In this document: positions 1 through 64,000 of the stretch, piece by piece
Numbering within the stretch: the first letter of the stretch is position 1
Layout: each line of letters begins with the position of its first letter
Source of the DNA: an uncultured Chloroflexia bacterium
GTDB taxonomy: Bacteria; Chloroflexota; Limnocylindria; Limnocylindrales; CSP1-4
Reading direction: 5' to 3'
DNA: 64,000 nucleotides
Assembly: GCA_963713975.1 (NCBI GenBank)
Contig: OY970218.1
Location: forward strand, 1,184,001-1,248,000
Program-made: the position numbers and the translations under genes
Notes under the pieces: generated by a model
Database searches by the model: none
What the model was told of the DNA's origin: nothing
Seen by the model: only the letters and a program-made list of their open reading frames with translations

Positions 1-1
1 G

Positions 2-127
2 CAGGGAGCTATCAGGCCCGTCATCGACCGCGCCTACCCGCTGGCGCGGATCGCGGAGGCCCACCGGTACGTCGAGGGTGGTCACAAGGTTGGGAACGTC
101 GTCATCACGCTGGGGCCCTCGACATGA
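2..127 (+). CDS. C-terminal end of MDR-family NAD(P)-dependent quinone oxidoreductase/alcohol dehydrogenase (partial at window edge)
   Basis: Frame 2 reads QGAIRPVIDRAYPLARIAEAHRYVEGGHKVGNVVITL*, the typical MDR C-terminus. The stop overlaps the next ATG (ATGA). Confidence 0.8.
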   Translation, partial: QGAIRPVIDRAYPLARIAEAHRYVEGGHKVGNVVITLGPST

Positions 128-680
128 AGGCGTGGATGCGGGAGCAGTACGGCCCGTCGGACGAGCTCGAGCTCAGGGACGTGCCCAAGCCCGCCATCGG
201 CGATGACGGGGTGCTGGTCCTCGTCCGCGCTTCGTCCCTGAACCAGGCGGATCTCGACTACCTCTACGGTCGGCCATTCCTCACCCGCCTGGGCACGGGG
301 CTTCGCCGGCCCAGGAACCGTGCCTTCGGGCTGGACGTGGCGGGGCAAGTCGAGGCGGTCGGCAGCGGAGTGACCGCCTCCCGGCCGGGCGATGAGGTGT
401 TCGGGGACCTCACGCAGTTCGGATACGGCGCCTTTGCCGAGTTCGCAGGTGCGCCGGAGCGAGCCTGGGCGCACAAGCCGGCGCCCGTGACGTTCGAGGA
501 GGCCGCGACCGTCCCGCAGGCGGCCGTCCTCGCCCTGCAGGGGTTCCAGGGCTCATCGAGACCGGCAGGATCAAGCCGGTCATCGACAGAATATTCCCCC
601 TGCACGAGGTCCCCCAGGCACTGCGGTATCTCGAGGAGAAGCGCGCCGTCGGGAAGATCGTCGTGACTGTGTCACCGTGA
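124..680 (+). pseudogene. MDR-family oxidoreductase with internal deletion and frameshift
   Basis: The N-terminal GroES domain (GLDVAGQVEAVG, GAFAEFA, TFEEAATVP) jumps at about 545 to the C-terminal IKPVIDRIFPL..GKIVV* in another frame. The Rossmann domain is absent. Confidence 0.75.
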
Positions 681-707
681 TATCCGGCGAAGCGGACGAG
701 AACACCA

Positions 708-1450
708 TGCAGGCGATGGCTGATGCCGGGGACAGCTCCATGGGCGGAACACCTCCAACCGTGGCGGACCATCCACCCGCCGCGCGCCGCTGGCTCGAGG
801 CAGCGATCCCCTCGGCCCCGGTCCCGATCGACCATGATCCCGGCCCAACCCGACTCCGCGTCCGGGGCTCGATCTGTCGTTCCCCCGGCGGGAGCTGGAT
901 GGACTGGGAAGGGCACCATTCGATCGAAGCCGACGGGCTCGGCTTTCGGTGGCAAGCCAGGCTGCGGTTGGCGCGGTGGGCATGGGTCGACGCCGAGGAC
1001 CGGCTCGATGTCGGGGGCGGATACGGTGGCGCGCGACTTTTTGGCGTCATTCCGGTTGGGTCTGCCCGAGGGCCCGAGGTGACGCGGTCGCAGGTCGTCC
1101 GCAATCTCGCGGAACTTGCGTTCGCTCCACTCGCCGCGTCGCGAGCACGAGGGATCGTCTGGGTCGCGGACGGCGACGACGCCTTCACACTCGCGGCTCC
1201 TGGGATCGACGCCGCCGCGATCGTCCGAGTCACCATCGATGAAGCTGGCGACGTTCGATCGGCCCGGTCGCCGGATCGGCCTCGAGAACACGGACGAGCC
1301 GGATACCTGCATGAGCCATACCGACTCGAATTTGGCCGCCACGAACGCCGATCGTCGGGCGAACGGATCCCGCTCCGCGCCTCGGGCACCTTCGAGACTG
1401 CCAACGGGGACTGGCCCTACTGGCGGTTCGAGGTGCTCGACGCGTTGTGA
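708..1450 (+). CDS. DUF6544/DUF6920-like protein
   Basis: Motifs FRWQAR, RLFGVIPV, LAELAFAP and IPLRASGTF..YWRFEV. Start uncertain (677/708/741). Confidence 0.6.
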
Positions 1451-1522
1451 TCGGTCGCTCGCGTCCAGCTTGCTCGAAAGGCCGAGCCCGGACGGCACCC
1501 ACCCTCGATCGAGGCGATCGCG

Positions 1523-2179
1523 TCAACCCGGACCGCGAAGGTGCGCGAGGACCGCGAGCACGCGACGGTGGTCGTCGGCGGCGGGTTCCAGCTCGAGCTT
1601 CGAGAAGATGTTGGCAATATGGGCCTCAACCGTCTTCCGCGCCATCCCGAGGCGATCGCCGATCGCCTGGTTCGATCGACCCTCGGCCATCAGCGCCAGG
1701 ACGGCGCGCTCCCGCTCGGTGAGGTCATCCAGCGGGACGCGCGAGCGGCGACCGACCAGTACCGCGACAACCGCCGGGTCGATGACCGAACCTCCCTTGG
1801 CGATCCGCCTGATTGCGTCTGCGAGGTCGTCGATGTCTGACACGCGGTCCTTGAGCAGATATCCGACGCCTCCGGCGCCATCGCTCATCAGGCGAAGCGC
1901 AAACGATGGCTCCACGTGCTGCGAGAGCACCAGGATGCCGACAGCCGTTCCATGCTCCGCGCGGATCGCTTGCGCGGCCCGCAACCCCTCGTCGGTGTGG
2001 GTCGGGGGCATCCGGATATCGACGATCGCCACGTCCGGGAGCAGCTCTCGGGTGGCCTTTAGGAGCGCATCGGCGTCGCCGACCTGCGCGACCACCTCGA
2101 AACCGACATCACCGAGCAGGCGTGCGACCCCCTGGCGGACAAGCACCGTGTCGTCGGCAAGGACGAGCCGCAGCGTCAT
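1523..2179 (-). CDS. NarL/LuxR-family DNA-binding response regulator
   Basis: REC domain (LADD, DIRMP, YLLK) plus LuxR HTH (LTERERAVLALMAEGRSNQAI). Confidence 0.95.
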   Translation of the reverse strand: MTLRLVLADDTVLVRQGVARLLGDVGFEVVAQVGDADALLKATRELLPDVAIVDIRMPPTHTDEGLRAAQAIRAEHGTAVGILVLSQHVEPSFALRLMSDGAGGVGYLLKDRVSDIDDLADAIRRIAKGGSVIDPAVVAVLVGRRSRVPLDDLTERERAVLALMAEGRSNQAIGDRLGMARKTVEAHIANIFSKLELEPAADDHRRVLAVLAHLRGPG

Positions 2180-2532
2180 CCCCGCTCCACCAGCGCCTGG
2201 ATCCTGGCCCCGGAGACCTGCTCCTTGGGAATGAATCCCAGGCAGTCGCTGGTCCTCAGCCGGCGCCCATACGCACGCGCATCGCGGCTCGACGTCAGCA
2301 CGACGAGCGGAGGCGGTCCGTCGACCGCCAGCTCGCGCGCCACCGAGAACCCCTCGACATCGGGCAGTCCGATGTCGAGGAGGACGAAGTCCGGCCGGAG
2401 TGATCGGGCAGCGGCCAGTCCCGATGCCCCGTCAACGGCCTCGCCGACAACGACGAAGCCATCCGCCTCGAGGAGCTCACGCGCCTGCATGCGGAACCGC
2501 GCGTCGTCGTCGACGATCAGGATCGTGCTCAT
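2176..2532 (-). CDS. Single-domain response regulator
   Basis: ILIVDDD, LLDIGLPD, TS and FIPK motifs. Confidence 0.9.
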   Translation of the reverse strand: MSTILIVDDDARFRMQARELLEADGFVVVGEAVDGASGLAAARSLRPDFVLLDIGLPDVEGFSVARELAVDGPPPLVVLTSSRDARAYGRRLRTSDCLGFIPKEQVSGARIQALVERG

Positions 2533-2574
2533 GGGGCCATCGTGCCATGTGGGCGAGCCGTCCTCCTACAGGGT

Positions 2575-4344
2575 TCACACGGGGCCCGGCATAGGTTGAT
2601 TGGTCGGGATCTGCGCCGAGATTCGTGTCCCGCCACCAACCGGGCTCACGACCGTGATCGTCCCGTCGAGCGCTGCGAGTCGGTCGGCGAGACCACGCAG
2701 GCCACTGCCGGAGCGAGGGTCGGCGCCGCCAATCCCGTTGTCGTCGACCTCGATGGTCAGGTGATCGTCGAGTCCCGTCACGCGCACCGTCGCCTTGCTG
2801 GCATTTGCGTACTTGGTCACGTTCGCGAGGGCCTCAGAGATGACGAAGTACGCGGCCCCCTCGACGGCCGGCGCGTAGCGCTCCGGGCCGACGTCGACGG
2901 CAACGTCGACCGAGGTTCGATCGGCGAGGGACTCCACGGCGGCGCCCAGCCCGCTCTCGGTGAGGATCAGGGGATGGATCCCGAGCGCCAGGTCGCGGAG
3001 CTCGGCGAGCGCTTCCAGGGCTTCTTGTGCCGCTCGATCCAAGCTGCGTCGGATGGCCGGATCGCCATCATCGCCAAGAGCGCGTCGCGCGACCTGCAAC
3101 TCGAGGCTGAGCGAGACGAGCCGTTGCTGGGCGCCGTCATGGAGGTCTCGCTCCACACGCCGGCGCTCGACGTCTCCGGCCTCGACGATCCGTGCGCGCG
3201 AGGCGCGGACCTCCTGGAGTCGTGCTTCGACCTCGGCAGTAAGCCGATCGTTCTCGACGGCCAGCCGCATGGCGCTCGCAACCGACGCGATCAGCCCCGG
3301 TTCCTCGAGGAGCGCCGCGTCGTGGATGATCGCGGCCTCGGTGACGCCGTCCCGCTCGAGCAGCGTCACTGCTTGGCCAGCGCCGTCTCCAGGTAGCTCG
3401 ACCATCCCGCCCCCCGCATCGACGAACGCATCCCGCGCTGGGTCCCACCACGCTACCTGGAGAGAGGGGTCACCGAGCGCGTTGGCGAGGGCATCCCGGA
3501 GCCGGGCCGGTGTCGGGGTCTGTCCCAGCTCGACGACGAGGTCCGCGACGCCGGCCCGGGCGAGCTGGGACCGGAGCATGACGCCGACGATGGCGATGGG
3601 AATCGCGATCTGCGCCGCGAGCACCAGGTTGTTCAGCTCCGGCACGGTGATGCCGAGGGGCTGGAGGATCCAGGATGCCGACGCGAGGAGGATGGCAGCG
3701 GCACCGACGAGGACCGGCGTCGTCTGGCGTCGGGCTGGTCCGCTCGACCGCAGCCAGCGGCGGCCAACGGACCCGACGAGCAGGACGGCGGCGAAGGCCA
3801 GCGAACTGCGCTGCACCGCGTCGATCACCTGGGCGGCGCGTTCATCCGGCGCGATGGCGAGGACGTTCAAGCCACCTTGGAGTTCGTAGAACAACAGCCA
3901 CAGGAACTCGAGCGGGACTGACACGAACAGGAAGATCGCGGCGATCGCACGGTCGACGCGTGAGGCGATGCGGCCACTCGGGAAGGACAGGAGGAAGATC
4001 GCGAAGGCGGCGGCAGAGAGGTCGGAGATCCAGAGGCCGGCGGTGAACAGGATCGGCTGCTGGATGAGCAGGAGGGACCGTCCGAGCAGCCATAGCCCCC
4101 CGAAGGCCACCATCAGGTAGCCGATACGGCTGCTGGGACGCCGTGCCCAGAGGAAGGTGCCGGAGGCGACGAACGACCAGCCGACCAGCACGGCGAGGAG
4201 CGCGCTGATCGTGAGCGGGCCGGGTTGTGTGCCGCCGACCAGCATCCATAGACCGAGCGTGACCGCGGTGATCAGCAGCAGGGCGCGCGCCCATGTGCGG
4301 CCTGACGACGGCAACGAAGAAGTCCTGCCCAATCGGGTCTCCAT
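2575..4344 (-). CDS. Membrane sensor histidine kinase (HisKA_3)
   Basis: Several TM helices, ERDLHDGAQQRL H-box, EALANVTKYA, DDNGIGG and GSGLRGL. Confidence 0.93.
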   Translation of the reverse strand: METRLGRTSSLPSSGRTWARALLLITAVTLGLWMLVGGTQPGPLTISALLAVLVGWSFVASGTFLWARRPSSRIGYLMVAFGGLWLLGRSLLLIQQPILFTAGLWISDLSAAAFAIFLLSFPSGRIASRVDRAIAAIFLFVSVPLEFLWLLFYELQGGLNVLAIAPDERAAQVIDAVQRSSLAFAAVLLVGSVGRRWLRSSGPARRQTTPVLVGAAAILLASASWILQPLGITVPELNNLVLAAQIAIPIAIVGVMLRSQLARAGVADLVVELGQTPTPARLRDALANALGDPSLQVAWWDPARDAFVDAGGGMVELPGDGAGQAVTLLERDGVTEAAIIHDAALLEEPGLIASVASAMRLAVENDRLTAEVEARLQEVRASRARIVEAGDVERRRVERDLHDGAQQRLVSLSLELQVARRALGDDGDPAIRRSLDRAAQEALEALAELRDLALGIHPLILTESGLGAAVESLADRTSVDVAVDVGPERYAPAVEGAAYFVISEALANVTKYANASKATVRVTGLDDHLTIEVDDNGIGGADPRSGSGLRGLADRLAALDGTITVVSPVGGGTRISAQIPTNQPMPGPV

Positions 4345-4549
4345 GCGCGTGCGGCATCGTCCCACAAGCGCGCGCCGGTGCAACCCCCGGAATCCGTGCA
4401 GGCCCTCTCTCCGTCCCCGTGCAAACACCCGCCGGAACGCTGGGTTGTCTCCGTTGGCCGGAGGTCCATGCGGCCCTACGGTCTCGGTGAGACACGAGCG
4501 GGCCATTTACCACAGCCCGATCGCTGCTCGCCTGTCCACGAGGGATGAG

Positions 4550-5878
4550 ATGACTGACAGATCGATGAAAGGCCCGGATCGCCCCACCGCCGGAGCGTTC
4601 GAGCAGCCAGCCGCAGGCACGCGGTCCCCGGTCCCCGGCATCATCGCGTCGCTCGCCGCCGGCGGAGTCCTTGCCGTTGCTCTCCTCCTCGGTCCCGTCG
4701 CTGGCGGGTCGGAACCCCTGGTCACCGGGTCGGTGCTGCTTGCTTTCGGGCTCGGCTGGGGCCTCATGGCCGTACTGACGACCCGCTTCAGCGCACAGCC
4801 GCAAACCTGGATGACTGTGCCCGCCATGTTTCTCGGCTCGATCGGGCTCGTCCTGATCGCGTTCCAGCCGGGTCCGGCGGCCATGGACCTCCTGAGCTGG
4901 ATCTGGCCGGTCGCCCTGGCCATCGTGGCGATCTGGATGGTTGTGCAGGTCCGCCGTCATCTCGGTGGTCGCGGCCGGTGGCTGGTGATCCCGATGATCG
5001 CGACGCTCCTCGTCTTCGCCGTCGGCGGCGCCATCGCGACCGTCAGCGCGGCCACCCGTTCGAGCGCCTCCGCACCATCCGGCCGGATGGTCGACGCGGG
5101 CGGTCGTAGCCTCTACCTCGAGTGCGCCGGTTCCGGGGGCCCGACCGTCATCCTCCAGGCGGGCCTCGGCGAGTCGTCCGCCTCCTGGGGACGCATCGCG
5201 CCGCAGGTGGCCGCGTCGACCACGGTCTGCGCCTACGATCGCGCGGGTCACGGACGCAGCGATGAGGCCGGGCCGCAGGACGGGATCGCCCTCGCCACTG
5301 ACCTGCACGGCTTGCTCGACAGCGCGGGCGTGACCGGACCGTTTGTCCTGGTCGGCCACTCCTCTGGCGGCGACTATGTGCGGGTCTTCGCCGCCCGCTA
5401 TCCCGACGAGGTCGCGGGCCTGGTCCTGCTCGACGCCCAGCCGGCGGATGCGTTCAGTGCACTGCCCGACTACCCCGCCTTCTATCAGAACTACCGACGC
5501 GTCGCGACGCTGTCGCCCTCGCTGGCTCGCATCGGACTCGTCGGGCCGATGCTCGGGCTACCCGCCGACCAGTCGACGCCGGCGGCGGCGCGCGGCGCGC
5601 GCGACGAGGTTCTCGCACTTCCTGCCGCCCTGCAGCAGGCGCAGGCGCTCACGAGTCTCGGCGACCGACCGCTCGTCGTGGTCACGGCCGGAACCGGCCA
5701 GCAGGCTGGCTGGCTCGAGGCGCAGAACAGGCTCCCGCACCTCTCGACGGACAGCGCCCACCGCGTCCTCGAGGCCGCCACGCACGCCTCGATCATCTCT
5801 GGCCCGGATGCCTCCACGTCCACGCAGGCGATCCTGGATGTCGTGGCGTCCATCCAGTCCGGGACGGCCCTCCGATGA
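4550..5878 (+). CDS. Membrane-anchored alpha/beta hydrolase
   Basis: N-terminal TM helices, YDRAGHGRS, and nucleophile elbow GHSSGG. Confidence 0.88.
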   Translation: MTDRSMKGPDRPTAGAFEQPAAGTRSPVPGIIASLAAGGVLAVALLLGPVAGGSEPLVTGSVLLAFGLGWGLMAVLTTRFSAQPQTWMTVPAMFLGSIGLVLIAFQPGPAAMDLLSWIWPVALAIVAIWMVVQVRRHLGGRGRWLVIPMIATLLVFAVGGAIATVSAATRSSASAPSGRMVDAGGRSLYLECAGSGGPTVILQAGLGESSASWGRIAPQVAASTTVCAYDRAGHGRSDEAGPQDGIALATDLHGLLDSAGVTGPFVLVGHSSGGDYVRVFAARYPDEVAGLVLLDAQPADAFSALPDYPAFYQNYRRVATLSPSLARIGLVGPMLGLPADQSTPAAARGARDEVLALPAALQQAQALTSLGDRPLVVVTAGTGQQAGWLEAQNRLPHLSTDSAHRVLEAATHASIISGPDASTSTQAILDVVASIQSGTALR

Positions 5879-6738
5879 GCGCCCGGTCCGATGCGCTCCT
5901 GAGTCGCATGGGTCGGCCGATCCCGGCGATCGCGATCGGCGGCCGCCTGACGCGCGCGGTCGTGGCCTCGCTCGTGGTTGGCGGCTACACGGCCCTCGGC
6001 GCCACGTTCAGGCTCAGCGCCGAGGGGTACCTGCTTCTGGGCATCCCGATCACCATAGCCTTCCAGGCACTGGTCGTCCGCCGCCCGCTCCGGGCGCTGT
6101 GGCTTCGCAATGCCGCACCTCTTGCGCTCACGCCACGATCGATTCTGGCGATCGTCGCCGTCGCGATCGCCCCGGCCGCGATCGCCGTCCGAGGCGCGCA
6201 GCAGGGTGACCCGGTCCTGACCGCCTACGGGGTCGCCGCGATGTTCGGCGCGGTCGGAGCTGTCTACGCCATCCGTGCGATGAGCCGCGACGCAGCACGC
6301 GCGAGCGCTCAGGCATCCCTGGTCAACGGCGCCATCCTCGCAGGCGTCATGGTCGCCTTCCGGCTCGCCACGGGTGGGTTCCACGGGAGTCTTGGCGAGG
6401 CGGTCGTCACGGCCGTCATCTCCGTCGCCACCTACCTGCCCGTCGTCTTCGTCATGGAGGAGGTCTTCTTCCGCGGGCTCCTCGATCCCTACCTGCACGG
6501 CTTCACGCCCGGACGCGATCGCGCCTCGGCCCTGTACGGATCGGCCCTCTGGGGGCTATGGCACCTGCCGGTGATGTCCCTCGACCTCGGGCCCCTCACG
6601 ATCCCGTACCTCGTGGCCATCCACACCGCGATGGGCTACGTCCTCGTTACCGCGTGGCGGCGGACGGGGAACCTCGCCGCTCCGGGCATCGCACACGCCG
6701 TGGCCGACGCCTTGAGAAACGCGGTGGCGGTCCTGTAG
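5875..6738 (+). CDS. CPBP (CAAX/Abi) intramembrane glutamic endopeptidase
   Basis: EEVFFRG, WGLWH and HAVAD motifs in a polytopic membrane protein. Confidence 0.88.
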   Translation: MSARSDALLSRMGRPIPAIAIGGRLTRAVVASLVVGGYTALGATFRLSAEGYLLLGIPITIAFQALVVRRPLRALWLRNAAPLALTPRSILAIVAVAIAPAAIAVRGAQQGDPVLTAYGVAAMFGAVGAVYAIRAMSRDAARASAQASLVNGAILAGVMVAFRLATGGFHGSLGEAVVTAVISVATYLPVVFVMEEVFFRGLLDPYLHGFTPGRDRASALYGSALWGLWHLPVMSLDLGPLTIPYLVAIHTAMGYVLVTAWRRTGNLAAPGIAHAVADALRNAVAVL

Positions 6739-6783
6739 CTGACCACAACGGACCGGTGGTCCTGCCTCGCGGCTGCACCGAGA

Positions 6784-8490
6784 TCAGTCGTCCAAGTGGT
6801 GCTCGAGGTATTCGTGGACGTAGCGGACCGCGACGGAGCCTTCCCCGACGGCCGAGGCGATCCTCTTCGTGGACCCGGCCCGGGCGTCACCGACGGCGAA
6901 GACCCCGGCCATACTTGTCCGGAGTGGTGATCCTTGGAGGCCCGGAAGGTACTCGCTCGCATCGCCCGTGAGCACGAACCCGCTCTCATCACGCCGGATG
7001 TCCGGCGGCAGCCAGTCCGTTCGCGGCGTCGCCCCGATCAGGATGAAGGCTGCCGCCACCAGGCGCTCGGTGGTCTGTCCGGTCAACGCGTCCCGCAGCG
7101 TCACCGCGGCGAGCCGGTGCTCGCCAAGGGCGTCGACAACCTCCGTGTTGGTGACGACGACCACCTTGCCGGAGGCTTCGATCTCGCGGACCAGGTACTC
7201 CGACATCGTCTCCTTGATCGATGGGCCGCGGACCACGAGCGTTACAGTCCGGGCGAATCGACACAGATGGACCGCGGCCTGCCCCGCCGAGTTGGCGCCG
7301 CCCACAACGATCACGTCCTCGTCGCGCATCGCCGGCGCCTCGGATGTCGCGGCCCCGTAGTACACGCCACGGCCCACGAGGCGCTCGAGCCGGGCGACTC
7401 CGAGGCGACGGTACTCGACACCGGTCGCCAGGATCACGGCGCGGCCCTGAACATCGGTCCCGTCATCGAGCGCAACGGCACGGTCGTCGCCGTCGGCTCG
7501 AAGGCCGACCGCCCGGCATCCGAAGAGGAACTTCGCGCCAAGGAAGTAGGCCTGACGGTAGGCGCGCGCCGCAAGGTCCTGACCGGAGATGCCGGAGGGG
7601 AACCCGAGGTAGTTGCGGATCAACGAGCTCGTTCCCGCCTGGCCACCATGGGTGTCGTGGTCGATGACCAGCACGTCGAGGCCCTCTGACGCGCCATACA
7701 CGGCCGCCGCGAGACCGGCAGGACCTGCCCCGACGATGATCAGGTCGCAGCGCGCGTCGGCCGGGCCGGCGTTCGCCCCGACAGCCATGGCAATGTCGGT
7801 GACGCTCGGCTGGACCAGGACCCGTCCGTCGTGGAAGACGGCGACCGGCAGGCCCGCGTTGGCGCTCGCCAGGCGGAGCAGGCGTTGGCCCACCGACGAG
7901 CCTGGTTCGTGGAACGCTGCCGGGATCGAGCTCCGCTCGAGCATGTCGCGGAGCGTGTGGGTCTCCGGCGACCATCGCTCGCCCACGACCTGGACGGCCT
8001 CGAAGCCAGAGTGTCGCCGTCGCGCCCAAAGGTCGAGCAGCTCGCTGATACCGCCGAAGAACGCCTCATCCGGGTCGGCCGTCGGTGCAACCACGAGCCT
8101 GTCGAACTGGCCCAGGACCGATGCTCGGACCAGGTCGCTCTTCGCCTCGGGGTCACGGCCCCATGCCTCCGCCCAGTCGACGAGCAAGCCCCTGCTGGCA
8201 CCCGGCGCCGTCACGAGCGCGTCGGCGAGGACCTCCCCCCCAGATGCGTCGGCGAGGCGACGGCCGACAATGACCAGGGCCGCGTCACGTCCGGCGGCCG
8301 TGAGCTCCGATAGCCGTGCCAGGCTTTCGGCACGAGTGGTGCATCCCAGGATCTCGTAGTCGCTGCCGAAGCGGCGCTGGAGCACGGCGCGTACCTCCGC
8401 GAGCCGTCCGGCATCAGCGAGGACGACCAGGAGCACCGGCGCCGACGGCTGGGAGTTGGTGTGGGCTGGGCTCCGCGGGTCGTCGTCCAT
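6784..8490 (-). CDS. Thioredoxin-reductase-like FAD oxidoreductase with degenerate N-terminal receiver domain
   Basis: GAGPAGL, SSLIRNYLGFP, GGANSAGQAA, GVFAVGD and ASAVGEG motifs. Confidence 0.9.
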   Translation of the reverse strand: MDDDPRSPAHTNSQPSAPVLLVVLADAGRLAEVRAVLQRRFGSDYEILGCTTRAESLARLSELTAAGRDAALVIVGRRLADASGGEVLADALVTAPGASRGLLVDWAEAWGRDPEAKSDLVRASVLGQFDRLVVAPTADPDEAFFGGISELLDLWARRRHSGFEAVQVVGERWSPETHTLRDMLERSSIPAAFHEPGSSVGQRLLRLASANAGLPVAVFHDGRVLVQPSVTDIAMAVGANAGPADARCDLIIVGAGPAGLAAAVYGASEGLDVLVIDHDTHGGQAGTSSLIRNYLGFPSGISGQDLAARAYRQAYFLGAKFLFGCRAVGLRADGDDRAVALDDGTDVQGRAVILATGVEYRRLGVARLERLVGRGVYYGAATSEAPAMRDEDVIVVGGANSAGQAAVHLCRFARTVTLVVRGPSIKETMSEYLVREIEASGKVVVVTNTEVVDALGEHRLAAVTLRDALTGQTTERLVAAAFILIGATPRTDWLPPDIRRDESGFVLTGDASEYLPGLQGSPLRTSMAGVFAVGDARAGSTKRIASAVGEGSVAVRYVHEYLEHHLDD

Positions 8491-8864
8491 GAGGCAACCC
8501 TACAAAGGGCCGTAGCTGGACAGCCGCCGCACGTTTCGTAGGACACACAATCGAGCAATGGCGATTGTGACGCCGTGTCTGGCGCCGGCTGGATCTAGGT
8601 GTCGATCGCGGCCGCCAGGGCATCGAACCAGGCGTCGAGCACTGCCGAGAATGCCGACCCAAGAACGCCCGTGTCCGGTCTCGGCAGGCCAGAGGGCTGC
8701 CGTATCGGCGCCATGTCGCGCATGTCAAGTGCGCGAAACGCGCGTTTGAAATGCGCGGCCGTGCTGCCGGCAGCTCGGCCCACGGAAGTCGGGCAGCGAG
8801 CGACTACCCGCACGTATCCCGATGTGTCGGGAAGTGCCACTCGACCGCGATGGGGATCTCTGCG

Positions 8865-9422
8865 TCAGGGCGCGCGCCGGTAGTGCATGGCGACCGCGCC
8901 GCAGCGAAGCGGCTTCGCGGAGACCAGCTCGAGCCGGCGCGTGCTCGCCAGCCCGCTCTGATACAGGGTCGGGCCGTGACCAGCGACCCTCGGGTGGACG
9001 AGGAATTTGTACTCGTCGATCAGATCCAGCCGGTCCAGCTCGGTCGCCAGCTTGCCGCTACCGAGGAGCACGCCGCCCGGGGTCTCGTCCTTGAGCTGCT
9101 GCACGCCCGTGCGCAGGTCGCCCGCGATGTGGTGGCTGTTGCTCCACGGGAAGTCCGTTCGCGTCGACGACACCACGTACTTCGGCTTGGCATCCAGCTT
9201 GACCGCCCACTCGCGCATCGCCGGCGGCGCCTCCTCGTCGCCCCGGGCGACCGCCGGCCAGTAGCTCTCCATCATCTCGTAGGTGACGCGGCCCCAGAGG
9301 ATCGCCCCGCCCTCGTCCATGAGGCGAGTGAAGTAGGCGTGTGTCTCGTCGTCGGCGATCCCCTCCTGGTGGTCGACGCAGCCGTCCAGGGTGACGTTGA
9401 TGCTGAAGGTCAGGAGTCCCAT
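8865..9422 (-). CDS. Dihydrofolate reductase family (RibD C-terminal) protein
   Basis: INVTLDG, GRVTYE, KYVVSST and LIDEY..HP..G.G motifs. Leaderless TAGACT-N6-ATG. Confidence 0.92.
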   Translation of the reverse strand: MGLLTFSINVTLDGCVDHQEGIADDETHAYFTRLMDEGGAILWGRVTYEMMESYWPAVARGDEEAPPAMREWAVKLDAKPKYVVSSTRTDFPWSNSHHIAGDLRTGVQQLKDETPGGVLLGSGKLATELDRLDLIDEYKFLVHPRVAGHGPTLYQSGLASTRRLELVSAKPLRCGAVAMHYRRAP

Positions 9423-9635
9423 GCGGCGAGTCTATCGGCCTTGGCGACTCGCCCTTCGAGCCGTGCGGTTCAATCGGGTCGGAGCGTCTGATCAGGGGTT
9501 CCCGGTACACTCCGCGCTGCGCCCAGACCGCTTCCGCCGCGCCTGTACGGATGGCGACGGATCCACGTCGACGAGGTCGGGCTCCGCAGGCCCCGAGTTG
9601 CCGCATCAGCCCATGGCACCCGACACGGAGGCATC

Positions 9636-10301
9636 ATGAAGCTGCTCCTCACATCCGGGGGCGTCACGAACACGAGCATTCATGACGCGCTGATCGACCT
9701 GCTCGGCAAGCCGATCGCCGAATCGACGGCGCTCCTCATCCCGACGGCGCAGTGGGGTCACCCGATGTGCGGACCCGCCTCGGTGCGGGGCTTCGTCACC
9801 GGCCTGCCCCCGTGGGGCGGCATGGCCTCCCTTGAGTGGAGGTCGCTCGGTCTCCTCGAGCTGACTGCCCTGCCCACGATCACCGCGGAGCGCTGGGTCC
9901 CTTGGGTCCGAGAGGCGGATGCGCTGCTCGTGGACGGCGGCGACGCGACCTATCTGTGCCACTGGATCCGAGAGTCCGGCCTCGCCGACCTGCTGCCGTC
10001 GCTGACCGACACCACCTGGGTCGGGGTGAGCGCCGGGAGCATGGCGATGACGCCGCGGATCGGTGACTTCTTCGTGGAGTGGCCGTCCGCGCCGAACGAC
10101 CGCACCCTCGGGATGGTCGACTTCTCGATCTTCCCGCACCTGGACGTCTTCCCGACGAACACCCTCGCGGCAGCGGAGCGCTGGGCCGCCGGCATCGACG
10201 GCCCCGCTTACGCCATCGACGACGAGACCGCCATCCGGGTTGTAAACGGCAGGGTCGACGTCGTTTCCGAGGGGACCTGGAAGCTACTCGGCTCCCGGTA
10301 G
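9636..10301 (+). CDS. Peptidase E (S51, type 1 glutamine amidotransferase-like)
   Basis: MKLLLTSGG, VDGGD, GVSAGS nucleophile, FPH and YAIDD motifs. Confidence 0.9.
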   Translation: MKLLLTSGGVTNTSIHDALIDLLGKPIAESTALLIPTAQWGHPMCGPASVRGFVTGLPPWGGMASLEWRSLGLLELTALPTITAERWVPWVREADALLVDGGDATYLCHWIRESGLADLLPSLTDTTWVGVSAGSMAMTPRIGDFFVEWPSAPNDRTLGMVDFSIFPHLDVFPTNTLAAAERWAAGIDGPAYAIDDETAIRVVNGRVDVVSEGTWKLLGSR

Positions 10302-10339
10302 TCCGCCGCTGCGGGGATGCCGTCGGCAAGGGGGACGAG

Positions 10340-10660
10340 ATGAGCGAGCAGGGCTGGCTGGCGTTCCTCGACGCCGAGGGTGTGGATGACTGGGTCAGAA
10401 CCGCCGACGAGATCCTCGCCAAGGCGGTGCGCAAGCGCCCAGCCACTTCCGAATCGGGGCACTAGGGCATCGAGCCGGAGCATGTCGGCCTCGCCCGGGC
10501 GGGGTCCCGGGCGGCGCGGTCACACGGCGCAGTCGCGGCCTGGAGTGAGGTGCAGGAGGTGCAGCTGGCGGTCGCCGCGAAGCCGGACGCCATCGACTTG
10601 GGTTTCTGGCGAGCCGGCCTCGACTACGCACCGATGCACGAGGACAACGCGATCGACCCG
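10340..10660 (+). pseudogene. Pterin-4a-carbinolamine dehydratase/VOC-family fusion remnant interrupted by an IS end
   Basis: N-terminus MSEQGWLAFLDAEGVDDW, then after the insertion VQEVQLAVAAKPDAIDLGFWRAGLDY..DNAIDP. Confidence 0.55.
10391..10465 (+). mobile_element. IS630-family transposase C-terminal/right-end remnant
   Basis: WVRTADEILAKAVRKRPATSESGH* ending in CACTAG, which resembles IS630 transposase C-termini and TA-ending termini. Confidence 0.6.
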
Positions 10661-10749
10661 CCCTCACGCCGACTCGCGGCGAGGCGACCGTCCCGGTCCC
10701 CAATGTCGAACTCGACCCTGACGAGGAGGCGCTGGACCTCGCAACGCAG

Positions 10750-11847
10750 CTACTCGCCAGCTGCCATGAGTTCAACAAGCTCCGGGACATGAAGGGGCAA
10801 GGCGCTCAATCGCTCGGACGGCGCATACCAGCGCCCTCGCGTGGCGCCGCGCGGCTCGAGCCAGCCAGCCCTCGAGAGGCGGCCGAGTTCAGCCCGAGCG
10901 GCTGGCAGCGAGCGGCCGGTGAGCCCGGCGAGCGCTGCGGTGCGCAGCCGACCGACACGGGCGGCGAGAAGCGTCGGGGCCCACTCGAACGGCTCGCCTG
11001 CGTCGGCGAGCACCGAGACCAAGAGCCCGATGTCGGTCGGGAGCCGGCCCAGGAGCCGATTCCGAGCTTCGAGTCGATCCAGCGTGATCCTGGTGTAGTA
11101 GTCGAGCCATTCGGTGACCGGATGTTGATCAGCGTCGTAGGTTGGTCCGAGCGTCGTGCGCAAGGCGTCGATGTACTCGTCTCGGTTCCGGCGAAGGTAC
11201 GCCTCGATGCTGATCAGCTCCGGCGAGTGAATGCCGTCTCGGACGAGCTCCATCGCGGCGAGGATCCGCGCCGTCCGGCCATTGCCGTCGTTGAACGGAT
11301 GGACGGCGATGATGTTGAGATGGAGTAGCGCCGAGCGAACAAGCGGCGGAGTTTGGTCCGCGAGCCTGAGCCAACCGATCAGCTCGTTCATCAGGTCCCG
11401 GACTACGAGCGGGCTCGGTCCTGTGAAGATCCCCACGAAGACGTCTTCGCCCGGACCCCGGTAGTCGCCGCGGGTGTCTTGCGGGAGCCCTTCCATGACG
11501 GTCGCATTGATCAGCTGGATCACCTCATGCGACCAGGCGAACCCCGGACGGGCCGCGGCGTCGCTGGCAAGGTTGAGCGCCCGGTTGTAGTTCTCTACCT
11601 CGCGGATGTGACCGGCGTCGGCGTCGACCGCTGCGCCGGCCAGGATCTCCTCAACCTGATTCGGCGAAAGAGGATTGCCCTCGATGCCTGTGCTTCCTGA
11701 GATCGCCGCATCTCGGGCCGCTGGCCACATGGCGAGCATTCGCCAGTTTCCAGGGCCAAGCTCCACATCGCGACGGGCAGCGTCTTCCCACCGGTCGAGC
11801 CGTTCCCGAATGGTCATGGTGGGCGTGTACGTGAGGTGGAGAGTCAT
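10750..11847 (-). CDS. Fic family protein with C-terminal wHTH
   Basis: STGIEGN, canonical HPFNDGNGRTAR, and C-terminal GWLEPRGATRGRWY. Confidence 0.92.
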   Translation of the reverse strand: MTLHLTYTPTMTIRERLDRWEDAARRDVELGPGNWRMLAMWPAARDAAISGSTGIEGNPLSPNQVEEILAGAAVDADAGHIREVENYNRALNLASDAAARPGFAWSHEVIQLINATVMEGLPQDTRGDYRGPGEDVFVGIFTGPSPLVVRDLMNELIGWLRLADQTPPLVRSALLHLNIIAVHPFNDGNGRTARILAAMELVRDGIHSPELISIEAYLRRNRDEYIDALRTTLGPTYDADQHPVTEWLDYYTRITLDRLEARNRLLGRLPTDIGLLVSVLADAGEPFEWAPTLLAARVGRLRTAALAGLTGRSLPAARAELGRLSRAGWLEPRGATRGRWYAPSERLSALPLHVPELVELMAAGE

Positions 11848-11917
11848 TCGCTTGGCGCACGAGCGGTTACCGTCGAGAGGATGATAGAAGCAATTCGCTC
11901 GTCGCGCAAGCGGTTTC

Positions 11918-11980
11918 TTGGCGCGCCCACAGGTGTCGGGCGCGCGGCCACCATGCGTTTCGTCAAGGTCCCGATCGCGC
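11918..11980 (+). repeat. att-like copy 1 (antisense tRNA-Arg 3' end, 1-nt deletion) plus partial recombinase tail
   Basis: TTGGCGCGCCC-ACAGGTGTCGGGCGCGC, encoding (AR)PTGVGRAATMRFVKVPIA. Confidence 0.65.
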
Positions 11981-12601
11981 CCCGAGGCCTGTATGGGCGC
12001 GCTCGAACTGTTCCTGCACGCTCCGGATCCGGGCGTGCCCGAGCTTGTGCGCGCCGCTATCGTCCACGTCCAGTTCGAGACGATCCACCCGTTCCTCGAT
12101 GGGAACGGACGTGTCGGGCGGCTCCTGATCCCGGTCATGCTCGCGCACGCTGGCATCCTGCGGCAGCCGCTGCTCTATCTGAGCCTGTTCTTCCGCGAGC
12201 ACCGGGACGAGTACTACCGGCTCCTCGGGCAGGTCAGGACCGACGGTGACTGGGAGGCCTGGGTTGACTTCTTCCTCGAGGGCGTGGAGCAGACCGCGGG
12301 TGGTGCCGTTGCGACGGCGAACCGGTTGCTGGAGCTGATGCGCAGGGATCAGGTCAGGGTCGCGGGCCTGCAGCGGTCGGCTGGCGCGGCGTCCCGTGTG
12401 TTCTCGGTTCTCTGCGAGCGGCCGATCGCGTCGGTGGGCGATGCGGCCTCGCGTCTCGGCGTCTCCCTGCCGACTGCGACGCGCGGCATCGGGGCCCTCG
12501 CGGGCCTCGGCATTGTCAGCGAGATCACCGGGCGTCAGCGCAGCCGCCTCTACGCGTACGACGAGTACCTCTCGATCCTGACGCGGGAGCCGGCGGCCTG
12601 A
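11981..12601 (+). pseudogene. 5'-truncated Fic/DOC family protein with C-terminal HTH
   Basis: HVQFETIHPFLDGNGRVGRLL and EITGRQRSRLYAY motifs. The N-terminal half is missing and it abuts att copy 1. Confidence 0.8.
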
Positions 12602-12775
12602 GTGCGGCCAGGCCCGCGAGCGACTCTCTCCCGCGGCCGGACACGGACATTGTCGCGACAACTGCACGCAACTCGCTTGATCCGAGTGAGCCTCTGGGGC
12701 ACGCTCTGGGCACCAGGTCCAGCGGATCGGATGGCTCGACCACCCCGGCCGCCAAGAGGGCGGCTGGTGCGGCTC

Positions 12776-12830
12776 TTTGGCGCGCCCGACAGGTGTTGGA
12801 CGCGCGATTTCAACCTACACCATCCCGATC
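12776..12830 (+). repeat. att-like copy 2; 55-bp perfect direct repeat with 14544-14598
   Basis: TTTGGCGCGCCCGACAGGTGTTGGACGCGCGATTTCAACCTACACCATCCCGATC. Weaker similarity continues for about 35 bp. Confidence 0.9.
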
Positions 12831-13077
12831 TGGGGCCGCGACGAGTGGCTCGCCGCGGCGGGCCTGAGTGCGTGCGGCCAGGACCCGGAGCTAACGAAGT
12901 CAGCCCATGCATCCTCCTGCCGCTCCCGGGCGCGATCCTTCGCGCTCCTGGGGCTCGAGGCCTCGGCCTTCTGGCGGGGCGTGACGTGAGGACGGTTAAG
13001 GCATGAACGCAGCGGACCCGACTCTGCGTTTCTGCGCGTGCTTCGCGCTCCTGCGAGTCGCGTATGCTCTGACCCCC

Positions 13078-14055
13078 ATGGCCGACTTCGTCACTTCTCT
13101 TCCCAAGGCCGAGCTGCACATTCACGTCGAGGGGACGCTCGAACCCGAGGTGATGTTCGCCCTTGCGGATCGCAACGGGATCACGCTTCCCTTTGCCACG
13201 GTCGAGGCGGTGCGGGCCGCCTACGAGTTCACCGACCTGCAGTCGTTTCTCGACCTGGTCTACCAGGGCGCTGCGGTGTTGCACACCGTCGAGGATTACG
13301 ACGGCCTGATGTGGGCGTACCTGCAGCGGGCGCACGCCGATGGAGTGCGTCGCGCCGAGATCTTCTTCGACCCCCAGGTCCACACCGAGCGGGGCATCGG
13401 GTTTGAGGTATTCATGAATGGCTTCGCCCGAGCAAGGCAACGCGCCGCGGCCGAGCTCGGGATGACCACGGCTCTGATCATGTGCTTTCTCCGTCACCTC
13501 CCTGAGTCGGCGGCGCTGCGCACGCTCGAGGCCGCAGGGCCGTACCTCGATCAGATCGTTGCGGTGGGCCTGGACTCGTCAGAGGTCGGACATCCACCCT
13601 CCAAGTTCGAGCGCGTGTTTGCCCGGGCGCGGGAAGCGGGGTTGCGGGCGGTGGCGCACGCCGGGGAAGAGGCGCCACCGCAGTACGTGTGGGAGGCGCT
13701 CGACCTACTAGGGGCGGAGCGCATCGACCACGGTGTCCGTGCCGAGAGCGACGCGGCACTGGTGTCCCGGCTGGCTGCCGACCGCATCCCGTTGACGATG
13801 TGCCCGCTCTCCAACGTGCGGCTGCGGGTCATCGATCGGATCCAGGACCACAACCTCAAACGGCTGCTCGATCGCGGGGTGGTGGTGACGGTCAACTCCG
13901 ACGACCCTGCGTATTTCGGCGGCTACATCGGGGACAACTACCGGGCGGCCCAGGCCGCTCTCGGGTTGAGCGACGCCGAGATTCGAACCCTCGCCCGGAA
14001 CTCGATCGGGGCGAGCTTCGCCGACTCAGCGGAGAAGGCGCGCCTGCTGGCGTAA
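13078..14055 (+). CDS. add: Adenosine/adenine deaminase
   Basis: LPKAELHIHVEG, HAGEE, ERIDHG, MCPLSN and NSDDPAYFG motifs. Confidence 0.95.
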   Translation: MADFVTSLPKAELHIHVEGTLEPEVMFALADRNGITLPFATVEAVRAAYEFTDLQSFLDLVYQGAAVLHTVEDYDGLMWAYLQRAHADGVRRAEIFFDPQVHTERGIGFEVFMNGFARARQRAAAELGMTTALIMCFLRHLPESAALRTLEAAGPYLDQIVAVGLDSSEVGHPPSKFERVFARAREAGLRAVAHAGEEAPPQYVWEALDLLGAERIDHGVRAESDAALVSRLAADRIPLTMCPLSNVRLRVIDRIQDHNLKRLLDRGVVVTVNSDDPAYFGGYIGDNYRAAQAALGLSDAEIRTLARNSIGASFADSAEKARLLA

Positions 14056-14109
14056 CTGCCGCTCGCGTTCGTCTGAAGCTCTCTGGCTGGCGGTGACGTG
14101 ATCTAACGA

Positions 14110-14643
14110 CCTCACGCAGGTCGAGGGAATCGAGCTCGACGACGCGACCATCGGCGCCGTCGTCGCCAGCCTCGGGTCCGGTCCCCGGCCGGTGGCGATC
14201 GACCAGGCGCGGATCGATCGCCAGATCCGCGAGCTCGCCCTGGAGCACGCCGCGGCCGCCTCCAGGACGCCGTCTACCTCGAGCGGCTCCACGAGCTCCG
14301 GGGGGCCAGGGAGAACTTCGAGCGAACGAGCGCCGACGGGATCTCGCCCGAGCGGGCCGTGGCCCGGCTGCGCGAATTGTCAGCGACGTGGCGCGCAGCC
14401 GAGGTTCCTGCGGAGAAGGCCGACCTGCTCCACGCCATCTACGACCGAATCACCGTCGCAGGGAGGAGGAACGTGTCCGTCAGGCTCACTCCGTCGGCAC
14501 ACACCCACGGAATCGCGCTGGCTCTGCCGGAAAAAGGTCGCAATTTGGCGCGCCCGACAGGTGTTGGACGCGCGATTTCAACCTACACCATCCCGATCGA
14601 CGGCCGCGATGAGTGGCTGGCAGCGGCAGGGCTGCGGGCATGA
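14110..14643 (+). pseudogene. C-terminal remnant of a probable large serine recombinase (coiled-coil region plus tail), frameshifted
   Basis: ARIDRQIRELALEHA/..YLERL..LRELSATW..EKADLLHAIYDRITV pattern reading through the att core into ARPTGVGRA..IPIDGRDEW. No catalytic domain remains. Confidence 0.65.
14544..14598 (+). repeat. att-like copy 3, inside the recombinase ORF
   Basis: Identical to 12776-12830. Confidence 0.9.
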
Positions 14644-14942
14644 GGGACGGCTACCAGCGCGGCGAGCTGACGCGAACTCGAACCGCCCGTCAGGTGGAGG
14701 TGCTCGCCGCATTCGTGGCGGCCGGAGGCTCCGTGCTGGCGGCAGCACAGGTGGTCGGGATTCGGCCGAGTACCGCCAAGCGACACCTCGCCGACCTGCG
14801 TGCCCGGTCGGGCCTCACGACCCAGCAGCTGATCTACAGCGGTCGAGCTGAGGGCTGGCTCGTTGTTCCCAGCCTGGAGCCGACATGTGGGACGGGGCGG
14901 TGGCCAGCCGGGCCGGTGCTCCATTCGCTGTCGGACGTCTGA
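14640..14942 (+). CDS. Small HTH (LuxR/sigma4-like) protein
   Basis: TARQVEVLAA..AAQVVGIRPSTAKRHLADLRAR. ATGA overlap with the recombinase stop. Confidence 0.65.
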   Translation: MRDGYQRGELTRTRTARQVEVLAAFVAAGGSVLAAAQVVGIRPSTAKRHLADLRARSGLTTQQLIYSGRAEGWLVVPSLEPTCGTGRWPAGPVLHSLSDV

Positions 14943-15005
14943 ACACGGTCATGGGTCACCGGAGTGGCCAGAGCCCTACGGGCTGTCTGACCTTCCCCAA
15001 GATCC

Positions 15006-15413
15006 CTACCCGGCAGAGGTGGTCGCGATGTAGCCGACGAGTAGCGCGGCCACGATCGTGACTGAGGCCATGCCCCATCGCTCGAAAGGGTGCCGCCCGG
15101 TCAGGTTGGACACGGTGTTGAGCGCCAGGAAGCCGGCGACAACCCATGCCGCCCAAACCAGTGCCTGGCTGCCAAGGAAGATCGGCGTGACGTGAGCCCG
15201 GCCGAGCACGATCCAGGCTGCGAGAACCAGGATGACCGCGCTGCCCAAGGCGATCGCACGGTACGGCGGCTGCAGGACACCGTCGACCGTCGCCGCGCGG
15301 CCGCCCATCGTGGCTTCACCAAGTGGCAGCCCGGCCGCGAGCGCCACCTGGAAAGCGGCAACACCTGCCATCAGCACTGCCGCGGCAACCGCCGCAAGCT
15401 CGACGGGGGTCAT
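15006..15413 (-). CDS. Hypothetical membrane protein
   Basis: FQVALAAGLPLGEATMGG and NTVSNL..PFERW motifs; 4 TM helices. Confidence 0.75.
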   Translation of the reverse strand: MTPVELAAVAAAVLMAGVAAFQVALAAGLPLGEATMGGRAATVDGVLQPPYRAIALGSAVILVLAAWIVLGRAHVTPIFLGSQALVWAAWVVAGFLALNTVSNLTGRHPFERWGMASVTIVAALLVGYIATTSAG

Positions 15414-15916
15414 CGATCTATCCAGACGATCGTGAGTGCGACGGCCGTGACGAGGAGACCGACGCCGTAGACGGTGTGGGTCGCGAGGTTCCGAAGCCGC
15501 GCCGCGCGGGGATCCGGTGTCTTCGACCCTGCGATGCCGGCGCCCATCCCGGGCTGAAGGATGAACCAGGGAGCGACGATCGTGCCCAGGCCGATCAGCA
15601 TCGGGGGCAGGATGGTTGGAGAACGAGCCCAATCAAGCCCCCAGACCGCAAGGAGCAGGAACGCGAACGCGATGCCGATCGAGTAGTGGGCCACCCAGCC
15701 GAGCGGCCGTTCCCCGCGGATCGGTTCGGCGGACGCGATGCGTTCGTGGAAGAAGCGCCGCCGCGGGAAGTGGCCGATCCACCGCCCCAACATGGCGTAG
15801 TCGAGGCCTCGGATGTCGAATGCGCGACGCGCGAACAGCGCCCAGGCATCCATCAAGACGGCAGCTCCGACACCGATGAGCACACCCCGCGCGAGAAACT
15901 CCACAGCGTCAATCAT
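15410..15916 (-). CDS. DUF2938 family membrane protein
   Basis: LMDAW, GRWIGH, GWVAHYSIG, QPGMGAG and HTVYGVG motifs. Confidence 0.85.
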   Translation of the reverse strand: MIDAVEFLARGVLIGVGAAVLMDAWALFARRAFDIRGLDYAMLGRWIGHFPRRRFFHERIASAEPIRGERPLGWVAHYSIGIAFAFLLLAVWGLDWARSPTILPPMLIGLGTIVAPWFILQPGMGAGIAGSKTPDPRAARLRNLATHTVYGVGLLVTAVALTIVWIDR

Positions 15917-16015
15917 CGGAGCACTCGGTGACCCGGTATATCGCTCTGCGGAGCCCCCAGAGGATGCGGAGGACATGGCGTGGGACCGGCCGCTCCTCCG
16001 GAGCCCCTTCGATGG

Positions 16016-16765
16016 TCACGCGGCACCTGCCTTGGCCGCGAGCCCGACCGGCGCCGGCCCGGACGGCTGAGCCCGACCTGGCTCTTCCGAGAGCGCGATC
16101 GGGGAGTTCTCGTTGAAACCCTTGAACGTCAGCCAGAGACCGAGCACCAGTTCCCAGATGAAGAACGGCAGGACCGCGACGACGTGGAACGGGGTCCCGG
16201 GTGCAGTCAGGCCGAGCATCATGGCGATGACCCAGGTGATGAGGATCGGCGCGCCGATGAGGCCGAGGGCCGGGATCGCGCGAGGGACCAGCCGCGCCCG
16301 GTAGAGTGCCGTGCCGAGCATGAGCGCGTTGAACGCTGCCATGTTCCCGCCGATGACCATGGCCCACGTCCGGATGTCGATGAGGGCGAGTGCGGCGGGC
16401 TGGAAGGACGCGGCGTCGGCCGCGGTCGCGGCTTGCTGGTGCAGCGAGGTGACGGCAAGCAGGCCGAGAACGCCCACGGTGATCATCGCGCCCTCGAACA
16501 ACCGGGTTGACAGGTAGCCGATCGCCAGGCCCTCGTGGGCCTTCTTGATGACCGAGAACAGGGCGACTCCGCAGCCAATGAGTGCGAACACGTTGACGAG
16601 CTCGAAGATGGCTCCGAGGGCGACCTGCTGGTCCGCCCCGGGGCCGGTGATGTAGTTGGGATCGCTGATGGCCGGGCCGACGAGGGCCGCTGCCCCAATC
16701 GATCCGAGGAACGTCACCAAGTAGAGGATCCCGCCGACTAGCGCGGTCTTTCGATACGAGGTCAT
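16016..16765 (-). CDS. DUF4386 family membrane protein
   Basis: TALVGGILYL, LYRARLVPR..LGLIGAP and WELVLGLWLTFKGF motifs. Confidence 0.85.
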   Translation of the reverse strand: MTSYRKTALVGGILYLVTFLGSIGAAALVGPAISDPNYITGPGADQQVALGAIFELVNVFALIGCGVALFSVIKKAHEGLAIGYLSTRLFEGAMITVGVLGLLAVTSLHQQAATAADAASFQPAALALIDIRTWAMVIGGNMAAFNALMLGTALYRARLVPRAIPALGLIGAPILITWVIAMMLGLTAPGTPFHVVAVLPFFIWELVLGLWLTFKGFNENSPIALSEEPGRAQPSGPAPVGLAAKAGAA

Positions 16766-16859
16766 TGATAGTTCCCTTCGTGTCTGTGGTCTCCGGCGGC
16801 GTCAGCGCGCCGCCGGAGAGGTCGCGACTCCACCCCGGGGTTCGGTCGCGTTGGGAGGA

Positions 16860-17546
16860 TCAGTCGACCGCGACGGGCTCGAGCCTTGAAGTCACGGGAC
16901 TCACCGCGGGCACGAGGCTTGAGGCGCGCTGCGCACGCCAGAGGGAGTAGCCGAGGCCGACCAAGGCGAGGCCGGTCGGGATAGCAAACAGCCGCTCATA
17001 TTGCGGAACGATGCCGGCACCGATGGCTGACAGGGTGCCCACGGCGAGGAGCGCTGACGCCCAGCGGGCGAGGACGTTGGCACGGAAGAGGGCGACCGCG
17101 AAGAGGACGCCGCCGGCGATGTAGGTGAGTCCAGTGAACATGATCGCGACCTGCATCGATCCGATGTCGCCGGTCGTCGGGCGGTTGTTTGCGATCGAAA
17201 TGACGTCGTTCACCCAGCCCGTCGAGGTGTCAGCGATGGACGGGAGCACGAGCGCGGCCACGTACTGGGTCCCCAGCATGCTCAGGTAACCGGCAGCGAA
17301 AACGACGTAGCCGATCAGGCCCAGGACGCCGATCCTGGTCACCTGGAACAAGTAGACACCGGTGATCCCGGCAAGCGCGAGAGCGGCCATGAGCAGCTTC
17401 AGCGAGTTTCGGACGATCACGTCGGTCGTGGTGATCGAGGTGGAGTCAAGGTATGGGTGGCCGATCTGGACGCCGATGAAGATGAGTCCAGCGGCGGCTG
17501 CGGCAACGGAGGCCGCCCGGAGCAGGAATCCGTGGGTGATGGTCAT
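16860..17546 (-). CDS. Hypothetical membrane protein
   Basis: RBS CAGGAG; about 6 TM helices; LARWASALL motif. Confidence 0.75.
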   Translation of the reverse strand: MTITHGFLLRAASVAAAAAGLIFIGVQIGHPYLDSTSITTTDVIVRNSLKLLMAALALAGITGVYLFQVTRIGVLGLIGYVVFAAGYLSMLGTQYVAALVLPSIADTSTGWVNDVISIANNRPTTGDIGSMQVAIMFTGLTYIAGGVLFAVALFRANVLARWASALLAVGTLSAIGAGIVPQYERLFAIPTGLALVGLGYSLWRAQRASSLVPAVSPVTSRLEPVAVD

Positions 17547-17642
17547 TTCATTCTCCTGGGAAGTGATGGGTGAGCACCGGATCTCGGCGCGATGACTTGG
17601 GTTGGGCAAGCTCATTCCTGTCGCAGATTCACGCTCCGGCCA

Positions 17643-17861
17643 TCAATCGCCCCCTTCCAGCGTTGGGATCGACGTGAGGGCGATGACCTCGGAACCGCGC
17701 AACGCTTCCAGGAAAGGCTGGAAGCTGCCACTCACCAAGCAGGTCAGCCGGCGGCCGTTGACCTTGACTTCGCTGACCCCCGAAGCGCGCTTCAGTTGCC
17801 GCGCGGGTGGGGTGCCGACGAAGGTCACGTGAACTCGCTGCTGGAGTCGCGGTTGCGTCAT
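17643..17861 (-). CDS. Small protein resembling the C-terminal accessory domain of ABC-2 ATPases
   Basis: VHVTF..GVSEVKVNGRRLTCLVSGSFQPFLEAL..VIALTS. Same strand as, and upstream of, the membrane-protein genes. Confidence 0.55.
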   Translation of the reverse strand: MTQPRLQQRVHVTFVGTPPARQLKRASGVSEVKVNGRRLTCLVSGSFQPFLEALRGSEVIALTSIPTLEGGD

Positions 17862-17954
17862 GCCCCGAGACTGACCACCCGTCGGGCCGCGCATATCGTC
17901 TGAATTGATGATTGGCGGTCGGTTGACCTGCTCGTCGCGTACCCTGCATGGATC

Positions 17955-20255
17955 GTGGCAAGGCCCAGGCGCCGATCCGGCAACCTTCCAGCCGAGGCGA
18001 CCAGCTTTGTTGGGCGTCGGCGTGAGCTCGCCGAGATTCGCAAGAAGCTGACGACCGCCCGAGTCATTAGCCTCGTAGGCCCCGGAGGCGTCGGCAAGAC
18101 GCGGCTGGCGATCCGCGCGGCAGACAGCCTGGGGCGTGGGTTCGCGGACGGTCCCTGGCTGGTCGAGCTTGCCGACCTGCACGATCCGGCCCTCGTGACC
18201 AACGCCGTGGTCGCCGCGCTGGACCTGCGAGATCAGACTGCAGCGGAGCCGCTCGACGTCCTCGCCACGTATCTCCAGGACAAGCAGGTGCTGCTTGTCG
18301 TCGACAACTGTGAACACCTTCTCGACGCGACCGCGCAGCTTGTGGCCCTCATCGTCCGAACGTCGACGAACGTGCGGGTGCTCACGACCAGCCGTGAGCC
18401 GCTCCAGATTTCGGGCGAGTACGTGGTTCCTGTGCCCCCGCTGGAGCTACCAGAACCCACGACGACGGCGTCGCTCGCAGAGCTGCGCCAGAACGAAGCG
18501 GTGATGCTCTTCACGGAGCGCGCTGCGGCGGCATCCGGGACGTTCGAGTTGACCGAGGCCAATCGCGCGGCGGTCGTCCAGTTGTGCCGCCGTCTGGACG
18601 GTCTGCCCCTGGCGATCGAGCTCGCGGCGGTGAGAACGAGAGCCCTGACGGTCGAGGAGATCGTCGCTCGCTTGACCGACCGATTTGCGCTGCTCACCGG
18701 CGGGCGACGGGAAGCGCTGCCGCGGCACCAAACCCTGCAAGCCACGATCGACTGGAGTCACGATCTCCTGCCGCCCGAGGAGCAAACCCTGCTGCGGCGC
18801 CTCTGTATCTTCGGTGGGTCGTTCACCGCCGAAGACGCGGGGTCGGTGTGCTCGTTCGACGAGCGATCCACCGCGGGGACCGCGGACATGCTGGCCTCGC
18901 TGATGGAGAAGTCGTTGATCGTCCGAGAGGACTTCGCGCAGCGTGCCGGCTATCGCCTGCACGAGACGATGCGTGAATACGCGCGTGTCAAGCTGCAAGA
19001 GGCCGATGAGTCGGACCTCGTCGAGGAACGGTGCCTCGAGCATTACCGAACCAGGTGCCTTGGGTCGGCGGATCAAGCTCGATATGAGCTTCTCGAGTGG
19101 CTCGAGTGGGTCGACCTGGAGATCGACAATCTCCGGGCGGTGCTGCAACGCTGCATCGCGCGCGGCGACCTCGCCCATGGGTTGGATATCGCTGCCTCGC
19201 TCGGATACTTCTGGATCACTCGCGGGACCACGGAAAGTGTGCGCTGGCTCGACCAACTCCTGCCAGCCGGCGATGCGTCTCCGGAGACGGAAGTGCGGGC
19301 GTGTCTCGTGCGCGGGCGGCTGAGCCTCCTGCGGGCCGAGTCGGCCGATGCTCGGCGCTGGCTGGCTCGCGCGGTGACAATTGCTCGCCGTGCTGGGCTC
19401 CGGTCTGAACTCGCCCAATCGCTGTCTCTCGCTGCCATGGCCGCGAACGCCGGCGGCGACGCAGCCGCCGCCGGCCGCCTCATCGACGAGGCGGCAACAG
19501 TGACGAAGGAGCTCGACGACTACCAGGCCACGATCGAGCTGTTGCAGGCTCAGGCCGTCCATGCGGTCTTTTCGGGGGCTATGCAGGAAGCCAAGGACTT
19601 CGCCACCGAAGGTGTGCGCTTGAGCCAAGCGGCTGGTGACGTCTACTACCTCGAATCTTTCCGGCGCAACCTCGCGAGTGTCGCGATGTTCGCCGGCGAC
19701 CTCGACACTGCAAAGGTGCAGACGGTCCTCGCGTTACGCCTGGCCCGGGACCCGGACAACCGAGTCGCCATGTATTACGGGTTGTCGGCTCTGGGATGGC
19801 ATGCGGCCAACTCTCGACAGCCGCGACTTGGGGCACGGCTACTGGGTGCGGCCGCGGCGATCGGCATCGGTGCCGGCGCCGACATCAGCGGGCCGTTCGA
19901 GCCATTTCTGCGTCAGGCCACGGAGTCGGCTATCTCGGTGCTGGGGAAGGCCAAGTTCGACGCCGAGTTCGGCGCTGGTAGAAGCATGAGCCGTGAGACG
20001 GCGTTGCGGCTGGCGCTCGGCGAATCCGCCGACGTCGCGGTCGATGGGACAGACGACATCGAGAGCGGACCGTTGGCGAAGCGGGAGGTCGAGGTCGCGC
20101 GCTTGATCGCGCAAGGCATGAGCAACAAGGAGATCGGAGCTCGGCTGTTCATCTCGCAGCCGACCGTGGCGACCCATGTTCGGAACATTATGAACAAGCT
20201 CGGGTACAACTCGAGGGCACAGATCGCCGGCTGGGTCGCGTCGGGAAGTCGGTAA
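17955..20255 (+). CDS. STAND/NB-ARC ATPase-TPR-LuxR transcriptional regulator
   Basis: GNLP..TSFVGR, GPGGVGKT, VDNCEH, LDGLPLAIELAA and a C-terminal LuxR HTH. Confidence 0.93.
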   Translation: MARPRRRSGNLPAEATSFVGRRRELAEIRKKLTTARVISLVGPGGVGKTRLAIRAADSLGRGFADGPWLVELADLHDPALVTNAVVAALDLRDQTAAEPLDVLATYLQDKQVLLVVDNCEHLLDATAQLVALIVRTSTNVRVLTTSREPLQISGEYVVPVPPLELPEPTTTASLAELRQNEAVMLFTERAAAASGTFELTEANRAAVVQLCRRLDGLPLAIELAAVRTRALTVEEIVARLTDRFALLTGGRREALPRHQTLQATIDWSHDLLPPEEQTLLRRLCIFGGSFTAEDAGSVCSFDERSTAGTADMLASLMEKSLIVREDFAQRAGYRLHETMREYARVKLQEADESDLVEERCLEHYRTRCLGSADQARYELLEWLEWVDLEIDNLRAVLQRCIARGDLAHGLDIAASLGYFWITRGTTESVRWLDQLLPAGDASPETEVRACLVRGRLSLLRAESADARRWLARAVTIARRAGLRSELAQSLSLAAMAANAGGDAAAAGRLIDEAATVTKELDDYQATIELLQAQAVHAVFSGAMQEAKDFATEGVRLSQAAGDVYYLESFRRNLASVAMFAGDLDTAKVQTVLALRLARDPDNRVAMYYGLSALGWHAANSRQPRLGARLLGAAAAIGIGAGADISGPFEPFLRQATESAISVLGKAKFDAEFGAGRSMSRETALRLALGESADVAVDGTDDIESGPLAKREVEVARLIAQGMSNKEIGARLFISQPTVATHVRNIMNKLGYNSRAQIAGWVASGSR

Positions 20256-20288
20256 GCTGCCAAGCAGGCGTGGTCGTGCACCGTGCCC

Positions 20289-21635
20289 TCAGCGGACACC
20301 CTTCACGGGCAGGATGGCGAACGCGCCGATGATCGCGCAGAGCCCGGCGGCTGCATAGAGCACACCGTAGCTGCCGCTGCCGATGGCCAGGATTGCGGGC
20401 GCGATCGCTGGTGCGATGGCGAACGGGACCGCGCTCGCCATGTTGAACACGCCGAGATCCTTGGCGACATCGTCGTTGTCCGGCAGCACGTCGAGCACAA
20501 GCGCGAGGTCCACAGCGAAGTACATGCCGAAGCCGAGGCCGCTGATGGCCATGCCGACCAGGAAACCGTTGAAGTCGCTGGCGACGGCGATCACGAACAG
20601 CGCGATGCCGTACACGACTGACGCGGCGAAGACGAAGATCTTTCGCCGGCCGGTCCGGTCAGTGAGCTTGCCGCCGATGAGGGAAGCGGCGATGAGGAAC
20701 ACGGACTGGGTTAGCGTGCCGAGGAAGATCTGTTGGGGCACGTCGGCCTCGGCGCTGCCGATCTTGTCGAGCAGGTAGTAGGCCAGGTACGTGACCAGGA
20801 AGGCATAGGCCAGAACGAATAGGAAGCGACTGATGAACGCCCAGGCGAAGTCCGGGCTCTTCCGCGGATCGACGTAGAACGACCTGGTGAATTCCCGGAG
20901 CGACCAGTCTGGCCTGTCCTCTCTGGCAAGCCGGCGATCGTTCAGCGTCACGGCAAAGAGCAGGATGAAGAACCCGCCGATCGCACTCGGGACCAGGAGC
21001 ATCGCGAGTTCGTTACCCGTGAAGAGTCCTACCAGAAATGTGCCGCTGACCGCCGCTATCGGCAGACAGACGCCGACGAGACCGGAGACCATGCCGCGTT
21101 GAACGGTCGGGACTTGATCCGGGATCACCGCGACCTGGGCAGCGAGGAGTGCATTGAAGGACAGCTGGGCGAGGCACCACCCGACGAGGACGACCGGGAT
21201 GGTCGGTGCCAGCCCGACGATGAGGATGCCGATGGAACCGCCCGCCAAGCCGAGGAACAGCCACGGCCGCCGCATGCCCAGCCGCGACGTTGTGCGGTCG
21301 CTCATCCTGCCGAAGAATGGATTGGCGAAGATGGCCAAGAGTGCGCCGACGCCGGCGACAAGCGCCAGGCTGTTCGGCGCCTGGTCGATCCCCACGAGCG
21401 AGTTCACCTTCAATGGCAAGGTCACGAGCAGCGGCGCCAGGAACACGAGGTTCGTTCCGATGAACGCTAGCGTGTACAGCGAGATGAAAACCCAGCCAAC
21501 CCGGTGTGCCGCCGGCGACGCTGGCGCGAGCGCGACCTCGGCTGCGGTTCGGTACGGCATCGCGTCCAGCCCGGCGGTGGGAGGCACATGGGGCTGGCTT
21601 GGCCCGCTTGGGAGCGGACCGGAAGGCTTCGGCAT
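20289..21635 (-). CDS. MFS transporter
   Basis: GRMSDRT..GMRRPW and GKLTDRTGRRK motifs; about 12 TM helices. Confidence 0.92.
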   Translation of the reverse strand: MPKPSGPLPSGPSQPHVPPTAGLDAMPYRTAAEVALAPASPAAHRVGWVFISLYTLAFIGTNLVFLAPLLVTLPLKVNSLVGIDQAPNSLALVAGVGALLAIFANPFFGRMSDRTTSRLGMRRPWLFLGLAGGSIGILIVGLAPTIPVVLVGWCLAQLSFNALLAAQVAVIPDQVPTVQRGMVSGLVGVCLPIAAVSGTFLVGLFTGNELAMLLVPSAIGGFFILLFAVTLNDRRLAREDRPDWSLREFTRSFYVDPRKSPDFAWAFISRFLFVLAYAFLVTYLAYYLLDKIGSAEADVPQQIFLGTLTQSVFLIAASLIGGKLTDRTGRRKIFVFAASVVYGIALFVIAVASDFNGFLVGMAISGLGFGMYFAVDLALVLDVLPDNDDVAKDLGVFNMASAVPFAIAPAIAPAILAIGSGSYGVLYAAAGLCAIIGAFAILPVKGVR

Positions 21636-21894
21636 TGCGCTCCCTTCAGGGGTCGGCGGATACGCAGTGTGACAGCAAGGCGGTCCGTGACCGGGCGCAG
21701 TCGTCCTCGGGCTCATCACCCGCAGCCAAGTGAGCCCGGTGTGAGGGACGGGTCGCGTAAGCCGAGCTGACGGCGCGTCGTCGCTGGGCTCTCAAGTCCG
21801 CCTGCGAGCAGCCGGCGCAGATTTCTGGCCCGATCCATTCCTATTGCCCCGCATATGGCGCATCATCGAACGCCCCTGCGGAGCAGCCGAACTG

Positions 21895-22230
21895 ACAACG
21901 CTGGACAACGCACCCCCGCTGATCGAGACGAAGTTCTACGTCCCCAGGCGCCGAGGCGTGGTCGCACGTCCGAGACTGCACGAGCGTCTGTCCCGCGGGG
22001 TCGAGTCGAAGCTGTCGTTGGTCTCCGCCCCGGCAGGCTTCGGCAAGACGACGCTCCTAGCCGAATGGCTCGCCTCCGCTCCGAGCGGCCGAAGGTCGGT
22101 GGCGTGGCTCTCGCTCGACCCAGGCGACAACGAGCCCACCTCCTTCTGGGCTTACGTGATCGCGGCGCTGCAGGTGGCGGCGCCGGGGGTCGGCGCGAAT
22201 TCTCTCCCGCTGCTGCGGGACCCGCCAAGG
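21895..22230 (+). pseudogene. N-terminal fragment of a MalT-like LuxR regulator
   Basis: LIETKFYVP..RPRL..VSAPAGFGKTTLL..WLSLD. Truncated just before the hairpin and att copy 4. Confidence 0.8.
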
Positions 22231-22251
22231 GCTACTGGCGCAACCTACGAC

Positions 22252-22278
22252 GAGACCCCGGCCGATGGCCGGGGTCTC
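22252..22278 (-). terminator. Perfect 12-bp hairpin, probable terminator downstream of the tRNA fragment
   Basis: GAGACCCCGGCC-GAT-GGCCGGGGTCTC. No poly-U tail. Confidence 0.6.
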
Positions 22279-22290
22279 CAGCGACTGACT

Positions 22291-22335
22291 GACTCACATG
22301 TCCCGACTCATGTGACTCATATGTCGCGACTCATG
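22291..22335. repeat. 22-bp tandem duplication containing four GACTCA motifs
   Basis: GACTCACATGTCCCGACTCATG (22291) and GACTCATATGTCGCGACTCATG (22314). Confidence 0.8.
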
Positions 22336-22338
22336 ACA

Positions 22339-22363
22339 TGGCGCGCCCGACAGGAGTCAAACC
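22339..22363 (-). repeat. tRNA-Arg 3'-end fragment (att site, copy 4), probable left boundary of the island
   Basis: The minus strand reads GGTTTGACTCCTGTCGGGCGCGCCA: T-arm, acceptor 3' strand CGGGCGC, discriminator G and CCA, typical of tRNA-Arg. No 5' half is present. Confidence 0.75.
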
Positions 22364-22592
22364 GCCGGGTACCCACTCTGGATTCAAGTCGATCCCGATC
22401 GCGGGCGCGCACGATTGGGAGGTCGGAACAATGCGCAGCGCGTAGCCGTGTTCGAGCGCTGGTCGACACCTGGACTGAAAGCTGCTGAAGCGGGACGCGT
22501 GCCATTGACAATTCGCCCAGCGAGTTCCCTGGGAGCGCGGCGCCCACAGGTTGGCGTGAACGCCCATGCCGAGATGGGAATCGGCGTCGGCG

Positions 22593-23807
22593 ATGATCCT
22601 CACGAATCGCCCGCTCGTGCCCTCTTCGTCCGACTATCATCTGGCCATTCGGTCGGCGCCGGTTCGGGGGGCATCCTTGAGCTCAGAACGTTTCGACGCG
22701 TGGGGGCTCCGCGGAGCATCCCCCATCGCCGAACCGCGCCTGCGGCTGAACGTCGTATGCCCCTACTACACGATGTTTCCGCTGTCCTTCCCGCTTGCTG
22801 CGCTGGCGGACGCCCAAGTTGGTGACGCGGTTCTGGACCCATTCTGCGGGCGGGGGACGACCGCGTACGCGGCCCGGCTGCGGGGCATGAGGTCGGTGGG
22901 AGTCGACGCAGACGCTGTGGCAGTCGCGGTTGCGAGGGCGAAGCTCGCATCCGGCTCGCCTGAGCAGGTCGAGGCCCGATTAGAGGAGCTCTTGGGGACA
23001 GTGCCCATACCGGCACACGTGCCCACTGGGGACTTCTGGAAGCTGGCATTCGACCACGGGACCCTGCTGGACATCTGCCGTGTCCGGGAAGCCCTCCTCA
23101 CCCGTGACACGGCCTCCGACGTGCTGCTTCGGGCGATCCTCCTCGGCGTGCTCCACGGACCGCAATCGGTCAAAGCGCCCAACTACCTGTCGAACCAGAT
23201 GCCGCGCACGTATGCGACGAAGCCCGGACCGGCCGTGAGCTACTGGATTCGAACCGGGCACCTCGCCAGGCGCGTCAACATTCGCGAGGTGGTGCGCCGA
23301 CGTGCGCGGTACATCCTGCGCGACGTGCCGGACGTGTCCTTCGGGAGGGTGCTGCGTGGCGATTCGCGGCGCCTCCTTGACCTCGGCATAGTCGAGCGAT
23401 TCGACTACGTCGTGACTTCCCCGCCATACCTCGGAATGCGGAGCTACCGGCCCGACCAGTGGTTGCGGCACTGGTTCCTCGGCGGCCCTGAGGACGTGGA
23501 CTACGGTATGACCGACATGATGTCGCCGCGGCTCGAGTCGTTCTCATCGGAATTGGCCAAGGTCTGGCATGGGGTAGCGAAGCTGAGCAGGCCGAGAGCC
23601 TCACTGACCGTCCGCTTCGGCGCGCTTCCCAGCGTCAAGGCCGATCCGGAGCGCGTCATGCGTGCGTCCTTGGTAGACACGGGCTGGGAAGTCACCTCAG
23701 TGAGGTCCGCGGGCACGGCGTCTGCGGGCAAACGTCAGGCGAACCACATGAACAACATTGGCGAGCCGGCGGACGAGATCGACCTCCGCGCTCGCTTGAT
23801 CGCTTGA
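22593..23807 (+). CDS. Amino-DNA methyltransferase (N4-C/N6-A)
   Basis: CPYYTMFP, SAM-binding DPFCGRGTT and catalytic VVTSPPY. Start uncertain. Confidence 0.88.
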   Translation: MILTNRPLVPSSSDYHLAIRSAPVRGASLSSERFDAWGLRGASPIAEPRLRLNVVCPYYTMFPLSFPLAALADAQVGDAVLDPFCGRGTTAYAARLRGMRSVGVDADAVAVAVARAKLASGSPEQVEARLEELLGTVPIPAHVPTGDFWKLAFDHGTLLDICRVREALLTRDTASDVLLRAILLGVLHGPQSVKAPNYLSNQMPRTYATKPGPAVSYWIRTGHLARRVNIREVVRRRARYILRDVPDVSFGRVLRGDSRRLLDLGIVERFDYVVTSPPYLGMRSYRPDQWLRHWFLGGPEDVDYGMTDMMSPRLESFSSELAKVWHGVAKLSRPRASLTVRFGALPSVKADPERVMRASLVDTGWEVTSVRSAGTASAGKRQANHMNNIGEPADEIDLRARLIA

Positions 23808-24970
23808 TGTTCGACGACGAGAGCCTGCCGCGGATCCGGGCGGCAATCCGTGAGCAAACTGTCGGCGACCGTGTCTTGCTCGACGGCATTCGCTCGGAGG
23901 TAAGGCCAGTTGCCGGGAACGTGAGAGCTATGCGCCCGCGGACCGCAACTGCCGTCTCGCTCGTTGCCAGTGATGGCGGCAACAACAAGCTCGAGTTCGA
24001 TCCGTTCTACGTCCAGCTCGTTCGGGTTGTCGATTCCTACGGGAAGGAGCTCTTCTTCGACGTGATTTCGCCGTCCACGGACACCGATGAACTCAGCAAT
24101 CGGCAGTTCGATGCCGACGGTGCCCCGCAGACAGCCCTGGGTCTCCTAATGAAGGACCTAGGGGTCGACCGACTATACCGATTGAGCCCGATGATCCCGA
24201 CCGGTAGGAAGACGCGCGAAGAACCAGAGAAGGTCGCCCCGGGTTGGGTGATGACCTACCGGGACCTGTGCGAGTGGGCGGTCCTCTACGAGCGCATCGT
24301 AACGACCAGGTTCGGCACCGACACCCTCATCGTCCGCGACGGCTTCCTTCGCTCGAAGGTCTTCTCAGGCGACCTGTTTGTCAAGATGGGCGAGCATGTG
24401 CAGGCAGCGATCGACCGGATCTACCGCCAGGATCGACTCCGGGTCTTTCTCGTCGGACTGGCTAAGCACAGCCAAGTGCTCACGCGATACAGCCTTGCGA
24501 TGGCCATCGAGGGCACTCTGCCTCCTGGTGAGCCCAGGTACCTCCCGATTCCACGAGAGATGGAGGCTCGGGCGTACCGCTGGTCTGAGTACGCCCGTGG
24601 GCGCGAGGACGAGGCTGCCAGGGAGGGTGAAGCCGCCAAGTTCGTCCTTGGTTCGATGTACTTTGCCCGCTTCGGGAAAATGGCTGGCGACCCGGTGTGG
24701 GCGATCGACCTCCTAAGCTCCCAGACTGGGGCGGCGGCGGAGATCTTCGGCTATCTACTGCAGGATGCCATCGATGGTTTCCCGGTCCCGTACTACCCGC
24801 GGTGCCTGCAGCGCGCCCACGAGCACGCTCAGATCGTCGACTTCGACCTCCAGATACTTCAGGACGAGGTCTATCGGGCCGTCCGAGACCTTCTCCCTGG
24901 TGACAAGCAACCGGTACTCGACGCGCTGCAGCTGGGCGTGGGCGATGTCGCCGCAAGGAGGTATGGGTGA
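23807..24970 (+). CDS. nurA: NurA-family nuclease
   Basis: VASDGG, LIVRDGFL, VGLAKHS and YP..L..AHEHA motifs. TGATG coupling with the MTase; directly upstream of HerA. Confidence 0.8.
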   Translation: MFDDESLPRIRAAIREQTVGDRVLLDGIRSEVRPVAGNVRAMRPRTATAVSLVASDGGNNKLEFDPFYVQLVRVVDSYGKELFFDVISPSTDTDELSNRQFDADGAPQTALGLLMKDLGVDRLYRLSPMIPTGRKTREEPEKVAPGWVMTYRDLCEWAVLYERIVTTRFGTDTLIVRDGFLRSKVFSGDLFVKMGEHVQAAIDRIYRQDRLRVFLVGLAKHSQVLTRYSLAMAIEGTLPPGEPRYLPIPREMEARAYRWSEYARGREDEAAREGEAAKFVLGSMYFARFGKMAGDPVWAIDLLSSQTGAAAEIFGYLLQDAIDGFPVPYYPRCLQRAHEHAQIVDFDLQILQDEVYRAVRDLLPGDKQPVLDALQLGVGDVAARRYG

Positions 24971-27099
24971 GGATCTTCCCGAAGGACAAGGTTGTCGGGA
25001 TCTTTCGGGGATTCAGCGAGGGCGGGCTCGAGTTCCACGCGGATCTCGTCCTCCCGTACCGCCCCGAGTTCCAGGCCTCGCCCATGCATGGCCAGTTCGT
25101 CGTGGTCGCGCTCGAGTCCGATGACGAGGCCGTCCTTGGCAGGATCACCTCAGTCAGCGCCCAAGGCCGCCTCGCCTCTGGTCCAGGTGAGGACTACAGC
25201 CTTCGGGCTGTCCGCGACGAGCGGTCTGTTCCGGAAGACCTTCGCGAGCAATACTTGAAATACCAGGTCGACATCCGGGTCCTCGGGGTGATTCGTGCGG
25301 TGAACGGCGAGGTCGTCTACGCGGCATCGCATCGACGACTCCCCCACGTCGGCAGCAAGGTCGCCTTTCTCGGCGACGAGCTCGTCTGCGAACTTGCCGG
25401 GGCAAACGCTGAGGGAGCCGAGCTTGGCTACTTCGCGCTCGGTGAGTTCATCTATGCGGGCGCAGACGAGAGATTCCAGGCGGAGCCGTGGATGCGGATG
25501 ATGGCGCCGCGGGTGACGCCGAAGTTCCCGGTCCAGCAATTGGTTTCGCGTCGGACCTTCGTCTTCGCGAGGGCGGGCTTCGGGAAGTCGAATCTCGTGA
25601 AACTCCTGTTCAGCGACCTTTACAGCCAGACGCCGACCGTCGAGAAGCGCGGTGGTCGACGCGTACCGGTTGGGACGGTCATCTTCGACCCCGACGGCGA
25701 GTACTTCTGGCCGGACGACAAGAATCGGCCCGGTCTGTGCGACGTACCAGGCCTGCGCGACCAAATCGTCGTTTTCACCAACCGAAAGGGTCCAAGCGCC
25801 TACTACCAGTCGTTCGTGGTGGGCGGGATCAAGCTCGACATCCGTCGCCTACGGCCGGCGGATGTTGTCGCGATCGCCCTCGCCCCTGAGAAGCAGGATC
25901 AGCAGAACGTGCGGAAGCTGAAGGGCCTGAGCGACGGCCGCTGGACACAGCTTGTCGACGAGATCTACCGAAACGGAAACAACGCGGACGAGCAGAAGCT
26001 GATCGAGATCCTAGGGCTGCAGGATCGCCAGGAGATGGAACTCTACGCAGCCCGAGCAAACATGACAGAGATCGTTCGGATGCTCCACGATCCGAGCAGC
26101 CAGATGATGGATATGCTCCTCGCGGCACTTCGCGACGGGAAGCTATGCGTCATTGATGTCTCCCAGATGCGGGGAACTCCCGCACTCGTTCTCTCGGGCC
26201 TAGTCCTCAATCGCATCTTCGACCACAACCAGCAGGAGTTCACCGAGGCTGCCCCTAAGACGATCCCGACAATCGCGGTCGTCGAGGAGGCACAGTCGGT
26301 CCTGTCGAACACGGGAAGCTCCGGATCAGGGCCCTACATCTCGTGGGTGAAGGAGGGCCGCAAGTACGACCTAGGCGCCGTCTTGATCACGCAGCAGCCG
26401 GGGAGCATTCCTCAGGAGATCCTCAGCCAGGGCGACAACTGGTTCATCTTTCACCTGTTGTCGGCTGGGGATCTCGCAGCCGCGAAACGTGCAAACGCTC
26501 ACTTCAGCGACGACCTCCTCAGTTCGCTGCTGAACGAACCGCTCCCAGGACACGGCATCTTCTGGAGCTCTGCCGGGGGCCGGGCCTACCCAGTGCCAAT
26601 CCGCGTTCTTCTGTTCGAATCGCTTTACCACCCATCCGATCCAACGTACACAAGAGATGCCGAGGACACCTACGCTGCCGGCCTCCGGGAGCGCTTCAGG
26701 AACACCGTCTCGCAGGTAAGCGATGCCGCGGGTGGGGCGACAGAAACACCCGCATCCGCCGATGATACGGCCACCGACGAACATACGATCGACTTCCTCG
26801 AGACCCTTAAGGAGTCGGCGATCCGCAAGGTCGAGAGGGACGGCGAGGTAGGCCGGCGCGTGAGGGGCGGCGGCATGCCATGGCGCGGGGTGGTGCAGTC
26901 CCTCGAGGACGCGCTACCCGACGAGATCGATGACAAGAACAATCTCGCCTACCAACTCGTGCGGCCCGCCCTCGACCAAATCCTCGGCCTTAACGGCTGG
27001 CATACAGAGCGCCGCGAGTCTAGATCAGTGGCCGGCAGGACGACCGTGTGGGTCGTTATGGGTCCCGAGCCTGCAGCTGATCGTCCTGCAGAGTCCTAA
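24967..27099 (+). CDS. herA: HerA-family ATPase (HAS-barrel plus DUF87)
   Basis: Walker A ARAGFGKS, IFDPDGEY, Walker B VVEEAQ, EGRKY arginine finger and ITQQP. GTGA coupling. Confidence 0.9.
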   Translation: MRIFPKDKVVGIFRGFSEGGLEFHADLVLPYRPEFQASPMHGQFVVVALESDDEAVLGRITSVSAQGRLASGPGEDYSLRAVRDERSVPEDLREQYLKYQVDIRVLGVIRAVNGEVVYAASHRRLPHVGSKVAFLGDELVCELAGANAEGAELGYFALGEFIYAGADERFQAEPWMRMMAPRVTPKFPVQQLVSRRTFVFARAGFGKSNLVKLLFSDLYSQTPTVEKRGGRRVPVGTVIFDPDGEYFWPDDKNRPGLCDVPGLRDQIVVFTNRKGPSAYYQSFVVGGIKLDIRRLRPADVVAIALAPEKQDQQNVRKLKGLSDGRWTQLVDEIYRNGNNADEQKLIEILGLQDRQEMELYAARANMTEIVRMLHDPSSQMMDMLLAALRDGKLCVIDVSQMRGTPALVLSGLVLNRIFDHNQQEFTEAAPKTIPTIAVVEEAQSVLSNTGSSGSGPYISWVKEGRKYDLGAVLITQQPGSIPQEILSQGDNWFIFHLLSAGDLAAAKRANAHFSDDLLSSLLNEPLPGHGIFWSSAGGRAYPVPIRVLLFESLYHPSDPTYTRDAEDTYAAGLRERFRNTVSQVSDAAGGATETPASADDTATDEHTIDFLETLKESAIRKVERDGEVGRRVRGGGMPWRGVVQSLEDALPDEIDDKNNLAYQLVRPALDQILGLNGWHTERRESRSVAGRTTVWVVMGPEPAADRPAES

Positions 27100-27158
27100 G
27101 CGCAAACGGGAAGTCTAAAGTCCCACTCCGGGGCATCGCGAAGGTTCTCGAGCGTTCG

Positions 27159-27710
27159 ATGAGCGCGGACACGATCGGACGCTGGGAGCGCCGAGGCGAA
27201 GAAGGCCGCGAAGGGCGTCGGGGCGTCCTATCAGCCGGTCGGCTTGCCCGTGGACGAGATGCTGCACCCGTGATCATCTACGAGCCAGTCGAGGCCCACG
27301 CGCCACTCGGCGAGGATGACTACTGCGCGGCCCATGACCGCGAGCCGGGCCGCGACCGTTGGGACGCCGACGCGTATCACCGCAGACTCGCGGCCAGCGG
27401 CACCCGGGCCTGGCAGATCACCACCACGGGAGCGCGTGCGTTGTGGATCCAAGCCAGGGCTGGGTTCTCGTTCGCGGACGTCGGTCCCGAGCATGAGCCG
27501 TCGGCGCTGATCGCCCTCGCGCCCGGCACTCGGCTGCGCCTCGACTCTGTCAAGGTCGAGCGCTGCTACACACCCGAGGACCACGAGTCCACGACACGGC
27601 GTTTCTGCGTCCTCGACGGGCCTTTCGCGGGCACATGCTGGAGCGCCAACGAGTCGGTCGCGCACGGGTCCGACTGGCGCTCGGACGACCCTGTCGACCC
27701 GCTCGCCTGA
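27159..27710 (+). CDS. Hypothetical protein
   Basis: Plausible ORF between genes; no recognised motif. Confidence 0.5.
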   Translation: MSADTIGRWERRGEEGREGRRGVLSAGRLARGRDAAPVIIYEPVEAHAPLGEDDYCAAHDREPGRDRWDADAYHRRLAASGTRAWQITTTGARALWIQARAGFSFADVGPEHEPSALIALAPGTRLRLDSVKVERCYTPEDHESTTRRFCVLDGPFAGTCWSANESVAHGSDWRSDDPVDPLA

Positions 27711-27742
27711 GCGGTCGCGGATGCGCGATCGTGTCGACAGCC

Positions 27743-28202
27743 ATGACTGATCCGCGACTCGTGGCCTTCACATATCCAGGCGAGGACAAGCCGGTCGGCG
27801 TGATCGAGCGCGGGATGGCGCCAGACGTGGTCGGCATCATCGTCTCGGCCGCCGCCGCTGTTCGCCGCAGCCTCGACGCATTCCCTGGCCGCCGGATTGG
27901 ACTGCCGCCATGCCTGCAGGGTGTGGGAGGTGGTTCTGAGGGACGAGAGACTCGCCGTGTGGACGAACGGCGGCGAGGGCGTGGACGACGACGTGGTGTC
28001 GTCCGACTACCGCATAGTGCCCCTCGACAAGCGCAGCGGCTATCGGGAGCGCGACGGCCAGGTTCACCGGCACTACTGGCTCGAGATCGGCCCCGAACGT
28101 TTCCTCTTCGACCCGACGGCCCACCAGTTCGACGACACAGGCGGCGTCTCGCTCGACCGGTACACGGTCAACGGCGAGGCCCTAAACCCTGCTGGCGAAT
28201 AG
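27743..28202 (+). pseudogene. Papain/transglutaminase-like fold protein, frameshifted near 27890
   Basis: C..AC...HYWLEI..FLFDPTAHQF gives a Cys-His-Asp pattern. Confidence 0.5.
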
Positions 28203-28220
28203 GTCGGCGGCAGGCCGCCG

Positions 28221-28905
28221 CTATGCAGTCGCCCGTGGCAGGGTGAAGCCCGCGGCCTCGAGGACGGCGTTGAGGCGATCGTCGGCGATCCGGCGCTGCT
28301 CGTAGACGGCCGTCGCTACGAAGATCAGGCCTCCCTCGTTCTCCGCGATCAGCGCGTCGGCGCGGACCTCGGCGTCGGCGACGAGTTCTTGGATCCGCAC
28401 GATCGTGCGGGTCTTGACGTCCGACGTGAGATAGCCGTGCGGGAGACCGTCCTCGCCGCGGCAGAGGTCCGGGCCGCCGAAGCCCGCCTTGATGAACCGC
28501 ATCGCGATCGCCGTGGCGGTGTCGTAGTCGTTCTCGCAGCCGCTGGTGTGCTCCCCTAGGATGCATCGCTCCGCTGCGGCCCCGGCCATCGCAACCAGGA
28601 GTGTGTCGAGCATTCGGCCCTTGGTCTCCCAGGGCACCGATGTGTCCTCGAACGGCCCGCCGAGCATGGTCGCCCCGCCGTGGCGAAGGGGTGATGTCAA
28701 TGCCGCGCACCAGCACCTTGGTCGGCGAGGCCGCGGCGGCAATGGCATGCCCCTATTCGTGGATGGCCACGAGCCGCTGGCTGGCGTCCCACGCGAGGAT
28801 GTGGTCGCGGGCCGCCGGGCGGACGGTCATCTCGACCATCTCGGTGTTGGACTTGAGGGCCGGGATCGTCAGGGCTGTCGTGCCCGTCTGCGCTTCTTCG
28901 TTCAT
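28221..28905 (-). pseudogene. FtsH-like peptidase M41 domain remnant
   Basis: VAIHE*GHAIAA has TAG within HExGH, followed by LLVAMAGAAAER..TSGCENDYDTAT. No AAA domain. Confidence 0.75.
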
Positions 28906-29040
28906 GCAATTCACGCTGCGGCAGAAGGCTCGCAAACGCAATGGGGTCCGGGATCAAGCGTCCGCGAATTTGACGGCCGGCCGCTCAGGCCGAGGGTCCG
29001 GCATCCAGACCACCGTCCCGCCCTGAAGAAGGACCTCGTC

Positions 29041-29479
29041 ATGACAATCCGGATCCCCGCCGCCTGCGCGGTTGCCTTGCTCGCCGCCGCATGCGGCGCC
29101 CCGCAGCACTCGATCACAGGCATTGTCGTTCTCGAAGACAGCGCGTCGGCGTTCTACAACGGCCTCACCGATGGCGTGGTCACATCTCCAGACGGTTGGA
29201 AGGGGATCGACGGCTACGACGACATCGCCCGCGGCGCGGTCATCAAGTTGGTCAACGAGGCCGACACCGTCCTAGCCGTCGGCTCCCTGGGCATCGGGGT
29301 CCTGGGCACCGATGGCAAGCCGGGAGAGAACGGGTGCACCTTCCCGTTCACGTTCGAGAAGGTTGGCCGATGCAATGTCCTACTCCGTGACGATCGGCAC
29401 TCGCGGCGGACCGGACTGGACGCAGGCCCAGATGGAGTCGAACCACTGGAACATGGCGCTCACGCTCGGCACGTCCTAG
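29041..29479 (+). pseudogene. Lipoprotein, frameshifted near 29365
   Basis: Lipobox LAAAC and GYDDI..G..CTFPFTF; continues in another frame as YSVTIGTRG..LTLG*. Confidence 0.55.
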
Positions 29480-29512
29480 CGCCGATTCTTGCCACACTTC
29501 AGGCCGGCGGCC

Positions 29513-30715
29513 CTACTTGCGCTTGCGGACAGACGTCTCCTTGGACCACTTCGAGTACAGGACCATTGCGCGCTCGATGTCGTCCGCCCAGCCCGGCAGG
29601 CGCTCGAGCGCCAGTTCAGGCGTTATCAGGCTCACATCGGGGTTGGCCGAGATCGTGAATGTGTTCCAGTGACTTGAGGGCCCTGACGTGGTGCCCTGAG
29701 GCGGGCTGAACCGCCCGATGCGCTCGGCCGTGCGCTGGACTTGGCCCCACTTGTCGTTGCTCCACGCCGTGTCCTTGGTCAGCGGCTCCTTCGCCAGCCT
29801 GCCGTCGAGCGACGTCGGGTGGCGCTCGATCAGTTCGACGAGGCGCGGGTCCACCGGCCCGGCATCGATCAGCACCGCCAAGGGTGAGACCGGCCGAGGA
29901 ACCAGAATGTTGGGATCGAGGTCCCGGGCATTCCAGCGCCTCCGGTGGTCGCAGGCGAAGCACTGCTTGGTTCGGGGTTCCCGCTCGGTCAGCGCCCACG
30001 GGCCGTCCCTCTTGCCACAGAGCGTCTTCCGGCCATCGCCGGCGTGATAGCCGGCCCGGAGCACGGTCTTGCCTTCCCCACGCTGGGCCAGCCGCATCAT
30101 GTAGACCTGCTGGACGATGTCGAATCGCGCCAGGTCCACCTCCGGCATTGCGGCCATGGCCGTAAGGCACGCCTTGCACATGGAGCCCCTCGGCCAGCGC
30201 TTCAGCGATGACGTCCAGCGCCCGGCGGCCTCGCAGAGCGGCGTCTGCGCGCCGACGTGCCATGTCGACGACCCGCGACTGCCCGCCCGGTCGGACAGCA
30301 GCCTCAACTCCTGGTCGCCGACACGCTGGATGTAGGTCGGGGGCTTGGGCTTGGGCTCCGCCCGGGGGCGGGTCGGCCTGAGGACCGGTCTCGGCGCGGG
30401 TCGCTCCGTCACCAGGGGCTTCGGGGCGGGCGGCGGGACCGGCACCTCGCCGCCGCCCGCGTCGATCCACTCGTCCAGCCATGCGCGCCTGAACCGGATC
30501 CGGTCGCCGACCCGAGTGGAGCGGACCTTGCCGCCCACGGCGAGGTTGCGCACCGTCGTGGTCGAGACGGCCAGGTAGCGGGCGGCGTCAGCGATCGAGA
30601 ACAGCGGCTCCGGAGCGGCGGCGGACGCCGGCTCGCCGCCCGCGGCCGAGCGAACGAAGTCCGCGAACGCCCGGATCAGCGTCGCCTCGGCCGAGTCGTC
30701 CACCTCCTCATCCAC
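29513..30715 (-). CDS. Excisionase-like HTH (HTH_17) protein with two putative Zn-binding repeats
   Basis: LFSIADAARYLAVSTTTVRNL..G.VRSTRVG..IRF, a Pro-rich linker, and two H..LC..CxxC units. Confidence 0.75.
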   Translation of the reverse strand: MDEEVDDSAEATLIRAFADFVRSAAGGEPASAAAPEPLFSIADAARYLAVSTTTVRNLAVGGKVRSTRVGDRIRFRRAWLDEWIDAGGGEVPVPPPAPKPLVTERPAPRPVLRPTRPRAEPKPKPPTYIQRVGDQELRLLSDRAGSRGSSTWHVGAQTPLCEAAGRWTSSLKRWPRGSMCKACLTAMAAMPEVDLARFDIVQQVYMMRLAQRGEGKTVLRAGYHAGDGRKTLCGKRDGPWALTEREPRTKQCFACDHRRRWNARDLDPNILVPRPVSPLAVLIDAGPVDPRLVELIERHPTSLDGRLAKEPLTKDTAWSNDKWGQVQRTAERIGRFSPPQGTTSGPSSHWNTFTISANPDVSLITPELALERLPGWADDIERAMVLYSKWSKETSVRKRK

Positions 30716-30853
30716 CGCACGAATCTAGCCCGCAGTCCTCTCGCCGGCGCGTCGAGAACGTTGACGCGGTGATGGACTCGCCGATGTTCCGGTCAGCGGC
30801 TTGCGACCGGCGACACCAGTCGTCGAACGGGCCCGACCGAGGGCCCGAATGTG

Positions 30854-31385
30854 GTGAGCAGGAACGACCGCCGGACCGAGGATCTCGTCCGCGACCACTT
30901 CAGGCGAGACGCGTACCCGCGTCTGACCTCAGAGGAGCAGAAGAGCGCAGCCCCCCGGATCACGAAGTGCCTCGGGGCCGCCAGCAAGCAGGGCCCCGGG
31001 ATCGGCAAGCCCGAGTTCCTGCTCCATAGCCCTGACGCTCCCGGGTTCGTCGTGGTGATCGAGTGCAAGGCCAATTCGGCCAAGCACGCGAGCCGGAGCG
31101 TCGACCTCGCAGCCCCGTGACACGCGGGAGGCCAAGGACTACGCCGTCGACGGCGCCGTCCACTACGCCAAGCACCTCTCCACCGCGTTCGACGTCATCA
31201 CGATCGGCGTCAGCGGCGAGACGGCCGGGACCATGAAGGTCTCCACCTTCCGCCGTCTCAAGGGCGCGACGACCGCAGAGGAACTGCGCGACGAGAACGG
31301 CCCGATCACGACCCTGCTCGGGTTCGACGACTACCAGCGCCTCCGCAACTTCGAGCGCATGAGTCTCGGGAGCACGGCGCTCTAG
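30854..31385 (+). pseudogene. BcgI-alpha-like (Type IIB/IIG) restriction enzyme N-terminal fragment
   Basis: GKPEF..VIECKA..KH.S, frameshift, then KDYAVDGAVHYAKHLS..IGVSG. The methylase part is missing. Confidence 0.7.
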
Positions 31386-31490
31386 TCAAGCACGTTTCGA
31401 GGGTCGAGAGATCACCCAGGTCACGACCAGCCAACAGATCGTCACGCATCCGGGCAGCGATGCGTGACTACAGCCCGTAGGCTGTCTCTC

Positions 31491-34400
31491 ATGAATGTCA
31501 GTCGGGGGACCATTCGCTCCTACCTCAAGGGGCTCCAAGACATCTCGCTCGTCTCCGGCGCGACGGAGCACACGTACCGCGAGCCGCTCGTGACCTTCCT
31601 CGTGGCGGCGAGCAAGGACCTCGGCCTCGGGCAGGTCGGCGTCCACGGCGAGTTGCGCCTCGCGTCCGTCGGCCAGCCCGACCTCCAGGTCGTCAACGCG
31701 GCCGGCTCGCCGATCGGCTACGGCGAGACCAAGGTCCCGGGCTCCGCGACCGACTTCGCCAGGACCCTCGAGAGCGAGCAGGTCGAGCGGTACCGAGCCA
31801 GCATCCAGAACCTCCTCGTCACCGACTTCATCCACTTCTCGCTGTTCCGCGCCGACGTCGGCCGCCTCGACGTGACGCTGGTCGAGACACCCGCCAAGAT
31901 GGCCGCCGGCTCGCACGCGGTCTCGGAGCCCGTGCTCCTACAGTTCAGCCAGATGCTGGCGGCGTTCTTCTCGGCGTCCGCCCCGAGCGCGACCTCGGCC
32001 GAGCAACTGGCGGACGGACTGGCCCGCCGGGCGACGCTGCTGCGCGACGCCATCCGGACGCTCATCGGCGCGTCCCTGCCCGAGGGCGAAGCGCTGCGGC
32101 GTCTCTGGGACTTCTACAAGCGCAGCCTGATGTCGGACATGGACGCGGACGACTTCGCGGACACGTACGCCCAGACGCTGACCTACGCGCTGTTCCTCAC
32201 CCGCCTCGAGAAGGGGCCGATCACCGATCTCGAGGCGGCCTGGAAGGCGATCCCGACGGACGTCCCGATCATGAAGTCGGCGATCGAGCCGCTCCGTGCC
32301 GCGGGCAAGATCCCCGACCCGCTGGCTGTCTGGCTCGAGGACTCGCTGCACCTGCTGGCCGCTACGCCGGACTCGGTCATCGAGACGATCGGCCACCCGA
32401 GCGCCGGCAAGTCCGACCCGATCCTGTACTTCTACGAGCACTTCCTCGCGGCCTACGACAAGGTCGAGCGGATCAAGAAGGGCGTCTACTACACGCCCCG
32501 CCCGCTGGTCGACTACTTGGTCCGGGCGGTGGACGACACCCTCCGCGCCTCCTTTGGCAAGCCACTGGGCCTCGCCGACAAGGACGTGCGGCTCCTGGAC
32601 CCGGCCCTCGGGACCGGCACGTTCCTCCTCGCCGGCGCCCAGAAGGCGGCAGACGAGACGGAAGCCGCTCTCGGCTCCGGCGCGGTCAAGGGGGTCCTCG
32701 AGGACCACGTCCTGCGCCACTTCTACGGGTTCGAGTTGCTGCCGGCGCCGTACACGATCTCGCACCTCAAACTCGCCCTCTTCGCCCGCGACCACAACGT
32801 CAAGTTCCTCGACAAGCGCGCCCAGGTCTTCCTGACCAACACGCTCGGCGACCCGGTCCAGCGCGCCGACGATGGCGGCCTGCTCGCGTTCTTCGTGCCG
32901 GGGCTCATCGAGGAGGCGGCGGCTGCCGAGCGGGTCAAGGCCGACCAGCCGATCCTCGTGGTCATCGGCAATCCGCCCTGGTCCGCGACGAGTCACAACA
33001 AGCAGCCCGAGATCGAGCGCCTCTTCGACGCCTGGAAGAACGTCGACGGTCGACCCGGGAGCCCGAAGATCAAGGACGCCCGGATCGCGCTCAACGACGA
33101 CTACCTGAAGTTCCTGCGCTGGGCGGTCTGGAAGGTCGTGGAGCAGCCCGGCGGCGCACGCCACGGCATCGTCGCCTTCGTCACGAACCACGGCTTCATC
33201 AACAACCGTGTCCACCGCGGCGTCCGCAAGGCGCTCCTCGATGCCTTTGACGACATCTACGTCCTCAACCTCCAGGGCAACCAGCGCCTGTGGGTCAAGG
33301 GCGTCGTCGACGAGAAGGTGTTCCCCGACGTGCAGCAGGGCGTCGCGATGACGGTCCTGGTACGGCGGGATGTCGAGAAGACCGGCCTGGCGAAGGTGCG
33401 CTATCGCGACCGACGCGGAACACGCGCCGAGAAGTACGACACGGCGAATAGCGCAAGGCTCGACGATGACGGGTGGGTTCACGTCCCGCAATCGGCCCCG
33501 TACTGGTCATTCGCCCCGGCGGACGCGCCGGTGGAGGGGGAGGAAGCCGGCTCCTACGACACTTGGCCGTCCGTCGTGGACATCTTCCCTGTGTCGAGTT
33601 CGGGGATCCAGTCCTCACACGACGACCTGGTGTCCGACTTCAGCGCTGCCGCCGTCGGGAACAAGATCGCCGAGGTAGCCGATCGGTCGATCTCCGACGA
33701 CACGCTTCGCGAGCGCTACAAGATCAAGGAGAACGATCGCTGGCGGTGGGCCGTCCAGCGCAAGGCGTTCGCGGGGCTCGACTCCGCGAAGGTGATTCCC
33801 TGGCTCTACCGCCTCTTCGACCGACGCTACGTGTACTGGGATCCGCTGTTCGTACAGTGGCCTCGAACGAAGGTGATGCGCCACCTGCTCCCTCGCCCGA
33901 TCGGTCTCGGCGGCGACAAGCGGCTGGCGCTCGTGGTGCAGCGCGCCCGTCCGATCACCACGATCGCGACCGTCGTCCGTGGCCCCGCGACGGCGCATGT
34001 CACGAGCGAGTGGTGCCACGTCTACCCGCTGAGGCTGTCTGACGCGACTGAGGAGGAAGTCCTCCTGCCCGCGCCCGACGAGTGGCGAGAGAACCTGAAC
34101 GCCGACCTCTCCAAGCGCCTCGCTGCGGCATACGGCCGGCGCCCGTCGGTCGACGAGGTGGCCTGGTACGTCTTCGCGATCCTGTCTGCTCCGTCGTACC
34201 GTCGCCAATTCGCGGCTGCGCTGGCGATCGACCATCCTCGAATCCCGTTCGCGTCCGCCGAGGCGACCTTCAGGATCGGCGCATCACTGGGCGAGAAACT
34301 TGGCCGCGTCCACCTCCTCGAGGCCGAGGTATCGCCCGACATTCGCTTCGTTGGCAGCGGCACGAACGTGATCGAGGGAGTCCGCTACGACCAAGAGTGC

Positions 34401-34655
34401 GAGCGAGTCTGGGTGAATGCCACCCAGGCCTTCACGGGCGTCCCGAACGAAGCCTGGATCTGGGGCGAGCACTTCCGACCTCTCGAGCACTTCCTTGATG
34501 ACCGTCAGGGGCGACGGCTCGACACGGAGCAGATCGGCGCCTTCCAGTCGGCTATCCACGCTGTCCGCGAGTGCATCCGCCTTGGCCCGATCCTGGACGC
34601 GGCGCTGGACAGCGTTCTGTCAGAACCACTCGACGTCACCGAGCCCTTGGTTTAG
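31491..34655 (+). CDS. Single-chain restriction-modification enzyme (N6-MTase plus Type ISP C-terminal TRD, no helicase)
   Basis: PD..GYGETK nuclease, FADTYAQT, YFYEHFL, GVYYTP, DPALGTGTF, GNPPW, YRLFDRRY and PRIPF. Leaderless TAGGCT-N7-ATG. Confidence 0.88.
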   Translation: MNVSRGTIRSYLKGLQDISLVSGATEHTYREPLVTFLVAASKDLGLGQVGVHGELRLASVGQPDLQVVNAAGSPIGYGETKVPGSATDFARTLESEQVERYRASIQNLLVTDFIHFSLFRADVGRLDVTLVETPAKMAAGSHAVSEPVLLQFSQMLAAFFSASAPSATSAEQLADGLARRATLLRDAIRTLIGASLPEGEALRRLWDFYKRSLMSDMDADDFADTYAQTLTYALFLTRLEKGPITDLEAAWKAIPTDVPIMKSAIEPLRAAGKIPDPLAVWLEDSLHLLAATPDSVIETIGHPSAGKSDPILYFYEHFLAAYDKVERIKKGVYYTPRPLVDYLVRAVDDTLRASFGKPLGLADKDVRLLDPALGTGTFLLAGAQKAADETEAALGSGAVKGVLEDHVLRHFYGFELLPAPYTISHLKLALFARDHNVKFLDKRAQVFLTNTLGDPVQRADDGGLLAFFVPGLIEEAAAAERVKADQPILVVIGNPPWSATSHNKQPEIERLFDAWKNVDGRPGSPKIKDARIALNDDYLKFLRWAVWKVVEQPGGARHGIVAFVTNHGFINNRVHRGVRKALLDAFDDIYVLNLQGNQRLWVKGVVDEKVFPDVQQGVAMTVLVRRDVEKTGLAKVRYRDRRGTRAEKYDTANSARLDDDGWVHVPQSAPYWSFAPADAPVEGEEAGSYDTWPSVVDIFPVSSSGIQSSHDDLVSDFSAAAVGNKIAEVADRSISDDTLRERYKIKENDRWRWAVQRKAFAGLDSAKVIPWLYRLFDRRYVYWDPLFVQWPRTKVMRHLLPRPIGLGGDKRLALVVQRARPITTIATVVRGPATAHVTSEWCHVYPLRLSDATEEEVLLPAPDEWRENLNADLSKRLAAAYGRRPSVDEVAWYVFAILSAPSYRRQFAAALAIDHPRIPFASAEATFRIGASLGEKLGRVHLLEAEVSPDIRFVGSGTNVIEGVRYDQECERVWVNATQAFTGVPNEAWIWGEHFRPLEHFLDDRQGRRLDTEQIGAFQSAIHAVRECIRLGPILDAALDSVLSEPLDVTEPLV

Positions 34656-34657
34656 CC

Positions 34658-35358
34658 GTGTCGATTCGGCCGAAGCCGGAGGACATAGAGGAGTTGGCAC
34701 GGCTCATGGAGATCCGTGACAGCGCCCACCTGGCCGGCCACCGGCTGGACCCCTTCACGCTGTTCAACTTCAGCGGGACCGAAGCCCTGTTGGTGAGTCC
34801 CGGGCGGACCCAGGGGGACAGCGTCTCGAAGGTAGCGATGCGCAGACTCGAGGACCTCGACTTGTTCCGGGTGATCGACCGGTCGGAGAAGGGCTTCACG
34901 TTCGACCTCGTCGATGATGTCAGCGATCGCCTCGAGGAGATGCGCGTCGAGGTGGGGCTTCCCTCGCGCATGGGCGAACTCGAGGCGTCGGTCCTGCGGA
35001 GGCTGCGAGGAAGTCGGCCGAGGCGGCGACGGAGGCCCTTGAGGCCCGCGTCGGGGACGACCGGCGGGCGCGAGCGGAGCGCCGGACGGCATTCGCACAC
35101 CGAGTAGGCCGCTGGGCTCGATGGCTGACGCGGATCGCGCTGGGCCTCCTGTACGTCGGCGTCGTCGTGGTCGCCGGCTACTTCGTGTCCTCGAACCTGC
35201 CGCTCGCGCTCGTCGTGGGCGTTGTCGGGGTTGCCGTCGTCCTGGCGGCGCTCGACTGGCTGCTGCACGTCGACGGCTTCGCGCTCGCCGCTGCGCTCGA
35301 GGCGCGGGTGGTCAAGCGCGTCACCGGGTGGCTCGAGTCCTTCGATCCGGGGTCGTGA
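34658..35358 (+). pseudogene. Hypothetical protein with C-terminal TM helices, frameshifted
   Basis: N-terminal wHTH-like segment; two TM helices appear in another frame. Confidence 0.4.
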
Positions 35359-35439
35359 TCCGCGGCGTCCTGAGGCCCGCAGACAGCCTCGAGGGCAGGC
35401 CGGTTGCCTCAACGCCTCTCGCACGGCGACTATGTGCCA

Positions 35440-36489
35440 GTGAAGTACGTCGAGTGGGTCCAGGTCGTGGCCGATGCGTACGCCTCGGACCCTGGCGGCT
35501 CGCACGACCTCGTCGGCAGTGATCGCATCGCCAAGCGGCTCAACATCGCCGCCGACGACCGTGCTCGTGATGATGCCCTGACCAATGCACTGGACGACCT
35601 CCGCGGGATCAGCGCGTTGGCGTTCACCGACTACGGGTGGATCGAGCCGACCGCAGCGACCTGGCAGACCCGAGAGGGCGTCCGCCTTCAGAGCGGATGG
35701 CCGACCCTGGTTCGCGCGCCGCTGAACACCGAACGAGAAGAGGTTCTGGCCGCGGCAGTGCGGCTGTCGGAGACGCGGCACGATGACTGGGCGGACATGA
35801 CGTGGACGACAGGACAAGAAGTCCGAGTTGAACTCGGGTGGTCCGAGGATGAGCACGACATCCACCTGATCGCGCACGACCTCGAGGCCGCCGGACTGAT
35901 CGAACTGACCGCAATGGCTGGCGGAGACGCCTCTCTCCACATCCGTCCGACGTACGCGGGCGTCGTGCGGGCAACCGAGCGGATCTCCACGGAGTGGGAT
36001 ATCCGTCTGCGCGAGATGGTCGCTGAGTGGGAAACGACGACCGTCGAGTTCAAGCGCACGGTCGAACTCGGAACGACGGCCAGAAACGCCGAGTTCGCCA
36101 AGGACATCGACTCCCTGGCGAACACGAAGTCGAGCGGATCAGCCCGGCACCTGATCGTCGGATACGACCCGAAGACGCACGAGTTCGCCTACCCAGTCGA
36201 CCCCGCACAACTGCAGCAGGACCGTCTGGAGCAGATCCTGAACCCATACGCGACGCCGGCGCACGACATTCGGTCATTCACCCTCGAACACGAATCCGGC
36301 AAGGGCCTGGTCGGCATCATCGAGGTCAGGCGCGATCCAACCAAGTTGCCCCATCGGATCGCCAAGGCGGGAGGCAACGTGGTCGTCGGCACCATTCATG
36401 TCCGGCACGGCAGCCAGGTCGAACCGGCGACGCCGGTTGAGGAGTTGGCTCTCATCGCGGAGGGCAAGGCAGCCCGCGCCGAAGCCTAG
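35440..36489 (+). CDS. Schlafen/AlbA_2 domain protein with N-terminal tandem wHTH-like domains
   Basis: ETTTVEFKR, KDIDSLANT, LIVGYD, PH and VRHGS motifs. Confidence 0.8.
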   Translation: MKYVEWVQVVADAYASDPGGSHDLVGSDRIAKRLNIAADDRARDDALTNALDDLRGISALAFTDYGWIEPTAATWQTREGVRLQSGWPTLVRAPLNTEREEVLAAAVRLSETRHDDWADMTWTTGQEVRVELGWSEDEHDIHLIAHDLEAAGLIELTAMAGGDASLHIRPTYAGVVRATERISTEWDIRLREMVAEWETTTVEFKRTVELGTTARNAEFAKDIDSLANTKSSGSARHLIVGYDPKTHEFAYPVDPAQLQQDRLEQILNPYATPAHDIRSFTLEHESGKGLVGIIEVRRDPTKLPHRIAKAGGNVVVGTIHVRHGSQVEPATPVEELALIAEGKAARAEA

Positions 36490-36659
36490 CCGAGCCAGCA
36501 GGCCCACCTGGACGTGCGCAGGCTGGATGCCCGACGAGATAAGCGCCAGCAAAGTGGCCGCCCCTAGGCTGGCGTCCGGCCGCGCTCCGGTTCAGGTAAG
36601 CGTCGGTCCGGCGGGGCTCAGAACCCGACCGGACGCCTGGTCCTGGCCGACGCGGCCGA

Positions 36660-36878
36660 CTACTCGTTTGCCGGGGCGCGCCACTGGTGGAGGACGACCT
36701 CGCCGCAGTCGCGGCAGACCCAGGTGCTCCGGTACGACTTGGGCTGGCCGTCATTGAGGACCGGGATCGTGCGGTCCATCCGGACCCAGCGCTCGCCGTG
36801 GCGGTGCTCGAGGCGCGGGGTCTGCTCGCCCAGGACTCTGAACTGCGCCGCGTGGATCACCGAGGCCTCCGGAGACAT
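36660..36878 (-). CDS. Small Zn-ribbon protein
   Basis: HRH..W..M...VCRDCGEVV; TATCAT -10 just upstream of the ATG. Confidence 0.65.
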   Translation of the reverse strand: MSPEASVIHAAQFRVLGEQTPRLEHRHGERWVRMDRTIPVLNDGQPKSYRSTWVCRDCGEVVLHQWRAPANE

Positions 36879-36893
36879 TGGCCTCGATGATAC

Positions 36894-36907
36894 CGAACGG
36901 GTGTTCT
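36894..36907. promoter_or_regulatory. LexA (SOS) box, GAAC-N4-GTTC type
   Basis: CGAACGGGTGTTCT, next to the -10 element of the Zn-ribbon gene. Confidence 0.6.
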
Positions 36908-37261
36908 ATCGAGGTCTGCCGAACGGCTAGTCCGACAGGGCGATGTCGCCCCGGCGCAGGAAGCCGCGCTCGGCGGCATCGGTGAAGGTTGCGGCCCAGC
37001 CGGCCCGCGGCGCAGGAATGCCGAGGCGCGATGGGCTCTCGCGGTCCCAGGTGCGAGCGATCAGGATGATCTGCGCGACGCGATCCGGGAACCGCTGCGG
37101 CAGCGCTCGCGACCGCGCGCGGGTTCGGCTCGCCTGAGCCTGCTCGGTGACCATCGGATTATCCATGGGTGGGTCACCCACCTTCCGGCCGACGCCGTCC
37201 GGGCGATACCGACCAGAAGGCCTATGCCTCCGGCCGCCGGCCGCTCTGGATTCGCAAGACC

Positions 37262-38455
37262 CTACCGCTTCGTGGCGGCCCGGCGCACGAGGACCATCAG
37301 GTCACGCGCCATGGCCGGCCGCTGTTGGCTCAGGTCGTCGCGTGTCTGCGCTGGCGCTGAGAGGTGACTGACGATCCGGTCGCCACCGCTCATGTTCATG
37401 GTCATGGAGGTCGGGCTGGCTTCCTGCTCCGCGCGAGTCCGCCAGGCCGTGTAGGAGGCGCCGAGGAGGGCTGCAACGAGGACCACGTGGCTCGCCCGCC
37501 GGCCGGCATCTATCCGCTCGAGGACTCGGTCCACGAAGGTCAGATCCGCCTCCAGGTCGTCCAGCACCTCCTCCTCGACGATTCCGCGGAGGTACATGCC
37601 GCGTTCCGCAGTACGGATGACGGGGCGCGTGACGACGACGGTGCCCTCCTCGTCGATGGCGACCCAGCCACGGGATTGGCGGGCCACCAGGCTGTTGCCG
37701 CTGATGCCGGTGGTTGTTCCTTCACCCCGCTCGAGGACCGGTCGGTCGCCGTAGAGCGCCTCCCGCTCGAGCCAGGACGCGAGGGTCGGGTCCTCGAGTT
37801 CGGACGGCCGAAGGAGTGCGGAACGAGGCGTGGCCGTCCCGACCAACACGAGCGTGGCCTCGCCGACTGTGTTCCGGGCCTGCGGCACCAGAGCGAGCGC
37901 TCGCTCGAGCCCGTCCTTGGCCGCCTCCGCCGCGAGGGCCGGGGCGGCACCTGCGCGCGGTGGCGCGGATCGGGTGGGCGTGGCGAGCGGCTCGTCGACG
38001 GCATCCGGGACATCGACGTCGAAACCCCAGGCCTTGAGTTGTTCGAGCGCCGCCGCGAAGGCCGGTTCGGGATGTTCAGGGTCGAGGTGGCGGTACACCG
38101 GATTGGTGTTGCTGGCCAGGGTGACCCCGCTCTGCTTCAACACGCAGATGCGACTGCGCAGGCGCGGCATTGTGCGGGCACGAGCAATCTCGTCGGCGAT
38201 GTTCGGTCGGGTGAACTTGCCGGCCTCCTGGTCGACGGTCGCGAACACGACCACCGCCTGCGATCGCTCGAGGTATGCGTTCACGTTGTCTTCAGGGGAG
38301 TACGCATCGTCGATCAGGGGCAGATCAGACACGATGTAGCCCTGAACGCTGGGGCGAAGCAGATCCCGGAACGGTCGCGCCAAGGCAGCCTTCTGTCCCT
38401 CGGTGACGCTGAGGAATACCGCTGGTCGCGCCCGCACGCCCGCATCCGTTGTCAT
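37262..38455 (-). CDS. TIR-like domain protein with C-terminal domain of the type seen in DUF4062 proteins
   Basis: VFLS..., SQAVVVFAT and RPNIADEIARA (TIR-like catalytic Glu). C-terminal IVEEEV and AWRTRAEQEASP. Confidence 0.65.
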   Translation of the reverse strand: MTTDAGVRARPAVFLSVTEGQKAALARPFRDLLRPSVQGYIVSDLPLIDDAYSPEDNVNAYLERSQAVVVFATVDQEAGKFTRPNIADEIARARTMPRLRSRICVLKQSGVTLASNTNPVYRHLDPEHPEPAFAAALEQLKAWGFDVDVPDAVDEPLATPTRSAPPRAGAAPALAAEAAKDGLERALALVPQARNTVGEATLVLVGTATPRSALLRPSELEDPTLASWLEREALYGDRPVLERGEGTTTGISGNSLVARQSRGWVAIDEEGTVVVTRPVIRTAERGMYLRGIVEEEVLDDLEADLTFVDRVLERIDAGRRASHVVLVAALLGASYTAWRTRAEQEASPTSMTMNMSGGDRIVSHLSAPAQTRDDLSQQRPAMARDLMVLVRRAATKR

Positions 38456-38497
38456 GGCCACATCGTCGCATCCCGACGCCGACGTACGCTTGCATCC

Positions 38498-39379
38498 ATG
38501 ACGGATGCACTGCTCGACGCGATCAAGAAGGGGGTTGCCGACCCGGCCCAAGCGCCGGCGATCCACGACCTCATGCACCAGCAGGTCGCGGACGTGGTCA
38601 AGGTCATCGGGACGGACGAGCGGTTCGCGATCGGCATCGCTTTCTCAGACGAGGAACTGGCGCGCCGAACGGATGCCCTCGAGGAAGTCGCGGCTCCCAT
38701 CGTCCGAGCGGCCGCGTGGGGTGGCTTCTACGGCGCTGCGAATACGCGCCCGTTGTGGCCCGGGCTCGTCGGACGGCTCGCCAACGGCGTCGACCGGACC
38801 CGGAAGAACCCCGCGCACGACGTCTGGCCATTGCTCGACCTGCACCCCGCGGTTCTCCTCTCGTACGCGGCAGGAGTCGGCGCGATGGCGGGCGGTCGTC
38901 CAGACCTACTCGGCGCTTTGCTCGCCGGCCGCACCGTGCTGGAGGGAAACGAACTTCGCGCCGTCGGCCTGCAGATCCACGCGACGACGCCCTTCCTCAA
39001 CGACAGCATCGCCAACCGTCTGCCGGGACGAAGGACAACAACGCCGGCAAGCGATCGGGTCTACCAGGCGTTGGCGTCAGCCTTCGATGGTCTGGTCGTT
39101 GACGAGTCTGTGCTCGCCCATGCCTTCGACCGATACGAGTACGTCCTCAGCCTGATGCGGTTCGACGCGTCGAGAGGCGACGGCGACCGAGGCTGGGCAC
39201 CCGCTGGCAGATTCGCTTGGCGACGCGAGGACGGCAGCCGCGTCATGGACGAGATGAAGGCAGAGATCGAGGCGAGGGGCACGGAGTGGCCGCTCCTCCG
39301 CGAAGGGCTATTCAAGGGTTCGTCGGACCGACTGGCGACCGCCGTCGAGGGGCTCGGAAAGACACTCCAGCGCTGGTAG
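38498..39379 (+). CDS. Stand-alone helical domain resembling the C-terminus of SIR2/caspase-fused proteins
   Basis: DP..IHDL, PAVLLSYAAG, TPASDR, FDRYEY and WAPAGRFAWR motifs. Leaderless TACGCT-N7-ATG. Confidence 0.55.
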   Translation: MTDALLDAIKKGVADPAQAPAIHDLMHQQVADVVKVIGTDERFAIGIAFSDEELARRTDALEEVAAPIVRAAAWGGFYGAANTRPLWPGLVGRLANGVDRTRKNPAHDVWPLLDLHPAVLLSYAAGVGAMAGGRPDLLGALLAGRTVLEGNELRAVGLQIHATTPFLNDSIANRLPGRRTTTPASDRVYQALASAFDGLVVDESVLAHAFDRYEYVLSLMRFDASRGDGDRGWAPAGRFAWRREDGSRVMDEMKAEIEARGTEWPLLREGLFKGSSDRLATAVEGLGKTLQRW

Positions 39380-39385
39380 CCGCGC

Positions 39386-40297
39386 CTAGCTGTTGGACTC
39401 GAGTGCCTCCTCGAGAACTGGCCGCTGGAAGTCGTACCCAGCGGCCAGCGCCTTCGCCGGCCAGACACGTCGGCTCCCCAGTGCCAACGTGGCCTGATCC
39501 CGAAGCAGTAGCCGCACAATCCATGCAGGCGTGCGGAACTGAGCCGGACGATGCAACGCCGCCGCCAGCGCGCGTGCGTAGGCCACCTGAGGCCGCGGGT
39601 CTGGTGCTGACACGTTGAGGGGTCCGTTGATCGATCCCGACTCGATCGCAAGCAGGTAGAGACCCACCGCGTCGACGAGATCGACCCAACTCACCCACTG
39701 GCGTCCTGACCCGATCCGCCCGCCGACGAGCAGCCGGTAGGGCAGCGAGATGACGCGAAGGTAGGGCGCGTCGTGGGCGATAACGGAACTTGTGCGGAGA
39801 AACACGACGCGTACGCCGAGAGCCTCCGCCTCGGCGGCCTCGGCCTCCCAGTCAAGGCAGAGCGTTGCGAGGAACGACCGGCCGGGTGGGGTGTCCTCAC
39901 CCGCCGGTGTCTCGTCCCGGCCCTCGTACACATCGGTCCCGGACGCATTGAGAAGGACTCGGGGCCGCGCGTGGTCCGGCAACCCAGCGAGGACTCCGAC
40001 GATGGTCCGCGTGGCCGACAAACGACTGTCGCGCAAGACCTGCTTCCGCCGTGACGTCCATGGCCAACGCCCGATGGACGCTCCGGCGAGGTTGACGATC
40101 GCGTCCGCACGTGCGATCTCTGCCGTCCACGCGCCGCGGTTCGGTGGGTCCCAGACAACCGCACGGACTCCCGGCAACGGCGTCGCCGGTTCGGTCGTGC
40201 CGCGCGTGAGGATGACGACTTCGTGGCCGGCCGTGGAGAGAGCGCTGGAGAGGGCGCGGCCGATCAGGCCAGAGCCTCCGGCGATCACGACCTTCAT
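39386..40297 (-). CDS. TIGR01777-family NAD-dependent epimerase
   Basis: IAGGSGLIG, VNLAG, GSGRQWVSWV, GPLN and P.KAL..GYDF motifs. Confidence 0.92.
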   Translation of the reverse strand: MKVVIAGGSGLIGRALSSALSTAGHEVVILTRGTTEPATPLPGVRAVVWDPPNRGAWTAEIARADAIVNLAGASIGRWPWTSRRKQVLRDSRLSATRTIVGVLAGLPDHARPRVLLNASGTDVYEGRDETPAGEDTPPGRSFLATLCLDWEAEAAEAEALGVRVVFLRTSSVIAHDAPYLRVISLPYRLLVGGRIGSGRQWVSWVDLVDAVGLYLLAIESGSINGPLNVSAPDPRPQVAYARALAAALHRPAQFRTPAWIVRLLLRDQATLALGSRRVWPAKALAAGYDFQRPVLEEALESNS

Positions 40298-40301
40298 CCA
40301 G

Positions 40302-41207
40302 TCAGGCTCGGAATGCCACGACGGCAAGCAGGACCGCCATCGAGTTGAGGGCGCCGTGGGTTCGCACCATCGTGTCGAGGTCAACGAACGACTGCCCGGT
40401 CAAGATCGCCAGTGACCAGGCGATGCCCATATGCACCCCGACGAGCAGTGCCATGCCGGCGGTGCGCGATAGCCAGTCCGCTCGCACTTCGATATGTCGG
40501 CTCAGGAGTGCGATCCCGACGCCGATCCCGGAGGACCCGACGATGAGGGCTCCGACTGCGTTGATCGGGTTGCTCGAGAGGATGAAACCGAGCGCCGTGA
40601 GCGGGATCCCGATGATGAGCCCGAGCACCGACACGCGTAGCCACGGACGGGACGCGGCGAGAAGGCTGGCGACGGCGAGCAGTCCGAACCCGGCGAAGTG
40701 GAAGTGGGTCGCAGTCAGCAGGACGATCACCGGCGAGAAGCCAGTATCGACTCCCAGGCGGTCCATCAGGGCAAACGTGGCACCCACGCTCCAGAACCCG
40801 AGAGCGACGTCGATCCCGAGGTCTGGGAGGTGGCGCGGGAGAAGGATCGACGGCACATGCACTAGGCCATGCCGGATCGCCGCCGCCGTGCCAATCAGTG
40901 CGAGACCCAACCATGGAAGCGCGAATGCTGCGGCCAGCGGCCCTGGGGTCAGTGAGAACGCGATCACGAGAGGCAACGCCGCGATGAGCGACCCCCATCG
41001 ACCGATGCTGCCGATCCACGGTCGCGCCGGCAGCAGCGGGACCAGACGCGGCAGGACAACGAGCGGCGCAAGGAGCAGGATGCGGGCCGCCAGCGGAGCC
41101 GGTGCCAGCACGAGGGCCGCGAGCCAGGTTGCCAGCCCCAGCAGGAGCGGCAGCGAATTCTTGGGTGCCAGCGTCGGCGTCACGGGATCCGCGTCTGGAT
41201 GGAGCAT
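40302..41207 (-). CDS. YndJ family membrane protein
   Basis: IVLLTATHFHFAGF and MVRTHGALN motifs. Confidence 0.85.
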   Translation of the reverse strand: MLHPDADPVTPTLAPKNSLPLLLGLATWLAALVLAPAPLAARILLLAPLVVLPRLVPLLPARPWIGSIGRWGSLIAALPLVIAFSLTPGPLAAAFALPWLGLALIGTAAAIRHGLVHVPSILLPRHLPDLGIDVALGFWSVGATFALMDRLGVDTGFSPVIVLLTATHFHFAGFGLLAVASLLAASRPWLRVSVLGLIIGIPLTALGFILSSNPINAVGALIVGSSGIGVGIALLSRHIEVRADWLSRTAGMALLVGVHMGIAWSLAILTGQSFVDLDTMVRTHGALNSMAVLLAVVAFRA

Positions 41208-41581
41208 GCGTCCTCACCCAGGAGACGACTGATCCGATGGCGATTGCCGGCAACCCGGGCATAGGTCCACTCCACGAACCGAGCCACGACTGGGTTGCGG
41301 GCAACGATTGCGATGGGTCGAAGCAGCGGAATCTCCTCCGCGATCCTGGTGCAAGCGGCGCCGGCCGAGGTCCAACGGCCTTCCGGATCCCGGACATGCA
41401 TCGCGTCGAGAAGCAACTCGACAGGCGGCGCATCCGCGATCTGGCTGCCTGCCTGGAGCGGGAGGAGTCGCAGATGCCGCGCCCTGTCGAGGCGGCGCAG
41501 CAGCCTCGCGGAACGACTGCATATCCCGCAGTCAGCGTCGTACAGGACGAGGAGTCGTCGGTCGGCAGGCATCGTGGTCAC
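41180..41581 (-). CDS. DCC1-like thiol-disulfide oxidoreductase (DUF393)
   Basis: YDADCGIC and YARVAGNRH motifs. Confidence 0.88.
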   Translation of the reverse strand: MTTMPADRRLLVLYDADCGICSRSARLLRRLDRARHLRLLPLQAGSQIADAPPVELLLDAMHVRDPEGRWTSAGAACTRIAEEIPLLRPIAIVARNPVVARFVEWTYARVAGNRHRISRLLGEDACSIQTRIP

Positions 41582-42030
41582 CGGGTCTCAGCGGCTTGCT
41601 TGAGCGCCTCGTTACGGATGACCAGGAGGGACCGCATGTATCGGCCGAGCACGCCCCGATCCACCAGCCGGCCGAGTGGACCAAGTGGCGACCGGTGTTC
41701 CCAGTGGTCGTGCATCCTCGTCAGGCCGCCGTGCGCCTCAAAGCGATGCTCGTGACGGAACCAGGCGAACGGCCCGCGCTCCTGGACATCCTCGAAGCGC
41801 ATGGGCGCCTCGACCGCCGTGATCCGGCTGGTCAACGACCACCAAAGCCCGAAGTGGCGGGCGCGCCACGTGACCATGTCGCCGACCTCGACCCGGCCGG
41901 TCGTCCGACCGGCGATTGCCTGTTCACCGGTGTGCGCCATCGATGACGCGTGAAGGTCGAGATCCCGGGCAAGGTCGAAGACGCGCTCGATGGGCGCGTC
42001 GATGTCCGTCGTGAGGTCGATGACGGTCAT
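41578..42030 (-). CDS. SRPBCC/START-domain protein
   Basis: IDAPIERVFD, VTWRARHFG and GPFAWFRHEHRF motifs. Confidence 0.88.
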   Translation of the reverse strand: MTVIDLTTDIDAPIERVFDLARDLDLHASSMAHTGEQAIAGRTTGRVEVGDMVTWRARHFGLWWSLTSRITAVEAPMRFEDVQERGPFAWFRHEHRFEAHGGLTRMHDHWEHRSPLGPLGRLVDRGVLGRYMRSLLVIRNEALKQAAETR

Positions 42031-42956
42031 GCCCGACACCAGCGGAGGTCGCGGCAGCCGAAGGCACCGGCTTTCGGCAGCCCGGCGCGAATGACGTCGG
42101 CGGAGAACGGCGTCTGCGGCATGAGGTCGGTCGGTGGCTCCGGCGCCGGCGGTGATGTCTCGACCACCCCCTCGGCGAGGATGTGAACCTGCGCGAGGGA
42201 GATCAGCGGCACATCCATCACGGCCTCGCAGACCCTCGCCAGGGCGAGGTGGGCAAGGATCGGGAGTCGCACATAGACGGGACGGCGCCCGATCGTGTCG
42301 GCGACTCGACGGACGGCATCCTCGAGTCGCATCTCCTCGGGTCCCAGGACAGCGATCGTCTGGTTCCGCAGGCGTTCGTCGCCCGTGGCCGCTGCTTCGA
42401 GGATCCGCGCGACATCATCGACCGCCACGGGTCGGACCGGCTGCTCGTGCATCCCGACGAGGCCGAAGACCGGGAACGTGTAGAGGGCGTGGCTGAGGTG
42501 GTCGAGCATGTGGTCGCCACGACCATGGATGACGCCGGCCTTCAACACTGTGTAGGGGATACCGCTCTCGCGGATCAGAGCCTCGGCCGTCCACTTGGTC
42601 CGGTGGTACGCGGTGGGCCCGTCGGGACGGGCGCGAAGGAAACTCAGGACGCTGATGTGTCGGACTCCAGCGGAGCGCGAAGCCTCGATGAGCGCCTGAG
42701 TCCCGCGGACATGGACCGTGTCGAACGTCTGGGGGCCGATCTCACGGTTGATCCCGGCGCAATGGACGACGGCGCTGCAGCCGTTCAAGGCGTCACGAAG
42801 CGCGGCGGGGTCGGGCCAGCCGAGGTCGGTTCCCGTTCGACGGGAGAGGGAGAGAACCTCGTGACCGGCGAGTTCCAGGCGTCGGACAACCTGTCGGCCA
42901 ACGAAGCCGGTTGCCCCGGTCACCGCGATCCGCTTCGACTTCTCGTCGACGCTCAT
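42027..42956 (-). CDS. NAD-dependent epimerase/dehydratase
   Basis: VTGATGFVG, VHCAGI and YHRTKW motifs. Confidence 0.9.
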   Translation of the reverse strand: MSVDEKSKRIAVTGATGFVGRQVVRRLELAGHEVLSLSRRTGTDLGWPDPAALRDALNGCSAVVHCAGINREIGPQTFDTVHVRGTQALIEASRSAGVRHISVLSFLRARPDGPTAYHRTKWTAEALIRESGIPYTVLKAGVIHGRGDHMLDHLSHALYTFPVFGLVGMHEQPVRPVAVDDVARILEAAATGDERLRNQTIAVLGPEEMRLEDAVRRVADTIGRRPVYVRLPILAHLALARVCEAVMDVPLISLAQVHILAEGVVETSPPAPEPPTDLMPQTPFSADVIRAGLPKAGAFGCRDLRWCRA

Positions 42957-43120
42957 GCCATCCCAACGTGCTACTGGTGGAGCGCAAGTATCTGCCTGAG
43001 AACTAGCTACTGTCAAGTGGCATGTTTGGCTTGGGGCTTGGCCGGAGAGCCATATGTGTGCTGCCCGTCAAGGCGCGAGTCGCTCGCCGACCGAGGCGCA
43101 GGCGACCCGGTGGCCGCCTT

Positions 43121-44335
43121 TCAGCGAATGCCGTGCGCGTTCGCCCAGGCGTACGGTCCGGACACGATCGAGGCGCCGACCCGGGAGATGGCGCCGATGT
43201 CCATCGCGGCTACGGCGGCGAGCCCATCGACCTGCCCCTCGTCGAGCAGCCTCGCTGCCCCCGTCCACCCGGTGGGGCGTGTGTGCTGCTTGTTCGCACC
43301 CACGAGGAGTGCCGCCCACGCGAGGGCTGCCTGACGGAAAGGATCGCCTGGCGCGGCGGCTTCCATGTCGCGGACTCGGCACCGGTTGAAGAGCGCGTCC
43401 GCGATGGCGATCAGCCGCTCGACCGTCAGACCCTCGACGAGCCCCCTCGTCAGCGCAGCAATATTCGGATCCCGGCTCAAGAGGACGCCCGCCGAGGTCG
43501 GGGAGCCAGGCCGCAAGATCTCGGGCCAGCCGGGAGCGCCGCCAGGCGTCGTCGGTCGAGAGCGGGGTCGCGGCTCCAGAGTCCGCGCCGTGGCTGCGGG
43601 TGGGTCGGCTGAGAGCCCCTTGTCCACGTCGAGCCTGCCGTCCGGAGCTGGGTCGCCGTGCCCGATCGGCGCGTCCGCGAGACGCCAGAACTCGTCCCAG
43701 ATCGAGCCGTAGCGCTCGCGGTAGTACGCGGCGGCGCTCGCGAGCATCCCGGCGTCGCCGCTGACGTCGATCCACGCCGCAGGCTTCTTGGGCACGTAGA
43801 AGACGTTGAGCGGGTGGACGTTCCGCACAAACCGCCAGGCCGCGGTCTGCCTCGCCCAGTCCGCCCAGGCGACGTCGCGGTTCTTGACGCCGAGGATGTG
43901 CGCGACGTACCAGCCCTTGGCGTTCAGGGTCTCTCGGCCATTCGGCGCCTTGAACATGTGGAACGGCGTCGCGGCGATGTACGAGGCAAACACCGCGGGG
44001 TCGAGCAGGTCGTTGTAGAGCACCGCGTGCCACCACCAGGCCGGGGAGTTGTCGCCGGGGATGAGCCTGCTGCCATCGCGGGCCGTGACCGGGACTCCGC
44101 GCTCCAGCCCTGCGACGGCACGGACGAGGTGCAGCGTGTCAGGCCGGCCGAGGTAGCCGACGAGCGCCCGATGGAACGCCTCGACCACGCGGACATCGGG
44201 GAGGAGTGGCTCGAGGTGGCGCTCGATGTACTGCGACCTCGCGCCGTGGAAAGCGGACGGAGCGAACGGGATCGGCCGCCTCGACAGGTCGTCACGGGAT
44301 GTGCCGGCGGGTCCCGAACCGTTTGCGCTCGCCAT
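43121..44335 (-). CDS. Hypothetical protein with HNH-like nuclease motif
   Basis: DN.PAW and GWYVAHI..V...HPLNVFYVPK motifs. TGATG coupling to the upstream GNAT. Confidence 0.5.
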   Translation of the reverse strand: MASANGSGPAGTSRDDLSRRPIPFAPSAFHGARSQYIERHLEPLLPDVRVVEAFHRALVGYLGRPDTLHLVRAVAGLERGVPVTARDGSRLIPGDNSPAWWWHAVLYNDLLDPAVFASYIAATPFHMFKAPNGRETLNAKGWYVAHILGVKNRDVAWADWARQTAAWRFVRNVHPLNVFYVPKKPAAWIDVSGDAGMLASAAAYYRERYGSIWDEFWRLADAPIGHGDPAPDGRLDVDKGLSADPPAATARTLEPRPRSRPTTPGGAPGWPEILRPGSPTSAGVLLSRDPNIAALTRGLVEGLTVERLIAIADALFNRCRVRDMEAAAPGDPFRQAALAWAALLVGANKQHTRPTGWTGAARLLDEGQVDGLAAVAAMDIGAISRVGASIVSGPYAWANAHGIR

Positions 44336-44855
44336 CACGGCTGCGGCCCACAAGCCGGACACACGCCGGCAGTCGCGACGATCTTGGCCTCAGCGTCGGG
44401 ATCGCTCCGGCGACGCCGACTGCGCATGAAGATGTAGCCGAGGGGCGTCATCGTCCGATGAGCAAGGGACGCGGCCGACCCCGCCTCCATGTCGATGCCA
44501 GGGCCTCGAGGGCGGCGTACAGGGCGGTGCCAAAGCCCCGGCCCTGTCGAGCGGGGTCGATGGCCACATCGATCGAGACGGGATGGTCCGGGCCGATGGA
44601 TCCGACGATCGCGCCACCGAGGACCCGGCCACGATCATCCCTGAGCACCCACCAGTCTTCGCGCTCCTGGGTGACGCCCGGCTTGCCCTTGCCGTACTCC
44701 TTGAACTTCGGGAACAACGGCTCGTCGTCGTTGTCCGGGATTAGGCGCTCGGCGATGACGGCCGGGAGGGGTGCAATTGGCCGCTCGGCGTCATGTGTCG
44801 AGCGGCCGCGTGAGTGACCTCGTTCCCGGACGATCGCGGCGCGGAGTCGATCCAT
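44335..44855 (-). pseudogene. GNAT acetyltransferase, frameshifted near 44500
   Basis: DVAIDPARQGRGFGTALY acetyl-CoA motif. The alternative frame continues GIDMEAGS..MTPLGY to a TGA overlapping the next ATG. Confidence 0.65.
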
Positions 44856-44864
44856 GGTCGGGAC

Positions 44865-45272
44865 CTATTGCACGCCAGCGCGTTCCATGATCTCGACGAT
44901 GTGGTGCAGGCCACGTTCTTCGAGCGCCTGACGGAACTGCGGCCACGGCGGCCGGTTGCTTCTGTAGGCGTTGGGTCCCGTTGAGAGTCCGCCGCCCGGT
45001 CCGGTCGAGAGACCACCGCGAGGCCCCGTTGAGAGACCACCGCCCGGCCCGGTCGAGAGGCCCCCGCCTGGACCTGTCGAGAGGCCGCCTCCGGGCCCCG
45101 TTGAGAGCCCGCCCCCCGGTCCAGTCGACATGCCGCCTCCGGGCCCCGTCGAGAGCCCGCCGCCCGGTCCGGTCGATGCACCGCCGCCCGGGCCCGTAGA
45201 GAGCCCGCCCCCCGGGCCTGTCGAGAGTCCGCCACCAGGACCGGTGCTGCGATTGCGCGGCCACGTCGCCAT
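44865..45272 (-). CDS. Gly-rich repeat protein, (STGPGGGL)x11
   Basis: MATWPRNR, then 11 octapeptide repeats with varied codons, then YRSNRPPW. Confidence 0.75.
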
Positions 45273-45335
45273 GAGTACCCCCGTCATCGCTAGGGCAGTT
45301 CGCCCCGTCACGTCCATTGTCGCTCCGCGCGACCT

Positions 45336-46337
45336 CTACCAGAGGTGCGTACGCGCCAGGGCCGAGGCGGCTTTGAGTGAGCCCGGGATCGGAACGGCAC
45401 TCGCGCAGGCCGCGAGGTTCGCGGCGCCAGTGTGGTGCGCGAGGTAGATCTCAACGGTCACGAGGGTCGCGGCGACGATGTCGCACAGCGCGGCATGGAA
45501 GTCCGCGGCGTCCTCGGCCGAGAGTGCGCCCGAGAGGAACGCGTCGCCCTCCTTGTAGTTCGAGCGGATCCGCAACCGCCAGAGCAGGTCGAACAGGGTC
45601 GTTGGCCGCATCTTCGTCGCGTTCGCGGTCAGCGCCGCGGTCGCCAGCGTCTTGCGCTTCGTGCCGGACTTGGTCGGCGGCTGCGCGCGGATCCACCCGT
45701 CGCGGCTGTCCGCGATCTGATCGCGCCTCGTCGTCCTGAGGGCCATCGCCAGCAGCGATGGTGCCGTCGCGGCTGTGACCGCCTTCAGGTTGCTGATCTT
45801 GAGGTCGAGCGGGTCGGGACCGAAGTCCTGATAGGTCCAGGCGCTCGGCGGCCCGCCGACCCTGGCCGTCCACGGCACGACGAACGGGGTCCTCGTTCCT
45901 GCCGCCGCTGTCGCGGCCCACGTCAGCAGTTTCGCGTGCGTCAGCGGCGGGTTGGGCGTGACGACGTGCGTCAGGGCGGTGATCGCGTTGAAGACCGCGT
46001 AGTACGCCTGCACCGGCGCCCACAGGTTCGCGAAGGACACCAGATCGCCCCCGCCGAGGGTCCGCGGGGCGTTGAGCAGGACCTCGGTCGCCCAGGCGTT
46101 CCGCAGGACCTCGCCGGCGCGGGCCGAGAGCACCTTCGTGCGCGGCGGGTCCGACCGCCACGGCTTCGACTTCACGGACTGCGCCACGCCAGCGACCATC
46201 CCGTCCGGATGCGGGTGGAGGGCGGTCGCCCACACGCAGACGGCCTCGAGGTAGCCGCGGAACGTGTGGAACGTCATCTCCTCGTCCGAGCCGGTTGGGA
46301 TCCGGATCGAACTCAAATTGATCGTCACGATGGGCAT
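45336..46337 (-). CDS. HEPN-like protein
   Basis: [11 protein letters not shown] and [10 protein letters not shown] motifs. Leaderless TACCCT-N6-ATG. Confidence 0.5.
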
Positions 46338-46804
46338 GACCGCAGGGTAGAACGGAACTGGGTGACAAACATCGATCCGCCCGTCATCAGGGTGGGCATT
46401 GTGGTTGTAGGAGAGTGGGTCCTAGCCGCGGGATAGCCCATTCGGCCGGTCCTTGCGAGCGCAATTACCACGCATTTCACATGCCCCCCCGGCTCGCCCT
46501 ACGGATGGTTGTGGACGAGTGCGCGCCGTAGTGGGAGCGGCGCGGGTCGGCGCGATGGCCAGATGTCGAGAACCGGCCGGAGGCCAGCATGCGGGCATGA
46601 TCAGATCGAGCCGACGGAGGGAGACCGTCGGGGCGGGCTGTCCAGATCTCGTGGCCGCCGGCGATCAGTCCTCATCGCCGCCAACGTCCGGCTTCGTGTC
46701 CGCCTGCGTCCAGATTCCTATGGCCGCCGTCAGACATTCAGAACCGAGTCCCTTGACACCATGACGCCGGAAGAGCTACTCGGCCGGACCGTACACAATC
46801 CGGC

Positions 46805-46833
46805 TTGACTAGCGTCCACAGGCAGCGCAGCAT
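46805..46833 (+). promoter_or_regulatory. Putative sigma70 leaderless promoter of the Phd/T4SS/Tad operon
   Basis: TTGACT-N17-CAGCAT-N6-ATG(46840). Confidence 0.45.
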
Positions 46834-46839
46834 GCCGCC

Positions 46840-47148
46840 ATGCAGAACGTCATCGGCATCCGAACCCTTCGCCGGCAGGTGAACGAGTCGCTCCTGCGCG
46901 TGGCGCGCGGCGAGACGATCGTCATCGCCCGGCACGGGCGTCCGGTCGCAATCATGCGGCCGATCACCGACGGCGACACGGGCCGGCGGGTATCGGTCAC
47001 GACGTTCCGCCGCAACCTGCGGCGGGCCCTGGTCGTGACGCGACGCCGGCCGATCGTGCTCACCTGGTATGGCGACGGGGCCGCGGTCATCGCGCCCGTG
47101 CCCCCGGAGCTTGAGATCGCGTACGACGACGAAGAGGAGCTGGAATGA
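46840..47148 (+). CDS. Tandem Phd/YefM antitoxin-domain protein
   Basis: IGIRTLRRQV..VARGETIVIARHGRPVAIMRP plus a second repeat. Confidence 0.8.
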   Translation: MQNVIGIRTLRRQVNESLLRVARGETIVIARHGRPVAIMRPITDGDTGRRVSVTTFRRNLRRALVVTRRRPIVLTWYGDGAAVIAPVPPELEIAYDDEEELE

Positions 47149-47744
47149 CGGCGGGCGGCATGATCCAGGCGCTCGGGATGCGCGAGGTCCGCGGCAACAT
47201 GCGCGCGGTCGTGGCCCGGGTCGAAGAGGGCGAGGCGCTCGTCGTCCTGCGCGACGGCCAGCCGAGTGCTGTCATGCTCGCCTTCGCGGAGGCGCAGCGC
47301 TGGCAGCAGATCGAGCGCGCCCTGTCCGCGTTCCACGGCCTCGAGATCTACCCGGAGCTCGCCCGCGACACGCCCGAGCTGGCCCGGATCGTTCGGCGCG
47401 AGACCCGGCCGTCGGGTGCCGCGGTGCGCCGGCTCGCTGACCAGTCGCGCGACATCCTTGCGCCGCTGCGGACGATGGGGATCACGGACGCCCGCACGAC
47501 GTTTGCAGCGATCCTCGACGAGATCGAGGCCGGGCGGACACTCACGATCGTGTCGTCGGGCCGGTTCGCCGCGACGCTCGTGGCCCCCCGGGAGTTCGAC
47601 CGTCTGCGAACGCTCGACCGCACCGTGAGCTGGTTCCGCGCGGCCGGCCTCGACCTCAGCATCGCCGACGAGGCCGCTGTCGGTGCCTTCGTCCGGGAGT
47701 TCGCGACTCGGTCGGCTGCCTCCGACGCCGCGGCGGCCGGGTAG
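47145..47744 (+). CDS. Tandem Phd/YefM antitoxin-domain protein
   Basis: GMREVRGNM..VEEGE..LRDGQP and GITDARTTF..IEAG..SSGRFAATLV repeats. Confidence 0.78.
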   Translation: MTAGGMIQALGMREVRGNMRAVVARVEEGEALVVLRDGQPSAVMLAFAEAQRWQQIERALSAFHGLEIYPELARDTPELARIVRRETRPSGAAVRRLADQSRDILAPLRTMGITDARTTFAAILDEIEAGRTLTIVSSGRFAATLVAPREFDRLRTLDRTVSWFRAAGLDLSIADEAAVGAFVREFATRSAASDAAAAG

Positions 47745-47752
47745 GGACGGCG

Positions 47753-48148
47753 ATGATGCGGCGGTTCCCGCGCCACGCGATGGTCGCCCGCCTGTGGGTC
47801 GCGGCCCCCTTCGTCGTCGTGCTCCTGTGGCTCGCCGCCGGGTCGACCGTCCTCGGCGCGGACAGCGTCCCGCGGGGCGCCAAGGAGGCGCTCGCGCCGG
47901 TGACGAAGATGATCGGGACCCTGGTCGCGATCGCGATCGGCTTGGGGATCGCGATCTGCGGCGCGGTGATCGTCTGGGGCGGGATCGAGAAGACGCTCGC
48001 GGGCGCGAACCAGGACGCCGAGCATCGCGCCTCGCGGCGGATCCAGAACGGGATCCACGGCCTCGTCTGGATGATCCTGGCGTCCGTCATCGTGTCCACG
48101 ATCACGGCGATCGCGGTCGCCTACGGGCTTATCAACACGCCCTTCTGA
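47753..48148 (+). CDS. VirB2/TrbC-like pilin
   Basis: Signal-like helix, TM helix, AEHRASRRIQNGIHGL, then a second TM helix. Confidence 0.6.
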   Translation: MMRRFPRHAMVARLWVAAPFVVVLLWLAAGSTVLGADSVPRGAKEALAPVTKMIGTLVAIAIGLGIAICGAVIVWGGIEKTLAGANQDAEHRASRRIQNGIHGLVWMILASVIVSTITAIAVAYGLINTPF

Positions 48149-48161
48149 GGTACCCCTGAGC

Positions 48162-49295
48162 ATGCTGACGACCGGGGGCTTGGTTCCCCATGCCCTCCAG
48201 AGCCCGGAGACGGGTGCCGATGCGACCTGGCAGGTGCCGCCTGTGGGCCTCGCCCTCGCCCTTCTCGCGGTCCTGGGGCTTGGGCTCGCGCTGCTCGGGC
48301 AGGCCATGCCGTCGCCGATCGCACCCGTGCCGACAACGGCGGAGCGCGCCGCGCCCCAGGCGCCGGTCGGCGACATCCCGATCCTGGGCGATCCGGTCCG
48401 CGACCTCACGGTCTGGTACTCGGACCGCGTGCGCGACGCCAACCGCGCGGCGCTCGACAACCTGCGGGGCCAACTCCTCACGCCGATCGACCCGCTGAAC
48501 GACAAGGTCACCCGCACCCTGTACGGCCCGATGGTGCTGATCACGATCCCGCTGCTGACGTTCGGCGGCCTCGTCCTGGGCTACCTGATCATGGTCAGCG
48601 GGACGAGCGGGGAGACGGCGTACGCGGCCCGCTCGGTCGCACCGCGGTTCGTCGTGGGGGCGACGCTCGCGATCCTGGGCATCTTCCTCGTGTCGGTGAT
48701 CACCCAGTTCGTCTCGGCGCTCGACGCGGCGATGGTCGGCGTCGCGCTGCCGGCGTCGGCGGTTGGCGATGCGGCCGCCTGGCCATCGACCGGCGGTGTG
48801 TTCCTCGTCCTCCAGCAGGGCGGCTTTGATCCCCAGGTCGCCCAGGGGCCCGACAACTGGAACAGCGGGGCGTGGCTCTCGTCGGGGCTGCTCGCGGGGA
48901 TCCTGACGACGTGCCTCGCGATGCTGAACTGGCTGTTGGCCGGGGTCGAGCGGCTCCTCGTGCTCGTCGGGCCGCTGTGTCTGGCCGCCTACGCGATCCC
49001 GGCCACCGAGCGCGTGACGAGGCTCTGGTTCAAGGTGCTCATCGTCGTCCTGGCGATGCGGTTCGCCTGGGCGATCACGTTCGTCCTGTTCAGCCTCCAG
49101 GCGGGCGCCTACATGGGCGCTTCGGGGGCGCCGGCGACGGTGGCCGACATGAATGTCCTGCTCGGCCTGGCCGCGGGTGCGGCGGCGATGATGCTCGGCC
49201 TCCCGCTGGTGCTGATCCCGGTCGCACTTGCGGGGCCGCAGATCCTCGACGTCGGGAGCGCCGCGCGGACCGTCGCCGCGCTGCGGTACCTCTAG
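48162..49295 (+). CDS. VirB6/TrbL-like polytopic membrane protein
   Basis: Multiple TM helices; PRFVVGA and LVLVGPLCLAAYAIPATE..LWFK pattern. Lies between the pilin and PrgI genes. Confidence 0.65.
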   Translation: MLTTGGLVPHALQSPETGADATWQVPPVGLALALLAVLGLGLALLGQAMPSPIAPVPTTAERAAPQAPVGDIPILGDPVRDLTVWYSDRVRDANRAALDNLRGQLLTPIDPLNDKVTRTLYGPMVLITIPLLTFGGLVLGYLIMVSGTSGETAYAARSVAPRFVVGATLAILGIFLVSVITQFVSALDAAMVGVALPASAVGDAAAWPSTGGVFLVLQQGGFDPQVAQGPDNWNSGAWLSSGLLAGILTTCLAMLNWLLAGVERLLVLVGPLCLAAYAIPATERVTRLWFKVLIVVLAMRFAWAITFVLFSLQAGAYMGASGAPATVADMNVLLGLAAGAAAMMLGLPLVLIPVALAGPQILDVGSAARTVAALRYL

Positions 49296-49297
49296 CG

Positions 49298-50725
49298 ATG
49301 CCGAACCTCGTCGACGTGCCCGAGAACGCCGTCCGCGAGGAGCCGCTGGCGTTTGGGCTCACGGCGCCACAGCTGCTGATCTGCGGGATCGCGGTGGCGA
49401 TCGGCGCGGTGATCCAGCTCATCCCCATGTGGTTACCTCTCCAGATCCTGTTGACGGTGCTGCTCGCGGGCCCGGTGCTGCTCGCGGCGATCCTGCCGAT
49501 CCGGGGTGAACCGGCCTACCGGTGGTTGCTTCGCTGGGTCCGCTACCGGCGCGGTCCGCGCACCTGGCACGCCGTGCTCGGTCCGGATCCACATAAGTCG
49601 CAGATAAGTGAGGAGGCGCACCCTGTCGTGGCTCCGCCCCTCGCGGCCGCAAGCGCGAATACGGCAAGTCTCGGACTTGACGGCAGGGAGGGACAGGTAG
49701 ACCTTGCGGGGGATTCGGCTCCGAGCGTCCAGGAGCAGACATCGATGGGTGAGCGCACCGTCCGACTCCGGGTCGTCGAACTTGACGACGAGGGTCCGGC
49801 GCCCGACCGTTCGAACACGGAAGGCGCGCCACACGAGCGACCCTCGGCAATCCCGCACGTGCTCCCTGGCCTGCGCGTCGTCGCCATCACGAGCTTTGCC
49901 GGTGGGGTGGGCAAGACCACGCTCGCGGTCGAGGTCGCGACGCTGGTCGCGTCCCGTGCCCGGATCCGCTCGCTCGAGGGCACAGAACAGGCGGTCCGTG
50001 TCCTGATCCTCGACGCGTCGCGACTCGCGAGCGCCGTCGGCCTGCGCCTGGGGCTCGACCCGGCCGCCCTGGCAGCCGCCTGGAGCCATCGGATCTGGCG
50101 TGATCCCTCCGCCATCGGGGACCTCGCTGCGGGCACGCGGTGGGGGGTTGATGTGCTCACCCTGCCGCCCCACCCCCAGCTCACCGCGCACGACGGACAG
50201 GCCGACCCACGAGCTGGGGTCTTCGGTGCTGTCGAAGCCGACGCGCTCCTCGAGGGCGTCCAGCGCGCGGGGTATCACCTGCTGGTGACGGACCTGGGCG
50301 GCGTGCTGGAGGACGGCCACCGCCAGCTCATCGACCAGGCCGATGTCGTCCTTGGCGTTGTCCGACCGACCCTCGAGTCGCTCCCGGACGTGTTCCGGCT
50401 CGCGACCGTGCTTCGGCTCCAGGGGATGGGTCGCAAGCTCGGGATCGTCGCCAACGGCGCGGACGACGACACCGAGGTCAAGCGGCTGGCGCGCGAGGCC
50501 GACGTGCCGCTGCTCGGGCGCGTCGGCATCGATCCGGTGTTCACGGTCGCGGCCGACCGCGGCGAGCCCGCCTGGTCCATCGCACCGGCGCGGACGGGCG
50601 AGCTCGTCGGTGTCGCGCGGGCCGCTTGGCCGCTGCTCTCCGATGCGCCCGGGCGCATGACGCGCAGGCGCTCGGTGCTGCGTGCCGTCCGCGACGCGAT
50701 GCCGGCTCCCGGAGGCAACCAGTGA
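49298..50725 (+). CDS. PrgI (VirB3-like) - TadZ/CpaE (MinD/ParA-like ATPase) fusion
   Basis: N-terminal DVP..REEPLAFGLTAPQL, 2 TM helices and GEPAYRW; linker; then FAGGVGKTT and DQADVVLGVVRP. Confidence 0.75.
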   Translation: MPNLVDVPENAVREEPLAFGLTAPQLLICGIAVAIGAVIQLIPMWLPLQILLTVLLAGPVLLAAILPIRGEPAYRWLLRWVRYRRGPRTWHAVLGPDPHKSQISEEAHPVVAPPLAAASANTASLGLDGREGQVDLAGDSAPSVQEQTSMGERTVRLRVVELDDEGPAPDRSNTEGAPHERPSAIPHVLPGLRVVAITSFAGGVGKTTLAVEVATLVASRARIRSLEGTEQAVRVLILDASRLASAVGLRLGLDPAALAAAWSHRIWRDPSAIGDLAAGTRWGVDVLTLPPHPQLTAHDGQADPRAGVFGAVEADALLEGVQRAGYHLLVTDLGGVLEDGHRQLIDQADVVLGVVRPTLESLPDVFRLATVLRLQGMGRKLGIVANGADDDTEVKRLAREADVPLLGRVGIDPVFTVAADRGEPAWSIAPARTGELVGVARAAWPLLSDAPGRMTRRRSVLRAVRDAMPAPGGNQ

Positions 50726-52026
50726 GCACGGAACAGTCACCAGGGTTCGCCCGTGCCCCGCTCTCGTCGGCCACGCTGGGGACCGTCCGGCGGATGCTCG
50801 TCGCGCGCCTCGCGCCCGAAGTGCTCAACCCGTTCGGGCGCACCGAGGAACAGGAGGCGACGCTCCGTCGGACGATCGGCGAGATCCTGGCCGAGCCAGA
50901 GCTCGACCTCGACACGTCGCCGGCACTCGTCGCTGCGGTCGAGGCCGCCGTCTGTGGCCTCGGGCCGCTGCAGCCGCTCGTCGATGACCCGCTGATCGGG
51001 GACATCCTGGTCAACGGCCCAGGAGAGATCTTCATCGAACGCGAGGGCCGCCTCGAGCCGACCGCCGTCACGCTCGGATCCGCCCGAGAGGTCATCGAGC
51101 TTTCCGAGCGGATCGCCGCCCTGGCCGGGCGCGAGCTCTCCGTCGCCCACCCGGTGGTCGATGCCCGGATGCCCGACGGGTCGCGGGTCAACGCCGTCAT
51201 CCCGCCGGTCGGCGGCCCGTACCTCTCGATCCGCAAGTTCAACCGGCTGCGACTCGACCTCGTGCCGGGCGGCCGGCATGGTCGCAACTGGGTCGCCGAG
51301 GGCGGCCTCGATCCCGCCATGGCCGACCTCATCGCCCGTCTCGTGCGAGCGCGCGCGAACATCCTGGTGGCGGGCGAGACGGGCGCCGGCAAGACGACGT
51401 TCCTGCGCTCGGTGACCGACCTGTTCGATCCGGCCGAGCGCATCGGTGTGGTCGAGGACACCGCTGAGCTCGCGCTCGAGAACCCCGACCGGTTCAACCT
51501 CGAGACGCTCCACCCGCACGACCTCACGGGGGGCGAGGCGGACGCGCGCCTGCTCGACGTCGGGGACCTCGTCGCGAACGCCCTGCGGATGCGGCCCGAC
51601 CGGCTGATCGTGGGCGAGATCCGCCTCCCCAAGGAGGCGTTCTACACGCTCCAGGCGCTCCACACAGGACACGACGGATCGGCCACGACCATCCACGCCA
51701 GCAGTGCCGAGGATGCCCTGTTCCGGCTCGAGCTCCTGGCGCGCCAGAGCATGCGCGACCTCACGATCGTCGACCTGCGGACCTACATCGCGCGCGTGTT
51801 CGACCTCGTCGTCGTGCTGCGCCGCCTGCGGTCGGGCCGGCGCATCGTCCGCCAACTGACCGCGGTCGACGGCCTCGCCCCCGACGGGGGCTACCGCCTC
51901 GTCGACGTGTTCCGTGCCGAGGCCTCGCAGGGGTCAGAGGTGATCCGGTTCGTGCGCGACCTCGAATGGCGGCCATCGCCGCGGCTCCTGGCGCGTTTCG
52001 AGATCGAGGGCGAACGATGGAGCTGA
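50722..52026 (+). CDS. tadA: Tad pilus assembly ATPase CpaF/TadA
   Basis: GLGPLQPL, DARMPDGSRVNA, GETGAGKTT, EDTAEL, LRMRPDRLIVGEIR and TGH..TIHA motifs. Confidence 0.93.
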   Translation: MSTEQSPGFARAPLSSATLGTVRRMLVARLAPEVLNPFGRTEEQEATLRRTIGEILAEPELDLDTSPALVAAVEAAVCGLGPLQPLVDDPLIGDILVNGPGEIFIEREGRLEPTAVTLGSAREVIELSERIAALAGRELSVAHPVVDARMPDGSRVNAVIPPVGGPYLSIRKFNRLRLDLVPGGRHGRNWVAEGGLDPAMADLIARLVRARANILVAGETGAGKTTFLRSVTDLFDPAERIGVVEDTAELALENPDRFNLETLHPHDLTGGEADARLLDVGDLVANALRMRPDRLIVGEIRLPKEAFYTLQALHTGHDGSATTIHASSAEDALFRLELLARQSMRDLTIVDLRTYIARVFDLVVVLRRLRSGRRIVRQLTAVDGLAPDGGYRLVDVFRAEASQGSEVIRFVRDLEWRPSPRLLARFEIEGERWS

Positions 52027-52892
52027 TCGGGGCCCTCGCGGTCGGTGTCGCGGTGTTCGCGGCCCTGATGGCGTTGCTGCCATCGCGGGCGCAACCTTCG
52101 CTTGGACTCGGGATGCGGTTGCGAGTGGCGTACGCGGCACGGATCGAGGCGGCCGCGTCACTGCTCGGCCGGGCCCGCTTGGAGATCTCGCCACGCAGCT
52201 ACCTCGCGCTCTCGGTCGCGGCCCCGGTCGCCCTGGGACTCCTGGGGCTGCTGCTCTCGGTGCCGATGGGGATCCTGGGGGTCATCGTCGGCGGCCTCGT
52301 CCCGCGCTGGTACGTCCGCTATCTCGTGGGCTCCGAGGCACGCGCCGCGGCCGACGATGCGCCACGGGTCCTGCGCGCCATGGTCAACCGGGCAGCGTCC
52401 GGCGGCACGTATCCGGACCTGTTCGCGGCGGCGGCCGAGGCGGCCCGCCACCGCTGGGTGAAGGCCGACTTCGAGGAAATTCTCGGTCGCTACTACGCGA
52501 ACGAGCCCCCGGCAGAGGTGCTCATCGACGTCCGCCGGCGCCAGGCGGGGCGGAACCTCGCCCTCGTCTACGACGCGCTGATCACCCTCACCCGGACCCA
52601 TCAGCCGGTCTCGGCCGCGGCCGACGTCCTGGGCTCGCTCGGCGAGGCGGCGCGCGCGAACCAGTCCATCGCCCGCCAGGCCGCCGCCGAGAGCAAGGGG
52701 CTGCGGCTCCAGGCGGCGATCCTCGCGATCGTCATCCCTGCCCTGTTCCTGTACCTCACGCTGGTCAACGGGGAACTGATTGCGCCCGTCATGGCGACCC
52801 CGCTCGGGCGCTACGTCCTGCTGCCCGCAGCCGCCCTGCTCGAAGTCGCAGGCATCGTCCTGTCCTGGCGCGTCACGAGGCTGGAGGCGTAG
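52017..52892 (+). CDS. tadB: TadB-like inner membrane platform protein
   Basis: T2SSF-like topology; directly follows tadA. Confidence 0.78.
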   Translation: MELIGALAVGVAVFAALMALLPSRAQPSLGLGMRLRVAYAARIEAAASLLGRARLEISPRSYLALSVAAPVALGLLGLLLSVPMGILGVIVGGLVPRWYVRYLVGSEARAAADDAPRVLRAMVNRAASGGTYPDLFAAAAEAARHRWVKADFEEILGRYYANEPPAEVLIDVRRRQAGRNLALVYDALITLTRTHQPVSAAADVLGSLGEAARANQSIARQAAAESKGLRLQAAILAIVIPALFLYLTLVNGELIAPVMATPLGRYVLLPAAALLEVAGIVLSWRVTRLEA

Positions 52893-52896
52893 GGCG

Positions 52897-53802
52897 ATGG
52901 AGCTCGTGGGAACGGCCGCGGTTGCACTCGCGGTGTTCTGCCTGTGCATGGCGGTGTTCGGCGGATCGCTGCTCACGCCGCGGCGACTCGACGCGATCCG
53001 CGCGGTCGCGCTTCCGAGGCAGCAGTACGAGCGCCTCGTGTCGGACGACCAGCCGCTCTGGGAGCGGATCCTGCGCCCCGTCGCGGTGCGCCTCGCCGCC
53101 AGGGCGCCCGCATTCGCGTCCCAGGTGAGCGAGCGCGACCTCATCCGGGCTGGGTTCGACCCGCAGGTCCTCACTCCCGCCGAGGTCTACGCCGCCAAGG
53201 TGGTGCTTGCTGCCGCCATCCTCGCGGTCGGCTTCGCCCTCACCCCGCTGTTCTCCGCGGCGCTGCTGGTCGCGCTCCCGATCGCCTTTGTGGGCTACGT
53301 GTTCCCGACCGAGTACCTGGCGTCTCGCGCCAAGGCGCGCCAGGCCCAGATCGGGCGCGAGCTCCCGGACTTCCTGGCGCTCGTGCGTCCGCTCGCCGCG
53401 AAGCACGGCCTCGAGCACGCGGTGGCGGACGTGGCCGACGCGCTCCACGAGGCGTCCGGCGGCGGCAACCTGCTCGCCCGCCAGATCCGCGGCGCCGTGG
53501 CGGCGTACGGCACGGGCACGGATCTGTACGCCGCGTTGCGCGACGTCGCGGCGGCATCGGACATCGAGGCGCTCGACGAGCTGGCCGCTGCCCTGGCGCA
53601 GTCACGAAAGCTCGGCAAGGGCGTCGGCGAGACCCTCGGCGAACACGAACGTTCGCTCCGCGACGCCGAGCGCAACCGGCTCATCGGTGCCGCCTCGACG
53701 GTGCAGCCGAAGCTTGCCGCAATCCTGGCCGGGATCTATCTGCCCGCGTTCGTCCTGCTCATCGTGGTCCCGCTGTTCGCCTCGACACTCGGTCGAATCT
53801 AG
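52897..53802 (+). CDS. tadC: TadC-like inner membrane platform protein
   Basis: RELPDFL, QSRKLG and C-terminal PAFVLLIVVP motifs. Confidence 0.82.
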   Translation: MELVGTAAVALAVFCLCMAVFGGSLLTPRRLDAIRAVALPRQQYERLVSDDQPLWERILRPVAVRLAARAPAFASQVSERDLIRAGFDPQVLTPAEVYAAKVVLAAAILAVGFALTPLFSAALLVALPIAFVGYVFPTEYLASRAKARQAQIGRELPDFLALVRPLAAKHGLEHAVADVADALHEASGGGNLLARQIRGAVAAYGTGTDLYAALRDVAAASDIEALDELAAALAQSRKLGKGVGETLGEHERSLRDAERNRLIGAASTVQPKLAAILAGIYLPAFVLLIVVPLFASTLGRI

Positions 53803-53818
53803 TTACCGGAGGTGCGCC

Positions 53819-54016
53819 ATGAACCTAACTGACCTGCGACACCTGCTCCGGCGGATCTGGGCCGCGGTCCACGCCGATGAACGGGGCCTGACGACGCTCG
53901 AGTACGTGATTGCGGCCGGGATCATCCTCGTCGTGCTGGCGGCGGCGATCCTCGCCTGGAACAACGGGCTCGCCGCGAAGATCGGCGATCTCGTTCGTCA
54001 GCTGTCGGGGTCATGA
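53819..54016 (+). CDS. flp: Flp major pilin
   Basis: DERG|LTTLEY prepilin motif; RBS GGAGG. Confidence 0.88.
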   Translation: MNLTDLRHLLRRIWAAVHADERGLTTLEYVIAAGIILVVLAAAILAWNNGLAAKIGDLVRQLSGS

Positions 54017-54438
54017 GACCGCCACGGAACGCGCTGCCGGCGTGGCAGCGGCGACGAGGCGAGGCGGGAGCGGCGGCGGTCGAGGCGGTCCTCGTCGTGC
54101 CGCTCGTGCTGATCCCGGTTCTGTTTGCGGTCTTCATCTTCGGTCGTCTCGCGCACACCCGGATCGTGCTCGACGCCGCCGCTGCGGCGGGGGCGCGCCA
54201 GGCTGCCGTCGCAGGCGCAGACACGCCGACCGTCCGTGGCCGCATCGCGACCGAGCTGCGCGACGGGGGATTGAATCCGGCCCATGTCAGTGTGACCATC
54301 GAGCCATCGGTGGCCGGCTGGGGCGAGCCGATCCACATCCGCCTCGCGACCGACGAGGAGGCCGGCATCCCGTTCCTGGGCACCTGGCCCATTCCGATGT
54401 CGTCGGAGTTCGTCACCCGGAGCGAGGTGACCCACTGA
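54013..54438 (+). CDS. tadE: TadE-like pseudopilin
   Basis: GAAAVEAVLVVP and AAAAGARQA motifs. Confidence 0.85.
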   Translation: MRPPRNALPAWQRRRGEAGAAAVEAVLVVPLVLIPVLFAVFIFGRLAHTRIVLDAAAAAGARQAAVAGADTPTVRGRIATELRDGGLNPAHVSVTIEPSVAGWGEPIHIRLATDEEAGIPFLGTWPIPMSSEFVTRSEVTH

Positions 54439-54935
54439 TGACGCGATCGCGGACCCGGGTCGGCGAGCGTGGCCAGGTCGCCGTCTACGCGATCCTGCTG
54501 TTCCCGCTGCTCATGCTCGTCCTCACGCTGGTGCTCGCGGTCGGTTCGATCGAGGGCCTGCGGACCCGGATCCGGGCGCAGCTCGACATGGCGGCGCTCA
54601 CCGCCACCCAGGCGCTCGACATCGCCGCGCTCGCGCGCGGTGGTGAGCCCGTGCTGGACGCCGCTACAGCCGACGCGCTTGCCCGTGAGTACCTCGCCCG
54701 GAACCTCGCCACCCTCGGTGATCAGATCGTCGCGTCGCCGACGTCGATTGCCGCCGCGGCCGAGGTCGTGGTCACGAACTCAGCAGGCGTCGACCCCATC
54801 ACCGGCGCCTCCAATACCGCGCCGACGGTGAGCATCCGTATCAGGGTGCCGGCACGCATTCCGCTGCTCGGCCTCGCCGGGCTGGACACCACCGTCGAGC
54901 TGACGCTCACCGGCTCGGCGGCTGCGAGGAGCTGA
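54438..54935 (+). CDS. tadG: TadG-like pseudopilin
   Basis: ERGQVAVY..DMAALTA motif. Confidence 0.75.
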   Translation: MTRSRTRVGERGQVAVYAILLFPLLMLVLTLVLAVGSIEGLRTRIRAQLDMAALTATQALDIAALARGGEPVLDAATADALAREYLARNLATLGDQIVASPTSIAAAAEVVVTNSAGVDPITGASNTAPTVSIRIRVPARIPLLGLAGLDTTVELTLTGSAAARS

Positions 54936-54937
54936 CG

Positions 54938-55504
54938 ATGACGACCCCCAGCCGCATTCGGACCCCGATCCTGGCAGTGGCAGCGATCGCTCTCGGGCTC
55001 GCGGTCGTCGGCGGAATTCTGCTCGCCGGCCGGGTGGGCGTGTCCGATGCCACGCCTTCGCCGTCGATCGCGACATCGGCGGCGCCGACCGCGACGCCGA
55101 CGCCCGCCCCGACGGATCCGCTCTCGAGCCCCGAGGGGGCGGTTCGCGCGTTCTTCGCGGCTTTCGGCGAGGCTCGACGAACCGATGATCCGTCGGCGCT
55201 CGTGGCACTCGTCACCAGCACCGACTCCTCGGCCTACCTCACGGCATCGGGGTTCCTCGCGGGTCAGAAGGCGGACGGGAAGGCGTCGGTCTTGACGACC
55301 AACGAGATCCGCGACCTGGTCGTCGTCCCCGATGGTGATCGAGCGACCGTGACGTTCCTCCACCACCAGGTTGGCTTCGACATCGACCTCGCGACCGGCG
55401 AGCCGAAGGAGAGCCCAACTGCCCTGCCCGACGCCACCGTGCGGGTCGTCGTCGTCCGAACTGGCGATCGATGGCTCGTGGACTCCTTCGAGAACGTCCC
55501 ATGA
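54938..55504 (+). CDS. Membrane-anchored protein with Pro/Thr linker and NTF2-like domain
   Basis: N-terminal TM helix, PTATPTP linker, PEGAVRAFF and VVVVRTGDRWLV. Confidence 0.6.
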   Translation: MTTPSRIRTPILAVAAIALGLAVVGGILLAGRVGVSDATPSPSIATSAAPTATPTPAPTDPLSSPEGAVRAFFAAFGEARRTDDPSALVALVTSTDSSAYLTASGFLAGQKADGKASVLTTNEIRDLVVVPDGDRATVTFLHHQVGFDIDLATGEPKESPTALPDATVRVVVVRTGDRWLVDSFENVP

Positions 55505-56706
55505 GGCGGCGGCTCCTATGGCTCGGAGCTGTGGTCGCAGCCACGGCGCTCGCCCTTGTGCCGCAGGGCAGCGCCCTTGCCATTGACGATGTCAGCGTCA
55601 CGGTCAAGACCTGGCACGCGGGCGCCGGCCGCGCCTACGTCGGCGTCCAGACGGCCGGGCAGTGGGCGCCCCCGAACAGGCGGTCCTGCGTCGGCTACTA
55701 CTCGACCTGGGACCACATCGCAAGGATCGACACCCGACCGGTCCGCGACGAGTGGTACGTCAAAGCGCACACGTGCTCCGGCAGCACCGTGAACCCCTTG
55801 AGTCCGACGATGGTGCTCACGAGTCGCACAAGCCCGGGCATCGGGATCCGGCGTGAGACAACGGGACGGCTCCGGCTCGACCTCGGGGTCGCAGTCGACC
55901 CTGTGACTGCTCCCGCAGGCACGGTCCGGACGGTCACGGCAGCGCTTGCCGGCGACTGGTTGGACGCGATCGGGGACGAGATCAGCGCCTACGTCATCCG
56001 CGACTCCGTCCGCGTCCGGCGCTGGACGGTCGACTTCGGGGACGGCACGGTGCGGACCATCGCGCCCGATCCTGCTGCGCCCACTCGGCTCGCGACGACG
56101 CATCCCTATGGCCCAGGCGAGTTCCAGGTGACGGTGACGGCGCGCGTCACGGGCACTGCCTACGGCGCCTTCTTCACGCCCGCCGGAACCCCGTTCGAGG
56201 ACAGTGTCCCGTTCGCGCTCGACCTCACCAATGCCGCCACGGGGATCGCGGGGCTGCCGATCGAGTACGTCCCGCCGGTCGTCACCGTCGGTGGCAGCCC
56301 GTCGGGCTCCCTGCCGGACGGCACCACAGCCACGCCCGATGCTACCGGGCACGCGGCGATCTTCTGGCCCCGGGGCCTGCCGTGTGACCTCTTCGTCCGC
56401 CCAATCATCGAGCGGGAGGGCTTCATGCGATCGGGTGGCGTGGTCATCGGCGGCGGCAGGACGCGGCTCGTCGGGTACCGCTACACAGCCGGCACCAACG
56501 ATGCTGTCGATGCAAGCAGGAACGGCGTGTATCCCGCCGCTGTGCCCATCCGGATCCAGTGGAACACGCCGCTGCCTGGGACAAGGTCATACCCCGTCCG
56601 GCTCGTGCTCGACCTCGAGACGACCTATGACGACGGGACCGTTCGTGCCTCGCAGGTCTCAGGGACGGTGGACGTGACCGTCGTTTACTCCGCGGTCAGC
56701 CAGTAG
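55501..56706 (+). CDS. Secreted PKD/Ig-like domain protein (putative adhesin)
   Basis: Signal peptide ending ALA; WTVDFGDG..H.Y..GEFQVTVT motif. Confidence 0.7.
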   Translation: MRRRLLWLGAVVAATALALVPQGSALAIDDVSVTVKTWHAGAGRAYVGVQTAGQWAPPNRRSCVGYYSTWDHIARIDTRPVRDEWYVKAHTCSGSTVNPLSPTMVLTSRTSPGIGIRRETTGRLRLDLGVAVDPVTAPAGTVRTVTAALAGDWLDAIGDEISAYVIRDSVRVRRWTVDFGDGTVRTIAPDPAAPTRLATTHPYGPGEFQVTVTARVTGTAYGAFFTPAGTPFEDSVPFALDLTNAATGIAGLPIEYVPPVVTVGGSPSGSLPDGTTATPDATGHAAIFWPRGLPCDLFVRPIIEREGFMRSGGVVIGGGRTRLVGYRYTAGTNDAVDASRNGVYPAAVPIRIQWNTPLPGTRSYPVRLVLDLETTYDDGTVRASQVSGTVDVTVVYSAVSQ

Positions 56707-56719
56707 GGGAGGTGCCACC

Positions 56720-57412
56720 ATGCGTGCCCGCCGGACCGTCTACATCGTCATCTTCGTCGCGGCGAGCCTGATCGCCGCGGGCGCCTACTACCTTGCCCAG
56801 CCGCGCATCGACGTGGTGCGTGCCCGCCAGGACATCGCGGTGCTCACCCCGATCAGCGCCGACATGGTCGAGCTCGTCCGGGTCAGCCCGCTCGGTGCCC
56901 CATCCTCCTCGGCCCGCTCGCTCGACGCCGTCGTCGGGCAATATGCGGCGCTGCCGATCCTCGCCGGTCAGGACGTCGATACCCGGGCGATCGAGGTGAC
57001 GCCCGGGTCGCAAGCCTTCGGCTTCGGAGCACCGCTCGGTCCCGGCGAGGTCGCCTTCGCGCTCCCTGTCGCTGCCGACCAGGCGGTCGGCGGTGCGTTG
57101 TCGCCTGGTGCCCGTGTCGACGTCATCGCCGTCCCCAACGAGCTCAAGACCGGCTTGGCTGCGGCGAGTCCCGGGCCCGGCGCGGTCACGATGGGCCAGG
57201 GTCTCACGATCCTTGCGCTGCGGACGAGCGACGGACACCAGCTCACCGATGTGGCAGCCGGCGGATCGACGGCGGTCGTCCCGCCGAAGCTCGGCTCCGT
57301 GGTCGTCGCCATTCCCGCAGAGCGAGTCGCCGACTTCGCGACCGCGGCGCTGACCTCGACGTTCTACCTGGCCCTCGACCCGGGACAGCCGGGGGCGGCG
57401 GCGGTGCCGTGA
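56720..57412 (+). CDS. cpaB: CpaB/RcpC SAF-domain protein
   Basis: VVRARQDI, VVGQYA..PILAG and GGALSPGARVDVI motifs. Confidence 0.85.
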   Translation: MRARRTVYIVIFVAASLIAAGAYYLAQPRIDVVRARQDIAVLTPISADMVELVRVSPLGAPSSSARSLDAVVGQYAALPILAGQDVDTRAIEVTPGSQAFGFGAPLGPGEVAFALPVAADQAVGGALSPGARVDVIAVPNELKTGLAAASPGPGAVTMGQGLTILALRTSDGHQLTDVAAGGSTAVVPPKLGSVVVAIPAERVADFATAALTSTFYLALDPGQPGAAAVP

Positions 57413-57559
57413 CCAGAACCTTGCGCTGATTGGTCGTCGAGCCCGCTGGCCCTGAGGATCGGGCACCTGCCGGTCCGCTGACCGGCGATCTGCCTGGGAC
57501 CAGCCGCGGGTCGGCCAGGCCCTCGCGGAGCGCAACGCGAGACGGAGGCGTCCTGCCTG

Positions 57560-57700
57560 CTATCGCAGGATCGACGCGACCGCCTGCTCCCTCTTCTTTG
57601 AGAGCGCGCCGATCTGATCTCGCGGATGTTGCCGTCCGCGCTGATGAAGATGTGCGTCGGGATCCCCGCGAAACGGTAGGCGCCGCCGATGGTCGCCCCC
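57560..57700 (-). pseudogene. TlpA-like thioredoxin C-terminal fragment
   Basis: AYRFAGIPTHIFISADGNIR, frameshift, then IGALS..AVASIL*. Confidence 0.55.
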
Positions 57701-57957
57701 CGGACGCGGATCAGGGTGAGGATCGCGGACGATCAGGGACCGGGGAAGGGCCGTTGAGAGGATCGAGCGACGCCGGATGGCGGGTGGCTGTGTGCGGTCT
57801 GTCAGTCCGGCGCGTCCATAGGCCCGGGCCGGTGCCCGCTCGCGGCCGCGAGGCTGTCCGGTCGACCGCCCGCACCCCGTGAAACGGTTTGGCTCTGACA
57901 GGTACCAACCCAGGTAGAGGGCGCGACCCGCGCCCCGACGCATGGGACGGGACCACG

Positions 57958-58407
57958 GTGAACGATCGGATCTGGCGGAGCGTTTCGGGGGCGGCCGTGG
58001 CCGCGTCCCTTGTTGCAGCGGGCGCCATCGGCGCCACGGCCATCGGCGCCGATGCCGACTCCTCGGGGCAGCAGGCCCCGGTGCGAGCCGTGGTCGCAGC
58101 GCCGGTCACCGCGAGCCCCGGGCTCCAGGCGCCGGTGCCGACGCCGATGACGTGGCCCGCTCTCACCGACCGCGAGGACCACGCGGCCATCCCGGCCCCG
58201 AGTGCCACCCCGCGGGCGACGAACAAGCCTGCGCCCGCCTGGACCCACCACCCGGCCGCGACGCCGCGCGTCACGCATCATCCCGACCCCACGCCGCGCG
58301 CGACGCACCATCCGCGCGCCACGCCCCATCCGCGCGCCACGCCCCATCCCACTGAGGCGCCGCATCACGGTGGAGATCATGGCGGCGGTCATGGCGGCGA
58401 CGACTGA
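57958..58407 (+). CDS. Secreted Pro/His-rich protein
   Basis: Signal peptide, PRAT(H/P)H repeats and a HHGGDHGGGHGGDD tail. Confidence 0.6.
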   Translation: MNDRIWRSVSGAAVAASLVAAGAIGATAIGADADSSGQQAPVRAVVAAPVTASPGLQAPVPTPMTWPALTDREDHAAIPAPSATPRATNKPAPAWTHHPAATPRVTHHPDPTPRATHHPRATPHPRATPHPTEAPHHGGDHGGGHGGDD

Positions 58408-58544
58408 GGCATGGCCAACAGGGGCCGGACGGGCCCGGTCAACTGGCCTCAAGGCCCCTGTGCCGGCTCGCCAGCTCCCGTGACGATGTCGCCGGCCTCA
58501 CCGTCGCACACGCTGGCGGTCCGTCCCGGGCCGGGAGGGCACCA

Positions 58545-59225
58545 ACGATCCGCACGACCATCACCGCCCCCGCTGATGACGCCCTCCCGGTCGTCGAGTG
58601 CGACGAGGATGCGCGCCGTGTCGTCAGAGCCGTCCTTGCCGGTGACCGCGACGCCTTCGCCCGCCTCGTTGATCGCGAGATCGGCAACGTCAACCGTGTC
58701 TGCTACCGGGTGCTGGGCGACCGTCATGATGCCGAGGAAGCCGCCCAGGAGGCCTTCGTGAGCGCTTACCGCACGCTCCCGGCCTGGCGGGGGGACGGAC
58801 CCTTCGGCGCCTGGGTGGCCCGGATCGCGCTGCACATCGCCCTCCGCCGCCGCAAGAACGCGCGTCCAGTCGTCTGGATCGACCCAGCGGCGCTGGACGG
58901 CCCGGACCCGCTCTCGGCGGGCGCCGATGGCGGCGGCCAGCGGAGGGTCACCAGGCACTTCCGGGACGCGTCGGTCGAGGCGGCACGGACGAACGATCCC
59001 GCCGAGATCGCTGTCACGATGGAGCGCGAGGCCTCCGTCCGCGACGCGCTGCTGGCCCTCGACGAGCCCTACCGCGAGACGGTCGCGCTCCGCTACTTCG
59101 CCGGGCTCACCGTCCCCGAGATCGCCGAGGTCTGTGCCCGGCCCCAGGGCACCGTGAAGACCCACCTCCACCGGGGCCTGCTGCGCCTGCGGGGCCATCT
59201 CGACGACGCGGGGGCCGACCGATGA
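58545..59225 (+). CDS. ECF RNA polymerase sigma factor
   Basis: GDRDAFARLV, DAEEAAQEAF, FGAWVARIA and EIA..PQGTVKTHLHRG motifs. The only plausible start is ACG after GGAGG. Confidence 0.88.
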   Translation, partial: TIRTTITAPADDALPVVECDEDARRVVRAVLAGDRDAFARLVDREIGNVNRVCYRVLGDRHDAEEAAQEAFVSAYRTLPAWRGDGPFGAWVARIALHIALRRRKNARPVVWIDPAALDGPDPLSAGADGGGQRRVTRHFRDASVEAARTNDPAEIAVTMEREASVRDALLALDEPYRETVALRYFAGLTVPEIAEVCARPQGTVKTHLHRGLLRLRGHLDDAGADR

Positions 59226-59923
59226 CCGGCCGCGGTGCCGTGAACAACCCCTGGGAGGCCGACCCTGTTGCACCTGCCGACGCCGAACACATGCGGTCGG
59301 CGGCTGCCGAGCTCGAGCGGTTCGCGCTGGCGACCGACATCGCGCCGCGGGTGGGGTTCGGCGCCCAGATCATGGCGGCCCTCGAGGCGGATCCTGTTCC
59401 CGCGCCGCTGACGGCGCTCGGCGCCGCCACGCGACGGAGGCACCTTCGCGCCATGCTGGCCGCGCTGGGCGACGCGTGGCGGGTGGCCTGGAGCGGCGGC
59501 CGGCCGGCGGCAATCCGGTTGTCCGCGGCGATGACCGTGCTGGTGCTGGTCGTGGCGGCCGGGTCGCTGGGCAGCCTCGCCGCGGTCGGCGCATGGAGCG
59601 CCCTCCAGCCGCCCCAGCCAACTCCAACCCCATCGCTGCCGGTGGACCTGGTCCCGGTCATCGTGCCGCCGGCAGACCCGCGACCCTCGCCCAGCGAGGC
59701 GCCCGCGACGGCGGCGCCAAGCGGGTCCTCCACACCGTCCCAATTGCCGCGCCTCACACCGTCGGCGGTCCCGGTGCGCACACCCCGGCCCACCGTGAAG
59801 CCGAAGCCGACGCCGAGGCCCACTGCGAGGCCGACGCCGCGCCCGACACACCATCCTGAGCCGACGGCCGTGCCGGAGGCGACGCATCACCCCGAATCGA
59901 CCCACGCTGCCGGAGGCGACTGA
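59222..59923 (+). CDS. Putative anti-sigma factor with Pro/His-rich extracytoplasmic tail
   Basis: ATGA-coupled to the sigma gene; P.VGF..QIM motif, a single TM helix and THHPE repeats. Confidence 0.7.
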   Translation: MTGRGAVNNPWEADPVAPADAEHMRSAAAELERFALATDIAPRVGFGAQIMAALEADPVPAPLTALGAATRRRHLRAMLAALGDAWRVAWSGGRPAAIRLSAAMTVLVLVVAAGSLGSLAAVGAWSALQPPQPTPTPSLPVDLVPVIVPPADPRPSPSEAPATAAPSGSSTPSQLPRLTPSAVPVRTPRPTVKPKPTPRPTARPTPRPTHHPEPTAVPEATHHPESTHAAGGD

Positions 59924-59967
59924 GCAGGCGGAGGAGAGCTGACCCGTCCGCTAGCTGTGATGACCGC

Positions 59968-61080
59968 CTACCGGGTCGCCGACGTCGCCGCCTCGTGGTG
60001 CCGCAGCTCTTCATGCGGGTCGGACCCGTCGTGGCCGCACGGGTTCACGTGGATGACCGCCGTGTCGAGCTTCGGGACGTCGTGCAGCAGCCGGTGCCGG
60101 ACGTCCTCCGACACGCGGTGCCCCTCGGTCACCGTCATGTCGCAGTCCACGGTGATGGCCAGCGACGCCTCGAGGGCGTGGCCCACCCAGCGGAGCCGCA
60201 GCCGCGTCACGTCCTGCACGTCCGCCACGGACCGCGCGGTCCGCTCGACGTCGTCGACGAGCTCTGGCTCCACGGCGTCCATCAGGCGCCCGAGCATCTG
60301 GGCGGTCGCCTGCTTGAGCACGACCAGGATCGCGACGGTGATGAGGAGGCCGACCAGGGGATCTGCGATCGGGAACCCGAGGGCGACGCCGATGGCGCCC
60401 GCCACCACCGCCAGCGACGTCAACCCGTCGGTCCGGGCGTGGTAGCCGTCCGCGACCAGGGCGGCCGAGCCGATCTCGCGCCCGACGCGGATGCGGTACA
60501 GCGCGACGAGCTCGTTGCCGGCGAAACCGATGATGCCGGCGGCGATGACCATCGGGATGTTGGTGATCACGACGGGGTTGATGAGCCGGGTGATTGACTC
60601 GTAGGCGGCGAGCGCCGCGGACCCGAGGATCATGAGCAGGACGAACAGCCCCGCGAGGTCCTCGGCCCGGCGGTAGCCGAAGGTGTAGCGGCGCGTCGCC
60701 GCCCGCGCGCCGACGACGAACGCGATCCACAGCGGGATCGCCGTCAGGGCGTCGCTGAAGTTGTGGATCGTGTCGGCCAGCAGGGCGACGGAGCCCGAGA
60801 CGATCACGACCCCGAGCTGGAGGACGGCGGTGATCCCGAGCCCGACCAGCGAGACCTTGACCGCCCGGATGCCGCGCGCGTTGCTGGTCAGCGCCTCGTC
60901 GACGGCGTCGGCGGGATCGTGGCTGTGGCCCACGATCGAGGCCAGGAACCCCGCGAGACCTCCGTGGGCGTGGCCGTGCTCGTGGTCATGGGGATCCGCA
61001 GGGGCGTGCCCGTGGGCCGGATCCGGCTCCTGTGGGTGGGGATGGTCATGCGGGTGGTCATGGTCGTGCGGCAGGGTCAC
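59968..61080 (-). CDS. Cation diffusion facilitator transporter with His-rich N-terminus
   Basis: SVALLADTIHNFSD, ADGYHARTD and RLRWVGH motifs. Confidence 0.92.
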   Translation of the reverse strand: MTLPHDHDHPHDHPHPQEPDPAHGHAPADPHDHEHGHAHGGLAGFLASIVGHSHDPADAVDEALTSNARGIRAVKVSLVGLGITAVLQLGVVIVSGSVALLADTIHNFSDALTAIPLWIAFVVGARAATRRYTFGYRRAEDLAGLFVLLMILGSAALAAYESITRLINPVVITNIPMVIAAGIIGFAGNELVALYRIRVGREIGSAALVADGYHARTDGLTSLAVVAGAIGVALGFPIADPLVGLLITVAILVVLKQATAQMLGRLMDAVEPELVDDVERTARSVADVQDVTRLRLRWVGHALEASLAITVDCDMTVTEGHRVSEDVRHRLLHDVPKLDTAVIHVNPCGHDGSDPHEELRHHEAATSATR

Positions 61081-61155
61081 CGGCGTAGTCTCGGCAGGAC
61101 ACCTTGGCGGCGCAAGGACACACGGCCCGCGTCCGTCGGCCAACCGACCCGCGCG

Positions 61156-62343
61156 TCACTCGGCATCGGTCAGCCTCACCGCCGTTCGCAGACCCTCGAC
61201 GACGCCGAACCGCACGCTGATCGGGGTCCCGGTCGCCATGTGCTCCCGGAGGTGACCCGCGTTGAAGCCACCGTCTGTGAGGTCGAGCGTGCCGACCCCG
61301 AACTCGATCTCCTCGCCGGCGTTCGTGCGCAGCGTGAACGAGTTCACCTTGGCGACCGACGCCTGGTCGACGGCGGTCACCAGGCCCTCGACGCTCCCGT
61401 TCGCCGGGGCAACCGTGTCGAAGGCGTCGCGCAGCTCGTCCTCCGCGACGGCGCCCTCGAACTTGGCCGTGACCTTGCCGTTGCCGTCGATGACGAAGAT
61501 CCAGGGCTCGCTGCGTAGCCCCCAGGCATCGGTCCAGGCCGCGGCCTGGAGCTGGCCGTCCGCGAGCACTGGCTGGAGCCGACCCTCGGTGAAGGCCATC
61601 ATGTACGGCTCGACGTTGATGAACGTCAGGGTCGGGTAGTCGGCGGCGACCGTCTTGACGTTCTCGAGCAAGGGGCCGCACATCGCCGTCTGGCAGAACG
61701 CCGGTGTCGCGAAGGCGAGGACGAACGGCTCCCGCGCCGTCAGCGCGTCGGCGACCGAGGTCCGGTAGAAGGCCGGGTCGGGTGCCTGGTCCGTCGAGAC
61801 CCTGGCGAGGTCCCCGCCGACGTCGGCCGCCGTGGGCGTGTCGATGGACACCACCGGGGCGCCGATCGCGAGCGTCGGGCCCGATTCGGCGACATCGAAG
61901 TCGGCGCGCACCTGCTCGCTGCGTCCGTCGGGGAAGATTGCGGTGAAACGCGCGCCCCAGCGGCCGGCCGTCGGGAACTCGACATCGGCGGCGTACAGCC
62001 CGCGCTGGCCCTCGATCGCCCATAGGAAGCGCGAGTCGGTGGTGAAGGCGACCTGGTTCTCGTCCGCCGCAACATCGAAGAACTCGAGCGTGACCGGCAC
62101 GTCCGGCGCCGCGACGAGCTTGTTCGCGGCATCGGTGAGCGAGAACAGGAAGCGGTTCTTCCCGGCGAGGATCTCGGACGAGACGAAGATCGGGTAGATG
62201 TTCGGCTCGCCGGCGGCCGGAGTCGACGCGATGGGTGCGCCAGGGGTCGACGGGGCACTCGACGGACTCACAGGCGTTGATCCACCGCACGCCGCCGCGA
62301 CCAGCGCGACGGCGGTGAGGAACACCGGCATCAATCCACGCAT
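61156..62343 (-). CDS. Lipoprotein with thioredoxin-like domain
   Basis: Lipobox AAAC; FATPAFCQTAMCGP and SEPWIFVID motifs. Confidence 0.8.
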   Translation of the reverse strand: MRGLMPVFLTAVALVAAACGGSTPVSPSSAPSTPGAPIASTPAAGEPNIYPIFVSSEILAGKNRFLFSLTDAANKLVAAPDVPVTLEFFDVAADENQVAFTTDSRFLWAIEGQRGLYAADVEFPTAGRWGARFTAIFPDGRSEQVRADFDVAESGPTLAIGAPVVSIDTPTAADVGGDLARVSTDQAPDPAFYRTSVADALTAREPFVLAFATPAFCQTAMCGPLLENVKTVAADYPTLTFINVEPYMMAFTEGRLQPVLADGQLQAAAWTDAWGLRSEPWIFVIDGNGKVTAKFEGAVAEDELRDAFDTVAPANGSVEGLVTAVDQASVAKVNSFTLRTNAGEEIEFGVGTLDLTDGGFNAGHLREHMATGTPISVRFGVVEGLRTAVRLTDAE

Positions 62344-62380
62344 TGGACTCCTCCATGAGGGCGGCGGCACCCGGGCGCCG

Positions 62381-63022
62381 TCAGCAACAGTCGTCCTCGC
62401 CGCGCCAGGCCTCGCGTGCCTCCTTCGTGATGAACACGGTCATCCCAAGGGCCGCGACCGGGTCGGCCCACCACCACCCGAGCAGGGCGTTGAGGCTGAT
62501 CCCCACGAGCATCACGAGCGAGAGCCAGAAACAGGCGTTGGTCTGGAACGCGTCGGCCGTCATCGCCCGAGACCCCAGCGCGATCGCGACCCGCCGCTTC
62601 GCGCGCGCGAGCCACCACATTGCCAGCAGCGACGCCACGGCGAGCGCGATGCCCACGACCGACGGCTGCGGCCGCTCGCCCGCGAGCAGTGAGGTGACCG
62701 CGTCCCAGGCGATGTAGGCCGCGAGCAGGGCCAGCGACCCCGCCACGAGCTGCTGGGCCCGGCGCTCGACGTGCTCGACGCGCTCGTGATCCGTCGCCCG
62801 GCGCTCTGCGTGCAGCCGCCAGATCATCACGGAACCCGAGGCGGACTCCACGAACGAGTCCACCCCGAAGCCGATGAGCGCCACCGACCCCGCGGCCGCG
62901 CCGGCGGCGATCGCGACGACCCCCTCGACCAGGTTCCAGCCGACGGTGAGGTACTCGAGGCGCAGCGCCCGGCGGAGCAGCGCGGGGCGGCCGGGCTCGA
63001 CGGCGGCGGCGATGGTCGTCAT
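62381..63022 (-). CDS. Short CDF-like cation transporter
   Basis: WNLVEG, GFGVDSFVE and WWWADPVAAL motifs. Confidence 0.85.
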   Translation of the reverse strand: MTTIAAAVEPGRPALLRRALRLEYLTVGWNLVEGVVAIAAGAAAGSVALIGFGVDSFVESASGSVMIWRLHAERRATDHERVEHVERRAQQLVAGSLALLAAYIAWDAVTSLLAGERPQPSVVGIALAVASLLAMWWLARAKRRVAIALGSRAMTADAFQTNACFWLSLVMLVGISLNALLGWWWADPVAALGMTVFITKEAREAWRGEDDCC

Positions 63023-63912
63023 GCGTGGCTCCGTTCCTCGAGTCGCCGCCGGTCGGCGGTCTCGAGCTGGAAGGTGGAGTGCTCAATGTCGAAGTCGTCC
63101 GACAGGCAGGCGCACAGCGCGTCAAGCGCCGTCGCCGGGTCCGCCCCGTCGCCGAGGACGATGTGGGCCGACACGACGTTCATCCCCGACGTGATTGTCC
63201 AGGCGTGGAGGTCGTGGCAGTCGGCGACCCCGGGTGCCTCGAGGATGTGCCGTCGGACGCGCTCCATGTCCACGCCCTTCGGGGTGGCCTCGAGGAGCAC
63301 GTTGGTCGCGTCGCGCAGGAGCGAGAACGTGCGCGGCAGGATCAGCAGCCCGATCAGGACCGAGGCCACGATGTCCGCGCCCGTCCAGCCGGTCAACGCG
63401 ATCACGACCGCGGCGACGATGACCGCGACGGATCCCGCGAGGTCGCCCATGACCTCGAGGTACGCGCCCCGCATGTTGAGGCTTTCCTTCTGTGCATCCC
63501 GGAGGAGCACCAGCGAGACGAGGTTGGCCACGAGGCCGACGGCCGCGAACGCGAGCATCGCCCCCGAGGCGATCTCCGCTGGCTCGGACAGCCGCCGCCA
63601 CGCCTCGTACAGGACGAACGCCGCGATCCCGAACAGGAGGAACGCGTTGGTCACGGCAGCCAGGATCTCGAGGCGCAGGTAGCCGAAGGTGCGGCCGCTG
63701 GTGGGGGGGCGCTGCGCGAACCAGATGGCGGCGAGCGCGAGGGCGACACCCACGACGTCGGTCAGGACGTGGCCGGCATCCGCGAGCAGCGCGAGGCTGT
63801 TGGTGACGACTGAGCCGACGACCTCGACGACGAGGATCGTGAGGCTCAGCGCCAGGACTGCGACCAGGCGTCCCCGGTGGTTGGCGGCGGCCGACCCGTG
63901 GTCGTGGCCCAT
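63019..63912 (-). CDS. czcD: CzcD/ZitB-type Zn/Co/Cd CDF transporter
   Basis: SLALLADAGHVLTD, SLNMRGAYLEV, HDLHAW and IEHSTFQLE motifs. Confidence 0.93.
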   Translation of the reverse strand: MGHDHGSAAANHRGRLVAVLALSLTILVVEVVGSVVTNSLALLADAGHVLTDVVGVALALAAIWFAQRPPTSGRTFGYLRLEILAAVTNAFLLFGIAAFVLYEAWRRLSEPAEIASGAMLAFAAVGLVANLVSLVLLRDAQKESLNMRGAYLEVMGDLAGSVAVIVAAVVIALTGWTGADIVASVLIGLLILPRTFSLLRDATNVLLEATPKGVDMERVRRHILEAPGVADCHDLHAWTITSGMNVVSAHIVLGDGADPATALDALCACLSDDFDIEHSTFQLETADRRRLEERSHA

Positions 63913-63952
63913 CAGGACACCGGACCAAGCAGGGCAGCGGGTCTCGCCAGCA

Positions 63953-64000
63953 TCACGTGACCGTCACCGCGCCGGCCATGTAGGGATGCGGGTCGCAGGT
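63953..64000 (-). CDS. Cupredoxin/plastocyanin-like C-terminus (partial at window edge)
   Basis: TCDPHPYMAGAVTVT* carries the Cys-His-Met type-1 copper ligands. Confidence 0.7.
   Translation of the reverse strand, partial: TCDPHPYMAGAVTVT

Follow-up and report, generated by a model that had tools for sequence, protein, structure and literature searches.

The window analyzed here (the whole 64-kb stretch of DNA) contains, at 47753-57412, twelve co-oriented and intact ORFs that either overlap or are separated by gaps of no more than 16 nt, in agreement with the tight packing reported in the first-pass annotation. A Pfam profile search with curated cut-offs was applied to the proteins of the operon. 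The gene names proposed from the initial reading were largely correct, but the operon begins two genes earlier, with Phd-domain genes at 46840 and 47145, and is preceded by a predicted promoter:

46791..46839, + strand, predicted master promoter (GTACACAAT box, 5 nt, -35-like TTGAC); a second copy precedes virB4
46840..47148, + strand, Phd/YefM-domain protein 1, likely regulator (PF02604, 34.2 bits)
47145..47744, + strand, Phd/YefM-domain protein 2 with repeated domains, likely regulator (PF02604, 60.3 bits, 2 stretches)
47753..48148, + strand, VirB2-like T4SS pilin (T4SS_pilin, PF18895, 28.0 bits, curated cut-off 26.6)
48162..49295, + strand, VirB6/TrbL-like polytopic membrane protein (indirect TrbL matches, TM prediction)
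49298..50725, + strand, PrgI (VirB3-like) fused to a TadZ/CpaE-like MinD/ParA domain (Pfam, alignment)
50722..52026, + strand, TadA/CpaF pilus ATPase (T2SSE, PF00437, 141 bits, E 4.5e-41; TIGR03819, E 6.9e-69; Walker A and B motifs intact)
52017..52892, + strand, TadB platform protein (T2SSF, PF00482, 24.8 bits, just below the cut-off of 25.2)
52897..53802, + strand, TadC platform protein (PF00482, 30.5 bits, cut-off 25.2)
53819..54016, + strand, Flp major pilin with class III signal (PF04964, E 0.028, below cut-off; conserved cleavage motif)
54013..54438, + strand, TadE pseudopilin (PF07811, 41.6 bits)
54438..54935, + strand, TadG/TadF-like pseudopilin (Tad/TadG, PF13400, E 0.0018, below cut-off)
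54938..55504, + strand, NTF2-fold protein, candidate VirB8-type subunit (TM prediction, model, Foldseek)
55501..56706, + strand, secreted PKD/Ig-like protein, candidate pilus-tip adhesin (PF00801, E 0.0015, below cut-off)
56720..57412, + strand, CpaB/RcpC (RcpC 40.9 bits and SAF 28.9 bits, both over cut-off)
57413..64000, strand unassigned, window part of a 14.4-kb cargo (ECF sigma, three cation-efflux genes)

T4SS and Tad components of the operon

The T4SS homology claimed for the three genes that follow the Phd pair holds, as the T4SS_pilin and PrgI domains (the latter at 30.5 bits for a cut-off of 27, residues 7-88, two TM segments) exceed their cut-offs and the VirB6-like protein is reached through indirect matches. 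This protein has no direct Pfam match, and its VirB6/TrbL-like identity is supported indirectly by eight predicted TM segments, TrbL matches among its homologs (5 of 19, best E 2.3e-4), TrbL/TrbL_4 in 6 of 22 distant profile matches, and TrbL-family clusters in the ESM Atlas at 0.91; the structure model is poor (pLDDT 54.6). PrgI is joined through a variable linker to the TadZ/CpaE-like domain, a fusion that is retained in all 18 of the 18 aligned proteins and represented by 317 protein clusters. Frame breaks in the fused gene of genomes G008, G212, and G290 lie within TadZ and not at the linker. Split PrgI/TadZ forms were also sought, with 38 shorter matches counted as matches without contig context.

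The set of a Tad (type IVc) pilus is present in TadA, TadB, TadC, TadZ, CpaB/RcpC, Flp, and TadE/G. The Flp cleavage motif, GxTTLEY with the cut after the G, is unchanged across all 19 homologs (G23, E28, and Y29 fixed). No prepilin peptidase TadV occurs in the Tad locus; the sole A24 peptidase match of the genome is at G000:219739, ~1 Mb from the operon, and the 20 host genomes all possess an A24 peptidase, none of them near the tra region. A secretin is not expected in the monoderm Chloroflexota, RcpA being confined to diderms. The TadA also matches VirB11/TrbB models (E 2.6e-52), which, along with the VirB2-like pilin and the chimeric model proposed for PAPI-1 (available text of PMC12857230), could suggest that TadA is the VirB11-like ATPase of the T4SS, in a single machine with the Flp or VirB2-like filament as the DNA conduit. 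Such an arrangement is quite improbable, as TIGR03819, the TadA model, gives the protein a higher score, and TadA is accompanied by a full set of its own partners (TadB, TadC, CpaB, Flp, TadE, and TadG).

The NTF2 protein has one TM segment, a Pro/Thr linker, and one NTF2-fold domain, with the fold backed by a structure model (mean pLDDT 86.6) and Foldseek, and a SnoaL profile match below cut-off (E 0.025). This topology and modeled fold resemble VirB8 of the ALPHA class, making the protein a candidate VirB8-type subunit; a VirB8 chain was absent among the Foldseek matches listed, and the NTF2 profile matched no sequence in the PDB (best E 0.22). The gene is represented by 636 protein clusters. 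The candidate adhesin is more variable in its N-terminal part and had only leads in the ESM Atlas (best 0.80).

The Phd/YefM protein 1 gene (phd1) is also the first gene of related loci. An ordinary Phd/YefM toxin-antitoxin pair was rejected because no toxin gene adjoins, the next gene being the T4SS pilin both here and in related loci. In the predicted phd1 promoter the ATG is located 35 nt after the TTG, suggesting that the transcript is likely leaderless. A 29-mer taken from this promoter has one further copy in 3.62 Mb (≤7 mismatches), at the same distance before virB4, and with a matrix built from 15 phd1 promoters of other genomes the two sites rank 1st and 3rd genome-wide.

The downstream half and the likely integrative element

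VirB4, a relaxase, and an A24 peptidase were looked for in the 64-kb window itself and none was found, as originally observed for the window. The description of the operon as "without VirB4 or VirD4" was an artefact of the window edge. VirB4 starts 7.8 kb beyond the window end, and VirB4, a T4CP-like ATPase, and a relaxase are all present downstream within the element (contig coordinates, G000:C1):

1255785-1258022, + strand, VirB4 with intact motifs (profile search)
1258082-1258972, + strand, SLT-M23 hydrolase (profile search)
1258969-1261341, + strand, T4CP-like ATPase (PF10412)
1261454-1262341, + strand, Replic_Relax relaxase (PF13814, 55.3 vs cut-off 25.3)
1303480-1304943, + strand, serine recombinase at tRNA-Arg(CCG), adjoining the att repeat

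The best-matching VirB4 model is that of the CD1110 family. The T4CP-like ATPase is just over the cut-off for PF10412 and has no match to PF12696, and it possesses Walker A/B motifs, an N-terminal TM segment, and a fitting position. A relaxase and homologs of VirB3/PrgI, VirB6 (indirect), and VirB1 are present as well, and the gene content resembles that of an MPF_FATA-type conjugative T4SS.

The conserved gene order is phd1-phd2-pilin-virB6-prgI::tadZ-tadA-tadB-tadC-flp-tadE-tadG-ntf2-pkd-cpaB-virB4-slt/M23-t4cp-relaxase. In this host genome the order is interrupted after cpaB by cargo, such that cpaB and virB4 are 14.4 kb apart, and both halves have the same promoter motif. Beyond the window the cargo continues with ArsR, DsbA, AhpC/TSA, and BlaI-M48 before virB4 is reached, and this metal/redox cargo is missing from 12 contiguous relatives. 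As cpaB runs directly into virB4 in 12 of the 15 related loci with both genes on one stretch, the two halves represent a single conserved operon; the stop and start of cpaB and virB4 overlap in 6 of 6 loci checked. The gene order and the PrgI-TadZ fusion are kept over many genomes at 44-88% identity, and thus the junction is not a one-off deletion product, an explanation that had been raised against the initial reading.

The distribution is patchy: among 400 genomes of the order, PrgI-TadZ was identified in 19 and VirB4 in 21, with 14 having both. Values of dN/dS were 0.13-0.51 in all 33 of 33 comparisons, spanning 17 genes, indicating purifying selection. The supported clades of the TadA and VirB4 trees are the same, though the VirB4 tree is a quick one and the relatives are not independent. 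The virB6 gene was not found in G343, G393, and G301. No close relative was present in the plasmid collection (best TadA 39-45%, VirB4 34%). The best of the sequencing runs contains 0.25 of the words, and contigs of four runs (one recorded as RNA) cover the operon in short pieces, which is no proof of transcription.

The halves of the operon can occur alone, and VirB4 was not detectable in six of nine genomes (G008, G145, G236, G311, G334, and G402; draft assemblies, with a completeness of 79-94% where stated). Most of the nine had been chosen because VirB4 was missing or had not so far turned up in them. These cases are what would favor a stand-alone Tad-T4SS chimera without VirB4 or VirD4, used for DNA uptake or contact-dependent delivery as originally suggested. 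In the front half of G402 the reading frames of pkd and cpaB are broken, and most of the other cases are fragmented assemblies. The chimera is refuted for this genome, where the back half is intact and under the same promoter, and it is very improbable, with the halves contiguous in 12 of 15 related loci. Because the machine does not lack VirB4 or VirD4, and a complete conjugation back half occurs in the same element, the uptake and delivery functions are unsupported.

In this genome 131 kb lie between tRNA-anchored repeats with the serine integrase adjacent, and the last 16 bp of the 106-bp att repeat come from the 3' end of tRNA-Arg. The predicted attP would join G000 1304894 to the 1173586 region. 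The same pattern of repeat and integrase was observed in two of six relatives, G401 (84.6 kb, tyrosine) and G187 (95.8 kb, tyrosine); an att pair was not seen in the other four, for which the stretches may be too short. No empty attB site, circular form, or oriT was located. Based on these sequence features, the locus likely belongs to an integrative conjugative element (ICE) for which transfer is predicted.

Proposed role of the Tad pilus

The best reading of the locus is still a Tad pilus linked with a T4SS, as first proposed. The twelve genes are the front half of the transfer operon of a likely Limnocylindria ICE, with an embedded Tad pilus that likely attaches the donor to recipients. The Phd-domain proteins would bind the promoter motif and switch both halves together. 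Judging from related families, the element would leave the chromosome at the tRNA repeat, the relaxase would nick an oriT, the wall would be opened by SLT-M23, and the T4CP would feed DNA into a channel of monoderm type, made up of VirB4, VirB6, the PrgI domain, and probably the NTF2 protein. TadA, TadB, TadC, and CpaB would assemble the Flp pilus from Flp processed by the host A24 peptidase, with TadE/G and the PKD protein at its tip, and this pilus would serve in place of the surface adhesins on which other monoderm systems rely. Least certain is the step in which PrgI would bind VirB4 and the TadZ half would recruit TadA, bringing the motor of the pilus to the channel; the fusion could in this manner act as a tether. 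A fuller version, in which PrgI-TadZ joins two nanomachines, a retractile Tad pilus at the channel pulls the recipient in, and the toxin-less Phd proteins are the master switch, is possible but tentative.

Alternatively, the Tad block may be a passenger on a working ICE, involved in adhesion or biofilm with no role in mating, and the fusion an old frozen accident. Among type IV filament systems, Tad loci are those transferred most often (available text of PMC6668835), and the elements contain much other cargo, but the block lies between virB3 and virB4, shares its promoter with the transfer genes, shows translational coupling to virB4, and has TadZ fused to a channel subunit in every aligned protein. 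The host also has its own Tad locus, and recent capture of that operon was ruled out by a tree in which the TadA of the element is far from the host's own. A passenger is thus unlikely, and attachment for mating is the preferred role.

Comparison with known systems

The term "undescribed" can be applied to the architecture only, as co-oriented T4SS and cpa/tad clusters have been reported for Listeria genomic island 1 (LGI1) and for the secretion-like cluster of pXO1 (Gilmour et al. 2010, PMC2834635, available text). LGI1 is likewise a monoderm island with serine recombinases, predicted virB1, virB3, virB4, virB6, and virD4, and cpaB, a ParA-like ATPase, tadA, tadB/C, and tadG. By locus-tag order, however, the Tad block of LGI1 (1891-1885) comes before virB6-virB3-virB4 (1880-1876), virB3 adjoins virB4, and the ParA-like gene stands on its own, whereas here virB3 and virB4 are parted by the Tad block and PrgI is fused to TadZ. 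A relaxase is absent from the list in supplementary file 2 of that study.

The MPF_FATA systems (pCF10 prgH-prgI-prgJ, CTn2; PMC4027160, PMC12857230, available texts) share the VirB6-, PrgI/VirB3-, VirB4-, VirB1-, and T4CP-like genes. According to the available text of a 2025 review (PMC12857230), in which "Tad" is not mentioned, Gram-positive systems encode neither conjugative pili nor VirB11 homologs, use adhesins, and typically have virB3 next to virB4. Here, nine genes including tadA and flp separate prgI::tadZ from virB4, and the operon includes a VirB2-like pilin along with the complete Tad set.

Pilus-assisted mating is modeled by analogy, as a likely process, on the thin pilus of the IncI plasmid R64 and the type IV pilus of Pseudomonas PAPI-1, both of them type IVb. 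In IncI plasmids and PAPI-1, transfer is either assisted by type IV pili or dependent on them (PMC12857230), and the element-encoded filament helps in R64 and is needed in PAPI-1 (PMC12857230, PMC3548315). Unlike the present element, these have diderm hosts, other T4SS classes, and the pilus in its own gene cluster, and fusion to a channel subunit is not reported in the available texts of the same sources. An Embleya sp. plasmid (NZ_CP108778) is annotated with PrgI, VirB4 (34% identical), T4CP, a replication-relaxation protein, and NlpC/P60, and 6 kb later with SAF, TadA, two T2SSF, and TadE/G genes. It differs in that the blocks are separate, PrgI is unfused by annotation, and it is a plasmid of the Actinomycetota. 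The T4SS of Patescibacteria has a PF18895 VirB2-like pilin, VirB6, PrgI, and a monoderm-type VirB4, but is chromosomal and mostly without a relaxase, with "Tad" unmentioned in the available text (PMC12102498).

A literature search, with subscription literature and supplements mostly outside its reach, turned up no report of a PrgI-TadZ fusion or of Chloroflexota ICEs that carry Tad genes. Neither insertion of a Tad block at the virB3-virB4 junction nor the conserved fusion was seen described in the literature covered. The loci represent an abundant, selected, likely ICE family of monoderm Chloroflexota with a Tad pilus in the transfer operon and a pilus-positioning protein fused to a channel subunit, a likely vehicle of metal-resistance and defence cargo in the Limnocylindria. 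Should the tethered reading be true, a monoderm phylum would possess a conjugation machine driven by a pilus, and the family offers a handle on the Tad genes that recur in monoderm conjugative elements such as LGI1, pXO1, and the actinobacterial plasmids.

Operon content in and beyond the window

Twelve co-oriented ORFs, all of them intact, fill positions 47753-57412 of the window, which spans G000:C1:1184001-1248000 in the source genome, a 3.62-Mb single contig (92% complete). The first-pass annotation had read them as a hybrid T4SS-Tad operon, and its gene names are backed by Pfam and NCBIfam, apart from the second gene, for which there were zero Pfam matches. The PrgI-TadZ fusion (PrgI joined to a MinD/ParA domain), T4SS_pilin, TadA, TadC, TadE and CpaB exceed the Pfam cut-offs, and TadB, Flp, TadG, SnoaL and PKD fall below them. 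The identity of Flp is secured by the motif G|xTTLEY, invariant in 19 of 19 homologs, and a confident structure model together with Foldseek secures the NTF2 fold of the one-TM protein. A TrbL/VirB6-like second gene, with eight predicted TM segments, is supported by weak matches in five of 19 homologs, ESM Atlas clusters at 0.91, and TrbL/VirB6 in six of 22 distant profile matches scanned (81 found).

The first-pass annotation reported neither VirB4 nor VirD4, which did not hold beyond the window edge: a VirB4 P-loop family search across the whole genome matched 1256973-1257803, and VirB4, a T4CP-like ATPase and a relaxase follow in the same genome, 14,372 bp after cpaB. The observation was partly confirmed and its interpretation as a chimeric apparatus partly supported.

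Main features (window positions have five digits, genome positions seven)
46840-47744, two Phd/YefM-domain genes at the front of the same operon as the 12 genes
49298-50725 (+), PrgI-TadZ fusion
1255785-1258022, VirB4, 745 aa, best model CD1110 family, Walker motifs intact
1258082-1258972, SLT-M23 hydrolase
1258969-1261341, T4CP-like ATPase, 790 aa
1261454-1262341, Replic_Relax relaxase
1303480-1304943, large serine recombinase, abutting the right repeat copy

The T4CP, which barely exceeds the PF10412 cut-off and had no PF12696 match, is the weakest of these putative back-half assignments; Replic_Relax we take to be tied to known relaxases. A genome search placed the sole A24 prepilin peptidase ~1 Mb from the operon, and the host's own Tad locus lies near 1.36 Mb (PF00437 match, neighbours judged by eye).

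The TadZ Walker A of the fusion (49298-50725) is FAGGxG(K/R)TT, without the signature lysine of MinD/ParA, a form that fits a positioning adaptor better than an active ATPase. Elsewhere in the window, about ten tandem GLSTGPGG repeats make up an ORF at 44865-45317 (-) with no Pfam match.

Conservation, ends and cargo of the element

Most relatives that carry this gene set bear the label Chloroflexota or Candidatus Limnocylindrales. Among 400 other genomes of the order, the fusion occurs in 19, VirB4 in 21 and both in 14 (the fusion and VirB4 counts take in G232), and a VirB6 profile run over 400 genomes of the phylum gave seven strong matches, none of them outside the class, and a single weak one. 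The fusion was recovered in 317 clusters at E <=0.001 among 8000 candidates, with query coverage of at least 93% in most of the 120 listed. Gene order, when its conservation was checked, was identical at every locus examined. Fifteen other loci have both cpaB and virB4 on a single stretch; the two genes are contiguous in 12, and cargo splits them in three. Ten of the 12 run on through hydrolase, T4CP and relaxase and two stop at the stretch edge. In 6/6 loci checked, the end of cpaB and the beginning of virB4 overlap, and dN/dS is 0.13-0.51 in all 33 pairwise comparisons of 17 genes. Trees of TadA and VirB4 (built from tblastn segments that span more than half of the query, VirB4 by a quick method) agree on the clades G018+G006+G197 and G012+G134, and the hosts' own TadAs sit apart from those of the elements.

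On the other hand, VirB4 was not found in G008, G145, G236, G311, G334 and G402, nor virB6 in G343, G393 and G301. Most of these genomes are fragmented drafts and the front half in G402 shows frame breaks; even so, loss of one operon half seems to occur. Related elements carry two types of T4CP (identity 36-39% vs 51-77%) and of relaxase (26-30% vs 41-85%) on otherwise similar operons, and their integrases and tRNA sites vary, which points to module exchange. In the two elements from another family, pkd and cpaB are separated by 0.8 kb of additional sequence (G543:C1:24488-25271, G497:C2:12157-12939).

Positions 1173496 and 1304789 carry a 106-bp repeat (98%) whose end is formed by the final 16 bp of tRNA-Arg(CCG). 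The 131-kb interval between the copies includes the entire window and both operon halves and may contain nested or tandem elements. Two of six relatives examined repeat the tRNA-anchored pattern with other integrases:
G401, 56-bp tRNA-Tyr repeat, 84.6 kb
G187, 40-bp tRNA-Thr repeat, 95.8 kb

The serine recombinase gene has the att site within its 3' end (1303480-1304954; 1173462-1173683): one reading frame terminates in antisense tRNA-Arg, and after the left repeat comes an alternative C-terminal piece; predicted excision would thus likely change the enzyme tail. A 103-bp stretch (46630-46732), 87% identical to an IS21-like element end at 1272951 and to 3342439 and also upstream of phd1 in G187, is likely a stranded IS end.

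The cpaB|virB4 junction (57412) is a cargo hotspot (14.4 kb in the source genome, ~10.7 kb in G401, 20.6 kb in G012, 5.6 kb in G369), filled in the source genome by an ECF sigma factor, three cation-efflux genes, ArsR, thiol-redox genes and a BlaI-M48 pair. ThiS-like, unknown, JAB and ThiF genes follow the relaxase (1265094-1267995), a PRTRC-like ubiquitin-type module present in most long relatives. Defence-like island cargo comprises a DNA methylase, an unknown gene and a HerA ATPase (22566-27099) and a type ISP restriction-modification enzyme (31464-34655), with a Schlafen/AlbA_2 protein within the island (35404-36489). Two small channel-less elements, G008:C8:44343-49719 (Phd gene, T4CP, relaxase, serine recombinase) and 2266558-2270981 of the source genome (relaxase-like ORF by eye, tyrosine integrase, tRNA-Gly), are possible mobilisable hitch-hikers.

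A common promoter motif and a probable single regulon

With <=7 mismatches allowed, a 29-mer before phd1, the first Phd-domain gene, has a single further occurrence in the genome, which precedes virB4 by an equal distance. A matrix trained on 15 phd1 promoters of other genomes ranked the phd1 site first and the virB4 site third genome-wide; rank 2 is an unrelated site and rank 4 lies 670 bp upstream of the ThiS gene. The box sits immediately upstream of TTGAC and the ATG falls 35-36 nt past TTG, a spacing that suggests leaderless transcripts. Split elements have a separate copy upstream of virB4, and virB4 without cpaB upstream carries a copy of its own, to which its ATG is equally spaced (clear in G000, G343, G393, G012, G134, G212 and G231, offset in G369, weak in G401).

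Sites lie at 46791-47744 (operon head with the phd genes), 1255736 and 1264422. The two Phd-domain genes head the operon without a toxin, behind the conserved motif just 5' of the -35 box; the motif is often repeated in tandem, in variants that differ between clades, and also occurs ~500-730 bp upstream of the ThiS gene in G000, G187, G248, G134, G543 and G497. Together they are a candidate master regulator of transfer.

Proposed mechanism and known systems

Gene content, gene order, the common motif, selection and the repeats are direct observations. The Chloroflexota envelope is monoderm, and family knowledge suggests that conjugation would proceed from relaxase to T4CP to VirB4 via a channel of the monoderm type. 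The one-TM NTF2 protein may serve as an ALPHA-class VirB8-type subunit, which it matches as described in PMC12857230; no VirB8 chain was among its listed Foldseek matches. Type IV pili make mating contact for IncI plasmids and PAPI-1 (PMC12857230), and here a Flp pilus would do so, with the host A24 peptidase as its probable maturation enzyme. That peptidase is present in 20/20 hosts, in none close to the tra genes. In the least certain step, PrgI would bind VirB4 and TadZ, in its usual role, would recruit TadA, tying the two machines together. PrgI-VirB4 binding has been modelled for pCF10 (PMC12857230); that the fusion joins channel and pilus motor in one tethered machine, by predicted binding, we consider rather doubtful.

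No paper on a PrgI-TadZ fusion or Tad-bearing ICEs of Chloroflexota was among those listed by the literature search. Monoderm T4SS plus cpa/tad clusters have been published as predictions for LGI1, which resembles pXO1 and to which regions in Clostridium and Desulfitobacterium are similar (PMC2834635), and an Embleya plasmid has T4SS and Tad blocks side by side. In LGI1 and Embleya these blocks are separate and PrgI/VirB3 has no annotated TadZ fusion, whereas here the blocks are nested in one operon and the proteins fused. The locus probably belongs to a family of conjugative elements that are equipped with a Tad pilus; its operon is nested in an unusual way, and the fusion of channel and pilus proteins is conserved.
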